From a virus (Duplodnaviria; Caudoviricetes): 64,000 nucleotides of DNA. Under the pieces are notes generated by a model. That model was given only the letters and a program-made list of their open reading frames with translations, was not told the origin of the DNA and searched no databases. Shown piece by piece: positions 1 to 64,000 of the stretch (within the stretch, counting starts at the first letter, position 1; the number at the start of each line of letters is the position of its first letter). The DNA lies in IMG/VR virus record IMGVR_UViG_3300030376_006203, positions 64,001-128,000 of that record; one strand, given 5' to 3'. The translations under genes and the position numbers were made by a program.

Positions 1-1509
1 ATCAACATTTGAATTTGCTGTTGTAGAACCACCTGATGGTGTAATAGCAAAAGTTTTGTAAGCAAAGTTATCTGATGTGTTGAAATTGTTATTGCTACCT
101 GTGTAAGCAATTTGTAATTCGCCAGCGACAACATTGGTTGAAATATCAGTGCCGCCAATTATTTTTAAAGTGTCTGTGACAGAAGATGCTGTGATTGTAT
201 CATCTGAATCATCTGCTACTCTATAAAATATGTTTTGATCAACGTTCGGAGCATCATTTGTGATTGTAACTTGATCAACTGCTCCACCTGGACCTGAACC
301 TGTGCCTGTTGCTGTAACACTTATTCCTGAACCACCGCCTATGTATAATACATCATTTGGATCGTCTGCTATCAGTTCCACATTGTTGCCAGGAGTACCT
401 ATAGCAACTATTTCAAAATTGTTTGCTTCGCCACCAACGTTACCTGTGTAATTTATTTCTAATGTGCTACCTACTATGTTTGTAGAAATTGATGAACCAC
501 CTACAATGTTGAAAGTGTCTGTTGTTGTCCCGGCTGTTTTACTTCCTGAGTCTGAACCAAAAGTTTGGAAAATATTTTGTTCTGTGACACTGCTGTCTAT
601 TTGAATTGTGTCATTGCTGGCATTAGGTGTAATCACTATGCCTTGTCCTGCAACTAAAGTTAATGTATCACTTGTAGAATCTGCTACCACATCAGTAACG
701 CCAACTTTTATAGTACCAAAAGCATTTGCCAATGTTTGTGTGTTATTAATTGTAAGTGAATTTTCGTCTGTGCGTGTAACAGAAATATTTGTTCCTGGTT
801 GAATTTTAACATCATCTGTAGCACCTGCTGAACTCTGCAGTCTAATTACAATGTCACTGTCTCCATCCTGAGCACTTGAAATGCCGTAGGTTGTATCAGT
901 GTCCGTACTTGTGAATGTTAATGAATTTGAATCTCTTGTGATACCTACATTTGTACCAGCAACCAAAGTGATATCTTGTATCGCATCTGTGCTGTCTCTT
1001 AATCTAATTTTTTTACTGTTTACATCATCGCCATCTGCACCTGTTAATGTGTAAGTGGTATTTCCATCTGCTACTCCACCGCCTCCACCTGAATGACTGA
1101 TAGTTAAAACATCCGTTCCGTTTTCTTCTGTAAGTGCTGTTGTAACATCACCTGAACCTTGAATTTTTAATGTGTTGCCTGGCAATATTGTTCTTGCCAC
1201 AGAATCATCTGCTGTGATGATTAATCCGCCACCACCTTGAATGGTAACATTTCCACCACCACCGCCACCTTGTCCCAATAAACTTTGTGTGTCTGTTAAT
1301 TCAGATATGTCTGCTGGTATTGTGGGTGCCCCTTGTAGTTCACTGTATTGAAGTGTGAATGGTTGACTGTTGATAGTGATGCTTTGAGTTTGAATTGCAT
1401 TTACACCAACTAGATTAGAATTAGTAAGATCAAGATTATCATTGATCGGTAATTCTTTTATCTTATTGCCGTCTGTTGTGTCTACTACTAGTGGTATTCT
1501 GTTTGCCAT
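1..1509 (-). CDS. tail fibre-like structural protein (3' end runs off the window; absent from the ORF track)
   Basis: ATG at 1509 (MANRIPLVVDTTDGNKIKELP...). Gly/Thr/Asp-rich with recurring fibre-type motifs (ITLVAGTNVGIT, DTLTLVAGQGIVIT). TAAATA motif just upstream. Confidence 0.75.
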   Translation of the reverse strand, partial: MANRIPLVVDTTDGNKIKELPINDNLDLTNSNLVGVNAIQTQSITINSQPFTLQYSELQGAPTIPADISELTDTQSLLGQGGGGGGNVTIQGGGGLIITADDSVARTILPGNTLKIQGSGDVTTALTEENGTDVLTISHSGGGGGVADGNTTYTLTGADGDDVNSKKIRLRDSTDAIQDITLVAGTNVGITRDSNSLTFTSTDTDTTYGISSAQDGDSDIVIRLQSSAGATDDVKIQPGTNISVTRTDENSLTINNTQTLANAFGTIKVGVTDVVADSTSDTLTLVAGQGIVITPNASNDTIQIDSSVTEQNIFQTFGSDSGSKTAGTTTDTFNIVGGSSISTNIVGSTLEINYTGNVGGEANNFEIVAIGTPGNNVELIADDPNDVLYIGGGSGISVTATGTGSGPGGAVDQVTITNDAPNVDQNIFYRVADDSDDTITASSVTDTLKIIGGTDISTNVVAGELQIAYTGSNNNFNTSDNFAYKTFAITPSGGSTTANSNVD

Positions 1510-1531
1510 TTTTTGCCCCTTGTATCTATAT

Positions 1532-2407
1532 TTATCCGGTTGGTGCTGTGTTCTTATATGGGTGACTGACAGGTAAATTACTTGTTAATCCCCATTTGTG
1601 AGCAAGATAACCTTCTGCTTTTTCTATGTAAAATTTGTTGCCACTGCCAAGGCCAGGTAAACCTTGTGACACCATAAATTCAAACAGTTTACCGCCAAAG
1701 GTTTGACTGCCTCTGTTTCTGAATATGTTCATTCCTGCTGTGGTTTTAATACTGTTGTCGTAATCTGTTTCTGGTGTGAAGGCGTTGTTACCGTTCACTC
1801 TTACACCAATTTCACCGTGCGATTTGTCAAAGTAACATAATATCATAAAGTTAGTATTTGGTTGGATAGGTGTCTGGGCAGTAAAGTCTATCAAGTTACC
1901 TGCGTTACTGCTGATCCTGTTTGAACTCAAACCATCAAGATCCAGTTCACCTTCAAAATCGTTTACATTACCTGCACTGATGGCATAATCTCTGTTAGGC
2001 GTTTCTGTGGTATCAAAACTCCATATTGAATCCTTGCTGTTGTTCACACTGGCAATAGTGCCTGCGAATGCGGCCCAATGGTTACCACCGTTGGCAATCG
2101 CAAAAGAACCTGTGCTGAGATATTCATTTGAAGCGTGATCAAACACAATGATTTGTTTGTTGTCTTCTGTGCCCTGTTGTGGATCGTTGTTGATGTCGAT
2201 GACAACTCCTGAATTTCCAGAAGCATCAATGATATTTGTTAATGCGTTAGTGCCTCCGGCTGGCGAAATAGTGGTTGTTGAGGTATCGCTTGGATTGAGC
2301 CACATTCTTAGATCGTTTTCTAACATTGAAGGAGACCAATCACGAGTGAAAGCACTTGCTCTACGTCCTGCGAAAAAACTACCTGTTGCGGTTCCTATTA
2401 GAGGCAT
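1532..2407 (-). CDS. concanavalin A/LamG-like lectin-fold tail-associated protein
   Basis: W..LRMWLNPSD N-terminal motif and EGYLAHKWGL..NLP..HPY C-terminus typical of phage ConA-like proteins; lies among fibre genes. Confidence 0.6.
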   Translation of the reverse strand: MPLIGTATGSFFAGRRASAFTRDWSPSMLENDLRMWLNPSDTSTTTISPAGGTNALTNIIDASGNSGVVIDINNDPQQGTEDNKQIIVFDHASNEYLSTGSFAIANGGNHWAAFAGTIASVNNSKDSIWSFDTTETPNRDYAISAGNVNDFEGELDLDGLSSNRISSNAGNLIDFTAQTPIQPNTNFMILCYFDKSHGEIGVRVNGNNAFTPETDYDNSIKTTAGMNIFRNRGSQTFGGKLFEFMVSQGLPGLGSGNKFYIEKAEGYLAHKWGLTSNLPVSHPYKNTAPTG

Positions 2408-4188
2408 TATACTCCTCCAAATGATACCATTTGTCCTAGCACAACATATGAACTACTGACTTTTAATATTGTGAATGAGAAACTGTCTACACCGTTGGCT
2501 GTTCCTGTTGGCGCATTGTTGTTTTGCCATACGATAGTTTGTGCCGCACCACCAATTTGAACTGCTGTGATTTCGTGTGCTGTGTTACCTTGATCAATAA
2601 CTATTGTAAGGTTTGTTGCGTGTCCTGATGCCAAACCTAAATTTGTAAAGTTTGCTGTGATGTCTCCTGCTGTACTAGTGTGATAGAACATATGACCATC
2701 TGCACAATCATGAGCAACAACACCTGATTGACCTGTCAGTGCGTTGTATGATTCTTCAACACCTGCTGTGAACATTGTGCGTCCTTTGAGGTTAACACTT
2801 GTACCATTGCTTTCATTACCAATCAGTACGTCACCTATACCACTTGATTGACCTATATTGATTTGACCGTTGTTGGTTGAATCAAGTATCACATAGTTGC
2901 TAGCCTGTACGGTAACATTTCCACCTGTTGTAGTTAAACTGAGTGCGTATGGATTGATTGTAAAAGTACCTGAGTGTGTAAGACTGAATCCGGAAATAAC
3001 TGGACCACCTGCTATTTCAATATTGTCTTGGAATGATATCTGTGTGCTGTCGTCTGATCCAATCTGTGTGCCAGCAAAAGTTAAACCACCCACTGTACCA
3101 GTAGTTGATGTTAAATTTCCTGTAATGGTAATATCACCATTGCCTGTGATATCGTTGTTGTTTAAATCTAATGAGCCACCTAGTTGTGGAGTTGTATCCT
3201 GAAGGATATCTGTAATTCCACCACCACTCACAGTGTCAAATTCTAAAGCATTTTCACCAGCATTTACTTTGACAAATTTTCCTGCTTGTCCTGAAAAGTT
3301 TGCTGGAGTATCTGATAATGAAGCAAAAGCCTGTGCTGGTACTGAAGTCAAGTAACCTGAATCATTTGTGAATGTACTAATATTTGTTGGTGCTCCTGTC
3401 AAGTCAGCATATGCACCTGAAAACAAAGTTGGTTTGCCTGTTAAATCAGCATACGCACCAGAGAACAAAGATGGTGTGTTTGTAAAGTTATTGTAATCTA
3501 AATAGTAACTGGCATTTTGTCCACCTAAAGTTGTTGCTGTAATTCCAGTTAATGCTGATCCATCAATTGCCGGAAGAGCACCTGTAAGTGTTGTTGCGTT
3601 CAATGTGCCATTTACACTGTCAACTAATAATGTTGAGTCTGCCGCAACAATGTCTATTGAATGTGTTGAACCACTTGTCAATACTGAACTTGAAATAGCA
3701 TTGTCTACTTCAGTTTTTGTATAAGCATCTGAGATTCCATATCCTGATAATGTTGTTGGCTTACTTGTTAAATCTGCAAACGCACCTGAAAATAAAGTTG
3801 GCTTACCAGTTAAATCTGCATATGCACCTGAAAATAATGTAGGAGTGTTTGTAAAATTGTTATAGTCTAGATAATAACTTGCGTTCTGTCCACCAAATGT
3901 AGTTGTTGTGATTCCTGTCAATGCTGAACCATCTATTGCCGGCAGTGCACCGGATAAATTTGCTGAAGGTATTGTGCTGTTTATTCCATCAACCAGTAAT
4001 GTTGAATCGTCACCAAACACAGAACCTTTGATATCACCAGTTGTTACTGTGACACCACCTGTTTCAAGATTAGTTACTTTAAGAGAAAGTTCTGCGAAGT
4101 TATCATTAATCTTATCAAAGGCGGTTCTTAATGGTTCACCGTCACCCTTGTTTGGACTTGTACCAATATTGATAATTTGAATTGCCAT
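2407..4188 (-). CDS. tail fibre protein with T4 gp9/gp10-like N-terminus
   Basis: INIGTSPNKGDGEPLRTAFDKINDNF motif, DTTPQLGGSLDLN motif, internal YADLTGKPT repeats. Confidence 0.75.
   Translation of the reverse strand: MAIQIINIGTSPNKGDGEPLRTAFDKINDNFAELSLKVTNLETGGVTVTTGDIKGSVFGDDSTLLVDGINSTIPSANLSGALPAIDGSALTGITTTTFGGQNASYYLDYNNFTNTPTLFSGAYADLTGKPTLFSGAFADLTSKPTTLSGYGISDAYTKTEVDNAISSSVLTSGSTHSIDIVAADSTLLVDSVNGTLNATTLTGALPAIDGSALTGITATTLGGQNASYYLDYNNFTNTPSLFSGAYADLTGKPTLFSGAYADLTGAPTNISTFTNDSGYLTSVPAQAFASLSDTPANFSGQAGKFVKVNAGENALEFDTVSGGGITDILQDTTPQLGGSLDLNNNDITGNGDITITGNLTSTTGTVGGLTFAGTQIGSDDSTQISFQDNIEIAGGPVISGFSLTHSGTFTINPYALSLTTTGGNVTVQASNYVILDSTNNGQINIGQSSGIGDVLIGNESNGTSVNLKGRTMFTAGVEESYNALTGQSGVVAHDCADGHMFYHTSTAGDITANFTNLGLASGHATNLTIVIDQGNTAHEITAVQIGGAAQTIVWQNNNAPTGTANGVDSFSFTILKVSSSYVVLGQMVSFGGV
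3385..4014 (-). repeat. intragenic duplication of ~87 codons (3754-4014 and 3385-3645), each with tandem LFSGAYADLTGKPT units
   Basis: Near-identical peptide blocks GALPAIDGSALTGIT..GGQNASYYLDYNNFTNTP.LFSGAYADLTGKPT, offset by 369 nt. Confidence 0.9.
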
Positions 4189-7100
4189 TATACTCTACCT
4201 ACCACTGCTTCTATAACACCTTCTCCGGCATCTGTTTTGTTTTCTAATGCTTTACCTATCACTGTGCCTACTTTAGGATCAGTGCTTCTTGTAGCAAATC
4301 CTTTTGTGCTTGAACTTACCAACATATCACCTTTTTGTACAACACCAACAACTTTAACAGGAGTTCTTCCTGTCAATGCCACTGCTGTTACATTTTCACC
4401 TTCCAGTGAAGTATTCATTAAGTGTGCTGGATTTTCAGAAACAACACCTGCGACTCTTGTGTCGTCTCTTAATGATGTTGTGGTTACTTCTGCGTCACCA
4501 CCAAATATTAAAACTGTTCCCACTTCGTACTGATTGTCAGCAAGATAATTCTCAGCCAAGTCAGCATATTGAGCCTGCGTTGCTGTACCATCAAAAATTT
4601 CTGCGTATACATTTTTAAATCGTTTGCCAGATGATGAACCAATATCAATGTTATTATTTCCTGGAATTAAACCTTGTGCTGTTGCTATCACAGGAACAAC
4701 ACCATCTGCCACAAGTGCTATTTGACCTTCTGTAGATTCATCTAATCCTACAATGTATGGATTATCATTTCCTAATGCTATACCTGTAAAGTTAGCACCT
4801 TTACCTTCTGACTCAATATATTTTGTGTAGATGTAAGTTGAAGCCAATGCAGGATCTGTGTTTTGTGCTGATCCATTATCATTGCTTGGTGATGCTGAAG
4901 CATCTGCTCCGCCAAAACTAAATCTATTACCTGTAAATGTGTGTTGTGTATTATCTGTGTTAGAACCAATTACACCGTATGCTAAAACTCCACCTGGTGT
5001 AGAAACTTGAAGTGTAGAAGCAGAAGTGTCAAACACTAATGTGCCATCTAATGCTAATGAACTAACATCAAGTTGTCCGTTTGTATCAGTTTTAACAATA
5101 CTGTTGCCTTCACCTGTTTGTGAAACATTTGTGTAAGCATAAGTTGTAGCACCTGTTTTGATTAAAGCACTTCCTGGATCTGCCGCAACACCTACTTCTG
5201 CTACAAAATCTCCATCTTCTAAACCGCCACCAACTCCAACAATAGTAGAGAAAGCAACTGCCTCAGGAGCACCTGTACCTGCTGTTGACCTACCAAATGC
5301 AAATGAATTTGCCAGTTCAGGTAAGTCTGCTAAATCTACAGAAGCACTTTTTAATGTTACCCAACCGTTAGTAACTGTAAAGTCACCTGCATCAAAACTT
5401 GCTAAACCTAAATCTGCTTGAGTAATACCTGTGTCATTGGCTCTTGTTGTTGCCGCCTGCATTGCCAATTTACTTTGACTGATTGCCGCTGTTGGCGATA
5501 CATCTGCGTTTATGATTGAATCAGCATTAAGTTGGAAATTAATTGTTGTTTCAGAATTTGTTCTTGTGGCACTAACTGTGATATCTGATCCTGCATCTTC
5601 AACGCCGTTTCCAATTTCATAGATACCAGCATTAATCACATTGGCTGTGACACCAGAACCATTATCAATTAAATCATTTGTGTTAAAATCTGTACCACTT
5701 GTTAAATTGTAACTGATTCTTGTTGCTAGTCCATAACCTGGAACATTTTCTTGAATTAAATCATAGATTACACCAGTTGCGCCTGAGTTTGAACCAGTGA
5801 TTGTCATACCACCTGCAAACAGTCCACCGTTTGCTGGAGTTGTGAAAATTCTTCTAGCACCATTGTAAACTAATAATTGTCCTGCTGATGTTGGAGCAAG
5901 AATGTTTACATCTCTATTGTCAACTAATTCATCTGTGTCATAATTAACTTGGTCAACATAAGATTTTGTTGCCGCGTCTTGATCCACACCTGGATCTTGT
6001 AAATTTTGTATTTTAAATCCACCTGCTGAAATATTATCTGTGAATGGAGTTGAACCATCTCTTGCTAAAGCACCAGCACCAATTGGGTTACTTACTAATT
6101 GTCCTTGATGATCAAAATGTAATCTTCTGTTTACATATCCTCTAACAGCCGACTCAGTTGGCACTGTGTCAGATGAATTATCTGTCATTGCTGTGTCAGA
6201 TGAAAATTCTGCTACAACAACACCACGTTTAAATCCAATACCATCCAAGTTACTCAAAGCAATTGATGCCGAGAATGTTACAGAACCAGTACCTTGGTCA
6301 ACTGTGAAGAATTTACCAACACGGAAGAAACCGTCTTGGTCAGTTGACACGTAGAACACACGTCCTTTGCCACGTTCATCTACTTCGTATGCTTGAACTG
6401 GTGCTTGAGGATCACCATAAATTACATTCGGATAGTTTGTTGTGTTGAAACCACCTGTACCTATATCTAAGAAATCATGTCCAGTTGCTCTACAAGTTGA
6501 TATAGAAACTGTTAAAGTTCCTGTTTCGCCTGCGGCAAGGTTTGCTCTCAAGTTTACACTTTGATTTAATCTGTATACTGAACTGTGTAGACCTGTGCCA
6601 ATTGGAGTAGCATTTATATCATTTACATCCACAAGAGAAATTGTAGCATAAGTTGTTCTGTCTGTGTATCCTGTAATTCTGTGAACTTTACCATCCCAAC
6701 CAAATATCATGTCACCAGCATTTAATCTATTAATGTCTGATTGTTGTGTTAAAACATCAATAGCAATTACCACGTCACCCGGTGTATTACCCATTGTTGT
6801 TCCTGTGCCAGCATATGTGTTGTTGACTGCTTCAGTCATGTTAACATTCATTTTAACTGTGTCGAATGGAGAATCCATTCCAATGATTGCTTCATCATTT
6901 GCTAGAGCATTTCCAACCGAATCATTTGTTTGGAAAGAAACACTTCTGTAAACAGCATCTGTGTATTCATCAAACACAATCGCTGTTGATGGTCTTGTAG
7001 GTGAAACATCTTCTAAATCTTCAAACTTAAATGATCTAGATGATCTAACAGTTACAACTTGATCTGCTGTAAGAGCCTGTTTCAATCCACTTGTTGCTGT

Positions 7101-10100
7101 GTTGTCTGATCCACCTGTTCCTAAATTAACTTTGTAAACTGTGCCATCTCTTGTGGCTGGTTGACTTGGAGCCACTGTTGTTTCAATGTTTGTGACTTCA
7201 TATCTCACAATACCTGTTGAGCCACCGTGGTCAATTTCTACTTCTGAATTACTGTATGGTAAGAAATCAAAATCATATAGATATATTGCTGTTGATGAAG
7301 GTGGTTGAGCAAAATCTACTGTGCCATCATTAAACACAATGGCAGTTTGTGTCATGTTATCACTTAATGTGATGTTATCAATTTTTTCGTTTGGATTTGA
7401 ACCTTCAGCAACTAATCCATAATCACCATTTGCTGATGAACAGTTCAACGCACGAATTTGACCACCATCGTTGGCGTACATCGCTATGTGATTGTAATAA
7501 GTGAAAGTAGATACTTGTTCCGACAAACCTCCGTTTGTAGCAACAACACCATAACCTAAATCGTTAATCTGTACAAAGTCATTGGCAAGTAGAGATCTGT
7601 TACCTGCTGTTTGTACAATAATGTTGTAAGGTGTTGCGTATGTGCCATCCCAACCAGCACCGCTATTAGAACTTGCCGCTAATAAAAGTGTTGCTGTACC
7701 TAAACTTTGGTCATAATTTGTAATTGCCGCAACTTGATATCTTGCACCGTTTATATAGAAAGGTGCTGGCATTTGTGGTTTACGTAAAAATAAACCTGTG
7801 CCTGCCGCGGAAGTAACTTCAATACTGAATGCTGTATTAACTCCAGTGACTGCCATTTCAACGTTACCAGCATAACCATCAATGTACATACCACCTCTGA
7901 ATGATTTAGCATTAACACTTTGTGAAAATGAAGAAGCAGTTTGTGTGTATGGAGATTTTGTAAGCACTTGTCCATTTGGATCTAATACTTCAGCAAATCC
8001 ACCGTGTGCTTGGAACGTGATGTTTCTAACAACACTGGCATCGTTCATTAAGAACACATCCATTGCTCTGTTGTTTTTTGCTGTGTTATAAGCAGGATCA
8101 TTTGCTGGAACAGAAGTGTTAATTGGTTTTGTTACATCTTCAGCATAATGATATCCATATTCTTGTGTTCCTATTGTTAAACCATCAAAGGTTGTGTTTC
8201 TATAGAAATAAACATTTGCCCAAGGTGATTGTGAAACAGCATCTAAAGGTCGGATAATTGTTCTTCTAAATTCATCTCCTTTGATTGATGTGTTAGCAGG
8301 AATCTTAATAGGCATATGTTCTTCATATATGCCTGATTCTACTCTAATTGTAATCTGTTTATTTTTAACTTTATTTCCAAATTCTAATTCTTCACCAACT
8401 GTAAATACTTTTGGCTCACGTAAAAACATTGTAACTGTGTCGTCTGATCCACCTGCTGTTACAGAAACTATTTCACCTTTTGCTCCTGAAGTTTTACCAA
8501 CAATTATTTTACCTGGAACTAAATCTTTGTTGTTTGGTTGATTTTGATCAACATAACCTGTATTGCCATTTGAAATTGTTATTGTGTATGTGCTTCCATC
8601 AACTGATGATACAATATAATTGTAATCTTGAATAATACCTTTTACAATTTCAAATTTAGCATTCGCAGAATCTTTTCCTGATTGTGGAACAACTTTTGTA
8701 ATATCAATTGTTTGTGTTAAAACTTCTGGATATACTTTGTTGCCTAATGGACAACTCCAAGTAATATTGGCAACCTGTACAACATCACCAACCTGTGCAC
8801 CATGTCCTGTTCCTGTTGTGACTGTTACTATACCTGAATTGTTATCGTAAGTGGCTGTTGTAATGTTTACTGTGTTACCACCGAACGTAACTGTACCACC
8901 ACTCACATAAGTGTGAACGTAATTGTTTGCACCTGCGAATATTGTGAAAGTGTTTGAACTAAATGAATCTGAACGAACAGCAAATTTTCCTTGATACGTT
9001 GTTGCTGGTGCTGTGTTTGTTAAAATACTATTAACAATTAACCCTTGAGCAAAATTAATGGCACCCAATGTTTCAGTCAATTGTTGATTGATTGCTTTTA
9101 AACCACTATTGCTGTTGTAATATCTTTTACCTGCTTGAATAGATTGTGTGTTTGCTGTTAGTCCACTTAATACATCAATGACCACAGCATCTTGAATTAA
9201 TCCTACATCTCTTTTACAAGTTGCTATATTATATGTAAAGTTAGGATATGTGGCATTAACAAAAGCCACAGTTTCGTTTGTGATATAATCTTTGTTTGCC
9301 GCCATTAAAAATTCTAATTGCGTTTGATTTGAAGAACTTGTGATGCCTTCTGTTGTAACAGTAGAATTACCTGCGCCACTATTGAATGTTACTGTTTGTG
9401 CATATGGACCTGCTTCAAATGGTGCAGTATCAATAATTTGTTCTGCTCTTTCAGCCGCTTTAGAAATTGTTTTGTAAGCATAAGCCAATGATCTACCGTA
9501 TTTGTCTGCAGGTACTCCCTGCATTGTGTCATCACCATCTTGGCTTACAAATAAATTTGTTGTTGAAGCATATGATGTTGTGTCAACATAATATTTTGTT
9601 GCCGCTTGTAAATCATCAATGCCATTAGGTGTTCCGCCACCTGCTAAATCACCTGGATGATCATTTAGGTATAGTGCGCCAGTCATTTGGTCACCTTGAC
9701 GTCTTACTGCTGAAGTTCTTTGTATTGCTTCAGTTCCAAGATAATTTCCTGATAGTGAACTGTTATACGCACCATCTGTAATTGTTTGTGTTCCTGTTCC
9801 CCCTGAAACTGTAATTTTTATTCTTGTAGCATCATTATCATTTGTTGCTTCAGCGGCTGAGGCGTGTAAAGAAATTGTGTTGTCATCAATAAATCTAATG
9901 TAGTAAGATACTCCAGTTGATACATTGTTCGCATCATTGCCTGTTGAATTGTAAATGAATGGTAAACCGTTTGATGTTGTTGTAAAACCATGTGAAGGAA
10001 TATTTAAATTTCCACTTACATATGCTGTGATTGTTTTTACATACTCTGTTGCGTTTGCAGGTTCTGGTCTTACTCTTATCTCACCACCTACTCCACCAAC

Positions 10101-10583
10101 ACCTGAACTTCTTAAATATCTTCTGTCTGCGTAACCTTTATCAATCACAAGATCATCTAAAGTGATTGCTGTTCCATGTGTGCTGTTAAAATCATCTACT
10201 GCTGTTTGGCTTACACCAACATTTCCAATTGCATATGCATTGGCATTTAATGGACCACCCATGTCAGGATCAGTGTCTGTGCTTAAATCAATTGAACTGA
10301 CTGTAAGTAAAAGATTGTTTGGATCTGTAAAATCTACTGAAATACCTGTTCCAGATATTCCTTTCATCTCAATGGCTGTTCCAGCCGAATTGGATATAGG
10401 AATTTTGTTTGCTCCTAATTGATCAGGTGTATCACTTAATGATGTAAAACCTATCTGTCCACCTTGACCAAATACAGCATAAAGTTCTGTAAAATTTTCA
10501 TTGGATTTGTTGAACGCATCTCTGATACTATCGCCTGTACCGTCGTTCCCTTCTATACCAATATTAATAAACTGTTTAGCCAT
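4188..10583 (-). CDS. large baseplate wedge/tail fibre protein (2131 aa) with C-terminal intramolecular chaperone-like domain
   Basis: gp9/10-like N-terminus (INIGIEGNDGTGDSIRDAFNKSNENF), HDFLDIGTG/VSTDQDGFFRVG motifs of marine myovirus structural proteins, and a C-terminal YADLAENY...GKALE peptidase G2/IMC-like domain. Confidence 0.8.
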   Translation of the reverse strand: MAKQFINIGIEGNDGTGDSIRDAFNKSNENFTELYAVFGQGGQIGFTSLSDTPDQLGANKIPISNSAGTAIEMKGISGTGISVDFTDPNNLLLTVSSIDLSTDTDPDMGGPLNANAYAIGNVGVSQTAVDDFNSTHGTAITLDDLVIDKGYADRRYLRSSGVGGVGGEIRVRPEPANATEYVKTITAYVSGNLNIPSHGFTTTSNGLPFIYNSTGNDANNVSTGVSYYIRFIDDNTISLHASAAEATNDNDATRIKITVSGGTGTQTITDGAYNSSLSGNYLGTEAIQRTSAVRRQGDQMTGALYLNDHPGDLAGGGTPNGIDDLQAATKYYVDTTSYASTTNLFVSQDGDDTMQGVPADKYGRSLAYAYKTISKAAERAEQIIDTAPFEAGPYAQTVTFNSGAGNSTVTTEGITSSSNQTQLEFLMAANKDYITNETVAFVNATYPNFTYNIATCKRDVGLIQDAVVIDVLSGLTANTQSIQAGKRYYNSNSGLKAINQQLTETLGAINFAQGLIVNSILTNTAPATTYQGKFAVRSDSFSSNTFTIFAGANNYVHTYVSGGTVTFGGNTVNITTATYDNNSGIVTVTTGTGHGAQVGDVVQVANITWSCPLGNKVYPEVLTQTIDITKVVPQSGKDSANAKFEIVKGIIQDYNYIVSSVDGSTYTITISNGNTGYVDQNQPNNKDLVPGKIIVGKTSGAKGEIVSVTAGGSDDTVTMFLREPKVFTVGEELEFGNKVKNKQITIRVESGIYEEHMPIKIPANTSIKGDEFRRTIIRPLDAVSQSPWANVYFYRNTTFDGLTIGTQEYGYHYAEDVTKPINTSVPANDPAYNTAKNNRAMDVFLMNDASVVRNITFQAHGGFAEVLDPNGQVLTKSPYTQTASSFSQSVNAKSFRGGMYIDGYAGNVEMAVTGVNTAFSIEVTSAAGTGLFLRKPQMPAPFYINGARYQVAAITNYDQSLGTATLLLAASSNSGAGWDGTYATPYNIIVQTAGNRSLLANDFVQINDLGYGVVATNGGLSEQVSTFTYYNHIAMYANDGGQIRALNCSSANGDYGLVAEGSNPNEKIDNITLSDNMTQTAIVFNDGTVDFAQPPSSTAIYLYDFDFLPYSNSEVEIDHGGSTGIVRYEVTNIETTVAPSQPATRDGTVYKVNLGTGGSDNTATSGLKQALTADQVVTVRSSRSFKFEDLEDVSPTRPSTAIVFDEYTDAVYRSVSFQTNDSVGNALANDEAIIGMDSPFDTVKMNVNMTEAVNNTYAGTGTTMGNTPGDVVIAIDVLTQQSDINRLNAGDMIFGWDGKVHRITGYTDRTTYATISLVDVNDINATPIGTGLHSSVYRLNQSVNLRANLAAGETGTLTVSISTCRATGHDFLDIGTGGFNTTNYPNVIYGDPQAPVQAYEVDERGKGRVFYVSTDQDGFFRVGKFFTVDQGTGSVTFSASIALSNLDGIGFKRGVVVAEFSSDTAMTDNSSDTVPTESAVRGYVNRRLHFDHQGQLVSNPIGAGALARDGSTPFTDNISAGGFKIQNLQDPGVDQDAATKSYVDQVNYDTDELVDNRDVNILAPTSAGQLLVYNGARRIFTTPANGGLFAGGMTITGSNSGATGVIYDLIQENVPGYGLATRISYNLTSGTDFNTNDLIDNGSGVTANVINAGIYEIGNGVEDAGSDITVSATRTNSETTINFQLNADSIINADVSPTAAISQSKLAMQAATTRANDTGITQADLGLASFDAGDFTVTNGWVTLKSASVDLADLPELANSFAFGRSTAGTGAPEAVAFSTIVGVGGGLEDGDFVAEVGVAADPGSALIKTGATTYAYTNVSQTGEGNSIVKTDTNGQLDVSSLALDGTLVFDTSASTLQVSTPGGVLAYGVIGSNTDNTQHTFTGNRFSFGGADASASPSNDNGSAQNTDPALASTYIYTKYIESEGKGANFTGIALGNDNPYIVGLDESTEGQIALVADGVVPVIATAQGLIPGNNNIDIGSSSGKRFKNVYAEIFDGTATQAQYADLAENYLADNQYEVGTVLIFGGDAEVTTTSLRDDTRVAGVVSENPAHLMNTSLEGENVTAVALTGRTPVKVVGVVQKGDMLVSSSTKGFATRSTDPKVGTVIGKALENKTDAGEGVIEAVVGRV

Positions 10584-10926
10584 TTACTTTTTCCATATCA
10601 AATTGAATGCTTTCACCACAACCACAAGCACTCTTTGTATTTGGATTTCTGATTTCAAATTGTGAACCAAATACTTCGTTAACATAATCAATCTCAGTTC
10701 CAAATAAAAACATAACACTATGGCTGTCTATCACTAAATTTCCACCATCAACTTGGATTAATTCATCTGCGTCTTCAATTTGTGATTCATCCGCAAAACT
10801 CCAATCATAGGAAAATCCAGCACACCCACCGCCTTTAATACCCAATCTTACAGCATATTTGCTGTTGTTTTCGCACAATGTTTTTACTTGCTTCTTTGCC
10901 GTGCTTGTAAGTGTTAAAATAGCCAT
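10576..10926 (-). CDS. iscA: A-type Fe-S cluster carrier (HesB/IscA/ErpA family)
   Basis: GGGCAGFSY and NPN..SACGCGES motifs. Confidence 0.92.
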   Translation of the reverse strand: MAILTLTSTAKKQVKTLCENNSKYAVRLGIKGGGCAGFSYDWSFADESQIEDADELIQVDGGNLVIDSHSVMFLFGTEIDYVNEVFGSQFEIRNPNTKSACGCGESIQFDMEKVNG

Positions 10927-10988
10927 GTTTTTGTGTTCTGTTTTGTTGTATTTATTGAAAATTTACAAATGCTAATGTAAATACCTGT

Positions 10989-11276
10989 ATGTATCTAGGA
11001 GAAAAAACACAAATATCAATCACAGAAAGAGTGAGCAAACTTGGTGTAAAACACAAATGCAAACGCACAAAGACGTTTCATGTTTTAAAGTGTGATGTGT
11101 GTGCCAATGAATTTATGAGGCCGAAAGGCAAAGTTGAAAAAAAGCGTCTATCTACTTTTTATAAACACGTGTGTTCTGAATGCGACCCAAAACGTTTTGC
11201 TCAACAACAAGGTGTAAAACAAAGACAGGTTTTGGGTATGAACGCATCCAGTGACATTCCTATCAGTAAATTGTGA
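10989..11276 (+). CDS. hypothetical zinc-finger protein
   Basis: CDVC...CSEC pairs; TAAATA 5 nt upstream of the ATG. Confidence 0.6.
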   Translation: MYLGEKTQISITERVSKLGVKHKCKRTKTFHVLKCDVCANEFMRPKGKVEKKRLSTFYKHVCSECDPKRFAQQQGVKQRQVLGMNASSDIPISKL

Positions 11277-11450
11277 TTACTCTGATTTCCAGATAGTCCA
11301 ACCACCATACACAATTGCCGCATAAGCAACAATCGAAGCGATTGGTTTAAAAATTAAAAATGAAATTCCTGCCGCAATCAAAAGAGCACCATCTAGTGTT
11401 GTTCTTTCTTTGATTCTAGCATTAACCCATTTTTGTACTTGATTAATCAT
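11277..11450 (-). CDS. small membrane protein (57 aa, below ORF-track cutoff)
   Basis: MINQVQKWVNARIKERTTLDGALLIAAGISFLIFKPIASIVAYAAIVYGGWTIWKSE; AGGAGA RBS; fills the gap. Confidence 0.7.
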   Translation of the reverse strand: MINQVQKWVNARIKERTTLDGALLIAAGISFLIFKPIASIVAYAAIVYGGWTIWKSE

Positions 11451-11463
11451 ATCGTCTCCTTTT

Positions 11464-12018
11464 TTAAGATTGTAGTCTTAAATTAATTGACTCCCAATTA
11501 ATTATCCTCATCATGCCCTCTATGTATTTTTTCTTGGCATCCTTGGCAGGAACATAATCCGAAAATGAATGTTCCCACATATCCACAGGCATTAAGATGT
11601 CTGTTTTGTATGATTGATTTGGTGTAGTTTTGATATTACCGTTTTTGGCAACATACACCCAACCAGAACCTTGTATGGTCATGGCTGATCTAATTAATTC
11701 TTTTTTGAAAGCATCAAATGTTTTGTGCTTGGATTCTATTAATGTTTTGATTTCGCCAGTTGGTTTATTTCCTGGACGAGGTGCTTGTAACTGTAACCAA
11801 AACATATTGTGAAGTTTTGCTCCACCGTAATTAAAATCTGCGTCACCTTCACCATCGTTGTATCTTCTGACATATGCTTTAGTCAATACATTGTAATGAT
11901 AATCTATGTTTGCTTCAGATAGCACCGGTGAAAGGTCTTTCATTTTGAAAGGTAGTTTAACCACTTCTAATTTTGATTCTCTATTTTTTTTGGATTCAGT
12001 TATGTGTTCTAGTTTCAT
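11464..12018 (-). CDS. sod: Fe/Mn superoxide dismutase (Mn-type signatures)
   Basis: LPF...LSP, YHY, NYGG..LHNMFW, QGSGW and DMWEH metal-ligand motifs. Confidence 0.88.
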   Translation of the reverse strand: MKLEHITESKKNRESKLEVVKLPFKMKDLSPVLSEANIDYHYNVLTKAYVRRYNDGEGDADFNYGGAKLHNMFWLQLQAPRPGNKPTGEIKTLIESKHKTFDAFKKELIRSAMTIQGSGWVYVAKNGNIKTTPNQSYKTDILMPVDMWEHSFSDYVPAKDAKKKYIEGMMRIINWESINLRLQS

Positions 12019-12032
12019 AACGATATTTATCG

Positions 12033-13079
12033 TTATACAATGCCTAGTTCCACAGCCTGATTGTGTAGTTGTTCTGCCGCTTGATTCTTCATCTTGGCTT
12101 CAACTTGTATATCTAGTTCTGGCAAGAAAGTCAGTGCCCATTCATTTACTTTTTTGTTGGGCAACATTTCTGAGTGTGCCCGTAATTTTTGTTTCTTACA
12201 ACCTTTGCTTAATAGTGTCTCCATGTCATGAAAATCATTGTGCATATCCTCGGCATTTGGATAAGCAGGAGTCAACCATTCATCTCTTGAATAAGAATAG
12301 TGCATGGTAGGTCTTACACCACGCCATGAATCTATTACTCTTTTAACTCTGTCGTCATTGGCTTGTAGATATTCTCCTGTACGCACCCAATGATGATGTA
12401 TGTCCAATACCAACGCACAATGTTTTTCTAATTCTAAAGAGGATTCCAATCCCCAACCCATCTCATCATTCTCAATAGTGATCAAGTTTCTTGCTTCTGG
12501 TGAAAGTCTTGGTAATGCTTTTATGATACCTGCAGGTCCTTGTCTACCTGAGATGTGTACATTTATCTTACAACCATCTTGGAAAGTTTTGCCAAACCCC
12601 ATCCAACGTGCCATGTTCACATGATATTCAAATTCGTCTATACTTCTGTCAACAATGTCTGGAGTTTCACTTGCCAACACTGTGAATTGTCCAGGGTGGA
12701 AACTTACTTTTACATCATGCTTTCTAGCAAGATCACCTGCCTCTGCGAAATGCTTTTCACAATATTTTATTATTTCAGGTTTGTCCCAATAGTATCTCCA
12801 GTCTTCTTGTGTTGCTACTGGCAATATGGGAGATGAAATTCTACACATACGTCTGCTCTTAGGCAGTGTGGAAACTTTCAAGATTAAATTTTTAATACCG
12901 TCTATGTTGTGTTTGAATACAAAATCTAATTTTGCTTCTGCTTCGTCTTTGTGTTCGTTAAGCCAACGCACAGTTGTTGAACGTGTGTTCATTGGTCTTT
13001 CAATTTCTTCTAATTGTTTCTTTTTAAGAGTTCTATCATGGTGGAACCATTGACAGCAGAATCCAATACGTCTAGTCAT
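12033..13079 (-). CDS. uvsE: UV damage endonuclease
   Basis: RIGFCC, RISS.ILP, SFHPGQF, IENDE, LDIHHH and QVEAKMK motifs. Confidence 0.92.
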   Translation of the reverse strand: MTRRIGFCCQWFHHDRTLKKKQLEEIERPMNTRSTTVRWLNEHKDEAEAKLDFVFKHNIDGIKNLILKVSTLPKSRRMCRISSPILPVATQEDWRYYWDKPEIIKYCEKHFAEAGDLARKHDVKVSFHPGQFTVLASETPDIVDRSIDEFEYHVNMARWMGFGKTFQDGCKINVHISGRQGPAGIIKALPRLSPEARNLITIENDEMGWGLESSLELEKHCALVLDIHHHWVRTGEYLQANDDRVKRVIDSWRGVRPTMHYSYSRDEWLTPAYPNAEDMHNDFHDMETLLSKGCKKQKLRAHSEMLPNKKVNEWALTFLPELDIQVEAKMKNQAAEQLHNQAVELGIV

Positions 13080-13084
13080 GTCTT

Positions 13085-13113
13085 ATTATAGCAAATATTT
13101 TGGTATGTGTCAA
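13085..13113 (-). promoter_or_regulatory. sigma70-type early promoter of uvsE
   Basis: TTGACA-17 nt-TATAAT; the ATG follows 5 nt after the -10. Confidence 0.8.
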
Positions 13114-13114
13114 A

Positions 13115-13690
13115 CTAAACATACATGGTATTGAATGAAATTGTTATTCTTTTATCTGTTTGATTTTGATTAGTATAGTGTTCTAACCAACTAGGGAACA
13201 AATATAACGCACCTTGTTCACAAGGAACTTCTACATTTTTAACATTATACTCTGTGTTTTGTACAAAAAATTCGTGCATTCTATACGGGTCAATAGGACT
13301 TCTAAAATTTAATCCAGCACTGTCTTTATCTGACTTAACGTAATATGCCGCACTTAAAATACTTACTTCGTGTCTGTGTAAATTTACACTTTGTCCTTTT
13401 TGTAGAACATTGAACCAACTCATACTGATTTTTACATTGTTGCCAAGTCCTACTTTTTCACAATACACATCAACTGCTTTTTGAAAATCTGCTTTTAAGT
13501 CTTTTAAGTCTTCGTGGTCTAGAATGTGTTTATCACTTTTCATATAACTGCTTTGAGCACCAGACACTAATTGATGTGGTGCTGTTTCCCAAGATTCAAT
13601 TAGTTCTAAAAGTTTATCATTGTCCTTGTGTTTTGAAAAATCAAATTTAAGAACAGGAGTTGGAAACATATTTGCTATGTTGTAATTCAT
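13115..13690 (-). CDS. 2OG-Fe(II) oxygenase (TIGR02466-like)
   Basis: FPTPV, SWFN, HRH..SILSAAYY, LFPSWLEH and RITISFN motifs. Confidence 0.85.
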   Translation of the reverse strand: MNYNIANMFPTPVLKFDFSKHKDNDKLLELIESWETAPHQLVSGAQSSYMKSDKHILDHEDLKDLKADFQKAVDVYCEKVGLGNNVKISMSWFNVLQKGQSVNLHRHEVSILSAAYYVKSDKDSAGLNFRSPIDPYRMHEFFVQNTEYNVKNVEVPCEQGALYLFPSWLEHYTNQNQTDKRITISFNTMYV

Positions 13691-14400
13691 TTCCAGTTCT
13701 CCTTACACCAAGGGTCTTGGCAAGTTTTAGGTTGTGGGTCTCCGTGAAATACAGCAATTGATGTTTGAGGGTGTATCTTTGGTACACCAGGAGATATAAA
13801 ATCTTTAACACCATCTTTGTTTCGTACCATAGGTGGTTTGCCTCTCATTTCCCATTTGTAACTCATTACCCATTCATCGGGCCAAAAATTAAAATCATTT
13901 TTCACTTGAGCATACAACCAATCTTGGTCTCCATGGAATCTACGCACAGGTGCCGCAGGATTTTTTATGAAGTCTCTGTAAATTTGTGGGTGTTGTCCTA
14001 TGTTCCATCTCACCACACTGCTGTTGAATCTATTCCATTTAGGATTATTACATCTATTAAAGTCTCTTATCACACAAAACTCATTTGGTTTGTATGTAAA
14101 AAGTCTGTCAATACTTCTAAAAACAATCACATCAAGATCCATATATAAAATTGTACCTTGCGGATCTTCCAAAGGTAAACTGGGATTGAATAATAAAGGT
14201 TTATGCCACCAACCATTGACACCATAACTTTGAGGTATTGGCATCACTCTCACTGTGCTGTTTAATCCTTTAGGGTCTTCTGTAAAACAAACAAATTCAA
14301 ATGGAAGTGTGCAGTATCTACGCACCATCTGTTCCAGTGTATTCACATACTCTGGACCATACTTGTTACCCCATTTTAAACAAACAATGTAATTGATCAT
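13687..14400 (-). CDS. GT-A fold glycosyltransferase
   Basis: CLKWGNKYGPEYVN, WWHKP, DLD (DxD), NSSV, GDQDW and FHG.P.P motifs. Confidence 0.8.
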   Translation of the reverse strand: MINYIVCLKWGNKYGPEYVNTLEQMVRRYCTLPFEFVCFTEDPKGLNSTVRVMPIPQSYGVNGWWHKPLLFNPSLPLEDPQGTILYMDLDVIVFRSIDRLFTYKPNEFCVIRDFNRCNNPKWNRFNSSVVRWNIGQHPQIYRDFIKNPAAPVRRFHGDQDWLYAQVKNDFNFWPDEWVMSYKWEMRGKPPMVRNKDGVKDFISPGVPKIHPQTSIAVFHGDPQPKTCQDPWCKENWK

Positions 14401-14849
14401 TATCCTTCATAGATTGCTGAATTGGCTCCATGCTCAGCACATTCAACTTTCACTACATAACAACGATTGTCTGTTGCTTCACGTATAAGTTTGTCTGCAA
14501 AGTTAAAGGCGTGTTCCGCAAATTTTTCTGCTCCAACTCCATCAAACATTCTGATGTCTGCCAAGTCAAGTGCTTCAAGTTCTTTAAATTTTTCTAAATG
14601 TGGATCATTAACATCTAAACAAAGTTTGTGATCAAATGAATCTGTCAGCCATGCCTTAAGAGGTTTCAATCCTCCAAAGTCCACTGCCCAGTTTTTGTTG
14701 TCTAATTTATCACAACCAAATGTAAATGTAAATGCTAGACTGTATCCATGTAAAAAATGACAATGCGAATGATCTGCGTTAGGTTGTCTGAACACTGCTG
14801 ATAAGCCAATGTTGTGTCCATAATGTTTTGTACTATAATGTTTGCTCAT
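14400..14849 (-). CDS. queD: 6-carboxy-5,6,7,8-tetrahydropterin synthase (QueD/PTPS)
   Basis: HCHFLHGY, VDFGGLK, FDHK and EHGANSA motifs. Confidence 0.88.
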   Translation of the reverse strand: MSKHYSTKHYGHNIGLSAVFRQPNADHSHCHFLHGYSLAFTFTFGCDKLDNKNWAVDFGGLKPLKAWLTDSFDHKLCLDVNDPHLEKFKELEALDLADIRMFDGVGAEKFAEHAFNFADKLIREATDNRCYVVKVECAEHGANSAIYEG

Positions 14850-14912
14850 ATTTTTCTCCTGTTGTAACGGCGGAGTATTTAAAGAGGGTCGACGTTGTTA
14901 AAGTCCTCATTG
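14850..14912 (-). promoter_or_regulatory. structured 5' leader of queD (candidate pseudoknot riboswitch)
   Basis: GAGG/CCTC stem; loop AACGTCG complementary to downstream CGCCGTT; directly followed by AGGAG RBS. Confidence 0.45.
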
Positions 14913-14913
14913 T

Positions 14914-15507
14914 TTAAATTATAATGTTTTTTTCCAAGTCTGTCAATGGAATAATTTTTAAATTTGGTATTTTCTTCCATTCTTCTGGTATAGGAAAGTT
15001 TTCTTCAACATAATAATTAAATGTGTGTTTGTCATAATGTTCAAATATTTTTTGATTTTGATATATCCAATAACTAGGATCAACTTGCCTTTTTGAACTG
15101 ACATCGTAAGATTTGGTATTTTTGTACACATTGTTCACATATCCTTCTATGCCAAATAAATCAAATCCAACAATATGAATTAATTCTGTAGCAGAATATT
15201 TAACAGCCACCAATAAAGCAAATTGCCCAGTTCCCCAATGCCAAGGATCATCTTGTCTTAATTTCCCTACATAAGGCACATCAGGCACAGGAAACACACC
15301 AAAGTCTTCATTCCAATCATGTCTTGTGTACACACAACTCTGTTGAGTGTTTGAATGATTTATTGCTTCACGCACCATTCTTTTGTCGCAACACACTAAA
15401 TGGTCAACTTTTCTATCTCTAAAAATGGCGTTACAGCCGACAGTTGGCAGTTTGTATGAATCTATATCTAAATCTATTCGACTCTCACCATTTCCAATTA
15501 CTAACAT
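14914..15507 (-). CDS. conserved phage protein, MptE/MAF_flag10-like Rossmann fold
   Basis: VIGNGESR, GCNAIFRD, DHLVCCD, WGTG and IVGFD motifs. Confidence 0.55.
   Translation of the reverse strand: MLVIGNGESRIDLDIDSYKLPTVGCNAIFRDRKVDHLVCCDKRMVREAINHSNTQQSCVYTRHDWNEDFGVFPVPDVPYVGKLRQDDPWHWGTGQFALLVAVKYSATELIHIVGFDLFGIEGYVNNVYKNTKSYDVSSKRQVDPSYWIYQNQKIFEHYDKHTFNYYVEENFPIPEEWKKIPNLKIIPLTDLEKNIII
14918..14946 (-). promoter_or_regulatory. sigma70-type promoter for queD, inside the 3' end of the upstream gene
   Basis: TTGACA-17 nt-TATAAT exact consensus. Confidence 0.75.
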
Positions 15508-15523
15508 ATTAAATACCTTTATA

Positions 15524-15961
15524 ATGAACAGTTCTATTTACACAGATGTGGTCGAGTGGATGGCTAAAATTGTAAAACCACAAAAAGCATTAGGCAACAT
15601 ATCTATTTGTCCATATGCTAAAAAGGCGTCATGGGCCATCGTTGAATGTGAAAATATGAAGATAGATGTAGAACAATGTCACCAAGAGGTCACTATTTTC
15701 GTGTTACCAAAATCTATGAGCAAAGCCAAACTTGAATCTTATGCTTTAGATTTAAAAAAGAAATATCCTACATTTGTATTCTTACCTGATCATAAACAGG
15801 CAAATACTAAACTTAAAAATGTATCTACAGGCAATGGCAAACACAATTTATTATTAGTTCAACGTAGAAAAAAATTAGATGGTGCTAGAAAGAATCTTGC
15901 TAAAGGCAAATACTATGATAATATGTCTGAAGATTACAAAAAGAAATTGTTCAGTTATTAA
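15524..15961 (+). CDS. hypothetical protein (DUF1415-like CPYA motif)
   Basis: ICPYAKKA; ATG at 15524 is 8 nt after TAAATA. Confidence 0.55.
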   Translation: MNSSIYTDVVEWMAKIVKPQKALGNISICPYAKKASWAIVECENMKIDVEQCHQEVTIFVLPKSMSKAKLESYALDLKKKYPTFVFLPDHKQANTKLKNVSTGNGKHNLLLVQRRKKLDGARKNLAKGKYYDNMSEDYKKKLFSY

Positions 15962-16272
15962 CGTTTCTTCTTTTTAAGATATTCTTTTTTAATAGATTTT
16001 AATTCAACAAGCACTTCAGCAAATCTTTTATTAGCACTATTCAACAGTCTAAATATATCTCTTACCGCATAGATTACCCACCACCACCATGTAAAGGCAG
16101 TAATGGCAAAGAGTAATGCTATTGCTGATACAAGATAAGATACCCAAGAAGTGAAATCAAATGCTAGTGTGATACACAAAATCATCAGAGCGGTTAATGG
16201 TCCAACTCTTCCGAGCCATGCCCAAATGCCTACTGAATTTTTTATTGAGAAATATTTCCGAAACTTTTCCAT
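15958..16272 (-). CDS. two-TM membrane protein
   Basis: Two hydrophobic helices and a basic C-terminus; likely start MEKF at 16272. Confidence 0.6.
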   Translation of the reverse strand: MEKFRKYFSIKNSVGIWAWLGRVGPLTALMILCITLAFDFTSWVSYLVSAIALLFAITAFTWWWWVIYAVRDIFRLLNSANKRFAEVLVELKSIKKEYLKKKKR

Positions 16273-17123
16273 TCGCCTGGTGTACCTGTTAAAATACAGA
16301 TCCAACCGACCACACTGCCTGCTACTGGATTAGAATTCCAAACAATATCACCTTTGGCATGAGCACCTACTGTAGGTACATCATCTGCTACACTGAAACG
16401 TTTGCCTTCTAATCTTACAGGTCCTGCTACTTCAAAACTAGCATCATCTCTGATGTTGTTAACACCAACAGCAAGTTTGCCGTGAATTTTAACTTTTTTG
16501 TCTGTGCCACCTTGTGTCCCGATTGTAACGTCTCCGTTAGCACCTACCACAATTCTGTCTGTGCTATCTGTTTGTATTCTTAAGTCATGTGTTGTGTAAG
16601 TTCCAATTTCAGCATCAACTTCATTTGGTTGAACTCTATATTCAACGTAATTAGATGCTACTGAAAATTGACCGTTACCTGCTTCAATACCAACACCTAA
16701 TCTACTCATTCCTGAATTCCAGAAAATAAATTGATCAACATTCATATCACCGTTGACTGCTAAACCATTAAGCACACCAACTGATCTTAAATTTGAATTT
16801 CTTACTGTTGGTCCTAATTCTTCTGATGAAAGAACCAATGTGTTGTCTATTGAATAATGAGCATCTCTGTGTAAGTCTAAAGTGTTTGAACTCCACAATC
16901 TATCTGGATTTGCTTGGAAGTTCAACATTTTTGTATTGCCGAATCCACTCCATTGTAAGCCTTTTCCGTAGATAGGTGTTTTATCTGAACCAGCGAAGTT
17001 GATTGTTTTGCTTGAATTAACTACACTTTCGTCAGCAGATGCGTGAACACTTAGGTTTTCTATTGCGTCACCCAGTGTTACTAAACCGTTTTTAATTGAA
17101 ATTATATCGTCTCTTATGCTCAT
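16242..17123 (-). CDS. putative virion structural/fibre-like protein
   Basis: SNLRSVGVLNGLAVNG fibre repeat and C-terminal GDIVWNSNP..G..VGWIC...GTPGEWKSFG motif. Confidence 0.6.
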   Translation of the reverse strand: MSIRDDIISIKNGLVTLGDAIENLSVHASADESVVNSSKTINFAGSDKTPIYGKGLQWSGFGNTKMLNFQANPDRLWSSNTLDLHRDAHYSIDNTLVLSSEELGPTVRNSNLRSVGVLNGLAVNGDMNVDQFIFWNSGMSRLGVGIEAGNGQFSVASNYVEYRVQPNEVDAEIGTYTTHDLRIQTDSTDRIVVGANGDVTIGTQGGTDKKVKIHGKLAVGVNNIRDDASFEVAGPVRLEGKRFSVADDVPTVGAHAKGDIVWNSNPVAGSVVGWICILTGTPGEWKSFGNISQ

Positions 17124-17133
17124 ACACAGTTAT

Positions 17134-17976
17134 TTATCTAACTGCTCTTAACAAAATGACTTCAGAATTAACTCGACCATTCAGTTTGATGCCCATAGTT
17201 TTAATAGCATCAAATACTTCTATCACTTTTTTAGGCCCTGAATTAGCAAATTCTTTCAACTGCTCTTCGGGTTTTCTGAGTGTTTTTTGTATGCTGTTTT
17301 CTTCATCAAATCCTTTGATCGAAGTGCCTTTCACCATCAATCCTGTGCCTGGTCTATTCATGCCACGTGGGTCAAGCACTTTTGCTATGTAATGCCCTAA
17401 CTTCCTGGTCTTGGTATTGTAAACCCAAACCTGTTCAGCATATATTATTTCAGCAGGATCTATACTTTCAAGATTTGCTTTTTCATCATTCTTTTTAAAC
17501 TGCATTTTTGCCACCAACTGCTCCGGAGATTTTTCTTTCTTTTTGCGTGGTTTACGATTAGCATTAGCAATAGCAATCATTCGATCACAGGCTTCAAATA
17601 TATTGTCAAATGCTTTGATACCTTTTTGAATTGTTTCATTATCAACATCTTCATATGACTCCAACAGTTGACGTTCTTCAGAATCGTTGTCTTCTTCATC
17701 TGTTATTTCTTTAAATTTTAAATTCTTTGAACGTAGTATTAAAAGGTCTTTGTATTCTTTGTATTGTGGTTCATACATTTCCATTATTTTTCTAGCATGA
17801 ACTCCACCTACCTGTTGCTTTTTAAACACATCTACTAATTTAAACTTGTCAGGATTAAATTTTTCAGGAGACGTCACGTATCTATCCAACCAAATTTCGA
17901 TTGGTTCTAGGATTTCATGAACCCTTTTTTGAATTCTTTCTTGTATTGTTGGCTTTTTTATTTCTATATTTTCCAT
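17134..17976 (-). CDS. conserved hypothetical protein of T4-like marine phages
   Basis: WVYNTKTRKLG, GL.VKGTSI, QKTLRKPEEQL and NGRVN..ILLR motifs. Confidence 0.65.
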   Translation of the reverse strand: MENIEIKKPTIQERIQKRVHEILEPIEIWLDRYVTSPEKFNPDKFKLVDVFKKQQVGGVHARKIMEMYEPQYKEYKDLLILRSKNLKFKEITDEEDNDSEERQLLESYEDVDNETIQKGIKAFDNIFEACDRMIAIANANRKPRKKKEKSPEQLVAKMQFKKNDEKANLESIDPAEIIYAEQVWVYNTKTRKLGHYIAKVLDPRGMNRPGTGLMVKGTSIKGFDEENSIQKTLRKPEEQLKEFANSGPKKVIEVFDAIKTMGIKLNGRVNSEVILLRAVR

Positions 17977-18013
17977 GGTACTATAACTGCTATATAGTCT
18001 CTTGATGGAAAAA

Positions 18014-18244
18014 TCAAGTCTTATTCTTTCTTTTCTTTTCTAAAAGTATCTGTTTTGGTGTTTTTGATCCTGGTGAAAGTTTCATTATTCTTAAGCCAAA
18101 CAGTTTCTTTTTGCCTTTTGAAGTTCGTATTACTGGCTGTCCATGTTCGTCAGTTTCAATGTCCAACACTGTGGCTTGAACGTTTCTAAACCTACCTACT
18201 TCTACTTTATCACCCACTTTGATGTCTATTGTGAAACTTTTCAT
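18014..18244 (-). CDS. hypothetical protein (KOW/SH3-like)
   Basis: IKVGDKVEVGRFRN...DEHGQP; coding strand and spacing fit. Confidence 0.55.
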   Translation of the reverse strand: MKSFTIDIKVGDKVEVGRFRNVQATVLDIETDEHGQPVIRTSKGKKKLFGLRIMKLSPGSKTPKQILLEKKRKNKT

Positions 18245-18315
18245 AGTCTTGGACCTCTCCATCCTGTTAATAATACAAGAAGTGTGAACACTGTGGCAAA
18301 TACAATTAATTCCAT

Positions 18316-18900
18316 TTATCTTATAAAAGTATTAAAACTAATACTAATCCTTTCTTGATCTTTTAATTGTTGTTCTACTGAATGCTCTACAAAACTTGGA
18401 AACAGATACAGTGTTCCCATTTTTGGAACAAAACTTTTTGTGCGACTTGTAAAGGTAGGATTGATTGATCCTCTCCAGGGCCAATTACTCACTTTGTTTT
18501 GATCGTGAAATGTAATTCTAGCATCATCTTTATTTGCCTTAACATAATATATACCACTAATGACATCTGGTATATGATTGTGATTGCCATGACTGCTGTA
18601 TTTTCTGTTGATATTAAACCAACTGCCAGTCATATTGGCATAACCTTCCATGCCCATATCTTTAATGGCTTCAACAACACTCTCCATCACAAAGTTTTTA
18701 AGTTCAATACACTCATCATAATCTAAAATATTGTTTATAGGCCCATAACTGGTATAGCCTTCTTTAGTGTATTTTATATTATCATTAGGATTGTTCTTTT
18801 CAATTTCTTTAAACATAGGCACAATTTTTTCTTTGAATTCATTTGCTTTATCAAATTCAAATTGCCATACAGGTACAGGAAATATTTCATGTCTAATCAT
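18316..18900 (-). CDS. 2OG-Fe(II) oxygenase (TIGR02466-like)
   Basis: FPVPV, SWFN, HNH..ISGIYY, FPSFVEH and RISISFN motifs. Confidence 0.85.
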   Translation of the reverse strand: MIRHEIFPVPVWQFEFDKANEFKEKIVPMFKEIEKNNPNDNIKYTKEGYTSYGPINNILDYDECIELKNFVMESVVEAIKDMGMEGYANMTGSWFNINRKYSSHGNHNHIPDVISGIYYVKANKDDARITFHDQNKVSNWPWRGSINPTFTSRTKSFVPKMGTLYLFPSFVEHSVEQQLKDQERISISFNTFIR

Positions 18901-19304
18901 TCGTGTTCTCCTCCTGGATCGTCAGGATCAAATTCAACCCTTGTACCATCAATGCCAATCATTCCACCTCTTGCTCTGCCACCTGAATGATAGCCATCAA
19001 ATTTATAATCAATATATCTTTTACTTGCTCCATGGAATTGTTTGAATGTAAAGTATGACGCAAATATTATCGCAACGTGTCCACCAAACCATCCTAACCA
19101 TATATCAACTCTCATCATTCCCCATATGTAAATGGTAAAGGCAGTGGACCAAATAAAACTTAAAGTAAGGAGTAATTGTAATCTCACTGTCTTAGGTAAT
19201 GCTCTTAGGTCATTCTTTGAGTCGTTAAACAGAACAGTGGCAACGTCTATTGCCCAATTACGCAATCTATTACACCAACCACACTGACTAAAACTGTAAT
19301 TCAT
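18897..19304 (-). CDS. hypothetical membrane protein
   Basis: Two TM segments after DLRALPKTVRLQ; C-terminal DPGGEHE. Confidence 0.6.
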   Translation of the reverse strand: MNYSFSQCGWCNRLRNWAIDVATVLFNDSKNDLRALPKTVRLQLLLTLSFIWSTAFTIYIWGMMRVDIWLGWFGGHVAIIFASYFTFKQFHGASKRYIDYKFDGYHSGGRARGGMIGIDGTRVEFDPDDPGGEHE

Positions 19305-19305
19305 G

Positions 19306-19497
19306 TTATCTGAAAAATTTCTTGAACTTGTCAATACTATTTGATAACGGTCCATACACCCTTTCTATAAAATCGATATGTTTGGTTAGACGCTTGTCCA
19401 AATCATCAATCTTATTGTTGAGTTGTTTCATCTCTTTCAAGAAAACTTTTTTATTGTCCGCCATCGCTTTCTTTATAATATCTACTTCTTTAGTCAT
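19306..19497 (-). CDS. small coiled-coil hypothetical protein
   Basis: LDKRLTKHIDFIERVY; tightly packed with neighbours. Confidence 0.55.
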   Translation of the reverse strand: MTKEVDIIKKAMADNKKVFLKEMKQLNNKIDDLDKRLTKHIDFIERVYGPLSNSIDKFKKFFR

Positions 19498-19646
19498 TTT
19501 TAATATTCTTTACTAATTTTAATTGTTCTAATAGTTTAAGTTTTTTTTGCTCTTTAATCAATTGGTTTTGAATTTTAGTCTGTGCTTCTAGTAAACCAGT
19601 CACCTTACCTAATTGAGCCATATGCTCAAATGAATTATATTTCTTT

Positions 19647-19847
19647 TTACTCATCTTTAACCTTTCTGATCATTGTTGCTTTTCTAGGCCACAATTGATT
19701 CTGTATATGTTCCTCATCAAAACCCTGCATTCTTTTTAGTTTGCCATTTACTTTTACACTAAACATATATGGAGGACCATTCCAGGGAGTTAGTTTCATA
19801 TTTTCGTATCCTACTGCTATCACTTTAGATTTTCTCGCCAATTTCAA
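19647..19847 (-). CDS. hypothetical protein
   Basis: Coding strand; overlaps the ligase stop. Confidence 0.45.
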   Translation of the reverse strand: MKLARKSKVIAVGYENMKLTPWNGPPYMFSVKVNGKLKRMQGFDEEHIQNQLWPRKATMIRKVKDE

Positions 19848-21159
19848 ATCCTCTGAATCTCATAAATCTTGGAAATCTCAATGAGTATTCTGTTTCACTG
19901 TCTTGGTTCTTTGTGACAGCATCTGCTCTCACTTCTACAATCTGACCAATTAATTCATCTTTGTGTTGCCAAAACTTATCTCTATTGTCATCACTCAATC
20001 CAGAACCAACATTAGTTTTAATCATTTTGCCATCATCTTCACCTTCGCAAATCAAAGCACCCAATTTGCCAACATTTCTTCCTGTGCCTTCTTCTGTTGC
20101 TTTCACTGTCAAACTTACTTCAATAAATGGTTTCAATTTTAACCAAGCATGACTTCTTTTACATTCATAAGGAGCATTGATATCTTTAATCATAATACCC
20201 TCATATCCTCCCTGTACGGCCCTTTTATTCACCTCTGTATAAGTCGTTTGCCCTTCGGGTGTGTCTAAGTTCACAATTTCATGGTCCAGCACTGTAACGG
20301 CGTCTAAATGGGTCTTGTGTTGTTCATACCATGCTTTTAACATCTGCGTTCTTAAAGTTTGTGTCTTATCCCAACTGCCTTTTTTAAAATCTTCTAATGG
20401 TAAGAAATCAAACAAATGAAGCACTGCGTCTTTGGCATTGCCTCCTTCTTTCCTATGGACCTGTTTCATAAGGTCTTGAAAGTTCTCACTCATAACTTCA
20501 CCATCTAATACAACTGGGTATGGTGGAGGACTATTTTTTACAACTGCTGATATCTGTTCTTGTATGTGTCCAAAGTTTGTAAACTCTTTACCATTTCTGC
20601 TGAACATATCAACTTTGCCATCTGGATACACAATGGTAACAACTCTTACACCATCCAGTTTAACTTCTAACATCTTCTCACCCACCAACTTCTTTTCATG
20701 GTTTGTACTGTCATGGGCAAGTTGGCAAGTAAACACGGGCACCATGTACTTGCCATACTTGTTCTTTTTTGCTACGGAGTTCACAGTTTTTTCTGAAACA
20801 CCGCAACGCAAATCTTTAATCAATATTCTTCTATAGAAACCATTCCATTGTTCTGCTGTCGCTGAACTCATCACAAGATTAATGGCATCTCTTGCCGCGT
20901 GTCCTGTTAATTCTCTTGCGTGTAATTTTTCAGCAAGGTCTTTGAACACTTCCCATTTACAACCTTGTGCAGAAATAACATCATCTTTGGTTGGCACTTG
21001 CTTGACTCCAAATGTGTATAGTTTGTCCAAACACATTCTTAAGCCTTCAAAGAATTCATCCAATCCTTCATTCATTGCTTCTAGCAATATCTTCTCTTTT
21101 GCTAGTCTGCTATTATCTGCTTCTAGTTTAGCAATAACTTCTTGTGGTTGTGTTCTCAT
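19825..21159 (-). CDS. lig: ATP-dependent DNA ligase
   Basis: KLDGVR (motif I), LDGEV, EGIMIK, WLKLKP, VGSG and SLRFPRF; likely start MRTQP. Confidence 0.95.
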   Translation of the reverse strand: MRTQPQEVIAKLEADNSRLAKEKILLEAMNEGLDEFFEGLRMCLDKLYTFGVKQVPTKDDVISAQGCKWEVFKDLAEKLHARELTGHAARDAINLVMSSATAEQWNGFYRRILIKDLRCGVSEKTVNSVAKKNKYGKYMVPVFTCQLAHDSTNHEKKLVGEKMLEVKLDGVRVVTIVYPDGKVDMFSRNGKEFTNFGHIQEQISAVVKNSPPPYPVVLDGEVMSENFQDLMKQVHRKEGGNAKDAVLHLFDFLPLEDFKKGSWDKTQTLRTQMLKAWYEQHKTHLDAVTVLDHEIVNLDTPEGQTTYTEVNKRAVQGGYEGIMIKDINAPYECKRSHAWLKLKPFIEVSLTVKATEEGTGRNVGKLGALICEGEDDGKMIKTNVGSGLSDDNRDKFWQHKDELIGQIVEVRADAVTKNQDSETEYSLRFPRFMRFRGFEIGEKI

Positions 21160-21314
21160 ATCAGTTTCACCAAAATGTATATTTGTAGACACAACACCGC
21201 AATAGGAACGATTGTTCTAATCAATTCCATTGTGTGATTGTACTCGTCTAATTTTCTTTCCAATTTGTTTCTTTTTGCTTTTTTCATTGTACTAATTTTA
21301 TTATCTTTTACCAT
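21156..21314 (-). CDS. small protein with C-terminal TM helix (52 aa)
   Basis: MVKDNK...ELIRTIVPIAVLCLQIYILVKLI; AGGAGA RBS; ATGA overlap with the ligase. Confidence 0.55.
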   Translation of the reverse strand: MVKDNKISTMKKAKRNKLERKLDEYNHTMELIRTIVPIAVLCLQIYILVKLI

Positions 21315-21327
21315 AATTGTCAATCTC

Positions 21328-22332
21328 CTATACTGGTTTCAGCACGGTGCTTTTAGCCATATCTTTCCAATTTTCTGGAAATGCTTTTGCCAAATCAGCA
21401 ATTTTAAGCACTGTTCTTAAACTTATTTCTCTTAATTGTCTTTTATACTCATCAATGAAAGCAACAATAGATTGTTCAGTTTCATTTGGTAAAGCATATG
21501 ACTTTAACATACCATCAGTAACGATTTGTTTAATTCTCAAAATCTTCTCTCTAATAGTATCAATTGTTAAATCTATGTAATGACATCTAGATTCTAATGC
21601 TTCTAAATGGTCTCTTAACTTTTTACTCTTTACATTATCAAATTTAATGTTTGTGATAAAAATTACAGAACCTGCGAATTCAAAAGTATCAGGCACACCC
21701 TCTCTTCTTAACATATGGGAGTCTGTGTTCCAACATATCTTTCTAGTTTTTTTAGAATCCAATGCCGCCTTAAGTATGTTCAAACTTAAATCGTCTAGTA
21801 AAATACTATCACAGTCATCAAATACCAATACATTGTCAGCATCTGAAAAGTTGTATAATTTACAATATAAGCCAATTGGCGACATAGCACCTTTTACAAC
21901 TTCATATTTGGGTCTAGTATTACCTAGTGTACTCACAACGCCATATCTGTCAAGCACTTGCTCAACTCCATAACTTTTACCAACTCCTGGAGGTCCTGAA
22001 ACAATCATTGCTCTCACATCACCTTTTTTACAAGCCTTAGTCATGCTGTCTAGTATGTTGAATCTTTTTCTCATTCTTTCAACTGTCTCAGCATCACTTT
22101 CCTCTTTAGGTTGTTCAGGAGCCGAATCTCTCAATTGATTCTCGTTCTCAACATTTATTCTGATTTGTTTTTTAGTAGCACCTGGAAACTTTTCCAAGTC
22201 ATCTATTTTCACAGTAATGAATCCACCTTCTTTGTGTGGATGTGGTTGATAACCTTTTACAACTTGGAATGTTTGATTTTCTACAGTTTTGTTTCTGTAA
22301 GTGCCTTCTAGTAAGTATATTGTGTTTTTCAT
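21328..22332 (-). CDS. P-loop AAA-type ATPase, conserved in large phages
   Basis: Walker A GPPGVGKS, Walker B LVFDDCD, IFITN and ALESRC. Confidence 0.8.
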   Translation of the reverse strand: MKNTIYLLEGTYRNKTVENQTFQVVKGYQPHPHKEGGFITVKIDDLEKFPGATKKQIRINVENENQLRDSAPEQPKEESDAETVERMRKRFNILDSMTKACKKGDVRAMIVSGPPGVGKSYGVEQVLDRYGVVSTLGNTRPKYEVVKGAMSPIGLYCKLYNFSDADNVLVFDDCDSILLDDLSLNILKAALDSKKTRKICWNTDSHMLRREGVPDTFEFAGSVIFITNIKFDNVKSKKLRDHLEALESRCHYIDLTIDTIREKILRIKQIVTDGMLKSYALPNETEQSIVAFIDEYKRQLREISLRTVLKIADLAKAFPENWKDMAKSTVLKPV

Positions 22333-22376
22333 TTGTGCCCTTTTCTGTTGCCTTAATTAATTTGCCTTATTTTATT

Positions 22377-22405
22377 ATTATAGTTTCTGCTAACCAAAAA
22401 GTCAA
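22377..22405 (-). promoter_or_regulatory. sigma70-type early promoter
   Basis: TTGACT-17-TATAAT upstream of the ATPase. Confidence 0.7.
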
Positions 22406-22408
22406 GCA

Positions 22409-22870
22409 TTAATCTGCTCGACTTTCACTGATTACATTTAAACCATATTGTTCTTCTAATACCTTAGCAAAGGCATCACAAGCCGTTTCTTTGATGTCCA
22501 AAGATTGACAGTGTCTCCACTTATGGTTCTCTGGCATAATATCGTAGTAGGATACTCTCCAACCACCTCTATAACCATTGCTACCAATACCTTGTTTCTT
22601 TAACCAACCAACAAATTTACCTTGTGCTGGTCTGATTGTGATGTTAGCAAATCCACAATACATAGGTTCTTCTTTACCTTCCATATATGTGTCAACGGCA
22701 TCAACAGCCGCCTCTTTGGCTATACCCCACATCTTCATTGGTTCTACTTTTGCGTTTACAAATTTAACTACTTGTTTTACATCTTCTTTTATCATGTTGT
22801 TTTTCCTTTTGTTAAGTTTATTAAAGTGTTGATACATTTTGTTCAATTGTTTTTCTATTAATTCGCTCAT
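22409..22870 (-). CDS. hypothetical early protein
   Basis: CGFANITI.PA.GKF..WLK, QSLDIKE..AFAKVL..SRAD motifs seen in phage early proteins; start could instead be 22795. Confidence 0.6.
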   Translation of the reverse strand: MSELIEKQLNKMYQHFNKLNKRKNNMIKEDVKQVVKFVNAKVEPMKMWGIAKEAAVDAVDTYMEGKEEPMYCGFANITIRPAQGKFVGWLKKQGIGSNGYRGGWRVSYYDIMPENHKWRHCQSLDIKETACDAFAKVLEEQYGLNVISESRAD

Positions 22871-23247
22871 TAAACTAACAATCTTTTTTGACCGTCCATA
22901 TAACAAGCACCAGTCCATTTTACAACGTACTCACCAAAAATGTTACCTCTTGGAGCATTCAAAGCCGGTAATGCCCAACTTGCCGCTTTTAAGATATCAC
23001 CCTTTTTGAACTCTACACCTTTAGAAGTTGTGAAGTCTTTACTTGCTATGAATGAATGTACTGAATTACTAGTACCAATCTTTGTCATAACCTTAATGTA
23101 TTTCTTGCCCGGTTTTACTGTGATACTTTCACAGAACTCTTTAACCATGTTATCTCTAACAGTTCTTTCTGTTTCTGTTTTTGGATTATTCCAACCAACA
23201 TAGTCTTTTTTAATGTTTTCAATGTAATTGTCTATTTGTGTTTTCAT
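22870..23247 (-). CDS. conserved phage early hypothetical protein
   Basis: GKKYIKV, SVHSFI, GDILKAASW..PA.N.PRGNI. Confidence 0.65.
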   Translation of the reverse strand: MKTQIDNYIENIKKDYVGWNNPKTETERTVRDNMVKEFCESITVKPGKKYIKVMTKIGTSNSVHSFIASKDFTTSKGVEFKKGDILKAASWALPALNAPRGNIFGEYVVKWTGACYMDGQKRLLV

Positions 23248-23277
23248 TTGTGCCTCTTTGTTTGTTGTTATAGTATT

Positions 23278-23307
23278 ATTATACAGCCAGAACTACCAAA
23301 AAGTCAA
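23278..23307 (-). promoter_or_regulatory. sigma70-type early promoter
   Basis: TTGACT-18-TATAAT. Confidence 0.65.
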
Positions 23308-23349
23308 CCAAAAAGATAGGTCAAAAACGTCAAGGTTTATGCGGGTTTT

Positions 23350-23607
23350 TTAATCGTCGAATGCTTTTGCTTGGGGATTTTTGCTGAATTTACGCCAAAT
23401 CTTGTGTAAAGCATAGAACCAAACACCATTAATACTTGGTTCAATTAGTGCTACTGCGCCTGCTTCAAACAGACTGGCTCCAGTCATTACACTGACAACA
23501 CACATCGCAATAACGATATGTCCTAAGGTATAAATGATAGCCAGTGCTAAACTGCTAGTGCCTAGCAATTTTAATATATTAAAGATTCCTTGTTTAAATT
23601 CGCTCAT
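23350..23607 (-). CDS. DUF2061-like membrane protein
   Basis: IYTLGHIVIAM...ALIEPSINGVWFYALHKIW. Confidence 0.65.
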   Translation of the reverse strand: MSEFKQGIFNILKLLGTSSLALAIIYTLGHIVIAMCVVSVMTGASLFEAGAVALIEPSINGVWFYALHKIWRKFSKNPQAKAFDD

Positions 23608-23653
23608 GCTTTATTATAACATCTAATGTTATGTAAAGTCAATACCTTATGTC

Positions 23654-23683
23654 AAAAAAAAAGGCGACCGAAGCCGCCTTTTT
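23654..23683. terminator. intrinsic terminator, possibly bidirectional
   Basis: A9-GGCG(A)C-CGAA-G(C)CGCC-T5 hairpin flanked by A and T runs. Confidence 0.8.
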
Positions 23684-23705
23684 AATCTAGTTAAAAACTA
23701 TACAA

Positions 23706-23969
23706 TTATAATTGTACACCTTTTGCTAATGCTTTGTATCCAAGACCTACTACCATTCTAGGTGCTTTACCTGTTCTGTATACTTTAACACCAGTTCTTT
23801 TGTTAGTGTTTAAGAACACAGGTAAACCTTTGAATCTTAATGCTTGAATTACTGCACCTGGGTTACCAGCACCAAATCTATTTTTAATAGCATTTGATGT
23901 TAATGCTTCACCGTTTAATAAAGCATTTTCTACTCTTTTTTGTATAGTCATAGTTTTAGTTTTAGCCAT
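23706..23969 (-). CDS. small helix-turn-helix DNA-binding protein
   Basis: ALLNGEALT...RFGAGNPGAVIQALR.KG..V.LN...YR.G pattern; start uncertain (23969 or 24053). Confidence 0.6.
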   Translation of the reverse strand: MAKTKTMTIQKRVENALLNGEALTSNAIKNRFGAGNPGAVIQALRFKGLPVFLNTNKRTGVKVYRTGKAPRMVVGLGYKALAKGVQL

Positions 23970-24108
23970 TGAGCTAACTCCTCTTCTGATTTTTGTCTTC
24001 TTCTGGACAGTATTCGTACCAGTCGAAAACATATTTTTTATTATGTCTAACATTAATATTAATATACATTCTTTTAAGGAAATAGTCAATAAGGTAGGTT
24101 TACCAAAA

Positions 24109-24702
24109 TTAGCCAAAAATACTCATGTCACAATCTAACACTGTGGCAACCAAGTGTACTCTGTCTTCTTCACCACCGTTGAAAGCATTATGGTACTTGG
24201 TATTGTCGGTAATCCATACACCACCATCTGCAGGCATATGATGAACTTCAGTATCGATACACATACGAGCACCAAAATTTGTAACAATTGGTATGTGGAG
24301 TCTAGGTTCTGGATCTCTATGCCAACTCAAAGTTGTTCTTGGCAGTTTCCAAAGCAACCTAATCCTACCAAGTTTATACTTTTTGGTAAGTGCTTCGTAC
24401 ATCTCTTTGAAATATGTGTCTTTGAATAGCGAAACAAATTCTGAATATTGTGCTTCGTCTATCACTTCTTCTCTTTGAACTTCTTGATAAGTGCTGTCTG
24501 GTTTAGTCCAGTACAGTCCTCTTACATTACCACCTGTGATTGAATTTGGATCATTTGGTATTTGTGTAAGGCAGATAGCATTTATATCTCTTTCACCTAA
24601 CGGCGACTGTCTTGCTACTCTTGAATCAACTTCTGCTAATGCTGACTGCATTTTGGCAACATCGAATTTTAATGTTGGATCTCTGTAAAATCCTTTTGGC
24701 AT
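24109..24702 (-). CDS. aspartyl/asparaginyl beta-hydroxylase-like 2OG oxygenase
   Basis: GRIRL, LSWHRD (HxD), RLHIPIVTN, H.AFNGG..DRVHLV. Confidence 0.8.
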   Translation of the reverse strand: MPKGFYRDPTLKFDVAKMQSALAEVDSRVARQSPLGERDINAICLTQIPNDPNSITGGNVRGLYWTKPDSTYQEVQREEVIDEAQYSEFVSLFKDTYFKEMYEALTKKYKLGRIRLLWKLPRTTLSWHRDPEPRLHIPIVTNFGARMCIDTEVHHMPADGGVWITDNTKYHNAFNGGEEDRVHLVATVLDCDMSIFG

Positions 24703-24703
24703 A

Positions 24704-26080
24704 TTAATCTCCGAATTTGATACCTTGTGCTAAAGGTAATGATTTTCCATAATTAATTGTGACTGTGCTTCTACGCATATATTGTTTCCAAGCATCAGAA
24801 CCAGACTCACGTCCGCCACCTGTGTCTTTCTCACCACCAAATGCTCCACCAATTTCTGCTCCACTAGGACCAATATTAATATTAACAATACCACAATCTG
24901 AACCAACTGCTGATGTAAATGTTTCTGCTTCTTGAACGTTGTCAGTAAAAATACACGAACTTAATCCTTGTGGCACTGCGTTATGAATATCAATTGCTTC
25001 ATCTAAATCTTGATATTTCATAGTGTAAAGTATTGGAGCAAATGTTTCAGTCTTAACCAAATCACATTGTTCTGTTGCTTCTACTATTGCAGGACGAACT
25101 GTACAACCTTCTACAACTTCACCACCATGAACTGTGTAACCTTTTGCTTTAGCCTGCTCTAATACCGAAAGCATTCTATCTGCTGACTCTTGGTTGATTA
25201 GCGGTCCTACCAAAGTTTCTTCTTTAAAGTTATCTCCCACTGGTAAACTTGAATAAGCAGACTTTAATTTTTCTAACAACACATCATATACAGATGTATG
25301 TACAATTAATCTTCTCAATGTGGTACATCTTTGTCCTGCTGTACCAACCGCACCAAACACAATACCTCTTACTGCTAAATCAATATTGGCGTGTTTGGAT
25401 ACAATCATACCATTGTTTCCACCTAGTTCATATAAACCTTTACCCATTCTTGCCGAAACTCTTGGAGCCAATGCTTTACCCATTGCTGTCGAACCTGTAG
25501 CACTTAACAAATTGATTCGTGAATCATCTGCCATCCATTCTGCTTCAGTTTTATCTCCGTCAACTACCTGTAATAAATCTTTAAATTTTGTATCAGGAAA
25601 GAAGCATTCGCTGATTGCTTTGTCCCATGCCTCTTTACAACTGTCTGTTACATTTTTTGCTTTGGGTGAACCTTTCCATACCACACTGTTTCCACATACC
25701 ATCGCTATACAATGATTCCATGCCCAAACGGCACAAGGAAAATTAAAGGCAGTAATTACACCTACAACACCTAATGGATTGTAAACTTCCTGTAATTTGT
25801 GTTCTGGTCTTTCACTCTGTATTGTTAATCCGTATAATTGTCTTGAAAGTCCTACTGCGAAATCACACATATCAATTGCTTCTTGTACTTCACCAATTGC
25901 TTCTGCGTGTATCTTTTTTGCGTCTTTCATAATGGCTGTACCAATCTTTTCAATGTCTTGTCTTAAATGATTGCCAAACACTCTGATAACTTCACCTCTT
26001 TTAGGTGCTGGTACAGTTCGCCATTCTTTTTGAATTGATTTTGCTCTTTCTATTATGCTGTCGTAATTATTTTTATTCAT
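24704..26080 (-). CDS. pcd: ALDH7/Pcd-family piperideine-6-carboxylate (aminoadipate semialdehyde) dehydrogenase
   Basis: PAPKRGE, GEVQE.ID.CDFAVGLSRQLYG, ITAFNFP, ELGGNN, GTAGQRCTT, ETFAPILY and GAEIGGAFGGEK.TGGGRESGSDAWKQY; start at 26080 overlaps the upstream stop. Confidence 0.92.
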   Translation of the reverse strand: MNKNNYDSIIERAKSIQKEWRTVPAPKRGEVIRVFGNHLRQDIEKIGTAIMKDAKKIHAEAIGEVQEAIDMCDFAVGLSRQLYGLTIQSERPEHKLQEVYNPLGVVGVITAFNFPCAVWAWNHCIAMVCGNSVVWKGSPKAKNVTDSCKEAWDKAISECFFPDTKFKDLLQVVDGDKTEAEWMADDSRINLLSATGSTAMGKALAPRVSARMGKGLYELGGNNGMIVSKHANIDLAVRGIVFGAVGTAGQRCTTLRRLIVHTSVYDVLLEKLKSAYSSLPVGDNFKEETLVGPLINQESADRMLSVLEQAKAKGYTVHGGEVVEGCTVRPAIVEATEQCDLVKTETFAPILYTMKYQDLDEAIDIHNAVPQGLSSCIFTDNVQEAETFTSAVGSDCGIVNINIGPSGAEIGGAFGGEKDTGGGRESGSDAWKQYMRRSTVTINYGKSLPLAQGIKFGD

Positions 26081-27098
26081 ATAGTTTCCCAAATTTATTG
26101 CTTGTAAATATTTCCAATGGAACATCTTCTTGTTTTTGAAATCCACTGCCAGATAATTTGCCTTCTGTGTAGGCTTGTACAACCGCACATACACCAGAAG
26201 CCGTTGTTCTTTGAATAGCATTCAAAGTTTTATCTCCGTATATTTTCTTTTGAAAAGTTCTTTCTTGTAATTTGCCATCTATCACGCCAATCACAGTAAT
26301 AAACATAACCACAACGTCTTTGGTTGTGTATGGGACTTCCTGATCAAACAAATCAATAAATTTTAATTTGTTGTGTTTTAGATTAAGGTCTTCTAATAAA
26401 AACTTCATATTAGAATGATGTCCAGGATATCTAATAGTCTTATAACTCATTGTCTTAACTTTGTCAGCAAATGTTTCACACATTGAAGCAACTCCGCCTG
26501 AAGTGTTGAATGCTTCATATTTGTTTCCATCTATGAATAAATGTTCCAATCCATCCAATGGTTGAACTTTAATCGCTTTGCCGTTTGAAATAACATCTAC
26601 ATCATTAATATATTCATTGATTAGACCTGAAGTTGACCATGTCAAATAATATGCCATACTGTTGGCTGTGTACATAGGCAACGCACCTACTCTCATTTTC
26701 ACTTTGTCTACTCTACTGAATTGTTTTATAAGATCCGATGCTATAATATTAACTGCTCCAGGAGCCAATCCACATTGTGGCATCATGAATGCTTCTGTTT
26801 TTAATCCTTTGATATGATCCGACACTGCGACATCTTCTGTAAGGTCAAAGTATGCTACATCATTTTCGGCACAGGCATCTGCTATTGATATATTAGCATC
26901 ATAAGAAGCACAACTAACAACTATGTCTTTGTCTTTAATAAACTCAGACAATGCGTGGTCATCATTGGCATCTATATGAATTGCATTTTGAATTTCGGTA
27001 TTTGAATCAACTAAAAAAACTTCATGCTTTTCTAATTTTAAGAAAGCACTTACTATACGTCCGATTTTTCCTGCTCCTACTACAACAATTTTTTTCAT
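26073..27098 (-). CDS. saccharopine dehydrogenase-family enzyme, most like lysine 6-dehydrogenase
   Basis: GAGKIG Rossmann motif, YFDLTEDV, PQCGLAPG, RVGALP, TWST.GLINEY, EAFNTSGG, YKTIRYPGH and AIQRTTA. Confidence 0.88.
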   Translation of the reverse strand: MKKIVVVGAGKIGRIVSAFLKLEKHEVFLVDSNTEIQNAIHIDANDDHALSEFIKDKDIVVSCASYDANISIADACAENDVAYFDLTEDVAVSDHIKGLKTEAFMMPQCGLAPGAVNIIASDLIKQFSRVDKVKMRVGALPMYTANSMAYYLTWSTSGLINEYINDVDVISNGKAIKVQPLDGLEHLFIDGNKYEAFNTSGGVASMCETFADKVKTMSYKTIRYPGHHSNMKFLLEDLNLKHNKLKFIDLFDQEVPYTTKDVVVMFITVIGVIDGKLQERTFQKKIYGDKTLNAIQRTTASGVCAVVQAYTEGKLSGSGFQKQEDVPLEIFTSNKFGKLYE

Positions 27099-27101
27099 AA
27101 T

Positions 27102-27338
27102 TTATCTTCCTGTTTTACTTACAAATTTCTGTGGACCTTCAGTTATAAATTCGAGTCCGCTCATATTACCAATATAAACATTTTTTTCAATATTGTATTG
27201 TAATTGTAATTTAACTGTTTTTTGAAACACCACACTTAAGAACTGATTCTCTTTGAACGTGAGGATATTTGCTTCTACCTTTTGTCCATTTCTAGTGCAT
27301 TCAATAATACAATTATCATCGAAATGTATCGTTTCCAT
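27102..27338 (-). CDS. hypothetical protein
   Basis: Start METIHF after AAGGA RBS; YIGNMSGLEF motif. Confidence 0.55.
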   Translation of the reverse strand: METIHFDDNCIIECTRNGQKVEANILTFKENQFLSVVFQKTVKLQLQYNIEKNVYIGNMSGLEFITEGPQKFVSKTGR

Positions 27339-27546
27339 CGTCATCCTTATTTTTATTTTTAAGTTGTTGAACTCTTTTGTAACTGATATAATAAATGAAA
27401 TCAACCCAAAGGACATTCATAAAATATCCTAGTAATGTCAGTCTCAATCCAAATAGGAAAGGTAACAAAAATATTGCCACCCACATAAAAAACAAATAGT
27501 GACTTATTCTTTCACCTGGCACTGACCAATACAGCCATTCATTCAT
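27316..27546 (-). CDS. small membrane protein
   Basis: Two hydrophobic segments. Confidence 0.55.
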   Translation of the reverse strand: MNEWLYWSVPGERISHYLFFMWVAIFLLPFLFGLRLTLLGYFMNVLWVDFIYYISYKRVQQLKNKNKDDDGNDTFR

Positions 27547-27547
27547 A

Positions 27548-27745
27548 TTATAAAAAATTTCTTTTTAATTTCTGTGCTTTTTTAATATTAACTAATCTTT
27601 GTTTCGCTTTTTCTCTTTTTACTTCGCTTGGCTTTTGATAGTATTGTCTATCTTTTAACTCTTGAAAAACACCATCTCTTTTCATTTTCTTCTTCATTAC
27701 CCTTAATGCTTTTTCAACATTATTATTTCTAACTTCTATCTTCAA
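27548..27745 (-). CDS. rpsU: ribosomal protein bS21
   Basis: VRNNNVEKALRVMKKK...ELKDRQYYQKPSEVKR; TTG start after AGGAGG. Confidence 0.9.
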   Translation of the reverse strand: MKIEVRNNNVEKALRVMKKKMKRDGVFQELKDRQYYQKPSEVKREKAKQRLVNIKKAQKLKRNFL

Positions 27746-27854
27746 TTTTCCTCCTGTTTCTGTTTTTAACCTTCGGTTACTCTAAATTAACTAAAATATA
27801 ACACTATTTGAGTATAAAGTCAACTACTTATTAAATATATTTGGAGATGTTAAA

Positions 27855-28028
27855 ATGGTTAAAAAATCTGACAGGGTTATCCGAAGAGAGCAGAAAAAAG
27901 CCAATAAACAGATCAAGAATCAGTCACGTCGTAAACCAAAAAGTGTGATTGAAGAACCTGAAAACGGTACAAGAACATTTCCAAAATCCCACATAATCAC
28001 CCTAGATGATCTGACTAAACCAGATTAA
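27855..28028 (+). CDS. small basic hypothetical protein (57 aa)
   Basis: TAAATA, then GGAG RBS, then ATG; fills the gap between rpsU and clpP. Confidence 0.5.
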   Translation: MVKKSDRVIRREQKKANKQIKNQSRRKPKSVIEEPENGTRTFPKSHIITLDDLTKPD

Positions 28029-28052
28029 GATAAATAGCACTTGTATTTTAGA

Positions 28053-28616
28053 TTATAAAATATGATCCGCTACTTTTAAATCCACTAATTGTTTTGCTGT
28101 GTAATATTGATCCGAAGGATTTTTTATAAATTTGGCATTAACTTCCTGCACACTCATTCCTGTTGCTTCACGTAGTATCTGCATACATCTTTGTTCACAG
28201 TTTCCATTTTCTTTCATCTGTGCTTTCATATCATGCATTTTGGAATCCATTGTGTCGGAGTGTTGATGATTCATTATGCCTGTGTTCTTACCAATGTAAC
28301 GTTCGCCTTGTTTACCACTGGCAAATATTAAGAAGCCTGCACTCATCACAGCACCAATGCCTATTGTAGAAACATTATGATGACTATTTTTCATCACATC
28401 AATTAATGCGAAAGATTCATACAAGTCTCCACCAACTGTGTTGATATACAAAACCAACTTACGTTTAGGTTTTTTCTGTAGATTGGCAGACAGTATCCAT
28501 TTGATTGCTTTGGCAATATTCTCTTCGTTTAACTCGCCGTTGAGATAATGAATGTCATTGTCAAAAAGACTGTTATCTGCTCTATCCTCTGCACTGTGAT
28601 TTTCGTATCTTTTCAT
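28053..28616 (-). CDS. clpP: ClpP-like protease
   Basis: LYINTVGG, VMSAG (Ser), MNHQ (His), SDQYYTA (Asp) and ADHI. Confidence 0.85.
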   Translation of the reverse strand: MKRYENHSAEDRADNSLFDNDIHYLNGELNEENIAKAIKWILSANLQKKPKRKLVLYINTVGGDLYESFALIDVMKNSHHNVSTIGIGAVMSAGFLIFASGKQGERYIGKNTGIMNHQHSDTMDSKMHDMKAQMKENGNCEQRCMQILREATGMSVQEVNAKFIKNPSDQYYTAKQLVDLKVADHIL

Positions 28617-28673
28617 AATATAGTGGTATTTATTTAAATTTTGTAATAACCATAAACTGCGTATTTAATGAGT

Positions 28674-29144
28674 TTATTTGAGCTCTTCTTGTGTCCAAGA
28701 TTGACTGGATAGTTCCGAATCTTCTGCCCATCTGATGAACAGTCCTAATTCTTTTCCATGTGCTTCTATTTCCCAAGGTTGATCCCAATAATTTGTCTGC
28801 TTGTTCACAGGGACATTTTGCCACTTGGTTTGTCCTGAACGGGACATATCTATCAATTCTCCTTTGGAGTATTGTTTCACATGAACCATCTCGTGAGCGA
28901 TAGTTTCCATGATCTTTCTTTTTGAACCAGTACTGTCTACTGTGATTGTAAATTCTTTTGGTCGGTGATTACTGTCATCGAAATCAACTTCACCAAGTAT
29001 TCCATCTTCCTTGTATAGAGTTTTGGAAAATTCTACGTCAATTGTTACTGAATCTTTTATCTTTAATTTGTTCGCACAATAATGAATCAGACTTTCTGTT
29101 AAATCAGTCACCTTCTTATTTGCCCCCGAGACCGTAACTAACAT
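28674..29144 (-). CDS. putative zinc metallopeptidase
   Basis: AHEMVHVKQY and YWDQPWEIEA. Confidence 0.75.
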   Translation of the reverse strand: MLVTVSGANKKVTDLTESLIHYCANKLKIKDSVTIDVEFSKTLYKEDGILGEVDFDDSNHRPKEFTITVDSTGSKRKIMETIAHEMVHVKQYSKGELIDMSRSGQTKWQNVPVNKQTNYWDQPWEIEAHGKELGLFIRWAEDSELSSQSWTQEELK

Positions 29145-29308
29145 TATCCTTTTGCCAATTCCATAGCCAATTGTTTCAATTCATCCATTAAGAAGTTTAT
29201 TTCTTCTTCAGGCTTCTTATCTGCAACTGCTTTTTCTACTTCCATGCTCTTTGTTTTCATGGCAGTAAGTTTAATTTTTATATCTTGTATATTATGATAT
29301 TGTAACAT
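29144..29308 (-). CDS. small hypothetical protein (54 aa)
   Basis: ATG 6 nt after a TTGACA-17-TAATAT promoter; stop overlaps the next start. Confidence 0.5.
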   Translation of the reverse strand: MLQYHNIQDIKIKLTAMKTKSMEVEKAVADKKPEEEINFLMDELKQLAMELAKG

Positions 29309-29347
29309 ACTTGTATATTAACACAAATACAAGTTGATGTCAATTAC

Positions 29348-30046
29348 CTATTTTTTGATTTTGGGAAATAAGGCGTCTGTACAGAAAAGTTCAACGTCTT
29401 CTTCTTTAAGTCCTAATGACTTCATTACCCTTGGAGTATGCGGATTTTGTTGTTGATTATGGCAATAGTAATTCTGTGCTTGAATGGTTTCTTCTTCATT
29501 TGCTGTGTTTTTGTAATCACCAATGGAATCAAAATAAACTTTTAAATTGGCTAATGCCATTTCCACAATGGCTTTGGATTCTTCTTCACTGCTGACATTT
29601 CCTGCCGCAACCATTGAACCACTGAATATGTTTAATGCCCATTGCGGTAATTCTCTTTTCTTACTAGGTACAAATTCTTCTACTGCTTCTTTAAACCAAT
29701 CTATCAAAGGATGTTCTTCGCCACCAGAACTTTTTGAAAAGTCATGAAAGGCTCCTGTCATTTTGTTTTTACCTGCTATAACATCAAATCCATATATAGG
29801 ACCGTTGTTATCCAAATTAGGAAAAATACACACGTGCATCATCCATAAACCTTTAGACTCTCTAGCATCTACCACATCTATATGGCAACGTCTACAATCT
29901 TCTGTTTGCCATACTCTATTAATCCAACCGTTATCAGGTTGATTAAATTGTGCCATGCCTTCTTCTTGAATTTCTTTACCTCTAGAATCAAATTCTTTTA
30001 TGATTTGTTCTTTACAGTCTATTAGTGTGTCCCAAATGATGCTCAT
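29348..30046 (-). CDS. pcyX: ferredoxin-dependent bilin reductase, PcyX/PcyA-type
   Basis: RRCHIDVVDAR..KGLWMMHVC, PIYGFDVIAG, AFHDFS, RELP.WA..IFS and QNYYC..Q.QNPHTPRVM. Confidence 0.85.
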   Translation of the reverse strand: MSIIWDTLIDCKEQIIKEFDSRGKEIQEEGMAQFNQPDNGWINRVWQTEDCRRCHIDVVDARESKGLWMMHVCIFPNLDNNGPIYGFDVIAGKNKMTGAFHDFSKSSGGEEHPLIDWFKEAVEEFVPSKKRELPQWALNIFSGSMVAAGNVSSEEESKAIVEMALANLKVYFDSIGDYKNTANEEETIQAQNYYCHNQQQNPHTPRVMKSLGLKEEDVELFCTDALFPKIKK

Positions 30047-30258
30047 ATTAAATTTGAATCCGTGTGGTATATGAAAGGATCGTCTGTTTCTATACCTTTC
30101 AATGCTTTCACTCTTGTTTCTAAAGCATCTATTGTTGTATAGATGTGTCCTGTATCTGTTTCTTGAATTAAACTTTTAAAATATTTGATTTCGTCTTCTA
30201 GAACTTTTATTTTTATAAGATTACCAGGAAAGTCTTTGAATTTCTTTTTCCTAGGCAT
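30043..30258 (-). CDS. hypothetical protein
   Basis: DTGHIYTTI motif; overlaps both neighbours by a few nt. Confidence 0.55.
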   Translation of the reverse strand: MPRKKKFKDFPGNLIKIKVLEDEIKYFKSLIQETDTGHIYTTIDALETRVKALKGIETDDPFIYHTDSNLI

Positions 30259-30787
30259 TGTGTAAATCTTTAAACAAGTCAGCGGCAAATTTGAAACACA
30301 GTCTGGCTTCATCTGCCATGCTGTCATCTGTTTTACTTCTGATTCTTTCTTTTACTTCTTTGATGTCTGCTCTACCAAACTCATACATTGTTCCGCTACC
30401 AGGTGCTCTTTTCTTAATCATTTGTCCACCTGATAAATCTCCCATGTGTCTAACATATATGTGAGCCATTAACTTTTTAGGATCATCTTTAATTGTTGCC
30501 ATGTGTTTAAGATATTCTTCTGTGCTAGGAGCAAGTTCTGGCATATCTTCTTTTTTCCATAATTCTTGAAAGTCTGCTAATATGGCAGGTGCTCTTCTAA
30601 TTTGCGGGAAGTCATTTAACAAACCATGTGACATCGCACAGGCTTCTAACAAATTGTATATTGCGTGTTGATTGTATAAAAATTCAGCATAAAGTTCCTC
30701 AGACATTTTGCCACTCATTAAAACTCTTACAAAGCCTTGTCTTTCTGCGTCTTGGTGTACTTCTTTTGTTAACTCTTTTAGTCCCAT
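30251..30787 (-). CDS. hemO: heme oxygenase
   Basis: LKELTKEVHQDAE (proximal His), AHIYVRHMGDLSGGQ and EA..CF. Confidence 0.92.
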   Translation of the reverse strand: MGLKELTKEVHQDAERQGFVRVLMSGKMSEELYAEFLYNQHAIYNLLEACAMSHGLLNDFPQIRRAPAILADFQELWKKEDMPELAPSTEEYLKHMATIKDDPKKLMAHIYVRHMGDLSGGQMIKKRAPGSGTMYEFGRADIKEVKERIRSKTDDSMADEARLCFKFAADLFKDLHNA

Positions 30788-30930
30788 TAAAATCCTTCCG
30801 CAAACATTACCTTGGCATTTGGAAATCTTGCTTCAACTATTTGTTTGGCTTCTGAGGCAGTCCTGCCTTCTTCAGCAACTTTCATTGGTGCTTTGTTTTC
30901 CAGTGTTACCCAAAAGTAGTATTTGTTCAT
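30787..30930 (-). CDS. small hypothetical protein (47 aa)
   Basis: MNKYYFWVTLENKAPMKVAEEGRTASEAKQIVEARFPNAKVMFAEGF; coupled to clpS and hemO. Confidence 0.6.
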   Translation of the reverse strand: MNKYYFWVTLENKAPMKVAEEGRTASEAKQIVEARFPNAKVMFAEGF

Positions 30931-31232
30931 TCTTGTTCTATTTTTACTTGTAAAGGGAAACCTCTGTCTCTACTTTCGTTAGTGGCTTCTGTTCCTTTTT
31001 GTTCTGCTAATTCATATGTATATGTTCCGCAGACTGCTGAACCTTCTTTATGAATCTTTAGTGTTAGGTCTTTTGCTGTTTCTGGTTTGTGTTTGAATAT
31101 CTTTACCAATAACTCAATCACAAAATCCATTGGTGTGACTTCGTCATTCAATAAGATTACATGGTAATTCTTTGGAGTCTTTAATATTTGTTTTACTTTC
31201 GAGTCTACCTTTACTTCTAAATCTGTTGTCAT
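30927..31232 (-). CDS. clpS: N-end rule adaptor ClpS
   Basis: YHVILLNDEVTPMDFVI, IHKEGSAVCG and FPL. Confidence 0.92.
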   Translation of the reverse strand: MTTDLEVKVDSKVKQILKTPKNYHVILLNDEVTPMDFVIELLVKIFKHKPETAKDLTLKIHKEGSAVCGTYTYELAEQKGTEATNESRDRGFPLQVKIEQE

Positions 31233-31251
31233 TATACCTTCTTGTTTAAGT

Positions 31252-31273
31252 GGTAGGGTGTTGCCACCCTACC
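31252..31273 (-). terminator. hairpin after hsp20 (terminator or stabiliser)
   Basis: GGTAGGGTG-TTGC-CACCCTACC inverted repeat. Confidence 0.6.
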
Positions 31274-31283
31274 TATATTAAAA

Positions 31284-31727
31284 TTACTTAACTTCAATAG
31301 TTCTTGCTTTTTTACCTTCTGGAATTATACGTTCCATAGATATTTTCAATAAACCATCTTTAAGTTCTGCTCCCTTTACTTCTACATCATCAGCAATAGT
31401 AAATGATTTTGAAAACCATCTCTTGCTAATGCCTCTGTGAAGCATACCGTCCACGTCATTATCTTTGGCTTTTTCCTTAGATTTGACAGTCAACATATTG
31501 TCTTTGTATTCTACATCTATGTCGTCTTTTGAAAAACCTGCAAGTGCAAGTTCCACGTCATAAGTGTATTCACCAGTCTTCACTATGTTGTATGGTGGGA
31601 AGTTTGTAGCAACCATAGTATTGAAATTGTGATCATCAATCATTCTTTCAAAATGATCGAACACATTGTCGAATCCTACTGTTACTGGTCTTAATCGATT
31701 GAATATAGATAGTGCTTTATTTGTCAT
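31284..31727 (-). CDS. small heat-shock protein Hsp20 (IbpA-like)
   Basis: FPPYNI, ELALAGF, LHRGISKR.F and GAELKDGLL.I. Confidence 0.93.
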   Translation of the reverse strand: MTNKALSIFNRLRPVTVGFDNVFDHFERMIDDHNFNTMVATNFPPYNIVKTGEYTYDVELALAGFSKDDIDVEYKDNMLTVKSKEKAKDNDVDGMLHRGISKRWFSKSFTIADDVEVKGAELKDGLLKISMERIIPEGKKARTIEVK

Positions 31728-31786
31728 CGCTTTTCCTCCTTATTAAGCAAGTTAATTTAATGTAAGTCCTATCCAAGCAACTTACA
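31728..31786 (-). promoter_or_regulatory. ROSE-like RNA thermometer in the hsp20 leader
   Basis: CUUGCUU-AAU-AAGGAG hairpin occludes the SD with a bulged G; the upstream hairpin also has UUGCU/AGGA. Confidence 0.55.
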
Positions 31787-31841
31787 CTTTTATTTATCAC
31801 GTACTGTGATACTATATTATATAATAACTCATTAGGAAAAA

Positions 31842-32552
31842 TCAAGAGTCTAACCATATATTTTTTGTATCTTTTTTACCAAAATCTTTGCTTTGATACC
31901 CTTCCCTTACTTCAATTGTAAAAGATTTGCCTCTGGTATCTGCTGTAAGATGATATTCAAATCCATCATATTGAACATGGCATATTACGGGCCAACCTTC
32001 AATTTCTTGATATTCTAGATGTATTTGATCCAAACGCAAACCATGTGGCCCAGCCTTAATCTTTTCTTCTGTGTACCAAACACCCTTTTCAAAACTTTGT
32101 CCAAATAGATAATGTTTATTTTCTACTGCTAAATGGTCGGCATCAAAGGTTCCGGTCTCAATACATTTGATTCCGTATTTGCCTAATTCTTCATAACCTA
32201 ATGGAATAGTGTGAATAGTGTCCTCAAATTTAAAATCTTTATCATATTGGTCAATATACAAAGTACAACTTTCAGATAGTTCACAACCGCTGACGTGTGT
32301 AATATCATCATGTTCATACCAATCTCTCTCCAACTGTGCTTTTTTTGGCACTTTGTTAAGCATATTCATATCTCTATATTCTGCGAGATACTCACCTAAT
32401 TTGTCTTGTTTCTTACTCCAATAATCATAGGCTTCTTTGGTAATATGGCCCATAACTGCTTCACCACCATAGGCTTCAAACCTAAGGTCATAAAACTTTC
32501 TATCGTTTTTGATTTTTTCTATTAGAACTTTTTTTTGTTTAGACGTAGCCAT
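31842..32552 (-). CDS. hypothetical protein
   Basis: Long ORF with YGGE.VMG and S.EKG motifs. Confidence 0.6.
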   Translation of the reverse strand: MATSKQKKVLIEKIKNDRKFYDLRFEAYGGEAVMGHITKEAYDYWSKKQDKLGEYLAEYRDMNMLNKVPKKAQLERDWYEHDDITHVSGCELSESCTLYIDQYDKDFKFEDTIHTIPLGYEELGKYGIKCIETGTFDADHLAVENKHYLFGQSFEKGVWYTEEKIKAGPHGLRLDQIHLEYQEIEGWPVICHVQYDGFEYHLTADTRGKSFTIEVREGYQSKDFGKKDTKNIWLDS

Positions 32553-32576
32553 CTAAAACATAATAACACAAATATT

Positions 32577-33221
32577 TTATTCTGTCAATGGAGGGAAACC
32601 ATTTAATTTTGCCAGTTCGTCATTGTCTTTTGTCATAGCAATGGAAGTATTGAAACTCATTGATATTCTACTGCTGTCAGATAGATTTCCTTCAACAGAG
32701 TGTTTGACCCAACTTGGAAATATTAATATACCTCCTGTCATTGGTTTGTACGTTGCTCTAACGGCACTTATATGATTACGTTTTGGCATCACTCTAGGCA
32801 AAAAGAATTCAGCATTGTCTTCTCGTTCAAAATGTATATTACCCATGTTCTCTTCTGGTATGTCAATGTAGTACACACCGCTTAAGATACTGTCTCTGTG
32901 ATCGTGAGGATGATTGTAATCGCCTTTGCCGTTGATGTTCCACCAGTAATCACTTATTTGTAAATCCATTAATCCTGCCATTTTTGTACATTCATTTATG
33001 GATCTTTGAATTGCTATTATAAATTTCTCTACTGCTATTGGTCTTTGATCTAATATTTCAAATGACTTGCTTTGCCATCCGCCATAGTTTGATGCCACTT
33101 TCCCTTGTTCATCTTGTGCTTTTAATTTAACCACATACTCTTTTAATTCTGCGTTGTTCACTTGTTTAAGTTCGTCGTTCCATATCACTGTTGGAAACCA
33201 TAGGTCGGCTTTCATAGGCAT
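32577..33221 (-). CDS. 2OG-Fe(II) oxygenase (TIGR02466-like)
   Basis: SNYGGWQS, HDH..SILSGVYY, FPSWVKH and RISMSFN. Confidence 0.85.
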   Translation of the reverse strand: MPMKADLWFPTVIWNDELKQVNNAELKEYVVKLKAQDEQGKVASNYGGWQSKSFEILDQRPIAVEKFIIAIQRSINECTKMAGLMDLQISDYWWNINGKGDYNHPHDHRDSILSGVYYIDIPEENMGNIHFEREDNAEFFLPRVMPKRNHISAVRATYKPMTGGILIFPSWVKHSVEGNLSDSSRISMSFNTSIAMTKDNDELAKLNGFPPLTE

Positions 33222-33619
33222 TATTGATTCTCCAATTCTTCAATTTTGCTAGGTAAAAATTCTAAATCATACACTTTGTTGTTGTTAATCAAATTATAAG
33301 CAAATGCGTCACTGCCATCGTATAAGAAATAACAGTTTGATTTATTTAGAATATAACCCAACAACCATCTGTCTTTGAAAGTGCCATTTACATCTAATAT
33401 AATAACATCAACTGAGTTAACAACTTCAATCAGCCACTTGATATCTTGTTGTTCATCAGGATCACCTGTTTCAAACATATACAGATTGATATCTTTTTTA
33501 AACATCAATGCTTTTTTGTTGAATTCTTCTTTGACCGAAACTTTAGGATTGATCAACAGAACACTGGCATTGCCATTGAACAGTTTATCTGGTTGTGTAA
33601 TTAAATTTAATTTTGGCAT
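33221..33619 (-). CDS. hypothetical protein
   Basis: Likely start MPKLNLITQPD at 33619. Confidence 0.6.
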   Translation of the reverse strand: MPKLNLITQPDKLFNGNASVLLINPKVSVKEEFNKKALMFKKDINLYMFETGDPDEQQDIKWLIEVVNSVDVIILDVNGTFKDRWLLGYILNKSNCYFLYDGSDAFAYNLINNNKVYDLEFLPSKIEELENQ

Positions 33620-33727
33620 ACAAATAATTATGCTATTATTCGTACAGTTTCTTCCAATGTGATTGTTCTGATTGTTCTTCGTTTTGGTTGTATGAATCAG
33701 GATACACAACCTCAGTCAAATTTGGTT

Positions 33728-35389
33728 TTAGTCTTCCTGATGTTCCTTTTTCACCTGTTGATTGCGTTCTCTCATTATGTATGATAGAGTCTTTTTTTTT
33801 GGATCAGCGTCTTTATCTTCTAAATCATATTTGACTTCGTCCTCATAGGACCCGTCTGGTTCTTTTTTCTCTTCTTTTGAAACTTCTTTTTCTGCTTCTT
33901 CAATCATTTTGTTCCACTGCTCTAACGGCATTGGTGGTACTGGTTCTTTTGGTACTCTACCGCCCAATGTCAATCCTGCACCAGTTAAGCCAGGTCTAAC
34001 TGTTTCTGCTGGTTCGATGTTTTCTAATGTTGTTTTAATATCTTCTTCTAGTTCTTTGTAATCAACTGCTTCTTCTTCCTCTTTGGCTTTACGAGCAACT
34101 TCTTCTAATGCTTTCTTTTCGTCTTCTTCTCTTTGTTTGAATTTTTCTAATTGTTCTTCTGCTTCACGTTCTTTTTGTTCTTGTTCAAAACCTTCCATTA
34201 GCATTTCGTGAGTTGTTTTTTCTTTGCTAGGAGTGGTTGTCACTGGTTTCTTTTCAGCAATATCAGACAATTTAATTGGTTTAGATTTTGCTTGTACTTC
34301 TTTTTGTTGTTCAACTATCTTGGTTAGACTCTGACCTCCAGTAGGCTTAGGCTCAACTGGCTTTACAGGCGCTGGTGGTATTGAGGGTGCTGGTGGAGTC
34401 TTAGGTGCTGTTGGTTCCTCACCATGCTTGTCTATGTATCTCCAACGGAATGTGTACTGCGAAGCAATCAACAATAATACTGCTAATGGATCAAATACAA
34501 ATATAATAGTAATAATCACCCATCTTACTGCTTCTTCTAATAAATTTCTGTCTGCTTCTTCACCATACACAAATTCAGCAATATATCTAATAGGACCAAC
34601 TTCTGATTCCAATTTCATCAGTTGTGATTTTAAAGGTTCTTGTTCTAAAATTAATGTTTCAATTCTTCCTTGAGCATCGAATATGTTCTTTTCAATTGTT
34701 TTAATTTCAACTGTATTCGCATTCAGTTGGTTATTGATTTGTGCTCTTAATTTATTAATGTTTTCTTGTGCTTGAGTGATTTGTGCGTTGATACGATCTC
34801 TTTCAGGACGTTGTTCTTCCCTTAATTTAAGTCCTTGTTTGACTCTACCAGTTCCACCAAATCCTTTGTTACGTGATGTGAATGCTTCTACATCAGCATC
34901 TAACACTTCTAGACGTTTATAAGCATCATCTATCTTCTTTTGTTCTATAGCGATGTCTTGATTAAATCTATCATTAGTGCCCGTGCTTTGCCCTGTAAGA
35001 CGCACTAATACATCCTTTTGACGTATAATATAGCCTTCTTCTGCTTTTACTTTGTTGTCTATGATTTCAATTCTTTGTGTGACTGTGTCTGAAGATAAAT
35101 TTTGATCCACGTGTGCTTTGGAAAGAAATCCAAAGATACCCATTGATGTAATCAACATCAATACTACCACTGCTATTGAGAGATAAGTTTTAAGCCACCA
35201 TGCGGCCCTTTTCCAGTTCTTATGAAGCCATACTGCGGTAACAAGTTTACCAACTTCTAAGGCAGTTCCCATAATGATTATAGGCACAGCCGCCGCGGCA
35301 AATATTGCCACAAGTCCTGCCACTGAATAATAGATTGCTACACCTGATATTGTAATGGCTGTTAAAAATGTAATAAGTCCAAATAACAT
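33728..35389 (-). CDS. membrane-anchored coiled-coil protein conserved in large phages; possible -1 frameshifted C-terminus ending at 33636
   Basis: N-terminal TMs (YYSVAGL, LEVGKLV, TSMGIFGFLSKAH), coiled coil, EVGPIRYIAE, IFVFDPLAV and an acidic tail. Confidence 0.75.
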   Translation of the reverse strand: MLFGLITFLTAITISGVAIYYSVAGLVAIFAAAAVPIIIMGTALEVGKLVTAVWLHKNWKRAAWWLKTYLSIAVVVLMLITSMGIFGFLSKAHVDQNLSSDTVTQRIEIIDNKVKAEEGYIIRQKDVLVRLTGQSTGTNDRFNQDIAIEQKKIDDAYKRLEVLDADVEAFTSRNKGFGGTGRVKQGLKLREEQRPERDRINAQITQAQENINKLRAQINNQLNANTVEIKTIEKNIFDAQGRIETLILEQEPLKSQLMKLESEVGPIRYIAEFVYGEEADRNLLEEAVRWVIITIIFVFDPLAVLLLIASQYTFRWRYIDKHGEEPTAPKTPPAPSIPPAPVKPVEPKPTGGQSLTKIVEQQKEVQAKSKPIKLSDIAEKKPVTTTPSKEKTTHEMLMEGFEQEQKEREAEEQLEKFKQREEDEKKALEEVARKAKEEEEAVDYKELEEDIKTTLENIEPAETVRPGLTGAGLTLGGRVPKEPVPPMPLEQWNKMIEEAEKEVSKEEKKEPDGSYEDEVKYDLEDKDADPKKKTLSYIMRERNQQVKKEHQED

Positions 35390-35424
35390 ACTTTACTCTT
35401 TTCGTATGCTATATTTACCTTAAA

Positions 35425-35856
35425 TTACCTAATAAATTGCCATCCTTGATACGCAACATCCTTACAGGCAGTTTCCTTAAAATCTCTTGCTTTACCCTTT
35501 TTTTGTATTTGAGTAAACACAACTCTACAATAACCACTGCCGTGCGGATAACTTGCTACAATTTTAACAAATCCGTGAGTGTCTTCTTTCATGTTGTGCC
35601 ATGCAACCACTTTGCCTTCCTCTAGACTGTTGAGTGCGAAAAACACTGCTTGATCCTGTTTCTTCATATCTTCTTTGGATAACTTGCCCATATTATTACG
35701 AACAAAGTTATACCATACCTCAACACCTGTACCTGCGTGTGTGTAGTTGTGGCTTACACTTTTCTGACTAGATAAACTGTTGGTTGTTTTTGTAGGTGTC
35801 CCACAGGCAGTCAATAAAAGACTACTTAATAGGATTAACCATTTCCCAACTGCCAT
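35425..35856 (-). CDS. lipoprotein, 17-kDa surface antigen (RT0821/Lpp0805)-like
   Basis: LTAC lipobox; ALN....G..V.W.N, YCR and ETAC...W. Confidence 0.7.
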   Translation of the reverse strand: MAVGKWLILLSSLLLTACGTPTKTTNSLSSQKSVSHNYTHAGTGVEVWYNFVRNNMGKLSKEDMKKQDQAVFFALNSLEEGKVVAWHNMKEDTHGFVKIVASYPHGSGYCRVVFTQIQKKGKARDFKETACKDVAYQGWQFIR

Positions 35857-36172
35857 CAAATTTTTGACAAACATATCCTTTTTTCCTTATCCATTCATTA
35901 GCGATATACATATCGAACCAATACTCTTTACAATCCTTGGCAATACCTGAATATGCTAAAAAGTCTTTCGCTCCGTCATCACATACTAGAGTTTCAACTG
36001 TCTGTTTATCAACAATTTCGCCTTTAGTATTCTTTATAATGACTGTTTCTGTTTTAGCATTACAATACTGATCTGACCACGGTCCTCCTGCTTCAGCAGA
36101 CGTGCTGATCACAAATAGGACCAGACCAAGTGCTAACATCACCAGAGAGATTGCGTACAATATAGGTCGCAT
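35822..36172 (-). CDS. secreted cysteine-containing protein
   Basis: Signal peptide ending AEA; four Cys. Confidence 0.6.
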   Translation of the reverse strand: MRPILYAISLVMLALGLVLFVISTSAEAGGPWSDQYCNAKTETVIIKNTKGEIVDKQTVETLVCDDGAKDFLAYSGIAKDCKEYWFDMYIANEWIRKKGYVCQKFDGSWEMVNPIK

Positions 36173-36173
36173 A

Positions 36174-36761
36174 TTATCTCTCAGATTGCTTTAGCACTTT
36201 ATCTGAAGTGTCGCTGATTTTTAATTTACTGATTAACTTCTTGTTGTTCTTATCTTCAACCAGTGTGATTATATTATCAACGTCTTTCTTCGAGATCTTC
36301 ATCAACACAAATGATCTGTAATTGTTCTTCTCTGTGTTGTAGATTGTTAATTTCTTATCAACAGAATATGTTCTAAGAACAGTTTCTTTGATCATATTAA
36401 CAATAACGTCTTGTGCTTCAACAGTTCCTGCCATAGACTCAGATGCACCTTTTTCAGTATAATTGATAGATGTCTTATTGTTCATCTCACCATTTATTCT
36501 GTCAGTGATCTTCGCTTTTGCTTTTAGAACTGCTTTCTTTTGCGACATCTCCATATCAGGAGATACTGCTACTGCTACCGCATAATAGAAACCATCTCTA
36601 AAGATAATCCCTTCTTTGCCTGTATCAGCATGGTTAAGATACCAAGCCGGTACCTTCTTTGACTTTGAGTCTTCTAAAGGTAATTGTACCATTCTACCCG
36701 AACAAGCGGATAAAACAAAGCCTAGTACAAGAACCATTATTATGTTTAAGTGCCTTTTCAT
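36174..36761 (-). CDS. LPP20-like lipoprotein
   Basis: LSAC lipobox; VPAWY and S.D.EM...KA...AKA motifs. Confidence 0.7.
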   Translation of the reverse strand: MKRHLNIIMVLVLGFVLSACSGRMVQLPLEDSKSKKVPAWYLNHADTGKEGIIFRDGFYYAVAVAVSPDMEMSQKKAVLKAKAKITDRINGEMNNKTSINYTEKGASESMAGTVEAQDVIVNMIKETVLRTYSVDKKLTIYNTEKNNYRSFVLMKISKKDVDNIITLVEDKNNKKLISKLKISDTSDKVLKQSER

Positions 36762-36781
36762 AAGCCTCCTTTGTAGTGTAT

Positions 36782-36810
36782 AGTATATAAGAAACAGCCA
36801 AAATAGTCAA
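36782..36810 (-). promoter_or_regulatory. sigma70-type promoter of the lipoprotein operon
   Basis: TTGACT-17-TATACT, followed by AAGGAGG RBS. Confidence 0.7.
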
Positions 36811-36873
36811 CCACAAACAACCAAAAAGAATTGGCGGAAACCTTGATGTTTTGGCAATGATGTTACCAAAATA

Positions 36874-37389
36874 TTATTTGATTACTATATATTCGAAGTT
36901 TTGAGTGGTTTCGTTCTTTTGGATTAACTTGGCTCCATTTCTTAAATGAAACTTTTCAGCCATCTTGGTAAGCGGAGACAATGTGATTAGTCTGTTTAAA
37001 TGGTTAGACTTCTTAATCATTTTGTACACTTCGTTCACAATCATTTTACCACCACCCTTTTTAAGACTCCAAACTGTGTAGGCAATAGCAATACTGCCTT
37101 GTACGCCTGCTCTGTGTGTTGCTTGTAGATAAGCATCTTTAGAAAGAACATCTAGGTCTTCAACTGTCTTAGGTATATGATTAACAAATCCAAAACACAT
37201 CACAGCCTTAATTTCACCGTCGTGTTTTAGACCAAACATTTTTCTGCCGTATGATGTTCTGAATTTGTTGTCTAGTTCTGGTCTGACTGGATCTTGTGTA
37301 CAGTCTACTTCTTTCAATTCAACCAGTTCTGTTTTCTTTAACCAATCAAACTTTAACCATTCTTTAATCTTCGCTTTTGTCGTCGTCAT
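36874..37389 (-). CDS. conserved marine phage protein, GNAT-like fold
   Basis: DPVRPEL, AIAYTVWS.KKGGG, TLSPLT.MA.KFHLRNGA and NFEY. Confidence 0.65.
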   Translation of the reverse strand: MTTTKAKIKEWLKFDWLKKTELVELKEVDCTQDPVRPELDNKFRTSYGRKMFGLKHDGEIKAVMCFGFVNHIPKTVEDLDVLSKDAYLQATHRAGVQGSIAIAYTVWSLKKGGGKMIVNEVYKMIKKSNHLNRLITLSPLTKMAEKFHLRNGAKLIQKNETTQNFEYIVIK

Positions 37390-37477
37390 ACTTTCTCACT
37401 TCTATTAGTATAATTAACGCAACAACTGACACTATCATTCCTAAAGCGAACAAACCGAATCCTGCTTCTACACCCAT

Positions 37478-37672
37478 TTATTCTCCTTTGTATTTCTCAT
37501 TGCCTTTATGCCAACCCACATCCTCAATGTTTTCACTGAGACACGATGGACAACACCAAAATTCTTCTAGTGATTCGTCTTGCTCTAATTCTTGAGCAAC
37601 ACCTCTCCATTTACAATTCCAACAAACGAAGTTCCAGAACTCTTCAGATTTAGTTTCTTCAGCGGTAATCAT
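37478..37672 (-). CDS. small zinc-ribbon protein
   Basis: CWNC...CPSC. Confidence 0.6.
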   Translation of the reverse strand: MITAEETKSEEFWNFVCWNCKWRGVAQELEQDESLEEFWCCPSCLSENIEDVGWHKGNEKYKGE

Positions 37673-38043
37673 TTGTTGCCTTTCATTAATGTAATTTCTG
37701 TTGCGGCTTTTCTGCCTGACACATCATCGTCATCAGCAAACACAGGCACCTGATTGCTTTTGTGCATGGTTGCTATACCAATCAATTTACGTTTACCTGA
37801 ATAAAAGATAGGCTCTTGCTTCTTACCACCACTAACAGGAATCTTGTTGCCTAGTGGGACACCTGTTCGTTCTTCAATAGGCTCTAGCACTAGCGGTTCG
37901 CTTGTTTTCTTCTTGTGTTTCAACTTGTCCAAACCTCTCTCTTTTAACCAAGCCTCGTGCTTCAGTCTTGCTTCTCGTAAAGATTGTGTGTTCGCAAGTT
38001 TGCGTCTGATTCTTTTTTTCAAAGGTGTTTGAATAAATCCCAT
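37669..38043 (-). CDS. conserved phage hypothetical protein
   Basis: LIGIATMHKSN.VPVF motif. Confidence 0.65.
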   Translation of the reverse strand: MGFIQTPLKKRIRRKLANTQSLREARLKHEAWLKERGLDKLKHKKKTSEPLVLEPIEERTGVPLGNKIPVSGGKKQEPIFYSGKRKLIGIATMHKSNQVPVFADDDDVSGRKAATEITLMKGNK

Positions 38044-38063
38044 TGTTTAATACTACTAGATAT

Positions 38064-38795
38064 TTATTGGTTTGTCAATTCTTCAATTTTCCTCAATATT
38101 ATTTGAGGATACTGCTCGTTGGTACTCCAAGCACTTAAACCAAATACCATTTTTGTGATGTTTGGTTCGTATTTGTTTTGGTCTCTTTCTGCTCTGAATT
38201 CTTTGTAAGCAGGATGTCTGTTTATTATATCAATCACATCAGATACACTTTGACATTTTGTTTCGTATTTTTTAACACCAAATTTAGCATTAGGTATCGC
38301 GGCAGGTTTCATGTGTGGTACTTCATCTAAACTCCAAGTCCTTACACCAAACAACGCATTGCCTTCTGTGGCAAATCTGCTTCTGCCATAGTCTGATTCT
38401 ATAATTGCCATTGCTACTAATATGTCTCTGTGTATTCTTTGGTCTTTTGGTAATGTCCAATTTAGATAATCTATACATTTGTTCATTGCCACAACAAAAG
38501 TCTTAGGTCCATCAAAGTTGAATTCTGGTTCATGTAAACCAAAACTTTTTGCCATCTCAACCATTCTTTCATCTTCTTTTTTAATGATTTTCTTGGTTAC
38601 TATGCTGTTTGGATTGAATGTTCCGTATGTGTATGCCAACACTAAAATAAAAGCAAACGCCATAACCTTATAGCAGAACACCTTTACTTTGTGTATTGTT
38701 TTTTTAGATGGAGTAAGTTGTTGTTTAACATCACTGATAAACAACTTACTATTGTCTTTTAGTTCAATAAATTTCTTCTTGATCCAAATAACCAT
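38064..38795 (-). CDS. GH73 glucosaminidase (Bax-like) with N-terminal TM anchor
   Basis: AIIESDYGRSRFA.EGNALFGVR, HPAY..FR..R and L..WST...Y. Confidence 0.8.
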   Translation of the reverse strand: MVIWIKKKFIELKDNSKLFISDVKQQLTPSKKTIHKVKVFCYKVMAFAFILVLAYTYGTFNPNSIVTKKIIKKEDERMVEMAKSFGLHEPEFNFDGPKTFVVAMNKCIDYLNWTLPKDQRIHRDILVAMAIIESDYGRSRFATEGNALFGVRTWSLDEVPHMKPAAIPNAKFGVKKYETKCQSVSDVIDIINRHPAYKEFRAERDQNKYEPNITKMVFGLSAWSTNEQYPQIILRKIEELTNQ

Positions 38796-38843
38796 AACAT
38801 TATTATACACTATTTAGATGTTAAATCAAGAGTTTATTAGTCG

Positions 38844-39107
38844 CTATTTTGCTGGGTTTTTGAGGTGTTGTTTACAGATTTCGTACCAAAATTGTCCGCC
38901 TTCTCTTAACAATTCGTTGTCTACTCGAAGTTTTTCCATGCGTTTATGAATTATCTTCCACTGATAGTTACTGATGACTTTATTACGTTCTTGAAATTTA
39001 TCTAAACGCATCAAAACATCATCTATCGTTGGGCAGGTTATGTCAGGCACTTTTGGAGCCTTTTTCTTCCATTTCTGCCATGCTGTTTTCTTCGTGGGTC
39101 TCGGCAT
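38844..39107 (-). CDS. hypothetical protein
   Basis: APKVPDITCP.ID...LR..N..LR..G..WY; AAGGAG RBS. Confidence 0.6.
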   Translation of the reverse strand: MPRPTKKTAWQKWKKKAPKVPDITCPTIDDVLMRLDKFQERNKVISNYQWKIIHKRMEKLRVDNELLREGGQFWYEICKQHLKNPAK

Positions 39108-39187
39108 AGTAGACTCCTTTACAACAATATTTAGATTGTTATAGTACAAAGTTTAATACAAAGATAAGTTATAAGATGTGTTAATGC

Positions 39188-39512
39188 GTGTGGGAGCCGA
39201 AACTCCCACACCTGACTACTTCTGTTGCCCGGCTAGTCTTCTCCGCCAAGTGGCCGGTTATTAAGCGGCAACCAATTCCGCATCAGCAAATATGCTGACT
39301 GGAACTGTCACTTCTGGTTTAAATGCGTTTGCATTTGTAAATGATCCTTTACAGAGATCAACTGGTAAACTCCATGTGCTTTTATGCTCCGGTCGAACCT
39401 ATATCACCCCCTCGAAATAAACCAGACTATTTCAAATGAGCGAATTTGGTGGAGGTGGTCGGTACTGCCCCGACGTCCCAAAAGTGTATTACACACACTT
39501 CAACGCCTACAG
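39188..39512 (-). ncRNA. ssrA: circularly permuted two-piece tmRNA
   Basis: Acceptor piece ends GTCGGGGCAGTACCGAC-CACCTCC-ACCA at 39447. A 35-nt spacer follows, then the coding piece starts GGGGGTGATATAGGTTCGAC at 39411. The acceptor stem has G3:U70. Tag ORF 39332-39261 reads ANAFKPEVTVPVSIFADAELVAA*. 3' hairpin at 39189-39211. Outer ends are approximate. Confidence 0.9.
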
Positions 39513-39540
39513 TGTATTTAAACAGATTTTATATTAAATG

Positions 39541-39738
39541 TCAAGACTTGATTGGAGACCATCTACCATCAGCACTTCTAACTTTGTCAGAGTGTTTAAC
39601 TTCAATGGTAAACGTCTTAACGTCTTTGAATTCCTTACCATGTGCGAAAGTAAACTCATGACCATTGTCAGTTTTACTTTTCCAATAGTGTTGGAAATCA
39701 TCTATTACAATCTTATTTTTTTGTCTTTTAATTGCCAT
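39541..39738 (-). CDS. hypothetical protein
   Basis: Coding strand, with a TTGACA promoter upstream. Confidence 0.55.
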   Translation of the reverse strand: MAIKRQKNKIVIDDFQHYWKSKTDNGHEFTFAHGKEFKDVKTFTIEVKHSDKVRSADGRWSPIKS

Positions 39739-39780
39739 ATGCTTAATTTAACATATGTTAATTAAAATGTCAAGTGTGGA

Positions 39781-39990
39781 TTATTCTTTGATGATTTTGA
39801 TATCGGTAGCAACTTCTCTACCTCTGAACTCTTGTAGTTCGTATTCCACTACATCACCATCCATAACTTCTTTTAAGTTAGCGGCTTTAAGAGCAGAGAT
39901 ATGTAAAAAGACGTCTTTACCTTCTACGTCTGGTGTAATGAATCCAAAACCTTTTGCGGAGTTGAACCATTTTATTTTTCCTTTTGCCAT
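39781..39990 (-). CDS. csp: cold-shock protein
   Basis: GKIKWFNSAKGFGFI and DVFLHISAL. Confidence 0.93.
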   Translation of the reverse strand: MAKGKIKWFNSAKGFGFITPDVEGKDVFLHISALKAANLKEVMDGDVVEYELQEFRGREVATDIKIIKE

Positions 39991-40050
39991 ATTTTTTGTC
40001 TTGTTCTTTCCTATGCTGTATTTAGTGGATTTTAAAAAATTCGATTGTTT

Positions 40051-40076
40051 GAGTTGCGGATTTTACACCGCAACTC
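40051..40076. terminator. intergenic hairpin, probable terminator
   Basis: GAGTTGCGG...CCGCAACTC inverted repeat. Confidence 0.55.
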
Positions 40077-40084
40077 TAAAGTTA

Positions 40085-40261
40085 TTACATAGAGTTTTTC
40101 TTCTCTTGTATTTCTTTTCTTCTTAACTTCGTAGCCTTACCTAGTAAGCCTAATGCTTTTCTGGCTCTTGCCGCCGCCGCTTTTACACCTTTAGTCTCGA
40201 ATGCTTCAGACTCTGAAATGTAACTTTCGAAGGCTTGTTTTATTTCGTCATGTGTTGCCAT
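40085..40261 (-). CDS. histone H1-like (Hc1-type) small protein (58 aa, not in ORF track)
   Basis: MATHDEIKQAFESYISESEAFETKGVKAAAARARKALGLLGKATKLRRKEIQEKKNSM; AAGGAGA RBS. Confidence 0.75.
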   Translation of the reverse strand: MATHDEIKQAFESYISESEAFETKGVKAAAARARKALGLLGKATKLRRKEIQEKKNSM

Positions 40262-40838
40262 GATGTTTCTCCTTTATAACGTTATAAATTTCAGTCCAAT
40301 TTTTAATTCGTTGAACCAAACTATTATCCTCATTATACACTTGATTGTGAGGAAGGTCAAGTAGTAATGCTACCAAACCCATTCTACTGCCTAACTCTGC
40401 GTTGGCAGGTTTATCTTCTATCCAAATGGTGCCTTCTGGTATTTTGGACAGTGCTTCATCTTTGTCCGCACCTGTATCTAAACACTCAATCTGTTCAAAC
40501 ACATCACCAAACACTTCCTTAAGATTTTCTTGTCGCAACTGATTCGCTTTTTTATCCAATGTCTGGCTAGTGATCACGTGAAATTTATAGCCTAAATCCG
40601 CTAATTTCTTGACGTTTTCAACTGCTCCTTCAATAGGTTTTAAAAACTTCATCCAAGCACTCTCATTGAAAATTTTTACCAACACTTCGCATTGACCTTT
40701 GTTCATATGATAGTTCATACTAACATCATAATGGTCACTGGCGTGTTTGGGAAATCCTTGGAAAGCCATCCAATCATCGAAAGATTGCTCCCAATTTAAC
40801 AATACTCCGTCGCAATCTATTGCTATAATTTTATTCAT
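40248..40838 (-). CDS. HAD-family 5'(3')-deoxyribonucleotidase-like protein
   Basis: IAIDCDGVL, VITS and WIEDK. Confidence 0.75.
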   Translation of the reverse strand: MNKIIAIDCDGVLLNWEQSFDDWMAFQGFPKHASDHYDVSMNYHMNKGQCEVLVKIFNESAWMKFLKPIEGAVENVKKLADLGYKFHVITSQTLDKKANQLRQENLKEVFGDVFEQIECLDTGADKDEALSKIPEGTIWIEDKPANAELGSRMGLVALLLDLPHNQVYNEDNSLVQRIKNWTEIYNVIKEKHHGNT

Positions 40839-41125
40839 TATTTAGGTAGTGTAAGTCCTGATGTACCTTCTCTGTACTGACGTGCCATACCATCTTCTGT
40901 TTCTGTGAAGCATACAACATTTCTTTTGTATATTTCAATATCAGAGTTTTGTGGCACTGTGAATACAAATGGGCCTAGTCCTATACCTTTGTTAGGTATA
41001 TTAACTACTGCTCTAGGTTTAGCAATTTTAATTGCTTCATCTGTAATTTCTATCAGTCTTGCTAACACTTCCTCACCACTCATTAATTTAATAGTGATGA
41101 TATCGCCTTCTTGTAAACTAGGCAT
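40838..41125 (-). CDS. Sm-like fold conserved T4-like phage protein
   Basis: TIKLMSGEEVLAR...QY...TSGL. Confidence 0.6.
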   Translation of the reverse strand: MPSLQEGDIITIKLMSGEEVLARLIEITDEAIKIAKPRAVVNIPNKGIGLGPFVFTVPQNSDIEIYKRNVVCFTETEDGMARQYREGTSGLTLPK

Positions 41126-41375
41126 CCTGTTCTCCTTGTTGGTCTAATAAAGCCTTCAGTTCAGCAAATCCACCGATGTGTTTATCGTCAGCAAATATCT
41201 GCGGAACAGTTCTTGCTCCTGGCACTGCTTCTTGTAACTGTTGAACAGTCCAAGTTCCATGTGCTATATTTCTTTCTTCGTATTCTATGTTTTTTGATTT
41301 TAACAAGTTTTTGGCTTGTTCACAGTATGAACAACCTACGTTGCTCCATACAATCGCTTTAGTTATCTTTGACAT
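41118..41375 (-). CDS. grx: glutaredoxin
   Basis: CSYC, RTVPQIF and IGGF. Confidence 0.92.
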   Translation of the reverse strand: MSKITKAIVWSNVGCSYCEQAKNLLKSKNIEYEERNIAHGTWTVQQLQEAVPGARTVPQIFADDKHIGGFAELKALLDQQGEQDA

Positions 41376-41772
41376 TTGGTATCCTTATTGCTCCTATTCC
41401 TTCTTTATGAAGATCTTTTATTTCTTTGTCTGATGCTGTACCGTATATATGGTCATCACGTTCTCCCAAAGATGCTTTCCGAGCCTCCTTGGCAAAGTTG
41501 TCTCCAACATTTTCACAGTTCTTTTCTACCCATGTCTTAAGATGTTGTAGTGTTGACCTGCTGTTATAAAATGCTGTATTAGTTTTTTTGCTTTTTATCT
41601 TTTGAGATTTAACATTTACGTTGGGAGCCATTACTGCTCTTCGCACACCTGTATTATCACATATTGGACAAGCAATCAGTTTTTTATTTTTTTGGTCCAA
41701 ATATGATTTCTCTGATGCGAACCATCCTTCAAATTCATGATCTCTAGTACATAGTAAATTATATTTGGGCAT
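41359..41772 (-). CDS. DUF1178 family protein
   Basis: YNL.C...HEFEGWF, CPIC, MAPNV, ENVGDNFA.EAR and IYG.A. Confidence 0.85.
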   Translation of the reverse strand: MPKYNLLCTRDHEFEGWFASEKSYLDQKNKKLIACPICDNTGVRRAVMAPNVNVKSQKIKSKKTNTAFYNSRSTLQHLKTWVEKNCENVGDNFAKEARKASLGERDDHIYGTASDKEIKDLHKEGIGAIRIPNVKDN

Positions 41773-41777
41773 AACTT

Positions 41778-41806
41778 ATTATAACTTCTTTAGGATTAAA
41801 AGTCAA
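41778..41806 (-). promoter_or_regulatory. sigma70-type promoter
   Basis: TTGACT-17-TATAAT; ATG 5 nt downstream. Confidence 0.7.
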
Positions 41807-41808
41807 TA

Positions 41809-41994
41809 TTATAGGTGATGTTCTGGTGGTTGAGGTTTACATTCAATTGAACTATCATGTTTATCGAGATATAAACTTATACCAATCATTGCTAAACCAA
41901 AAATTATTAAAATCCAAAGGAACATTCCATCTTCTGGATGTGTTAATAAATGGATCAAAACTTCGAGTCCATTCATTGTGTTGAAGTCAGTCAT
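41809..41994 (-). CDS. small membrane protein
   Basis: Single TM; start overlaps the nrdB stop. Confidence 0.55.
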   Translation of the reverse strand: MTDFNTMNGLEVLIHLLTHPEDGMFLWILIIFGLAMIGISLYLDKHDSSIECKPQPPEHHL

Positions 41995-43094
41995 TATAAT
42001 GAGAATTTTTTAAATTGACCTTTTTGTACGTCTTGTTTGATACCACCAACAATGTAAGATTCTACTTCTGTTTCTTGTGGTGCTACCTGCATACCTTTTG
42101 ATGATAACCAATGCTGTGTCCAAGGTAAAGGATTTTGTGATGCTGACACATCATATATTGGATCATAGCCTAATGCTCTTAATCTTTTGTTAGCAATCCA
42201 TTCTACATATTGTCCTAAAAGTTTTTCATTTAGACCAATTAAAGAACCATCTTTGAATAAATGTTTTGCCCATGCCTTTTCTTCATCAACACAATCTTTA
42301 AACATTTGGATCACAGTTTTTTCTGTACCTTTCATTGCTTTGGTCATTTCAGGATCGTCACCTTTTTGCCATGCTTTGATAATGTGTGTGGATAGGTTCA
42401 AGTGTGTTGCTTCATCTCTAGCAATTAATGAAAGTATTTTTGCTGAACCTTCCATAAGTTTAAGTTCACCAAACGCAAATGTACAAGCAAATGAAATATA
42501 AAATCTTAAACCTTCTAACAAGTTTACTGTGTTCATTGCTAGGTATAGTTGTTTTTTAAGATCAATCATATCAACCTTTTTACCAACAGCATAATCCAAT
42601 GCCATTTTACCAAACTTGTCATATTCGCCTGTAACTGATTGTGCTCTTTTTAATATCTCTTTATCATTTAATATTGTGTCAAACACTTCACTAGGATCTG
42701 AATAAACATTCTTCATGATGTGTGTGTATGAACGTGAGTGAATAGTTTCAAAGAAGTCCCAAGTAACAATACATCCTTCTAGTTCTGGATTAGACACATA
42801 AGGTAAGAACATAAGACTTGGTCCTCTACCTTGTACTGAATCTAGTAGTGTTTGATACTTCAAGTTACTTGTGAATATGTGTTTCTGTTCTGGTCTGAAT
42901 GATTGATAGTCTGCTCTGTCTTTTTGAAGTGATACTTCTTCTGGTCTCCAAAAATAACCAATCATTGTTTGATTCAGTTTGTCAAACTGTGGATATTTAA
43001 AATCGTCATATCTCTGCACACCACCATCTTCACCAAAGAACATTGGTTGTTTTGTGAAATCTATATTTTGTTTATTGAATACTGTTTTTGTCAT
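41994..43094 (-). CDS. nrdB: class Ia ribonucleotide reductase beta subunit
   Basis: FWRPEE, YQTLLDSVQGR, ETIHSRSY, LEG.RFY.SF, RDEATH and APQETE. Confidence 0.97.
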   Translation of the reverse strand: MTKTVFNKQNIDFTKQPMFFGEDGGVQRYDDFKYPQFDKLNQTMIGYFWRPEEVSLQKDRADYQSFRPEQKHIFTSNLKYQTLLDSVQGRGPSLMFLPYVSNPELEGCIVTWDFFETIHSRSYTHIMKNVYSDPSEVFDTILNDKEILKRAQSVTGEYDKFGKMALDYAVGKKVDMIDLKKQLYLAMNTVNLLEGLRFYISFACTFAFGELKLMEGSAKILSLIARDEATHLNLSTHIIKAWQKGDDPEMTKAMKGTEKTVIQMFKDCVDEEKAWAKHLFKDGSLIGLNEKLLGQYVEWIANKRLRALGYDPIYDVSASQNPLPWTQHWLSSKGMQVAPQETEVESYIVGGIKQDVQKGQFKKFSL

Positions 43095-43133
43095 CTAATT
43101 TAATTATCAATTGTTTCATAAAATTCTATGGTA

Positions 43134-45512
43134 TTATATTGTACAGGCATCACATTCACCGTCTTCTAAATCTGCTAATTGTTCTTCTACTGTGGCATCA
43201 CCGTTTATGTGAACGCCATTCAGTTGTTCAGGCTCTGGTTGTACATCAATTCCTGCCGGTTGTACATCTTCTTCCTCACCTTTAAAATCATAAGTGTTTT
43301 GATAGTATGATGTTTTCCAACCATACTTGTATGCTGACAACATATCCTGGGCCATTGCTGAAATTGGTACTTCATTGTTTTCATATTGTAATGGATTGTA
43401 ACTCCAGTTGCCCGATATTGCTTGGTCAAAATATTTCTGCATCATTGCTACAACATTGATGTAGCCTTGATTGTTTGGCATCTCCCAAAGTAGTGTATAA
43501 GCATTTTTAAGTTTTGGAAAGCCTGGCACAATTTGTTTTAATGGACCTTTTTTACTTTTCTTGATTGACAGTAATGCTCTAGGCGGTTCAATGCCGTTCG
43601 TTTCGTTACTAACAACGGAAGAACTTTCTGATGGCATTTGTGCTGACAATGTTGAATGTCGTAAGCCATACTTGGCAATGTCTTTTCTTAAACTTTCCCA
43701 TGCCATTCTTTGTTTGTGTGGAACAATTTCATCTATTTCTTTTTTGTAGTGATCAATTGGCAATAAACCATCTGCGTATTTTGTGCCTTCAAAGCCATCA
43801 CATTTACCTTTTTCTTGGGCAATGTCATTACTTGCTCTTAATAGATAATATTGAAATGCTTCTGTTAATCTATCAACTGAGTCCCAAGCACCTTTGTCTG
43901 AATATTTGAATCCTTGTTTTGCCAAGTAGTGTGCCAGTCCAATATATCCAATACCTAAACTTCTTCTAGATTTTGTAGATACTTCTGCCGCTTTCACAGG
44001 ATAGTCTTGATACTCTATAATTTCTTCCAATGCTCTTACAGCCAAGTCACATAGATTTTCTAAGTCTTCAAGGTTGTTTAATTGTCCAACATTGATAGCA
44101 CTTAAAATACACAAAGCAATTTCACCCTCTGCGTCATCAATAGCATTGATAGGTGTTGTAGGCAGTGTGATCTCTTGACATAGATTACTCATTGAAACTT
44201 TATCTTTAAATGATGAGTGTGTGTTAGCATGGTCTATATTCATAATATAGATTCTGCCTGTTTCTGCTCTTTCTTTTAAAAGGTCACTGAATAGTTCTTG
44301 TGCTGGAATACTTTTCTTTTTAATTGACGAATCTTTTTCATACTTTTTGTACATAGCATCAAACTTGTCTGTTCCAAACGCATCATACAATCCAGGCACA
44401 TCATGTGGAGAAAACAAAGTGATATCTTCTTCATTAATAAATCTTTCATAGAACATTTTAGATATTTGTATTGAATAATCTAATTTACGCACTCTGTTGT
44501 CTTCTGTACCTTTGTTGTTTTTCAGTACAAGTATGTCTTCAATCTCTTGGTGCCATATAGGAAAGTGAACTGTTGCTGAACCACCACGCACTCCATTTTG
44601 TGTACAACATCTCACAGTCGATTCGAATTTTTTTAGGAACGGAATGACTCCTGTGTGTTGAACCTCCCCACCTCTGATTTTAGCATTGATGCCTCTGATA
44701 CGTCCTGCATTAATTCCTATGCCTGCTCTTCTGGCAACATATAATCCAATTGCCATATCGCTTGAGAATATACTTGGTAATGTGTCGTCACTGTCAATCA
44801 AAACACATGAAGCAAACTGTCTAATTGGAGTTCTAACTCCTGCCATTACTGGCGTTGGGATATTAATTTTAAATGTTGATATCGCATCGTAGTATTTTTT
44901 AACGTATGCCATTCTATTTTTTTTAGGATAATTGGAAAATAATGTTGCCGCAATCATCATGTACATATCTTGTGGAGTTTCGAATAGGTCACCTGATGAT
45001 CTATCTTGTACAAGATATTTGTCTACCACTTGTCTCAAACCTGCGTATGTAAAATCTAAATCTCTTTCTCTTTTGATCCAAGTGTTCATTTTTTTAATTT
45101 CAACTTTGTTGTACTGTTCAACAATGCCTCTATCATAAACACCTGCTTTGATATTTCTTACAATTAGTTTTAACAACGGCATATACTCATATTGTCCGTG
45201 TGCTTCTTTTCTTACGTCATAAGAAAGTAATCTTGCCGCGGCATATTGATAGTTGGGTGCTTCTAAAGAAATTAAATCATTTGCTGAACGCACTAAAATT
45301 TGTTGAACTTCTTTTGTTGTCATGCCATCATAGAATTGAATGTTGGCATTAATTTCTATCTGTGAACTAGATACACCTGCTAAACCTTCACAAGCCTCTT
45401 CAACAACAAAATGAATCTTGTCGATGTCTAAGTCTTCTAACCGTCCATCTCTTTTTTTAATTTTGATTGCAGATTTATTTGTGATTGTTTCCTTAGACGT
45501 ATTCAATTCCAT
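43134..45512 (-). CDS. nrdA: class Ia ribonucleotide reductase alpha subunit with ATP-cone
   Basis: KRDG ATP-cone, PTP.MAG.RT, SCV, SNLCQEI, MPSESSS, KTSYY and C-terminal CDAC. Confidence 0.97.
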   Translation of the reverse strand: MELNTSKETITNKSAIKIKKRDGRLEDLDIDKIHFVVEEACEGLAGVSSSQIEINANIQFYDGMTTKEVQQILVRSANDLISLEAPNYQYAAARLLSYDVRKEAHGQYEYMPLLKLIVRNIKAGVYDRGIVEQYNKVEIKKMNTWIKRERDLDFTYAGLRQVVDKYLVQDRSSGDLFETPQDMYMMIAATLFSNYPKKNRMAYVKKYYDAISTFKINIPTPVMAGVRTPIRQFASCVLIDSDDTLPSIFSSDMAIGLYVARRAGIGINAGRIRGINAKIRGGEVQHTGVIPFLKKFESTVRCCTQNGVRGGSATVHFPIWHQEIEDILVLKNNKGTEDNRVRKLDYSIQISKMFYERFINEEDITLFSPHDVPGLYDAFGTDKFDAMYKKYEKDSSIKKKSIPAQELFSDLLKERAETGRIYIMNIDHANTHSSFKDKVSMSNLCQEITLPTTPINAIDDAEGEIALCILSAINVGQLNNLEDLENLCDLAVRALEEIIEYQDYPVKAAEVSTKSRRSLGIGYIGLAHYLAKQGFKYSDKGAWDSVDRLTEAFQYYLLRASNDIAQEKGKCDGFEGTKYADGLLPIDHYKKEIDEIVPHKQRMAWESLRKDIAKYGLRHSTLSAQMPSESSSVVSNETNGIEPPRALLSIKKSKKGPLKQIVPGFPKLKNAYTLLWEMPNNQGYINVVAMMQKYFDQAISGNWSYNPLQYENNEVPISAMAQDMLSAYKYGWKTSYYQNTYDFKGEEEDVQPAGIDVQPEPEQLNGVHINGDATVEEQLADLEDGECDACTI

Positions 45513-45539
45513 TGTATTCCTATTCTTATTCTATTAATT

Positions 45540-46025
45540 TTATTCTGTATTTATCGGTTTTTGTATGTGCGTAGTATATTGCAGAACATAGTGTTTGTCA
45601 AACTCTGATTTGCTTAATTTTGCCATACTGTAAGCGTCTATATAACAATTCATCATTTCAATAATGTAATTAAACTTATGGTTGTTTGAACTATATTCCT
45701 TTTTATAAACTGTATGTATCTTAACATTTGTATCTTTAAAATTATCAGTTAATAAAACAGTATAACTGACTAAGAGAGAAATGTCAAATATATCATACTC
45801 ATTTCTTTCAACCAATTGCCAACCTGTAAGCCACGTGCTTTTTTTATAGATATCGGTATTAGTTTTGGTTCTAGGACAGTGTTGAAAAATATTGACCAAT
45901 ATGTCTATAGGATTATCCACTTCGTTGACAATATTTCTAATGGCTTGCCAATCCTCTAAACGTTCTGTGTAGTTGCCGTAAAAAATATTAGGCTTATGAG
46001 ATATTTTGAATTTGTATTGTGACAT
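45540..46025 (-). CDS. hypothetical protein
   Basis: ERL..W..IR motif; coding strand. Confidence 0.55.
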   Translation of the reverse strand: MSQYKFKISHKPNIFYGNYTERLEDWQAIRNIVNEVDNPIDILVNIFQHCPRTKTNTDIYKKSTWLTGWQLVERNEYDIFDISLLVSYTVLLTDNFKDTNVKIHTVYKKEYSSNNHKFNYIIEMMNCYIDAYSMAKLSKSEFDKHYVLQYTTHIQKPINTE

Positions 46026-47607
46026 TGGCTAATTCATTTGCTTGTACTGGAGCAGGATTTATTGCTTGTATAACAAGAGTTTCGAAATTAGCGTCAGCAT
46101 CTTGGTCCGTTAATGATGCTTGGAATATTAATTTATCAGCATTAGTGCCTTGTGAGTCATAACTGTCACTGATGTGACTTGTAGTATTTTCTTTGTCTAT
46201 TAATATTTTTAATGTGCCTTTTCTCATTCCTGTGTCTACTGTGTTTTTGTATTGATAATTCATGTGAATTGTTTTACTTGTATCTGATGGTAGTTTTAAA
46301 AAGTCTGTGTAAGCATTCAATTGTCCTATTGAAAATTTTGTTGTAAAATTAAATTCGCCTGCGTGTGGTCCTTCGATTTCTGTAATGTAAGGTTTGTTTC
46401 CTGTGAAGTCACGTATTAATGTGCTTGTTCTAGAAAAGAAATCATTTGAAGAAATGTTTTCGTTGCTTTCAAATTTTATAATGCTGTGTACAGGTGCTGT
46501 ATCTAAACCAGCATCGTTACCAACTTGTAAAAAGTTATTGGTTTGACTTACATTGCCTTTACCATTTTTAATCCAAATGGCTTGTTTATTGATTTCAATA
46601 AATTTAGAATTTGTTACGGAGTTGTTTACTGGACCTGTTGCTTGAGCAACTTGACCTAACACTGTGTTTTCACCAAATACAATTCCATATCCGCATTCTT
46701 CAAATTTTGAATTTTCTACAACATTGTGTTGAATGTCATGGTCACTGCTGACTCCATATGAAAAATTAGAAACTGTAATTTTTTCAAAGGTATTATCTTT
46801 TGATGTTACTGCTGTTGACGTTGCTGTAAGTTTTATTCCGATTTGTGTACTAACAAGAGCGGCACCTTGTGCTTGTACCCAAGGACCTTTGACATTCATA
46901 TCTGTGAATGAACTGTTTTTACAACTTGCCAATACTAAACCTGGTTGAGTTGTATTGCTTTCTAAAGTCAAACCTTTTAATTCAATATTACTTGCTTGAT
47001 TCAATGAACTTGTTTGTGCGAGAATGCCTTCTCCGTTAATTGTTTCTAATACAGGAAACACACCTGTTTGTTTAATCACAGTTTTATCACTGCCATCACC
47101 TATTAATGTTGTATAAGGCGGTAATTTTAAACTGTCAGTAATTTTGTATAAACCTGCTGATAGTTTTAATGTAATTCTTTTTTTGTAGTTGTCAGCATCT
47201 TGTGAACTGCTCCAAGGTAGAAATAGTTGATCAATCGCTCTTTGTAAAGACGATGTATCGTCAGTTGTACCGTCACCTGTTGCTCCAAATGATTTAGCAT
47301 TCACTATGTCGTCTAGTCTATCTTGTAAACTTCTTTTAATTGGAGTAGCAGACGTGGCACCTGTTTGTACATTTGAACCATTTCTATAAGTGTATTGATC
47401 ACTTAATTCAAACAGATTGTCGTGTTCTGTTAATATTTTAGAATTGCCTACTGCTGGTGCTCCTTCTGATACTGCGCCATTACCTATGAATAACTCTTGA
47501 GTGTCAACTGCCCAACCTAGTTCACCACCTGCTAGTTGTGGTAATCCAGAACCTTGGCTCTTTCTTCCTCTACGAATCTGTATTCTTGATATTGATACTA
47601 TTGCCAC
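45994..47607 (-). CDS. tail-associated protein with Mtd-like N-terminus and pectate-lyase-like beta-helix
   Basis: ISRIQIRRG...LPQLAGGELGWAVDTQELFIGNG and AKSFGATGDGTTDDT..LQRAI. Confidence 0.75.
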   Translation of the reverse strand: MAIVSISRIQIRRGRKSQGSGLPQLAGGELGWAVDTQELFIGNGAVSEGAPAVGNSKILTEHDNLFELSDQYTYRNGSNVQTGATSATPIKRSLQDRLDDIVNAKSFGATGDGTTDDTSSLQRAIDQLFLPWSSSQDADNYKKRITLKLSAGLYKITDSLKLPPYTTLIGDGSDKTVIKQTGVFPVLETINGEGILAQTSSLNQASNIELKGLTLESNTTQPGLVLASCKNSSFTDMNVKGPWVQAQGAALVSTQIGIKLTATSTAVTSKDNTFEKITVSNFSYGVSSDHDIQHNVVENSKFEECGYGIVFGENTVLGQVAQATGPVNNSVTNSKFIEINKQAIWIKNGKGNVSQTNNFLQVGNDAGLDTAPVHSIIKFESNENISSNDFFSRTSTLIRDFTGNKPYITEIEGPHAGEFNFTTKFSIGQLNAYTDFLKLPSDTSKTIHMNYQYKNTVDTGMRKGTLKILIDKENTTSHISDSYDSQGTNADKLIFQASLTDQDADANFETLVIQAINPAPVQANELANVTIQIQNIS

Positions 47608-47662
47608 TTTTTTCTCCTACTATGAGTATTTATCGAGTGTATCGGTAAATTTGAATTGATAT

Positions 47663-48346
47663 TTAATGTGCGTGTTTAATGTAATATTCTTCTACTCTTT
47701 GCCACCAAAGGTCTTTGTATTTTGCGTAATTTAAAGGTGTAATGTCAAACTGCTGATAAGTCAAGTCTCTAGCACACATAAAAACGTGTCCTTCTTTTAT
47801 AGAAGTTCCATAAGTTTCATTGTGTGCTTCAGCATAAGCAACCAACTGTAAAAAGTAATCTTCAATCCATTCCTTCTTTTTAGGCTTGTTTGTCTGCTTA
47901 AAGTCAATAATGCAAGGTTCACCTTTGTATTCACCTACACAGTCTGTGGTACCTGCATATATTTTAGGAAAATATAACCCAACTTCACTGCCCCAAATCT
48001 CATTCACATCCTTCAAAGCATTTTCATGAACAACCTTTGCCATTTTAAATGCCTGTTGAGCATAAGGATTTGAACCTGGTTGATTCCATTCACCTTTAGC
48101 AATATAATCTTCTATGTATTTGTGCATTCTAGTTCCTATACCTGATGCCTCTTTTGTAATACGCACAGCATTTTGTTCGCCAACTCTTTTGCGCCATTCA
48201 ATAAGATGTGTTTTATCTTTGGTAGAATCCAGTATAGTGGTTACACTTGCCACAGCACTGCCGTCTGGACATTGATAAACTCTCTTGCCATTCAAAGAAG
48301 TTCGTGATAGTTTTTGATAATCTATTTTGTTTGTAATTAAAGTCAT
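47663..48346 (-). CDS. PD-(D/E)XK exonuclease (MGME1/Cas4-like)
   Basis: SVTTIL, GT.MH, AGTTD, IIDFKQ and YFLQL.AYA. Confidence 0.85.
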   Translation of the reverse strand: MTLITNKIDYQKLSRTSLNGKRVYQCPDGSAVASVTTILDSTKDKTHLIEWRKRVGEQNAVRITKEASGIGTRMHKYIEDYIAKGEWNQPGSNPYAQQAFKMAKVVHENALKDVNEIWGSEVGLYFPKIYAGTTDCVGEYKGEPCIIDFKQTNKPKKKEWIEDYFLQLVAYAEAHNETYGTSIKEGHVFMCARDLTYQQFDITPLNYAKYKDLWWQRVEEYYIKHAH

Positions 48347-48936
48347 TTATTTACTGCTTCGCTGTTGAATGCGAAACTCATTCTGTTGTTAGTTTTACTC
48401 AACGCATGACTGACATAATGCCATAACCATGACGGAAAGTACACACATTGATTTAGTTGTGGCTGTACATCTACCCTATCACTATTGAATTCATTCATGT
48501 GTTCTATTATATTGCTTTTGAACACATAACTCATTTGATTGTTTGGATTTATAAAAGTAAGTGGAGCACATCCAGTATCTGCTATGGGCCAATACACAGC
48601 ACTGAAAACTCCATCTACGTGTCTGTGTGGTGCTTCTATGGCACTGTTGTCACTGCCGTCATTTACCCAGAGACTGGAAACTATTTGTTTGTGGTTGTTG
48701 CTTAAACCGATTTGATTGTGTAGGTTGTTAAATCCATTTTCAATTTGCTGTACAAGTTCTTTTAACACAGGTTCATCTACATTAAGATGATTAGTGCCTG
48801 TGGATCTATAATTTGGTGTATTGTCGTGATGTATTTCTTCTCTAGACCAACTCACTAGTTCATCTTTGTTTGAGATGTCTATGTTTTCAACTGCGATGAA
48901 ACTGCTAAAGATAGGATTAATTTTCATAATACCCAT
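48343..48936 (-). CDS. 2OG-Fe(II) oxygenase (TIGR02466-like)
   Basis: HRH...FSAVYW, FPSWLWH and RMSFAFN. Confidence 0.8.
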   Translation of the reverse strand: MGIMKINPIFSSFIAVENIDISNKDELVSWSREEIHHDNTPNYRSTGTNHLNVDEPVLKELVQQIENGFNNLHNQIGLSNNHKQIVSSLWVNDGSDNSAIEAPHRHVDGVFSAVYWPIADTGCAPLTFINPNNQMSYVFKSNIIEHMNEFNSDRVDVQPQLNQCVYFPSWLWHYVSHALSKTNNRMSFAFNSEAVNK

Positions 48937-49035
48937 TTAGATAGGATAACTGCCACCACAATTACACTGATCAACCATAACCAGTTGTCCTCAATAAGGT
49001 CTTTGAATAATTGCCATGTAAGTTGTAATAAAGTT

Positions 49036-49395
49036 TTAATCATCGTTTTCTGTAGATAGTCTATCTAATTCGTCCACCATACTATCGTAGGATGGTCCGC
49101 CCCATTGATTGTATTCATAATAAGGTTTCACATCACTATTAGGATCATCTTCACCTTCTACAGTTTTTACTTCTGGAATATAATGTTTCATTGTGGATTC
49201 AATTCCTTTTTTAAGAGTGGCTGTGCTACCCGCACATCCTGAACAAGCACCTTTCATCATCATGGTCAGTTTGCCTGTTTCCATATCAAAGTCTTTTACT
49301 TCAACCATTCCACCATGTTGTGCCACAGTGTTGTTGATATATTTTTCCATCACGGATTTTATCTCGTGAAGTATTTCTTCTTTAGTTCTAGTCAT
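49036..49395 (-). CDS. nfuA: NifU/NfuA C-terminal domain Fe-S protein
   Basis: HGGMVE, GACSGC and TLKKGIE...PEV. Confidence 0.88.
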   Translation of the reverse strand: MTRTKEEILHEIKSVMEKYINNTVAQHGGMVEVKDFDMETGKLTMMMKGACSGCAGSTATLKKGIESTMKHYIPEVKTVEGEDDPNSDVKPYYEYNQWGGPSYDSMVDELDRLSTENDD

Positions 49396-49435
49396 AACAA
49401 TTAATATTACAACCTTTTTTTGGATTAGTCAAGTA

Positions 49436-49735
49436 TTATGAACGTTTTTTGGTTGCTCTCTTTGCCATTGTTTTTAGGCTGGAAGAACGATCACCTTTCT
49501 TGGTAGGCATATCTGGAGATTCAGCATCTGTGTCTAGTGTAATGCCTGATTGGTCAAATGATTTGATCATTTTTTTGATTGCTGAATTTCTATTGTACAC
49601 ACTTTTGAAACTGTCTGGAGTTACTGCGAAGCCTCCGACGTTGGACAAAATTTTGTTCAACGCATCAAAACTTAAAAATGCTTTTTGATTTTGAGAATCA
49701 GCACTGCTGATTAAATTTCTCAACACACGAATCAA
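49436..49735 (-). CDS. hypothetical protein, probably the -1 frameshift extension of the upstream gene
   Basis: Only a TTG start without SD; the frame is open back through the A9G run at 49765-49774. Confidence 0.55.
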   Translation of the reverse strand: MIRVLRNLISSADSQNQKAFLSFDALNKILSNVGGFAVTPDSFKSVYNRNSAIKKMIKSFDQSGITLDTDAESPDMPTKKGDRSSSLKTMAKRATKKRS

Positions 49736-49758
49736 GTCCGTGTCAGAGGCTTCAGAAA

Positions 49759-50949
49759 TTAAGCCTTTTTTTTTGAAAGTGTTTCTGCTAGTCTTCTAGA
49801 CAAATGTATGAATGATTCTCTCTTGCTTCTGTCTGCTGGTTCTTCACCGCCTGTTGCTGGTTCACTTGCTGAGAAGTCGTCTGCCTGATCTGGCATATCT
49901 GCATCATCATCTGTTGTTGGTTCCATTGCTGGTTCTTCAACGTCGCTGTCCGCACCAATTGTATCTGGTGCTTGTTCGCCTGTCAGTACGGCTACGCCGC
50001 CTGTTAATGCTTCTCTTGTTGCTTCTAGTGAAGTGTATAAAGATTCTAAACTAGGCTTCACTGCGTTTGTGAATTGTTCTGATTGCTCAACTCCCATTTC
50101 GTCTCTAATAGCATCTGCTAATTCTAACATTGATTCACTCTGCATAGATGCTGTGTCTTCCATCCAGCCTGTGATTTTATCAACCATGTCTTTAGCCGCC
50201 ATTACTAATTGAGCAGATTCTTCTGCGCCTTCTTTAACTTCTTTCTTTTTGTCTTTGATTGCTTTTTTCATTGGCTCTTTTTTATCGCCATCTTTGTCCA
50301 TATCTAAAAAGTCTGGTTTTGCTTTTTCTGTCATTGATTTTTGTAATAAGTCTTCTGCGTCTTGAAGTGTAAATTCTTTATCGCCTACTTTAAACTTATC
50401 TCCTTTTTTCATGCCTGCCGCTTTGGCTTTTTGTACTGCTTGAGCAAATGCGTTGCCTTCCATTGCTTCTGGTTCATATTCTGGTTCTTTCATTGAACCA
50501 TCATCTTCGAATTCTTTTTCAAGTCTTTCAAGTGCTCTTTTGATTACTTCTGAATCTTCTTTGCCTGCTCTTGATTTGATGTCAGCGGCAACGGCTTCTT
50601 TGTTCATTTTTAATGCTTCTTTTTCAGCATCAAAATAATCGCCTATCATTTCTTCTGCCGCTTGGTCTACTTTTTTGAAATAACCTTCTTTTGCTACTTG
50701 TCTATCTTGTATTGCTGATGTGATTACATCTAGGAACATTTTTTGCTTGTGATAGTCTTCGTTGTGGCTTAAACCATCAAATGATTCAGTTTGTTCAATA
50801 TCGCTTATCTTGTTGATAATGCTTGATTGAGCACTTTCTAACTGCTCATCTGTGAATTGATCTAATTTAATTGAAGAGCCAAACACTTTTGCCAGTCTAT
50901 CATTCAACTGTTCTGTTGTTGCTTGGTATCTAAATTGCTCTATCTTCAT
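49759..50949 (-). CDS. acidic prohead core/scaffold-like protein
   Basis: E/D/K-rich, KPDFLDMDKDGD motif, AQLVMAAKDMVD, several xxE-type putative cleavage motifs. Confidence 0.55.
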   Translation of the reverse strand: MKIEQFRYQATTEQLNDRLAKVFGSSIKLDQFTDEQLESAQSSIINKISDIEQTESFDGLSHNEDYHKQKMFLDVITSAIQDRQVAKEGYFKKVDQAAEEMIGDYFDAEKEALKMNKEAVAADIKSRAGKEDSEVIKRALERLEKEFEDDGSMKEPEYEPEAMEGNAFAQAVQKAKAAGMKKGDKFKVGDKEFTLQDAEDLLQKSMTEKAKPDFLDMDKDGDKKEPMKKAIKDKKKEVKEGAEESAQLVMAAKDMVDKITGWMEDTASMQSESMLELADAIRDEMGVEQSEQFTNAVKPSLESLYTSLEATREALTGGVAVLTGEQAPDTIGADSDVEEPAMEPTTDDDADMPDQADDFSASEPATGGEEPADRSKRESFIHLSRRLAETLSKKKA

Positions 50950-50969
50950 TGTTTTGTTCCTTTACTAAT

Positions 50970-51395
50970 TTATTTATCAAATATGTAGTCGTCCAGGGTA
51001 TCTCTTAACTTGAGTAAATCCTCCCAAACAATGTCGTATCGTATATTAGCCGATTCTCGTGTTATATCATCGTCGGTTCTGGCTATTGTGTGCTTGTAAA
51101 ACACACATTCGTTGTATTTGTTGTGTATTTGATCGTCAGTGGTTCTGATCATTTTCAGCACAGATTGGTTGTTTTGGGCCATTTGCTTTGCCATAGCCAA
51201 TGCCGCTGTTTTTGTGAATGTTGTTGCCACCTGTCTGTGTTTCTTAATATCATACAGCAAAAATCCCATGCTGTTTTCACGTACCACATAGTTCTTGATA
51301 CGTAGACTGTTGCCATGTTGAATGGGTAGACTGATGGTTTCAGCCTGCTTGTCTATGAACTTTCTTAATTTTTTAGATAGTTTTTGTAGATCCAT
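50970..51395 (-). CDS. hypothetical protein
   Basis: Tightly coupled ORF; start MDLQKL. Confidence 0.55.
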   Translation of the reverse strand: MDLQKLSKKLRKFIDKQAETISLPIQHGNSLRIKNYVVRENSMGFLLYDIKKHRQVATTFTKTAALAMAKQMAQNNQSVLKMIRTTDDQIHNKYNECVFYKHTIARTDDDITRESANIRYDIVWEDLLKLRDTLDDYIFDK

Positions 51396-51588
51396 TAGCA
51401 ACCACCATTGTTTTATTGTCACGTTCTATGCGACGTACCAAACTTTTATTGATAAGATTTCTTATTACTTCTTGTTCGCGTTCCATAAAATTTTCAATGT
51501 CTTTTATTTCTTTAAGTTTATTCAACATTGTTTTTTCCTCATTGGAAGTTTGAATTACAAAATCTTGTATAAGTTCGTTAATTTTCAT
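51373..51588 (-). CDS. hypothetical protein (MKINEL leader)
   Basis: Coupled ORF; LINKSLV motif. Confidence 0.6.
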   Translation of the reverse strand: MKINELIQDFVIQTSNEEKTMLNKLKEIKDIENFMEREQEVIRNLINKSLVRRIERDNKTMVVANGSTKTI

Positions 51589-51965
51589 TATTGTGTTGCT
51601 TTTTGTCTACGTTGTAGATTTGTGATTACAGGATCTAAATCTTTTTTATTCACTGTAATCGATTGTGGTGCTTGAGGTGTAGGTCTTTTGGTTTTCATTG
51701 TTACTTGATCACCTTGGACTTTGTCCACTTCATAATCCGTTTCTTTGTTTGCTCCTGTTGGCATAGGCACAGTTTTACCTGGCTTTACTATCTGTTGCTG
51801 TGCTTGAGTGTTGGTTTGTTTCAGTGGTGCTTTCACTGATCCTGATTTAATTGGACCTTTAGGAAGTTTGTTAGGAGGCACAGGTGCTCCTGTTTTTTGT
51901 TGACTACCCAAGGTATTCAATGTCTTTTGTAGGTAAGGTGTTTCTGTAATATCTCTTATCTTCAT
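51588..51965 (-). CDS. hypothetical protein (MKIRDITE leader)
   Basis: Coupled ORF. Confidence 0.6.
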   Translation of the reverse strand: MKIRDITETPYLQKTLNTLGSQQKTGAPVPPNKLPKGPIKSGSVKAPLKQTNTQAQQQIVKPGKTVPMPTGANKETDYEVDKVQGDQVTMKTKRPTPQAPQSITVNKKDLDPVITNLQRRQKATQ

Positions 51966-52324
51966 GTTTTGATTGGCTTTCTTCTGTACGTGCTTCTTTT
52001 GAATGTTTTACGTCCAACACTTCTTCTGTTTGGTCTGCTTCTAGATGCACTAGGTCTATTCATTTTACCTACTCTAATACTGGCTCCTGCCGTTTTTTTT
52101 GTTCTTGATCTTTTAATTTTCATTGAAGAACCATAACGTGCTTTGGCTTTTTTAATTGCCATTACTCCACTTATTTTTTTAGGCTGAGTACAAACACTTG
52201 GTGAACTGACGACACGTCCTTTTCTAGGACCTGCTGTACATCTGTACTTTCGCACCATTTTGCCGCCTTTGGTACGAGACCAAATTTGTACAACTGATTC
52301 TGTTACTATTTCTGTTATTTTCAT
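51962..52324 (-). CDS. highly basic hypothetical protein (MKITEIVTE leader)
   Basis: RKYRC..G.RKGRVV..P..C motif. Confidence 0.65.
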   Translation of the reverse strand: MKITEIVTESVVQIWSRTKGGKMVRKYRCTAGPRKGRVVSSPSVCTQPKKISGVMAIKKAKARYGSSMKIKRSRTKKTAGASIRVGKMNRPSASRSRPNRRSVGRKTFKRSTYRRKPIKT

Positions 52325-52374
52325 ACCTAAACCTGTATAGTATGAATATTTAGCACTTGTGGGGGGTGTTTTAA

Positions 52375-52608
52375 TTAACCTGGAAACTTCAATAACAGCA
52401 CAACAATAGTGGATAGTAAGCCAGCAACTATTGTTCCTGTGGCACCTATGATCACTTTAACCATACTCTTATTGCCTGTTTGAATATCTTCGTGAATAGA
52501 CTCTACCTTTTCCTCGATTTTTTCTAAACGAGTCTCAAGGTTTTTGTATCTCTGTTCGCACAAATCAACGTGTGCTTCTAAATTTTGTTTTTCCAGCTCA
52601 GTAGCCAT
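52375..52608 (-). CDS. coiled-coil protein with C-terminal TM
   Basis: LEAHVDLCEQRY..LE.RL and a hydrophobic C-terminus. Confidence 0.65.
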   Translation of the reverse strand: MATELEKQNLEAHVDLCEQRYKNLETRLEKIEEKVESIHEDIQTGNKSMVKVIIGATGTIVAGLLSTIVVLLLKFPG

Positions 52609-52707
52609 TTCTCTCACTTCCGTTGTTAATCAATTTTATTTCTCTTGGAAGATGCCTTGTATTTTGTGCCTCTGTAAGCCTTGTATTGTATTTATTCCAC
52701 ATCAACA

Positions 52708-53112
52708 TCAGTTATCTATTTGTTTAATGAACAGTATATTGGTGTGTTCTGGATCCATTGTCCTGTATGCTCCAGTTTTAATTTTGATGGTCTCGTCCAA
52801 ACCTATAATCATTGGAATAAGATCAAAGTCCTCTTCAAAGAATTCTTGCTTCACAGCATCTGGAAAATCAAGTTCAATTACTGTGGTCCATACCATGTGT
52901 TCTCCCACGTAATTTTCACCAAACTTAAAATTGGTAATGTCCTGTATTTCTGCTTTGGGTCCTGACACAATACTCACATTGGATCTCAATTGAAGTGAGT
53001 TCTCAAAAGTCATGTAATTAGCATATTGATTGGCAGGCTTGTCCTCTGCTGAGCGAGTACGTCTTGCCATGGTTTTTGTGATGTCCAGTAGTGATAATAT
53101 TTTGTATCTCAT
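52708..53112 (-). CDS. hypothetical virion-cluster protein
   Basis: LDITKT, LQLRSN and IPMIIGLDET motifs. Confidence 0.6.
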   Translation of the reverse strand: MRYKILSLLDITKTMARRTRSAEDKPANQYANYMTFENSLQLRSNVSIVSGPKAEIQDITNFKFGENYVGEHMVWTTVIELDFPDAVKQEFFEEDFDLIPMIIGLDETIKIKTGAYRTMDPEHTNILFIKQIDN

Positions 53113-53148
53113 GTGCTGTTGTTCCTAGCACATTTACTTATATCTCAT

Positions 53149-53182
53149 AAAAAAAGAGCGTCCAGTTTCCTGAACGCTCTTT
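53149..53182 (-). terminator. intrinsic terminator
   Basis: AAAGAGCGT...ACGCTCTTT hairpin with a T run on the minus strand. Confidence 0.75.
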
Positions 53183-53217
53183 AATATTACTTTGTAACTT
53201 ACTTTGTAATCCTAAGA

Positions 53218-53466
53218 TTACGCAGTGAATGTTGCAACTAGTGAAATTCCACCAACTGCTTCTGCGCCACCTGGGCCACCTTGTACTGCAAGGTGATTAC
53301 CGTTAGCCGTACCTTCAACTGCCGCTATTGTGCCGTTGTAAGTTGTTGTGATTGAAGTTATCGCATCAGCATGAGTAATAGTTCCTGTTGCTACTGCATA
53401 GATGTAAGTAGTTGGACCTAAACCGCTTTTTGCTACAACTGTCGCTGAGTTTGTTCTTGTTGCCAT
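53218..53466 (-). CDS. small Ala/Thr/Gly-rich putative structural protein
   Basis: TAAATA promoter, 5' hairpin ACACTTCG-GAG-CGAAGTGT, GAGGAG RBS and its own terminator. Confidence 0.65.
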   Translation of the reverse strand: MATRTNSATVVAKSGLGPTTYIYAVATGTITHADAITSITTTYNGTIAAVEGTANGNHLAVQGGPGGAEAVGGISLVATFTA

Positions 53467-53561
53467 TGTTTTTCTCCTCTTTATCGTTTAATGACACACT
53501 TCGCTCCGAAGTGTATATGCAATTATTTAGTAGGTTTTGGTAAAATATGTGTGCTACTATA

Positions 53562-54467
53562 TTATTTTCGGCTCTTTTTGGCTCTAGATTGTAATGCTTT
53601 AAGCACACTTACAAAAGCCGGGCCTGCTGTTACTATATCATTTATTAATTGTATTGCTGGTAGATAGGCACCCACTATTGAAGATGGTATTGACTTGCCT
53701 GAAAGAGCAGAGTCTATGAAACGTTTTACAGCCACTAGATTTTTGCCTCCCACTAGATATCTATACAATGCTAGGTCTCTACCTTGTACACTCACATCTG
53801 GTACACTCACCTTAGGTTCAGCATCATTAACTCTGCCTGTTTCTAAATTCCTATCAGCGGCTAATTTTTCCAAGTGTTCTATGCTGTCTGAACTTCTCAA
53901 TTTTGCTCTTGCGGCATGAAGCAATCTTGTCACTAAATTTTGTTTGTCACGGACTGACAAGGTGTTGAATTGAAATAAACTTCTTCTTATTGATTTGTAG
54001 TCTGCGTTTCTTATCTTTAAACCAGTTTCAATGCCCAAAAACACCTGCATGATACTGGGTGCTATTAGTCCTTGTTGTAGAGCACCAAGGTATCTGTTGA
54101 ACGCCATTGTAGGAAAACTGCTTTTGTTTCTCATTTCCATAGCACTTTTTGGATCTTTTAATTTATTGATTGCTTCTTCGTCACCTGTGACAAAATACAC
54201 AAAGTTGTATAAATCTGTGGAATACATTCTAAATCTATCATAATTTGAATGCTTGGTTTCCCTAGCATATCTTGTGGCTATTTGTCTGTATGTAGGATAT
54301 TGATTCAACAGTTGAAGTATCAACAGTGTAAGATACAATCTTTCTGTACAATCTGTATATGTAAGGACTTTTTGATCCCTTGAATCACGAGTCATACGTG
54401 CTTCAAACAATGAACTTAAAAAGTCCAATTGATTAGTAGTTGCTAGGTTCTGCTTTATCGATTCCAT
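53562..54467 (-). CDS. hypothetical protein
   Basis: LFEARM and FRMYSTDLYN motifs; long ORF. Confidence 0.65.
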   Translation of the reverse strand: MESIKQNLATTNQLDFLSSLFEARMTRDSRDQKVLTYTDCTERLYLTLLILQLLNQYPTYRQIATRYARETKHSNYDRFRMYSTDLYNFVYFVTGDEEAINKLKDPKSAMEMRNKSSFPTMAFNRYLGALQQGLIAPSIMQVFLGIETGLKIRNADYKSIRRSLFQFNTLSVRDKQNLVTRLLHAARAKLRSSDSIEHLEKLAADRNLETGRVNDAEPKVSVPDVSVQGRDLALYRYLVGGKNLVAVKRFIDSALSGKSIPSSIVGAYLPAIQLINDIVTAGPAFVSVLKALQSRAKKSRK

Positions 54468-54807
54468 ATGTTGACACAAATAATTCTACCATATCTTTTG
54501 CTTGTAAAAACTTTTCAATGGTTTGACTTTGTTGAAGATCTTTTGTGAACTGTGCTTTGACCTGAGGTTTAACACTAGGTGCAGTTAACAATCTTCTCAA
54601 CACTGTGGCTTGATTCATTGATACTTTGAATTTTTTGCCATCATCTGTTGTTACTGTGTCCAATGGATTTGGATTGCCTCGACTGTCCAGTATTTTGCCT
54701 AATTGATTGAATATAGAATCCTGCTTGAATTCTTTATCCATTCCCGCATTTGGATCATCTGCTGGATCTATGTCTTTAAACTCTTTAATAAATTCTTTTG
54801 CTTTCAT
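54433..54807 (-). CDS. hypothetical protein (MKAKEFIKE leader)
   Basis: AAGGAG RBS; coupled ORF. Confidence 0.6.
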   Translation of the reverse strand: MKAKEFIKEFKDIDPADDPNAGMDKEFKQDSIFNQLGKILDSRGNPNPLDTVTTDDGKKFKVSMNQATVLRRLLTAPSVKPQVKAQFTKDLQQSQTIEKFLQAKDMVELFVSTYGIDKAEPSNY

Positions 54808-54817
54808 TGTGTTCTCC

Positions 54818-55951
54818 TTATCTATTTATCGCTCTGTTGGCTCTAGTGAATCCAGAACGTTTCACCAATTTCATATTGCCTTCAGGAGACCCTAGTACAT
54901 AGCCTTCTCCGCCCGGTTTGCCATTGATTGTTGCTGTGATATCGCCCTGTGCTGAATCCAATTGATTGATGATTGAATCTTTCACTGTCATTATTCCGCC
55001 AACCAAATTCCACAGTTTGCTGAATGCGTTCATGTTTGCTGTTACATATTCTTTAATTTTAATTCTTTTAGGCTGGCTCACAGCACTTGCCGCCAACCAT
55101 CTTAAAAAATCATCACCTAATCTTTTCAATCCTGTATCAACTTTGCTGTTGGTGTAGGTGTACAAAATGTTAGGTAGATCAGTCAATTTCATTTGTGCTA
55201 TTTTGTTTTTGTTCAACAGTTTGTCTATGTCTGCTCCACTGTTGTTTACAAGTGATTTCAATTGGTCTAGTCCTTTTACTTGTATAGGATCTTTTTTGTT
55301 GATTGTTGTAGGTGGGATAGCCAATACAGAACCTTGTACCATGTCTAAATCTTTAATGGGTAGTATTTTTCCATCCTCAGTCAATGTGTGATGTACAACA
55401 ACTCCAACTTTACTGTTGGCAATCTTTTGTCCCAGTTCACTATTCGCATCTACATTGTATTGTACAACATTAGGTTTGAATACTAAACTGTTGCCTGATT
55501 TTTTAGGTGTAGCAAAGTATAACATATCTCCTACAAAATATCCTTGAAAGTTTTCAGGCACTGCTTCTGCCATTGTGTTAAACACTGAAGCCATTTTAGA
55601 AGCATATTGAGATTGTGATTTCTTTTTGGTAGCGTCTTTGCCTCTACTCATAATTACACTTTTTAAATCTTCAGGGTTTGTTGCTCTACCATCATAACCT
55701 TTAGCAACAAATCCAGACTTGTCTGTAAAAATAAATTCACCATTAGGATTTCTACCAAACACCACAGCAGGAGAACCATCCCACTTGATTGTAAGTGACT
55801 GTGTGCTTTTGCTTAATGATTGTAATTGTTCAATGGCTCTTATGGCTCCTTTGGAACCTTCCCAGAAGATTAAATCTTCTGCGTGTTGTATTCTTGATTC
55901 TTTCAGTGCGACATTCTTTTTGTCCACTTCTTTAAATTCTACTAATCTCAT
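54818..55951 (-). CDS. ligase-like covalent nucleotidyltransferase fold protein (DUF6267-like)
   Basis: IQHAED, KWDGSPA (KxDG), GDMLY, GEGYV and KLVKR. Confidence 0.6.
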   Translation of the reverse strand: MRLVEFKEVDKKNVALKESRIQHAEDLIFWEGSKGAIRAIEQLQSLSKSTQSLTIKWDGSPAVVFGRNPNGEFIFTDKSGFVAKGYDGRATNPEDLKSVIMSRGKDATKKKSQSQYASKMASVFNTMAEAVPENFQGYFVGDMLYFATPKKSGNSLVFKPNVVQYNVDANSELGQKIANSKVGVVVHHTLTEDGKILPIKDLDMVQGSVLAIPPTTINKKDPIQVKGLDQLKSLVNNSGADIDKLLNKNKIAQMKLTDLPNILYTYTNSKVDTGLKRLGDDFLRWLAASAVSQPKRIKIKEYVTANMNAFSKLWNLVGGIMTVKDSIINQLDSAQGDITATINGKPGGEGYVLGSPEGNMKLVKRSGFTRANRAINR

Positions 55952-56700
55952 ATTTTTATTTTGTTAAGTAATCTTCTGTACCAGCCAATAGGGTCATTCA
56001 TATTCTCAGGCAATTTTTTACCCATCTTGGCAAATGAATCTTTTACATCTGCCATCAAAGTATCATAGTCTGATCTGCCTTTAATTTTTGCGTGAATCGT
56101 TTCCACAGTGTTAAGATCATTGGCAGTTGCTCCTTTGCCCAACAATAATTCTGCTATCTTGTTAGGGTCTTTAGTCACTGGTTCATTGGTGTCTCTGTTG
56201 AGTAGTCCTGCTTTGTGACTCCATTTGTATCCAAGTGGTTTGGCAATAGAAGCCATCATCACGTGTCTGTCTGCACCTTTGTATTCTGATCCAGGTTCGC
56301 CACCTTGTAAACTCCACTTCATCCATTCCGGATCACCAAACATTAAATCTGTTTGTACATAACCATTCTTGGCACTGCCTCTGATAGGAGTTTTAAAGTG
56401 AACACTGATCCCGCTCTTCTTAACCCACAGTTTAGGATCTTGTTTGTTTTGTATTGCCCACTGATTCAATTTGTCTGCCAATTGATCTTTAGTAACTTTG
56501 GATTGATCAATAGCAACATCTAAATCTCCTGAAGTGGGTGCTTTACCAGTGGTACCTAATGTGTTGTTTTGTAAATCTAGTCCTGTAATTTTTTCTAACC
56601 AGGCAAGTGTGGGAGACACATCTGCTTGATTAATTCTAGTTGTGGCTATTTGTCCATTAGGATCTTTGAATACATTGCCACCCTCTTTAAGAATCTTCAT
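55948..56700 (-). CDS. Pol-beta-superfamily nucleotidyltransferase-like protein
   Basis: LGTTGK...SGDLDVAI and VQTDLM; EGGNVF N-terminus. Confidence 0.6.
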   Translation of the reverse strand: MKILKEGGNVFKDPNGQIATTRINQADVSPTLAWLEKITGLDLQNNTLGTTGKAPTSGDLDVAIDQSKVTKDQLADKLNQWAIQNKQDPKLWVKKSGISVHFKTPIRGSAKNGYVQTDLMFGDPEWMKWSLQGGEPGSEYKGADRHVMMASIAKPLGYKWSHKAGLLNRDTNEPVTKDPNKIAELLLGKGATANDLNTVETIHAKIKGRSDYDTLMADVKDSFAKMGKKLPENMNDPIGWYRRLLNKIKI

Positions 56701-56953
56701 TTGTCTTTTTACTTTCAATTATTTTTTTAATGCCAACTTGAAACTTCTTGGCTTCCTTGTTACGAATACTGTTTAAAAAACGTCTTTCCAACTCCTGTGC
56801 TTGTTCTTCTGGGTAATTCTCTGCTATTGTGTTCAACAGATTCACAGCACTTTCGATGATGTTTGAGCCTGTTGTTTCTATGAAGGCTTCAGCGTCATTG
56901 ACTCTGCCAATGTTTCTTAATTCATCTAGTATGCTTCTGGTACGTTTTTTCAT
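56687..56953 (-). CDS. conserved hypothetical protein
   Basis: TRSILDEL...IESAVNLL...ELERR.LNSIR. Confidence 0.6.
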   Translation of the reverse strand: MKKRTRSILDELRNIGRVNDAEAFIETTGSNIIESAVNLLNTIAENYPEEQAQELERRFLNSIRNKEAKKFQVGIKKIIESKKTNEDS

Positions 56954-57069
56954 AGTCTTGCCCTACTTTTTACTATTTACCGATTAGAAAGCAAATATAA
57001 AGCAGGTATTCATAGTATAGCAGGTCTAATTTTGGTTGTCAATCTTTTAATTGATGGTGTATTTGTGCC

Positions 57070-57077
57070 TATAAATA
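57070..57077 (+). promoter_or_regulatory. T4-type late promoter
   Basis: Exact TATAAATA 11 nt upstream of ATG 57089; the TAAATA core precedes many other genes. Confidence 0.7.
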
Positions 57078-57088
57078 CATATATTATT

Positions 57089-57367
57089 ATGAACTTTTTA
57101 CAATTTGTATCAGAAGTAGGATTTCCAATAGCAGGTGCTGTGGCATCTGGTGTGTTCATATTCATCATTTTAAAATTTATATTAGCCACTGTGACAGGGT
57201 CTGTGAATGGTCTTAAAAACATCATTAAAGCACTGGACAACAGAGTTCAGACCATGAACAATGATCTAATTAAGATTGATGCTTTGCTTTCACACGTGAC
57301 TGGAGTCAAACCCAATGTTGATAGACTTGCCGCCAACGAAGGCAAGGAAGATGCGAGGAAAGACTAG
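57089..57367 (+). CDS. small single-TM protein, paralogue A
   Basis: VGFPIAGA TM, then ALDNRVQTMNNDLIKID. Confidence 0.7.
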   Translation: MNFLQFVSEVGFPIAGAVASGVFIFIILKFILATVTGSVNGLKNIIKALDNRVQTMNNDLIKIDALLSHVTGVKPNVDRLAANEGKEDARKD

Positions 57368-57634
57368 ATGATCACACTTGAATTTGCCAACGCAATCAAA
57401 GAATTTGGATTCCCTATTGTAGCCGCATTTGGTTTGGGTTACTTTGTTTACTATGTGTGGACTTGGGTAACCAAAGAAATAAAACCTGTATTGGGCGAAG
57501 CCAACACAACACTGATAGCACTCATAGATAGAATAAGAATGTTAGACAATGACATGATACGTTTAACACAAAAGTTAAACATGGTGCTTGAACACAAAGA
57601 AAAGCAAGACAAGAAAAAATCTAAGAAGACTTAA
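57368..57634 (+). CDS. small single-TM protein, paralogue B
   Basis: FGFPIVAA TM, then ALIDRIRMLDNDMIRL. Confidence 0.7.
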   Translation: MITLEFANAIKEFGFPIVAAFGLGYFVYYVWTWVTKEIKPVLGEANTTLIALIDRIRMLDNDMIRLTQKLNMVLEHKEKQDKKKSKKT

Positions 57635-59552
57635 CAGTATATACTTTAATATTCTCAGTCTTACCTTTGACTGTGATGCTGTCTATATAATCAAACGGGT
57701 AAACAGTTTCAATGGTGTGTCTTGTGTCCTCACCTATCACTATGGTCTTGCCTAATGTTTTGCTTGAACTTTCTAATCTACTTGCTAGGTTAACTGCGTC
57801 ACCAATCACTGAGTAATCAAATCTCTGTTCCGATCCCATGTTACCAACCAATGCGTCACCTGTATTGATTCCTATCCCTATGTTTATTTGAGGAAGTCCT
57901 TCTGCTTGAAGACGTACATTTAATTCTGCTAGTGCCTTAGTCATCTCAAGAGCACTCTTAACTGCCATCTCTCTATGTTTTTTATTTTCAATAGGTGCGT
58001 TCCAGAATGCCATGATACAGTCACCCATGAACTTGTCTATGGTTCCACCATTTGATATTATCACATCTGTCATGCGTGTTAAGAATCTGTTAATCAATTT
58101 TGTTAGTCCTGCTGGATTGCCTTTGTACTTCTCACTGATAGGTGTGAAGCCTCTGATGTCACAGAACAAGAATGTCATGTTCCTTGTTTCGCCACCCAGT
58201 TTCAACAGAGATGGATCCTTCTGTAATTTTTTAACCATGCCAGGATCAAGATAGTGTTCAAACTGTTTCTTAATTTGTTGTCGCAGTCTGCTCTGTGTGG
58301 CAAAATTATTGTACACAGAATGAGACCAAATCAAAAACACAGACAACATTATCCAAGATGGATCTACAAGAAATCCTCTGTTGGTGTATGCCATGAATGA
58401 TCCGTAGGCAACACCTACTTCCACAAACAACAATAGAGGCACAGCCAACAACACACTGGTTCTAGGTAATACCATTATCAACAATAATAGTAACAGTGCC
58501 ATAAACACAATTTCATAAGTGTCTGCTTGAGGTGTACGCAACAAATATTTGTCTGTGAGTAAAGTATCTAATGCTTGGGCAGTTATGTTCTGATCTGTTG
58601 TAAGTCCGTGTGGTGTATATTTTAACACACTCAATCCCGCGGCATCTAAACCAACAATCACAATTCTATTTTTTATTTTGTTTTCATTGTAATTGCCTGA
58701 AAGAATATCACTTGCTGTCATATTCACATACATTGTAGGATCAGCATAGTTGATATACATTTCTGCATGATGATTCACAGGTATGCCTGCTTTTTTACTC
58801 ACAAGCACTTCATCTATGCCATGTTGTTTGGCTACAACTTTAATTCTTTTTGAATTGTTTAACAACCTAACATTTTCTAATATCATGCTGGGATAAATTT
58901 TTCCATTTATTCTAATCAACACAGGCATTTTTCTTACCACAGCATCTGGTTCTGGTGATGTTACATTTACTCCCATACCAGTGGCACCTGCTGAGACTTT
59001 TGCGTGTGGAGAAACAATGCCACCAAACTCATACAACCATGGTTTGACATTGCCCTTTTCGATAATCTTTGTGGTGCTGGGTAAATTTGTATCAGACTCA
59101 TTTTTCACACTCATCATGAGTACTGCTTTATTTGATTCTTTCAACACTATAGAAAACACAGCATCTGTATCCAATAAAATATTACTCAATTGATCCCGCA
59201 CATCATTAGTCATGGGCATTGATTTTAAATATTCAACGCCACTCATTCTATCTGGTTCAGCAAATAATATATTGTAGTTCACAAGTATGGCACCAGCATC
59301 AGACAGTTTAGCATGAAGCATAGCCATTATGTGTCTGGGCCATGGCCATTGCCCATATGTTTTTAAATCTTGTTCTGTGATGTTTACCACAGTGACTGAA
59401 TCACTTACAATCTGTCTTGGTTGTATTGTTTGAAATTTGTCCCATGTCTTGTATCTTAAAATTTTTATTGTGTCACTGTTGTCTATTCTTATTCCAGTCA
59501 ACACTATGGCAAACACAATCACCATCCATATGCTTGTTAAAAATTTATTCAT
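57621..59552 (-). CDS. CHASE2-domain class III adenylate cyclase
   Basis: GQWPWPR, FAEPDR and DAVVRK.P (CHASE2); three TMs; FCDIRGFT, DKFMGDCIM, GIGINTG, RFDYSVIGDAVNLASRLE and VKGK. Confidence 0.93.
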   Translation of the reverse strand: MNKFLTSIWMVIVFAIVLTGIRIDNSDTIKILRYKTWDKFQTIQPRQIVSDSVTVVNITEQDLKTYGQWPWPRHIMAMLHAKLSDAGAILVNYNILFAEPDRMSGVEYLKSMPMTNDVRDQLSNILLDTDAVFSIVLKESNKAVLMMSVKNESDTNLPSTTKIIEKGNVKPWLYEFGGIVSPHAKVSAGATGMGVNVTSPEPDAVVRKMPVLIRINGKIYPSMILENVRLLNNSKRIKVVAKQHGIDEVLVSKKAGIPVNHHAEMYINYADPTMYVNMTASDILSGNYNENKIKNRIVIVGLDAAGLSVLKYTPHGLTTDQNITAQALDTLLTDKYLLRTPQADTYEIVFMALLLLLLIMVLPRTSVLLAVPLLLFVEVGVAYGSFMAYTNRGFLVDPSWIMLSVFLIWSHSVYNNFATQSRLRQQIKKQFEHYLDPGMVKKLQKDPSLLKLGGETRNMTFLFCDIRGFTPISEKYKGNPAGLTKLINRFLTRMTDVIISNGGTIDKFMGDCIMAFWNAPIENKKHREMAVKSALEMTKALAELNVRLQAEGLPQINIGIGINTGDALVGNMGSEQRFDYSVIGDAVNLASRLESSSKTLGKTIVIGEDTRHTIETVYPFDYIDSITVKGKTENIKVYTVKSS

Positions 59553-59914
59553 CCTAATTCTTTCAGTCCTTCAAGTATGCCAATTGATACGCCAAAGAAC
59601 AGTGAAAGTCCTAACATTATCACAGGACTTAATAACCACAAGTACCAGTAGTAACGAAATATATTCTGTCCTCTTGCCAATCTTATTTTACGTTGATCCA
59701 AAAACCAATGCACTATTCTTTTTATAAAGCCTTTGATATGTTTGTTTACAAATTTATTCAACAACCAACGTATCACTCTCATCACAATCAGTATGGGAGA
59801 ACTCAGCACATCAAACACAATCAGGAACACATCAACACTGAAGTCTACAATGTTGTCTGCTGTGCAGGCTTTCTTCCATCTCTCTTTAAGTGTAAGTTTC
59901 TTTTGTTCTTCCAT
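59549..59914 (-). CDS. membrane protein
   Basis: Two hydrophobic segments; coupled between HlyD and the cyclase. Confidence 0.65.
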   Translation of the reverse strand: MEEQKKLTLKERWKKACTADNIVDFSVDVFLIVFDVLSSPILIVMRVIRWLLNKFVNKHIKGFIKRIVHWFLDQRKIRLARGQNIFRYYWYLWLLSPVIMLGLSLFFGVSIGILEGLKELG

Positions 59915-59915
59915 T

Positions 59916-60641
59916 TTATCTTTCTTGTAGTGCTTGACCAATGCTGTTATGGAATGGTGTTGTAATATAACTTAAAATTGTTCGCTCTCCAGTCAAAACA
60001 AAAACGTGTACCTGTACACCCGGCACCAACTTATACTGCATTTCTCCATTGGCAAAAGCCTGAGAATCTAATTCTAATTCTATTTCATAGTAAGACATTG
60101 TTTGTTTTTGTACAGCATCAGGCGATATAGATATTATCTTTGCTCCTATAGGAAGATATGTAAATGCTTCAGAACTTGCCAATTTTATTTTTGCTGATTG
60201 TCCTACTTCAACATAACCTCTGTCTTTAACTTGTAATTGTCCTTGAACAATTAATTTTTGATCTAGTGGTACCAACACTGCCAAAGCATCACCTTGTTTA
60301 ACAACTGATCCTGGATTTTTAAACGTAAGTTCTTGTATCTTTCCATCTATGTTTGCTTTGATATGATAAGGTTCATAGCCTACACCTGGATTGATTGTGA
60401 TTATGATGTCGCCTTTGTTGACCACATCTCCTTGTTTGTGATTTACTTTTACAATCTCTCCTGTAACCATGGTGCCAAGTGTTGTAATATTTTTCTCAGG
60501 TACAACCAGTCCATTGGCAACAGTGGTTATGTCAACTTTAGAAAATGACATCCACACAAAGAACACAACAAATAGACTTGTCAACAAGACAAAGAATTTA
60601 TTGTTTGATGAAACTGATGATTTCTGTTGTTGCTCTATCAC
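59916..60641 (-). CDS. HlyD/AprE-family T1SS membrane fusion protein lacking the alpha-helical hairpin
   Basis: N-terminal TM, lipoyl halves GDVVNKGDII / IKANIDGKI, ISPDA and LVPG...TGERTILSYITTP...ALQER; GTG start after AAGGAGG. Confidence 0.85.
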   Translation of the reverse strand: MIEQQQKSSVSSNNKFFVLLTSLFVVFFVWMSFSKVDITTVANGLVVPEKNITTLGTMVTGEIVKVNHKQGDVVNKGDIIITINPGVGYEPYHIKANIDGKIQELTFKNPGSVVKQGDALAVLVPLDQKLIVQGQLQVKDRGYVEVGQSAKIKLASSEAFTYLPIGAKIISISPDAVQKQTMSYYEIELELDSQAFANGEMQYKLVPGVQVHVFVLTGERTILSYITTPFHNSIGQALQER

Positions 60642-61350
60642 GTTGTTTTATTGCCTCCTTTGCTTTGGCATATTTGTTAGCACCTTGCAGTGCTCTTGCC
60701 GCCAATATGTTTGAACCTATTAGTAGTCCCACATCCAATGAGCCTGCGATAATTTGTGTCGCACCTACTGACATAATAACCACTGTCATAAGTCCTGTTA
60801 AAAATATTTCTAAATTTGTTGTGCTGTGAATCTGCAGGCTTAGGTTCATTCGTTGTGCTGTCAACACTATCATTATAATCATGAATATAGCCGCAATTAT
60901 TGCCGCTGTCCAATTTATGTACAGCAACACAATAAGAAATGCCAACACGAATGGCCAATCTAGAATCCAACCGGTTGTGGCTGATGTCCTCATATTTTTT
61001 ATTGTTGTGCCTGCACCATCCAACTTTTTATATTGCTCGGCTGTGAGTTGTCCTGCTTTGCTGAATTTTTCTCCAAATGCTTTCAACAGAGGATCGTAAA
61101 CACGTTGGTTGTGTGCTGTCATCATTGCGCCTCTATTCTGTCTGAATCCAAATTCAAACGCCAGCAACATAATGGCTCCCATAGCCAAAGATATTAATGT
61201 TGATGTAACTCCTGATGCTAGATATTTGTTTAACACAATTATCACAAACAACGCAGGTGCCAAGGCACAGATGTTGATGATCAAACTGCTTGTTAATAGC
61301 ATTATAGCATTCGATTTATCGCGGAATAACTGTCGTAAAAAACTTGTCAT
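60598..61350 (-). CDS. T1SS ABC exporter transmembrane domain only (no NBD)
   Basis: S.IINI.ALA.ALFVI.VL, TL.SL, FEF.FR, LD.PF and G.L.VG.LIG.NILA.RAL (LapB/LssB-like); ends just after TM6. Confidence 0.8.
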   Translation of the reverse strand: MTSFLRQLFRDKSNAIMLLTSSLIINICALAPALFVIIVLNKYLASGVTSTLISLAMGAIMLLAFEFGFRQNRGAMMTAHNQRVYDPLLKAFGEKFSKAGQLTAEQYKKLDGAGTTIKNMRTSATTGWILDWPFVLAFLIVLLYINWTAAIIAAIFMIIMIVLTAQRMNLSLQIHSTTNLEIFLTGLMTVVIMSVGATQIIAGSLDVGLLIGSNILAARALQGANKYAKAKEAIKQRDRATTEIISFIKQ

Positions 61351-61378
61351 ATATAGTAGTATTTAATTGATTTGGTAA

Positions 61379-63115
61379 TTAAAGAAGTGGGTCCACAAGA
61401 CCTAACACCTTGTGCAGTTGATATCTAGCAATCTGCCAATCTATCAATGCGTTGGCATAGGCAACTTCACTCATTATGTGTGCTGTCTTCATGCCAAACA
61501 CAGCCATGATAGGTGAATTTCCTGCTTGAAAATCTGCCAGTGTCAATTTGTACATTTCATCGTTGATTTCAACTGTTCTTTTCAAAGTAGCCAGATTCTT
61601 TTCAACCAACACATAATTGTTCCAAGCATTATCAAACTGTTCTTGTGTGGTTCTTAACACATCCGTATATCTAAAGTTTGCGGCATTCAAACGAGAACGG
61701 TCTGCGTTTGTCAAGTGTCTGTTTTTAAAATTAAACAGTTTCCATGTCATTGTGATGTCTGCTCTCCACTCTTCTTTTTGTGAATTATGTGTGTCATAAC
61801 CACCACCTAGTTCACCGTCCTTCTCTGTGTATGAAAGTTTGCCGTCAACTCTAGGTTTGAATTCCGCACGGTCAAAATTTAATTGTTCTTGAGCAATCGT
61901 GATATCCATGCTGGCAATACGCAGTGTGGTATTATTGGACACTGGAGTTCCTTGTACAGGAATCATGCCCAATGCATCCACTAAAGGTTTTGGCATACCT
62001 GCGATGTTGTGTGGCTTGAATCTCCAAACGTTTTGGAATCTCTGTATCGCACTATCAAGACCTAGTCTGCTTGTCATTGAAAGTGTTTGATATGTTCTGT
62101 ATTGTTGTTCTATTTGCAGTTGTTCCAATTTAGAACCTTCACCTTTTTTAACTTTTTCTATTGTCATAGCAAGTGTAACTTTAGCATTGGCTTCTACTTT
62201 TTTATTGGCTTCGTGTGTGTTGTATGCTTTCATCAAGTTTAACCAAGCATTGATTGCCTCAATGATCACATCTTCTTTTACCAGTTCTAATCTGTAGTGT
62301 GCCTGTTGAGCAGTTGCTTTGGCTTTGTCTATCATGGCATTGGTTCTGCCTGCGTCCCAAATCATTTGTGTGATTGTGATTGACTTTTGAATACCTTGTT
62401 TAGAATCATGTGTGATTGTGTTGTTGGGATATGTACCTTTAGCAGGAGTTCTGTCGTCTTCCCAGTTGTTGCCAATTGATATAGAAACTTGCGGATAGTA
62501 TGCTGTGTATTCTGATTTGAGTGCCTCAACAGCCGCTTCGTAATCAAGTTCTGCCGCTTTGATCTTTTCGTTCTCAACAATCAGTCTTGGTAACAATTCA
62601 TGAAACTGCATCCATGTAATTTTTTGATCAGCATCAACATCAGCCCATTCTTTTTCAGTAGCCTGTTCTACCAATTTCTCATCTGCTTTGGCATCTATTT
62701 CTTTTTTAGCAATTTCTTTTTTTACTTCAGGCTTCTGTGTTTCTTCAACAGATGTTTCTGCCAGTTTCTTTTTCTCAATGTGTTCTTTAACTTTGTCTTC
62801 TGTTGCTATTACTTCTTTTTCAATTTTTTCTAACTTTTCTACCTTCTCTGTGGCTTTGGGAGCCTCTTCAACTTTGTCTTTGAATTTCTTTATGGGATTT
62901 TCTTTTTTCTTTTTGGGTGCTTCAACTATCTCTATGGTTAATCCTTCCACAGGTTTGGATCTAATCCTTGCTTGATTATCACCACACTTCTCTTGGATAT
63001 AAGTTTCTGTTTCCTCAACCACTTCCCATTCACAACCTCCACTGTCTTCCGCAAAGACGGCTATGTTCCAATTGAACATAATTGCTATCAAAATGTAGTG
63101 TACGAGTTTGTTCAT
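61379..63115 (-). CDS. tolC: TolC-family outer membrane channel with N-terminal E/K-rich extension
   Basis: Signal peptide; YYPQVS, ITQMIWDAGRT, KGEGSKLE, FKPRVD, WKLFN, FQAG.SPI and YQL...LG repeats. Confidence 0.85.
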   Translation of the reverse strand: MNKLVHYILIAIMFNWNIAVFAEDSGGCEWEVVEETETYIQEKCGDNQARIRSKPVEGLTIEIVEAPKKKKENPIKKFKDKVEEAPKATEKVEKLEKIEKEVIATEDKVKEHIEKKKLAETSVEETQKPEVKKEIAKKEIDAKADEKLVEQATEKEWADVDADQKITWMQFHELLPRLIVENEKIKAAELDYEAAVEALKSEYTAYYPQVSISIGNNWEDDRTPAKGTYPNNTITHDSKQGIQKSITITQMIWDAGRTNAMIDKAKATAQQAHYRLELVKEDVIIEAINAWLNLMKAYNTHEANKKVEANAKVTLAMTIEKVKKGEGSKLEQLQIEQQYRTYQTLSMTSRLGLDSAIQRFQNVWRFKPHNIAGMPKPLVDALGMIPVQGTPVSNNTTLRIASMDITIAQEQLNFDRAEFKPRVDGKLSYTEKDGELGGGYDTHNSQKEEWRADITMTWKLFNFKNRHLTNADRSRLNAANFRYTDVLRTTQEQFDNAWNNYVLVEKNLATLKRTVEINDEMYKLTLADFQAGNSPIMAVFGMKTAHIMSEVAYANALIDWQIARYQLHKVLGLVDPLL

Positions 63116-63134
63116 TATATACCTATATTTAGCA

Positions 63135-64000
63135 TTATCCAGAAACCACCACTTCTGAGATCAATGCTGACTCTGTCTCGATCAGTGCGTAGTTGATGTC
63201 ATCAAATTGTGAGAAATTACTCAGGTCAAGATATGCGTTGTAGCCTGTGGTGTTTGCGACCGTGACTGTGTTGCCGATCTCCACTGACCAACTGCCACCG
63301 CTGTATGTGACCGGTGTCACTTTGAAAGAGTAGTCGCCTGTGGCATCAGAGTCCTGTGTCAGATAGTCCTCTGAGTCATCCAGGATCTTGATCTTGTCCA
63401 GATTGAAAGTGTCAGTGGTCTCCCAAAGGTCACCGTCTCCGTCCCTATCGTATCCTATCACACCATAGTGGTCATCCGCCTGTGTGGGTGTTGGTCCGGC
63501 GTCCATGTCTGTGTTGAAGGCCCAATATACAGAGTCCGCCGAGTCATCCCACACAAGGTCAATGTGGTCCATACCACCACCGATGTACACGTTGTTGCCC
63601 AGGTGTATGGCCTCAACAGCGGTGATGTCGTTCTCTGCGGTGTGCGTTCCTGAGCCAACTGTGTCTCTGAATACTGGAATGAATTCCGAGTCAACCACTA
63701 TGCCTGCACCGTCGGATTCTGTCATTGCGTCCTCGTTCTGTTCTTGAAGCCACGTGGCAATTTCCTTGTGGTGATTCGTACTTCCGATGTAACCCGAAGA
63801 ACTGTGACCGTCGATGTCACCCCAGGCAAGGAATGTTCCTGTGTATTCTGCTTCTGTGTCCTCTCTGCTCCATTCCGCTATCGCACCCTCATTGCCGTCA
63901 CCGTTTGAGGAAACTAGATCTCCCCTACCCATGTATTCCTTGTGATAGACTGATGTGGAACCTCCCACAGTTGCACTCAACACACTATTGGTGTCACTCC
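63135..64000 (-). CDS. C-terminal part of a large acidic D/G/T-rich protein (5' end off window); candidate secreted substrate/adhesin
   Basis: Frame is open to the window edge; DRDGDGD Ca-binding-like motif; visibly higher GC than the rest of the window. Confidence 0.65.
   Translation of the reverse strand, partial: SDTNSVLSATVGGSTSVYHKEYMGRGDLVSSNGDGNEGAIAEWSREDTEAEYTGTFLAWGDIDGHSSSGYIGSTNHHKEIATWLQEQNEDAMTESDGAGIVVDSEFIPVFRDTVGSGTHTAENDITAVEAIHLGNNVYIGGGMDHIDLVWDDSADSVYWAFNTDMDAGPTPTQADDHYGVIGYDRDGDGDLWETTDTFNLDKIKILDDSEDYLTQDSDATGDYSFKVTPVTYSGGSWSVEIGNTVTVANTTGYNAYLDLSNFSQFDDINYALIETESALISEVVVSG

Follow-up and report, generated by a model that had tools for sequence, protein, structure and literature searches.

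A marine phage cassette joins a reduced type I secretion-derived apparatus and a predicted surface adhesin to a CHASE2 adenylate cyclase

Marine phages are already known to carry a secretion module linked to an adenylate cyclase, i.e. the curli (T8SS)-FecR-adenylate cyclase module of the pelagiphages HTVC008M and Melnitz (Wittmers et al. 2022, PMC9599517; Zaragoza-Solas et al. 2020, PMC7029224); TolC and type I secretion are not mentioned in these papers. In bacteria, a FecR-domain protein encoded beside a CHASE2 sensor is a recurrent pairing (PMC5192318), and Lap-type adhesins carry a domain, RIN, that serves as a periplasmic plug of TolC (PMC5550230; bioRxiv 10.1101/198937). Two other described proteins work without parts that are usually present: SbmA/BacA (SLiPT) has an ABC-exporter-like TMD that runs on the proton gradient without an NBD (PMC8442886, PMC13316013), and the adaptor BesA has no hairpin yet serves in a functional pump of the TolC type (PMC3807786). 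Our literature search found no paper on a TolC-type phage cassette, and none on the bacterial TolC-FecR/RTX-ABC-HlyD-CHASE2 clusters described below.

The window analysed here is a stretch of viral DNA of 64,000 nucleotides. A preliminary description of it had proposed that its last part encodes a stripped-down type I secretion-like apparatus coupled to a CHASE2 adenylate cyclase, and had regarded such systems as unexpected in lytic phages, a view that the published sister curli-FecR-cyclase module makes outdated (PMC9599517). The co-oriented six-gene run on which the proposal was based was recovered at the same positions as minus-strand ORFs in the order giant protein, TolC, TMD, HlyD, 130-aa protein and CHASE2 cyclase, with Pfam and PHROG searches giving family names that agree with the earlier gene labels. 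The features are as follows.

57089-57367 and 57368-57634, plus strand: two tandem paralogous single-TM/coiled-coil proteins (both match phrog_18771, E 1e-30)
57621..59552, minus strand: sensor adenylate cyclase, 643 aa (Pfam CHASE2 2e-39 and Guanylate_cyc 1e-22)
59549..59941, minus strand: 130-aa two-TM basic membrane protein (no Pfam or PHROG family)
59916..60641, minus strand: HlyD-family adaptor, 241 aa (HlyD_3, 1.8e-17; Biotin_lipoyl_2)
60598..61350, minus strand: ABC-exporter TMD only (PrtD/LapB/HlyB-type), 250 aa (phrog_2392)
61360..61365, minus strand: TAAATA promoter-like motif, 9 nt upstream of the TMD start codon
61379..63115, minus strand: TolC-family outer-membrane duct, 578 aa (two Pfam OEP matches, E 3.5e-51)
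63126..63131, minus strand: TAAATA promoter-like motif, 10 nt upstream of the TolC start codon
63135..64000, minus strand: giant acidic adhesin (predicted), C-terminal 287 of 1299 aa in the window (Pfam FecR, Cadherin)

The tight packing reported for the last four genes is real, with overlaps of 44 nt (TMD/HlyD), 26 nt (HlyD/130-aa gene) and 4 nt (the 130-aa gene's stop codon with the cyclase's start codon), and TolC is separated from the TMD by 28 nt. The two TAAATA motifs also lie where they had been described, and a third precedes the giant gene. Across the window, TAAATA occurs no more than 45 nt upstream of 19 of the 73 minus-strand gene starts, compared with 1.4 +/- 1.2 for random windows, a contrast that AT-rich spacers inflate. 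The strict T4 box TATAAATA showed no enrichment in the window (1 found, 5.3 expected), and its sole perfect copy, at 57070-57077, lies at the tandem plus-strand paralogues. TAAATA may act as a late promoter and, because of these motifs, the cassette is probably expressed with the late or structural genes. As for the plus-strand pair, the preliminary description was right that the proteins are paralogous and converge on the cyclase, and they are kept downstream of it in two relatives (L031 and L033), but nothing ties them to the system.

The gene that heads the cassette runs ~3 kb past the window end (whole gene L003:136-4035:-, protein P0001, window-equivalent 63135-67034). Its product consists of a head (residues 1-190), an E-rich extender (~200-600), a cadherin domain (757-840) and an acidic C-terminus without K or R; overall it contains 23% D+E and 5% K+R, with no Cys and no signal peptide. 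No RTX nonapeptide is recognisable in the window's protein, while its homologue in L031 has one and a bacterial homologue (L050) has six. Searching the PDB with a structural model of the head (pLDDT 90) gave as top matches the PupR CCSSD (6ovk, E 3e-4), anti-sigma factors of the FecR type (4m0n/4m0h) and the anchoring domain of MpIBP (5ix9). The head profile matched 5ix9_A, the RIN of MpIBP, at E 5.2e-11, and Foldseek aligned the two at 36% identity over 61 columns (TMt 0.72). Profile and model together identify the head as a FecR/PupR fold holding an MpIBP RIN-like periplasmic plug, and domain homology marks the giant protein as a Lap/MpIBP-type retained adhesin, its export being presumed. 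The head is also 36% identical (E 2e-31) to the FecR protein of HTVC008M. In HTVC008M and Melnitz the FecR head follows a Sec signal peptide and is therefore periplasmic, where the CHASE2 domain lies; by analogy with that Sec-exported head, the head in the present cassette would be periplasmic too. The recognition of a Lap/MpIBP-type type I-secreted adhesin is new in this analysis, and it turns a protein previously taken for a bystander into the key part.

Of the three components of a type I system, only the TolC-family outer-membrane factor is complete. The phage TolC bears a signal peptide, a small Cys-pair module and, in an alignment with phage and bacterial TolCs, a K/E-rich N-terminal extension of ~150 aa that is specific to the phage forms and absent from the bacterial counterparts (429-436 aa); no homologue was found among 50,697 isolate phage records. 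The 250-aa protein, which matches only the PHROG 'ABC transporter' (2.7e-14), has no NBD with Walker A/B and signature motifs. Alignment with full-length ABC proteins showed that it keeps TM1-TM4 and TM5-TM6, has lost ~56 aa of ICL2 including the coupling helix and ends right before the NBD; its model (pLDDT 82.8) is nearest to HlyB (8dck_A, TMq 0.73) and PrtD (5l22, 0.70). Residues 22-90 of the HlyD-like protein correspond to E. coli HlyD 66-133 and residues 94-241 to HlyD 330-478 (8dck_C, E 8e-20). Since the alignment skips HlyD residues ~134-329, the hairpin has been excised, so that what remains is the TM anchor, both lipoyl halves and the beta-barrel; the TolC-reaching alpha-hairpin is gone and the cytoplasmic N-tail is largely missing too. 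The protein aligns collinearly with BesA (4kks), which has no hairpin. The earlier claim that both inner components lack exactly the parts needed for ATP-driven export while keeping intact frames is therefore upheld. The losses of the ATPase, its coupling loop and the hairpin that would reach TolC go together, so the phage parts cannot drive transport with ATP. In a search for a stand-alone NBD, PF00005 was not found in the 148 kb record, and neither a cognate NBD nor a full-length MFP was found in that record and nine related fragments, where the sole true NBD is SufC. These genomes are 7-47% complete (CheckV), and a distant NBD gene may lie outside the DNA searched.

The cyclase consists of an N-terminal TM, a periplasmic CHASE2 domain (~23-345), three TMs and a catalytic domain of class III. 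Among solved structures its closest relatives are CyaB (3r5g) and a phytochrome-AC fusion (6fht), and in alignment with these two it shows the motifs FCDIRGF, DKFMGD, GINTG and GDAVNLASRLES, and the two metal Asp, the substrate Lys and Thr/Asp, and the transition-state Asn and Arg are all present, so the catalytic site is intact as judged from its residues. The 130-aa protein encoded just upstream is virus-only, all of its Atlas neighbours being viral hypotheticals, and its gene is found in many but not all cassettes of the sub-lineage (it is absent from L127, L138, L144, L151, L154, L162 and L166).

Clusters with the same gene set in near-identical order occur in bacteria (e.g. L097, L084, L086, L090 and L120; Rhodospirillaceae L044-L053). 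In a Desulfovibrionales MAG (L097) the order is TolC (429 aa), a FecR+Ig/cadherin+RTX protein (924 aa), an ABC protein with its NBD (559 aa), HlyD (427 aa) and a CHASE2 cyclase (732 aa); besides this locus, the cyclase was found in four more loci and a FecR-headed RTX protein in twelve more. Compared with the phage proteins, the head is 31-43% identical, and the cyclase 25-28% in its sensor half and 39-47% in its catalytic half. In the bacterial clusters the ABC ATPase is complete and HlyD has its hairpin, and their TolC lacks the K/E-rich extension. Gene content and homology indicate that the phage cassette arose by reduction from a bacterial system that joins a T1SS adhesin to a CHASE2 cyclase, of which bacteria hold the full-length ancestor. 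The proposal of a reduced T1SS-derived apparatus is supported, and its linkage to the CHASE2 cyclase is both ancient and tight.

The reading that we favour, with a probability of about 0.5, is that a surface adhesin is retained in the envelope and its periplasmic head is read by the CHASE2 cyclase; through the cassette, the phage can probably display a fibre on the cell it infects and sense that fibre from within. The polyanionic 1299-aa protein, which lacks a signal peptide and Cys, would be the export substrate. It would leave C-terminus first through a dimeric channel formed by the TMD alone, with the short HlyD around it, and on through the phage TolC, and its extender and cadherin part would fold outside in seawater calcium. 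The FecR/PupR-fold head would be too large for TolC and would stay in the periplasm, as in LapA and MpIBP. There, as gene linkage suggests, it may be read by the periplasmic CHASE2 domain, and the same linkage makes it conceivable that fibre occupancy, load or loss changes cytoplasmic cAMP synthesis. The idea of a trans-envelope sensor feeding cAMP is strengthened by the FecR/PupR-fold RIN-like head and by the FecR-CHASE2 pairing that recurs in bacteria and in the curli-type phage module, but stays a proposal; superinfection sensing and lysis timing as its functions are speculation. The intact catalytic residues of the cyclase and the co-variation of its CHASE2 half with the head and the envelope proteins (given below) also speak for the favoured reading. 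Some observations run the other way. In two cassettes (L171 and L174) the CHASE2 sensor is just 34-37% identical while the head stays 72% identical, which is not what a tight, specific head-CHASE2 interface predicts. Furthermore, no cNMP-binding protein (PF00027) was found in six related phage records (~750 kb), which leaves the output side of cAMP signalling empty.

We know of no precedent for ATP-independent type I secretion. The least strained alternative to ATP would be membrane-potential-driven (electrophoretic) threading of the acidic chain, combined with a calcium-folding ratchet outside; by analogy, SbmA would be a precedent for a proton-driven NBD-less ABC-type TMD and BesA for a working hairpin-less adaptor. 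Against this, hairpin loss is a difficulty both for a sealed path to TolC and for TolC opening. We consider rather unlikely the full version of the proposal, in which an extended TolC, an adaptor without its hairpin and a channel made of the TMD alone export and retain the polyanionic adhesin without ATP, powered by membrane potential and calcium folding, with the FecR-fold head partnering the orphan CHASE2 as a direct fibre-to-cAMP mechanosensor. If true, it would be the first type I secretion pathway without ATP, would supply the long-sought CHASE2 partner and would reveal a device with which a phage reads its dying host's surface.

If the host has its own T1SS, as SAR11 cells do, transport may be carried out by host parts. 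In this alternative, to which we would give roughly one chance in five, the adhesin and the TolC duct come from the phage, but it is the host's complete ABC protein and MFP that export the adhesin; the phage TMD and HlyD would form no channel and would instead mix into, dock beside or relieve the host complex after secretion, e.g. to hold the head and signal the cyclase. Pelagibacteraceae single-cell genomes carry a run of TolC, a 2958-aa giant, an ABC protein (548 aa) and HlyD (401 aa), and the phage HlyD is closest to Pelagibacteraceae HlyDs (40-42% identity, compared with 32-37% for most other bacteria). The adhesin retains T1SS-substrate hallmarks that a motor-bearing system could recognise, and two cassette-bearing contigs (L041 and L042) were binned into a 'Rickettsiales' marine MAG. 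However, the phage TMDs branch outside the Pelagibacteraceae clade, a heterodimer that has just one NBD would not be expected to work, and bacteria with a FecR-headed substrate use dedicated full-length pumps. Strong selection on three phage envelope genes across lineages that share as little as 27% identity would also be hard to explain.

It is less probable, at perhaps one chance in eight, that nothing is exported and that the TMD and HlyD are a fossil pump serving purely as a platform for CHASE2 in the inner membrane and periplasm, with TolC as an open window to the medium and the giant protein acting elsewhere or being released at lysis. In its favour, precisely the energy-coupling and TolC-reaching parts are gone. 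Among 11 related cassettes, distances in the CHASE2 sensor half correlate with those of TolC, HlyD, the TMD and the head (r 0.5-0.8, from non-independent pairs), so that the sensor co-varies with the three envelope proteins at least as well as with the head, and it can be swapped without a matching change of head. On the other hand, TM6 pore-lining residues common to working exporters are invariant in the short TMDs, and a head homologous to a TolC plug and to the Sec-exported FecR head of the curli module would be senseless in a cytoplasmic protein. The giant gene also always heads the cassette, in bacteria as in phages.

Lower still, at about one in ten, we place the explanation that the cassette only remodels the surface, coating or aggregating infected cells (for sibling capture or superinfection exclusion) or opening a TolC solute pore, with the cyclase as an independent host-takeover gene that travels along. 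The sister curli module has been suggested to play such roles (PMC7029224, PMC9599517), the cadherin domain and long extender suit an adhesin, and the catalytic half of the cyclase, with r ~0 in the same comparison, recombines independently of the rest. Nevertheless, linkage of the cyclase to a FecR-type head and an outer-membrane secretion channel is seen in two unrelated secretion contexts (TolC and CsgG) and in bacteria, TolC and CsgG modules together flank one cyclase in L144, L167 and L170, and the cyclase shares the 4-nt stop/start overlap with the 130-aa gene.

The cassette recurs well beyond this window, in dozens of independently assembled viral and metagenome contigs from many samples. 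The order giant, TolC, TMD, short HlyD, (130 aa), cyclase is found in every related contig with upstream DNA and in three deep lineages with TMD identities of 27-39%. The 249-250 aa TMD form makes up 838 protein clusters, with short relatives down to 27% identity, and all short TMDs lie on one side of one branch of the TMD tree (SH-aLRT 89), a pattern consistent with one loss event after which the short form was kept for a long time. Median dN/dS is 0.076 for TolC, 0.114 for the TMD, 0.069 for HlyD, 0.146 for the 130-aa gene and 0.084 for the cyclase, at dS ~1-1.6, showing that these five tested genes are under strong purifying selection. Phage genes (RNR, ligase, tail-spike-like and virion structural protein) flank the cassette on both sides, and its carriers are a widespread group of large uncultured marine phages. 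The preliminary description had called for a search for syntenic relatives and for dN/dS estimates; synteny is plain, selection is not relaxed, and the recurring order in phage contigs speaks against a host-derived chimera or misassembly. An artefact, or pseudogenes on their way out, might be suspected from the linear fragment record (CheckV 41%) and the truncated look of the components, but this reading is refuted by the TMD cluster count, the dN/dS of 0.07-0.15 and the recurring synteny, as well as being at odds with the flanking phage genes, and we regard it as scarcely credible.

Compared with the known systems, SbmA and BesA are functional analogies only: SbmA is a peptide importer with no detectable sequence relationship to the phage TMD, and BesA serves an RND pump. 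The E. coli haemolysin T1SS (HlyB-HlyD-TolC; 7SGR/8DCK) and PrtD (5L22) share with the cassette the TMD fold, the HlyD lipoyl and beta-barrel domains and a TolC-family duct, whereas the C39-like domain, ICL2, the NBD, HlyD ~134-329 and most of the cytoplasmic tail are missing in the phage. The Lap/MpIBP systems (P. fluorescens LapA-LapEBC-LapD/LapG; Marinomonas primoryensis MpIBP) share the giant T1SS adhesin with its N-terminal RIN plug, a long extender, a calcium-type ligand domain, a dedicated TolC and a second-messenger protein in the cluster, and the cassette TMD belongs to the LapB-type ABC lineage without a C39 domain. Unlike them, the phage cassette lacks an NBD, an MFP hairpin and a LapG protease (PF06035 was not found in the 148 kb record), and its plug sits inside a larger FecR/PupR-fold domain. 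Where Lap uses a c-di-GMP receptor that works inside-out, the cassette has a CHASE2 adenylate cyclase, a messenger enzyme that suggests outside-in signalling. The curli module differs in its channel, which is CsgG/CsgF rather than TolC with a T1SS-derived inner-membrane pair (no CsgG, PF03783, occurs in the 148 kb record), and in its Sec-exported 369-aa FecR protein, the head of the cassette being fused to a 1299-aa substrate without a signal peptide. The two nevertheless share the FecR-type head and a homologous CHASE2 cyclase (32-35% identity; 34.5% over 99% of its length in HTVC008M), with which the HTVC008M and Melnitz operons end, and both combine, in marine phages, an outer-membrane secretion channel with a fibre or adhesin.

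Six co-oriented genes occupy 57621-64000 on the minus strand, continuing beyond the window end, and they encode a giant protein followed by an outer-membrane channel, two reduced exporter components, a small membrane protein and a cyclase.

Genes of the cassette, in cassette order
minus strand, last 287 aa inside the window: giant protein (P0001), 1299 aa, with Pfam FecR and Cadherin domains
61379-63115, minus strand: TolC, 578 aa, with two OEP repeats (E 3.5e-51)
minus strand: membrane protein corresponding to an ABC-exporter transmembrane domain (TMD), 250 aa, PHROG annotation ABC transporter
minus strand: HlyD-family protein, 241 aa
minus strand: membrane protein, 130 aa
57621-59552, minus strand: CHASE2 and class III cyclase, 643 aa

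The final four genes overlap by 44, 26 and 4 nt, and two tandem paralogous single-TM proteins (phrog_18771) on the plus strand are convergent with the cyclase; ORFs together with Pfam and PHROG assignments confirm this arrangement, which the preliminary description had proposed. Pfam alone did not recognize the 250-aa TMD (weak PF00664, E 0.15), and an Atlas search with the 130-aa protein returned viral hypotheticals only. The source record, whose bases 64001-128000 form the window, is a linear IMG/VR virus of 148 kb (CheckV 41% complete), and the flanking genes are of phage type (ribonucleotide reductase, DNA ligase, a tail-spike-like protein and a virion structural protein). Neither a megablast of the region nor a tblastn of TolC gave a match among isolate phages. 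The largest ORF in the window, of 2131 aa, lies at 4188-10583 on the minus strand. Ahead of the cassette, upstream of the giant gene (L003:4824-9172, which would be window 67823-72171), there is a conserved block encoding two 2OG-Fe(II) oxygenases, DUF454, a class I/II aminotransferase, an AlgH-like DUF179 protein and an AdoMet decarboxylase, and its gene order is repeated in two further loci (L031 and L032).

The giant protein is the key part of the system. Substrates of type I secretion systems (T1SS) are characterized by the lack of a signal peptide and of cysteine, an acidic composition and an acidic C-terminus; the giant protein has no signal peptide and no cysteine, contains 23% D+E versus 5% K+R, and ends in an acidic C-terminus without K or R. 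RTX nonapeptides number one in a phage homologue and six in a bacterial homologue. Pfam places FecR at 43-139 and Cadherin at 757-840. The model of the head, i.e. the first 190 residues (pLDDT 90), matches the PupR C-terminal cell-surface signalling domain (6ovk, E 3e-4), the FecR-type anti-sigma factors 4m0n/4m0h, and 5ix9 at 36% identity, and a profile of 17 phage and bacterial head sequences also matched 5ix9 (E 5.2e-11). The Marinomonas ice-binding adhesin has this last structure, RIN, as its N-terminal domain in the periplasm; RIN is too large for TolC and has been proposed as a general plug holding Lap-type adhesins on the cell (PMC5550230). For the LapA retention module, too, RIN has been used as a template (bioRxiv 10.1101/198937). 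The substrate hallmarks and the FecR/RIN homology of the head, as judged from sequence and structural models, therefore class the giant protein as a Lap/MpIBP-class adhesin with a predicted FecR-fold head, which may be retained in the same way.

Both inner components are cleanly reduced, not broken. Residues 22-90 of the short HlyD align to 66-133 of E. coli HlyD (8dck_C) and residues 94-241 to 330-478, i.e. the alpha-helical hairpin (~196 residues) has been excised and the cytoplasmic tail is down to ~20 residues, leaving a protein collinear with BesA (4kks), an adaptor that serves a working pump although it has no hairpin (PMC3807786). An alignment of the 250-aa TMD with the full-length proteins nearest to it, PrtD/LapB-type T1SS ABCs of ~560 aa, shows that it retains TM1-TM4 and TM5-TM6, is without ~56 residues comprising ICL2 and the coupling helix, and ends where the linker to the ATPase domain (NBD) starts. 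The TM6 residues G203, G208, I211, G212, N214-L216 and R219 are invariant between the short and full-length forms, and the AlphaFold model (pLDDT 82.8) is nearest to HlyB (8dck_A, TMq 0.73) and PrtD (5l22). The losses that had been read from the sequence are thus borne out by alignment: ICL2, NBD and hairpin are gone. The cyclase has all class III catalytic residues and resembles CyaB (3r5g). At its N-terminus the phage TolC has a conserved extra segment (residues ~23-185), absent from bacterial TolCs of the same clusters, which consists of a C-x15-C module and then a ~150-aa stretch of variable length with 46% charged K/E; one may speculate that the segment is a bridge replacing the lost HlyD hairpin.

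A separate motor encoded elsewhere, which would make this an ordinary T1SS, had been raised in the preliminary description. No NBD (PF00005) was found in the 148-kb record, and in nine related fragments (43-172 kb; 7-47% complete by CheckV) the sole true ABC ATPase is SufC, the relatives otherwise giving only weak sub-threshold P-loop matches. The completeness values imply genomes of ~350 kb, in which a distant NBD could lie, but the coupling loop has been lost to match, which makes such a gene less likely. The ABC ATPase of one related phage fragment (G006, IMGVR_UViG_3300007512_001547) was rejected as a cognate motor because it is SufC, adjoining SufB and SufE. In that fragment (L200, 6596-10057) the genes for SufB, a SufE-like protein and SufC (344 bits, which exceeds the curated threshold) are directly followed by a gene for a TonB-dependent BtuB-like receptor, and on sequence these would be a phage-borne Fe-S assembly set with an outer-membrane receptor.

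Our main reading, to which we give a probability of about 0.5, is that the adhesin is exported through the cassette with its head retained, and that CHASE2 reads the head and sets cAMP accordingly. The adhesin would be threaded C-terminus first via a TMD dimer and a ring of short HlyD, then through the phage TolC, and would fold outside in seawater calcium. As happens with LapA and MpIBP, the head would be held in the periplasm, where the CHASE2 domain could read it and set cAMP synthesis. As no ATPase was found, the least strained energy source would be the membrane potential, acting on a chain with ~300 acidic and 70 basic residues, together with a calcium-folding ratchet. An ABC-type TMD that runs on a proton gradient without an NBD is known in SbmA (PMC8442886, PMC13316013).

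The host's own pump could instead export the phage adhesin, which we consider rather unlikely. SAR11 single-cell genomes do carry TolC, a 2958-aa giant protein, ABC and HlyD in that order, and the phage HlyD is most like SAR11 HlyD; however, the phage TMDs are not nested in the SAR11 clade, falling in a polytomy with Pelagibacteraceae, CHASE2-linked Desulfobacterota and other clades. In one such SAR11 locus (L109, Pelagibacteraceae AG-919-C04) the ABC is 548 aa and the HlyD 401 aa, and an inverse-autotransporter beta-domain protein follows; this streamlined genome thus encodes a T1SS that is complete, along with a giant substrate. Two contigs of a MAG named 'Rickettsiales bacterium MED657' (NZHE01000025.1 and NZHE01000018.1) contain the phage-type cassette with a short TMD 63% identical; both probably derive from phages and ended up in the same bin as a host-like genome, a possible host clue. 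The only pointers to SAR11-like hosts are how the HlyD identities rank and how these MAG contigs were binned. To a sensor scaffold working without export we give little credence, and we find it quite improbable that the cassette remodels the surface and the cyclase is unrelated to it.

Across 11 cassettes, with non-independent pairs, TolC, HlyD, TMD and head show distances correlated with those in the CHASE2 sensor half (r 0.5-0.8), whereas distances in the catalytic half correlate with no other cassette gene (r ~0). The correlations group the cyclase's periplasmic half with the envelope parts, and hint at co-inheritance of the two. The sensor half evolves much faster than the catalytic half: between the window and the otherwise close cassettes L171 and L174 it is 34-37% identical (34% for L171), against 74% for the catalytic half. 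The cyclase gene (57621-59552) is a mosaic, and the pattern suggests an internal recombination boundary and fast sensor turnover. For the main reading, an interface of high specificity between head and sensor is made less likely by L171, where the sensor was swapped and the head did not change to match. Complex prediction for the CHASE2 periplasmic domain (23-345) and the head (1-190), run with custom alignments, scored 0.00 and is uninformative either way. No cNMP-binding domain (PF00027) was found in six records comprising ~750 kb of related phage DNA.

The 249-250-aa form of the TMD is represented by 838 protein clusters in public data, and the order giant protein, TolC, TMD, short HlyD, (130 aa), cyclase recurs in all related contigs, viral or metagenomic, that extend far enough upstream. 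Short TMDs with as little as 27% identity came out of an exhaustive search without profiles, and three such deep lineages (L034, L036 and L038) again have TolC, TMD, short HlyD and CHASE2. In the TMD tree one branch (SH-aLRT 89) has the 13 short forms all on the same side, and for 12 of them the value is 95, which fits a single loss followed by long retention. Median dN/dS values (pairwise Nei-Gojobori, dS ~1-1.6) are 0.076 for TolC, 0.114 for TMD, 0.069 for HlyD, 0.146 for the 130-aa protein and 0.084 for the cyclase. A chimera, a lack of synteny or relaxed selection, each named beforehand as a way in which the proposal could fail, is thus not what was found, and clusters, synteny, tree and dN/dS together leave next to no room for misassembly or decay.

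As had been described, TAAATA precedes TolC and the TMD, where it is 9-10 nt upstream of the start codon, and it also precedes the giant gene. It lies within 45 nt upstream of 19 of the 73 crude minus-strand gene starts (e.g. 56953, 54807, 50949, 47607 and 45512), structural-type genes included, versus 1.4 expected, a contrast inflated by AT-rich spacers, and often takes the form GATAAATA or CTAAATA. The motif is a candidate for a promoter element in this phage, possibly with a late-promoter role. The strict T4 late box TATAAATA was unusable as a signal (one occurrence, at 57070, versus 5.3 expected). In two marine metatranscriptomic runs from one study there are contigs that match stretches of the cyclase, TMD/HlyD, TolC and giant genes at 99-100% identity; DNA carry-over being possible, these are weak evidence of RNA and no proof of transcription, and gaps in their cover mean nothing.

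Among bacterial genomes, the nearest full-length ABCs belong to clusters laid out like the phage cassette, its likely ancestors; the two closest of all (P0137 and P0134) are on short contigs with no useful gene context. A Desulfovibrionales MAG (L097) has, in this order, TolC (429 aa), a FecR+Ig/cadherin+RTX protein (924 aa), ABC with NBD (559 aa), HlyD with hairpin (427 aa) and a CHASE2 cyclase (732 aa). The cyclase is also present in L084, L086, L090 and L120, and a FecR-headed RTX protein in twelve Rhodospirillaceae-type loci. FecR-domain proteins beside CHASE2 sensors recur in Burkholderiales (PMC5192318). Our literature search found no paper joining CHASE2 and type I secretion.

In the Pelagibacter phage HTVC008M and the Melnitz (Methylophilales) phages, a homologous cyclase (32-35% identity) ends CsgF-CsgG-curlin-FecR-curlin operons whose FecR proteins have a Sec signal peptide and then directly the same head (36% identity, E 2e-31). 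This curli-FecR-cyclase module has already been published (PMC9599517; PMC7029224), so the earlier view that such systems are not expected in phages is out of date; TolC and type I secretion come up in neither paper. Those listed among the 270 viral contigs with the cyclase are of T1SS type or curli type, and three (L144, L167 and L170) have both module types beside one cyclase. Neither CsgG nor LapG was found in the 148-kb record.

If the main reading is true, the host envelope is rebuilt by abundant marine phages, which equip it with a fibre that is anchored through secretion and wired to second-messenger signalling. CHASE2, a widespread sensor domain for which we know of no ligand, would gain a testable candidate partner in the FecR/RIN head. 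The cassette, which has lost its motor, its coupling loop and the hairpin that reaches TolC and is yet under strong selection, would also be a natural minimal T1SS, i.e. a natural experiment on the capacity of the remaining parts. The phage modules of both types and the bacterial clusters, which point to an uncharacterized bacterial system of the same design, share one logic of an outer-membrane secretion channel, a FecR-type head, which should in every case end in the periplasm, and a CHASE2 cyclase. The cassette is a variant of the known T1SS and Lap-type adhesin systems, and a sister of the published phage curli-FecR-cyclase module.

Follow-up and report, generated by a model that had tools for sequence, protein, structure and literature searches.

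Organization of the gene cluster

At the end of the window, by which is meant the whole 64,000-nucleotide stretch of DNA that was analyzed, lies a series of co-oriented genes that encode, in order, a 1299-amino acid (aa) FecR/cadherin protein, a TolC-family protein, the membrane domain (TMD) of an ABC exporter, an HlyD-type adaptor, a 130-aa membrane protein, and a CHASE2 cyclase. The features of this cluster, listed in the direction of the genes, are:

63135..64000, minus strand: C-terminal part of P0121, a 1299-aa acidic protein whose gene runs past the window (full ORF L012:636-4535:-)
61379..63115, minus strand: TolC-family outer-membrane factor, 578 aa (Pfam OEP, 3.5e-51; TIGR01844 matches residues 182-572)
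61360..61365, minus strand: TAAATA motif, 15 nt upstream of the ATG of the TMD gene, resembling the core of a T4-type late promoter
60598..61350, minus strand: mini-ABC TMD, 250 aa, the membrane domain of a PrtD/LssB-type exporter of a type I secretion system (T1SS) without the TM4-ICL2-TM5 hairpin and without the ATPase domain (NBD), as judged from the ORF, NCBIfam matches and an AF2 model
59916..60641, minus strand: HlyD-type adaptor, 241 aa, with TM, lipoyl and beta-barrel parts and without the alpha-helical hairpin
59549..59941, minus strand: basic membrane protein, 130 aa, with no family in Pfam and NCBIfam scans
57621..59552, minus strand: CHASE2-sensor class III nucleotidyl cyclase, 643 aa (CHASE2, 2.1e-39; Guanylate_cyc, 1.4e-22)

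The TMD gene starts with ATG. The adaptor gene begins at a GTG codon, downstream of an AAGGAGG site, and its first 44 nt lie within the 3' end of the TMD gene. Its product matches TIGR01843 only in the N-terminal part and over positions 272-422 of 422, and alignment with bacterial HlyD proteins of 427-437 aa leaves a 186-column gap that removes the entire alpha-hairpin. The TolC protein carries a K/E-rich N-terminal extension of about 150-180 aa. The 130-aa membrane protein is present in most close relatives of the cluster (69-72% in L004, L005, L007, L008 and L011 by tblastn), is absent from the divergent members of the family, and had no tblastn match in L006, L009, L010, L026, L027, L013, L014 and L017. 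The start of the cyclase gene overlaps the stop codon of this preceding gene, and the cyclase is the only signaling gene among the cluster neighbors that were scanned.

The upstream protein, P0121, has a FecR domain (residues 43-139), a long E/K-rich helical region, and a Cadherin domain (757-840) in Pfam, and it lacks a signal peptide. An NCBIfam scan of this protein returned only coiled-coil-type matches and no curated N-terminal retention module. Its C-terminal domain is encoded at a GC content of 0.46-0.53, compared with about 0.36. P0121 is a candidate for the cargo, or for a tethered ligand, of the module.

The TAAATA motif occurs a second time at 63126-63131, before the TolC gene, and it precedes 15 of 58 gene starts where 1.1 would be expected at random positions; its action as a late promoter is inferred. 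Enrichment is confined to the TAAATA core: the complete T4 late promoter, TATAAATA, was matched once where 5.3 matches would be expected.

The window belongs to a 148-kb IMG/VR virus record (CheckV completeness, 41%), nearly all of whose genes lie on one strand. This record encodes RNR subunits, DNA ligase, UvdE, DNA polymerase B and tail-fibre-like proteins, and its RNR large subunit is approximately 70% identical to Pelagibacter myophage and cyanomyophage homologues, which points to a large, T4-like marine myophage as the source. The 148-kb record has no match to gp23, and the module recurs on a related contig that is 229 kb long, so that the record represents a fragment of a larger genome.

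Topology and fold of the membrane domain

Hydropathy analysis of the 250-aa protein reveals hydrophobic hairpins at residues 17-69, 128-165 and 181-222, corresponding to six TM segments, with periplasmic loops of only 4-8 residues and cytoplasmic parts rich in K and R. An AF2 model built from a 62-row family alignment (mean pLDDT 84.6) places helices at 12-46, 50-98, 104-145 (with a kink at 120-124), 147-170, 174-201 and 207-249. An earlier reading of this DNA from its sequence alone had proposed six TM segments, a TM4-TM5 loop of about 16 aa, and a stop codon about 29 aa past TM6. All three hold: the hydropathy profile and the model agree on the six helices, the TM4-TM5 link comprises residues 166-180 (QRMNLSLQIHSTTNL; 15 aa), and the stop codon follows TM6 by 28 residues.

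The relationship of this protein to ABC exporters is remote at the level of sequence. In an NCBIfam scan it matches LssB with an E value of 6.9e-21, over model positions 140-304 of 696 only, as well as the PrtD and HlyB families, and it falls well short of the curated cut-offs (74 bits versus 693 for TIGR03375; 40.5 versus 510 for TIGR01842). A comparison with PF00664 gives about 8 bits against a cut-off of 28, and a Pfam scan returned no match for the TMD at E values up to 0.1. Where the Pfam ABC_membrane model is matched, it is so at 111-166 and 234-271 only, leaving 167-233 unmatched. PHROGs assigns the TMD to an ABC transporter family, over the membrane part alone. A phmmer search of the 250-aa sequence against PDB sequences yielded nothing at E values up to 1, so that profiles and fold comparison were needed to establish the relation to solved exporters. 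By Foldseek, the top matches to the model are HlyB (8DCK, 7SGR), PrtD (5L22) and PCAT1, and with VIA-align all 250 residues can be aligned to the membrane domains of ABC exporters at Z scores of 19-21. The alignment to HlyB (8dck_A) has a Z score of 19.8 and an rmsd of 3.4 with 250 aligned residues over chain range 140-450, and that to PrtD (5l22_B) a Z score of 18.9 and an rmsd of 3.5 with 243 aligned residues over chain range 13-314. The 250 residues of the phage protein thereby span 311 residues of HlyB and 302 of PrtD, which means that about 60 residues of these exporters are skipped.

The missing segment was mapped by aligning the TMD with its nearest full-length relatives, which are 550-570 aa long and share 30-39% identity with it over TM1-TM4. 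A single 56-column gap falls between TM4 and TM5, and the C-terminal end of the phage protein coincides with the start of the linker to the NBD. The protein therefore lacks the ATPase altogether, along with coupling helix 2 and the parts of TM4 and TM5 that extend into the cytoplasm; the loss within this domain-swapped TM4-ICL2-TM5 hairpin amounts to about 56-60 residues. The TM2-ICL1-TM3 arm and the extension of TM6 are retained, as are residues that are hallmarks of T1SS exporters, including the LDxPF motif at TM3 and G..LIG.NIL..R in TM6. ICL1 (residues 70-127), which comprises the first coupling-helix region, is present and helical and is 5 residues shorter than in the full-length relatives.

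The 250-aa protein is an exporter-fold membrane domain that has been cut cleanly at the TMD/NBD boundary. Its lack of an NBD, claimed in the sequence-only reading, is confirmed by the position of the stop at the TMD/NBD linker and by the absence of any ABC_tran match in the protein. The further claim that the NBD-coupling loop is missing is correct in part: ICL2 is deleted, and in the structural alignment to HlyB and PrtD, which had been named beforehand as the check, its coupling helix is not intact, but ICL1, with the region of the first coupling helix, is kept in length apart from the 5-residue gap. Without a motor of its own, this remnant of a pump must act without its own ATPase.

Conservation of the reduced form

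A word-indexed search recovered 838 homologues of the TMD. The best 120 of these are 234-253 aa long (nearly all 249-251) and 76-99% identical to the query, and they come from marine metagenomes, on contigs of up to 229 kb. Among 50%-identity representatives, an exhaustive search found clusters of 247-257 aa at 64, 45, 40, 39, 37, 36 and 29% identity, and short-form clusters down to 27-29% identity share both the gap between TM4 and TM5 and the position at which the protein ends. JGI labels several members of the family "LapB". Two further candidates for short forms were dropped: P0216, which has an unrelated C-terminus with an ILV_EDD_C match, and P0227, which lacks TM3 and TM4 on alignment.

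The deletion is therefore common to homologues down to 27% identity, and throughout the family the loss of ICL2 accompanies that of the NBD, as had been surmised from the sequence; both coincide, in addition, with the loss of the adaptor hairpin. Nei-Gojobori dN/dS values for the TMD, taken from unsaturated pairs only, are 0.05-0.15 at dS values of 0.78-0.93, and those of the neighboring genes are similar (0.06-0.09 for the adaptor and 0.06-0.11 for TolC). Such values indicate that the short form is selected and is not decaying, which, with the length kept across the family, supports the earlier suggestion of selection rather than decay. A recent truncation, which would leave a full gene in close relatives, can be set aside, as the close relatives are also short and none of them has a full gene.

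Conservation is unevenly distributed along the protein. By per-site entropy, TM6, periplasmic loop 1 and TM1, TM3 and TM5 are the most conserved, and ICL1, the former NBD-coupling region, is the least. This pattern fits the loss of a cytoplasmic partner or motor and the preservation of a role in the membrane or on its periplasmic side.

The surroundings of the gene are also maintained. Eight viral contigs share this gene order, as do the 229-kb contig and two contigs assigned by binning to a "Rickettsiales" metagenome-assembled genome (MAG). Almost every copy of the TMD, including all of those with enough flanking sequence, is followed by a hairpin-less HlyD of 235-242 aa, the most divergent locus being the exception, and this mini-HlyD is followed by a CHASE2 cyclase in every short-form locus long enough to show one. 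Divergent short-form members (28-42% identity) likewise have a short adaptor and then the cyclase. In the most divergent member, L017, the adaptor is 292 aa long with a short hairpin of approximately 55 residues, and the TMD loop has 5 extra residues, so that this locus looks like an intermediate.

No match was found among deposited phages by blastn with the cluster, and tblastn with the TMD and adaptor detected no short form in any cultured phage; the only matches in deposited phages were full-length T1SS genes, in records of Acinetobacter phage MD-2021a and a few unrelated records.

Bacterial counterparts of the cluster

In a scan of one genome per prokaryotic species, the short TMD was found only in the two contigs of the "Rickettsiales" MAG. 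The other 78 loci are full-length and belong to Rhodospirillales, single-cell genomes of Pelagibacteraceae, Magnetococcales, Zoogloea and Desulfobacterota. Full-length relatives reside in T1SS operons of the usual kind, which encode a giant cargo together with an ABC protein and an HlyD of 437-494 aa, and many Rhodospirillales loci also have TolC and a FecR-type N-terminus.

The whole module is present at several bacterial loci. One of them, in a Desulfovibrionales MAG (L082), contains a TolC of 429 aa, a FecR/cadherin/RTX protein of 924 aa, a full-length ABC protein of 559 aa with both ABC_membrane and ABC_tran, an HlyD of 427 aa, a glycosyltransferase, and a CHASE2 cyclase of 732 aa. A CHASE2 cyclase is present in L069, L071 and L075 as well. 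Clusters of the L082 type, which are uncharacterized and to which L069, L071, L075 and, in part, Rhodospirillales loci also belong, match the phage module gene for gene, down to the FecR N-terminus of the cargo, and the phage and bacterial cyclases share about 30% identity over their full length. The bacterial clusters differ in that the ABC protein retains ABC_tran, the HlyD (427-430 aa) retains its hairpin, TolC is without the N-terminal extension, and a glycosyltransferase is inserted. The existence of bacterial loci with the whole module in full-length form establishes the phage cluster as a reduced derivative, by descent, of a bacterial T1SS-plus-CHASE2 system. In operons of Burkholderia, a link of FecR-domain periplasmic proteins with CHASE2 sensors has been noted (PMC5192318).

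Predicted dimer and proposed role

ABC exporters of this type pair their membrane domains, and a two-copy prediction of the TMD gives a score of 0.59, compared with 0.00 for the best control. The mark used for a dimer is reached by 20 of 30 proteins solved as one-chain pairs and by 1 of 23 single-chain proteins. In the two-copy runs at least 89% of contacts agree, with a partner pLDDT of at least 75, and the predicted interface packs TM5 (176-201) of one copy on TM1/TM2 (29-74) of the other, with a TM6-TM6 contact (211:211). The predicted contacts correspond to the arrangement of ABC exporters, which is not proof of dimerization, and the passing score of the model may in part reflect likeness to solved exporters.

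On balance, the reading to which we incline, with little more than even confidence, is that this is a functional mini-ABC protein that, as a homodimer and together with the mini-adaptor, provides an ATP-independent inner-membrane base, whether anchor or passive conduit, for a surface-protein and cyclase module. The TMD would form an exporter-like homodimer in the inner membrane of the host and would pair there with the product of the overlapping gene, an HlyD-like adaptor that has likewise been reduced and has no hairpin. In conjunction with the phage TolC, the pair could then act as an anchor or as a passive gated conduit, and not as a pump, serving the products of genes on either side, the FecR/cadherin surface protein upstream and the CHASE2 cyclase downstream. 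It is by inference from the data above that the protein is taken to dimerize in vivo, to associate with HlyD and TolC, to have no ATPase partner and to act in display or signaling. The choice between scaffold and channel, which the sequence-only reading also left undecided, and true independence from ATP are matters of inference only.

Several observations weigh against such a base. P0121 needs a route across the inner membrane, and a conduit without a motor has no demonstrated source of energy; an adaptor without its hairpin leaves no clear reach from the inner-membrane pair to TolC; and there are no expression or protein data for the module.

Conceivably, the mini-ABC and mini-HlyD proteins transport nothing and instead form the inner-membrane foot of a trans-envelope sensor built by the phage, in which the FecR domain is positioned against CHASE2. 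This variant is considerably more speculative, and we hold it to be possible but improbable. The cadherin-type protein would be displayed outside the cell and kept in the phage TolC with its FecR domain in the periplasm, the stripped T1SS parts would bring FecR up against the cyclase's CHASE2 domain, and cAMP in the infected cell might then report events at the surface, such as contact, other phages or particles.

Alternative explanations

A reading of about the same doubtful standing is that the mini-ABC protein works within an ATP-driven machine, either because an NBD is encoded in a part of the phage genome that has not been sequenced or because the phage proteins enter mixed complexes with a host T1SS ABC protein and HlyD, redirecting the pump to the phage TolC and cargo. 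A search that combined Pfam ABC_tran with an HMM derived from the NBD sequences of 40 relatives detected no ABC ATPase in the 148-kb record, where it found only a clamp-loader-like P-loop protein, and nothing above the cut-off in five related viral records; nor is there an NBD gene beside the TMD gene in about 20 loci. Because the genomes that were searched are fragments, an NBD elsewhere in the phage genome is not excluded, and the incompleteness of the record thus leaves room for this possibility. The retention of ICL1 in length points the same way, in that a free or host NBD could still dock weakly, but this is the least conserved region of the protein, and ICL2, the main cross-subunit dock for the NBD, is deleted. 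The absence of a signal peptide from the cargo would also suit an ATP-driven machine, as would the fact that full-length ABC/HlyD pairs belonging to this subfamily occur in candidate host groups such as Pelagibacteraceae and Rhodospirillales; the identity of 26-33% to these host-type exporters is, however, low for mixed dimers.

Less probable again, and in our estimation improbable outright, is that the pair forms a late channel that permeabilizes the envelope or passes small molecules, for example in lysis timing, depolarization or the release of cAMP through TolC. In an exporter dimer that lacks NBDs no motor controls the gating, late-promoter-like TAAATA motifs precede both the TolC and TMD genes, and the link with the cyclase is invariant, all of which would be in keeping with such a channel. 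Against it, the ancestral clusters are T1SS operons of the ordinary kind, with a FecR/cadherin/RTX cargo whose gene the phage has retained, TM6 and other T1SS hallmark residues are conserved, and no lysis genes were identified beside the TMD gene.

Inner-membrane components that lack a motor and a hairpin would be classic dominant negatives, and possible hosts have related systems, which raises the prospect that the mini-ABC and mini-HlyD proteins are poison subunits that block host type I secretion during infection. We find this very hard to credit, as it leaves the phage's own TolC, cargo and cyclase, in conserved order, unexplained, and as identity to the host-type proteins is only about 26-33%. 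Finally, that the TMD gene is a decaying or recently truncated remnant without function, for which its scores below the Pfam and NCBIfam cut-offs might be cited, is contradicted by homologues of the same architecture across the divergence described above, by the dN/dS values, and by the fact that its start and stop positions and its overlap with the gene that follows are all conserved; a pseudogene is accordingly rejected.

Relation to known systems

No relevant report was found in the literature on phage T1SS, phage CHASE2 cyclases or NBD-less ABC exporters, and no paper was found on a motor-less T1SS ABC protein from a phage or any other source. The literature on pelagimyophages and methylophages describes phage CsgGF curli genes and not a TolC/mini-ABC module. 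The phage cluster implies that, in abundant ocean phages, selection has long kept the membrane core of an ABC exporter and its adaptor while removing the ATPase and the hairpins, and that large marine phages remodel the host envelope with a TolC-based assembly of their own. If it is true that this remnant passes or anchors a 1299-aa protein, nature has provided a test of how far a T1SS membrane domain can function without ATP; energy for transport could then come from an external folding ratchet, from the proton-motive force or from a motor borrowed from the host. Should it transport nothing, it would exemplify the conversion of a transporter into a scaffold, here coupled to a CHASE2 sensor with unknown ligands.

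Two components define type I secretion, an ABC ATPase and an adaptor that reaches TolC through its hairpins. The closest known relatives of the phage protein are the PrtD, LssB and HlyB exporters (TIGR01842, TIGR03375, TIGR01846; 5L22, 7SGR, 8DCK), with which it shares the six-helix type IV fold (Z 19-20), hallmark residues, HlyD-type adaptor and TolC partners, and a predicted exporter-like dimer. These exporters are 540-700 aa in length, whereas the phage TMD has 250 aa and lacks the NBD, the TM4-ICL2-TM5 arm and coupling helix 2; it also lies far below the family cut-offs and is encoded by a phage.

The two reductions seen in the module each have a precedent. SbmA/BacA peptide transporters are proton-driven proteins that are related to the membrane domains of ABC exporters and have no NBD, and they illustrate that a membrane domain of this kind can work without an ATPase of its own. 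Unlike the phage TMD, they are larger proteins with an import function and are not known to be associated with HlyD or TolC; the SbmA_BacA family model did not match the TMD in the Pfam scan at E values up to 0.1. BesA of Borrelia is a periplasmic adaptor that naturally lacks the alpha-hairpin, and as such is a precedent for a functional hairpin-less adaptor with a TolC-like channel, which bears on the phage adaptor. The pump that BesA serves is of the RND type and has a large periplasmic domain, whereas the phage TMD has almost no periplasmic mass.

In its overall composition, the phage cluster also resembles the LapA/LapBCE system, in which a giant surface protein with cadherin-like repeats is encoded beside genes for the ABC, MFP and OMF components. 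By this likeness, the N-terminal domain of the phage protein could be retained on the periplasmic side. The phage system differs in that its cargo has no match to a retention module, its ABC protein has no ATPase, and the regulator within the cluster is a CHASE2 cyclase, with neither LapD nor LapG among the neighbors that were scanned.

The ABC transporter subfamily and its reduced forms

The short membrane domain (TMD) of the phage module was aligned with full-length relatives of 550-570 aa (alignment A1), and six of these entered the comparison of the nucleotide-binding domain (NBD): P0137, P0140, P0142, P0143, P0147 and P0148. In the NBD part of this alignment, the closest full-length bacterial relatives carry an ABC signature motif of the form L[SA]xGx rather than the expected LSGGQ, with variants that include LAVGV and LSLGI, and the H-loop histidine is substituted in two of the six. 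An unusual ATPase site may already have been present in the ancestral subfamily.

The most divergent short-form locus, L017:1705-3349, places a 257-aa TMD beside a 292-aa adaptor. Its TMD has a loop with five extra residues, and its adaptor still has a short hairpin, about 55 residues long. Possibly, this locus is an intermediate in the reduction; the contig is only 4.5 kb long, and whether it derives from a phage or a cell is undecided.

Genes and contigs surrounding the module

The following features lie in or around the module.

Window 63135-64000, continued in L012:636-4535 (the stretch with the full ORF): gene of the 1299-aa FecR/cadherin protein, C-terminal domain with raised GC
57032-57367 and 57368-57634, plus strand, opposite to the module: two adjoining small membrane proteins
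L012:5324-8722 (G000 about 131.8-135.2 kb): auxiliary genes upstream of the module

The 1299-aa protein has a C-terminal domain with a GC content of 0.46-0.53, versus about 0.36 elsewhere, and relatives match different parts of the protein at widely differing identities. The gene appears to have a modular build in which the distal end can be exchanged.

Both small membrane proteins have an (E)xGFPI motif with a TM helix after it, and they look like paralogues; their genes are convergent with the end of the cyclase gene. The upstream phage genes are cell-like auxiliary genes, encoding two 2OG-Fe(II) oxygenases, a DUF454 protein, a class I/II aminotransferase and an AlgH-like DUF179 protein; DUF179 also adjoins the module in the related 229-kb contig.

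Over the whole length of the window's minus strand, TAAATA precedes 15 of 58 gene starts at a distance of 8-45 nt (1.1 expected), those of TolC and the TMD among them. There is no enrichment of the full T4 motif TATAAATA. TAAATA is probably the late promoter core of this phage lineage.

The MAG 'Rickettsiales bacterium MED657' also contains the whole module, in phage-like surroundings and with 63% TMD identity, on each of the contigs NZHE01000025.1 and NZHE01000018.1. These are probably phage contigs binned together with a bacterium, and the binning may hint at the phage host.

The TolC extension

The phage TolC gene encodes an additional segment.

61379-63115 (gene), minus strand, residues about 25-180: N-terminal extension, K/E-rich, about 150-180 aa long

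Every phage copy seen (578-617 aa) has this extension, which might replace the missing adaptor hairpins. In contrast, the bacterial TolC counterpart (429 aa) in the Desulfovibrionales locus L082 is without it.
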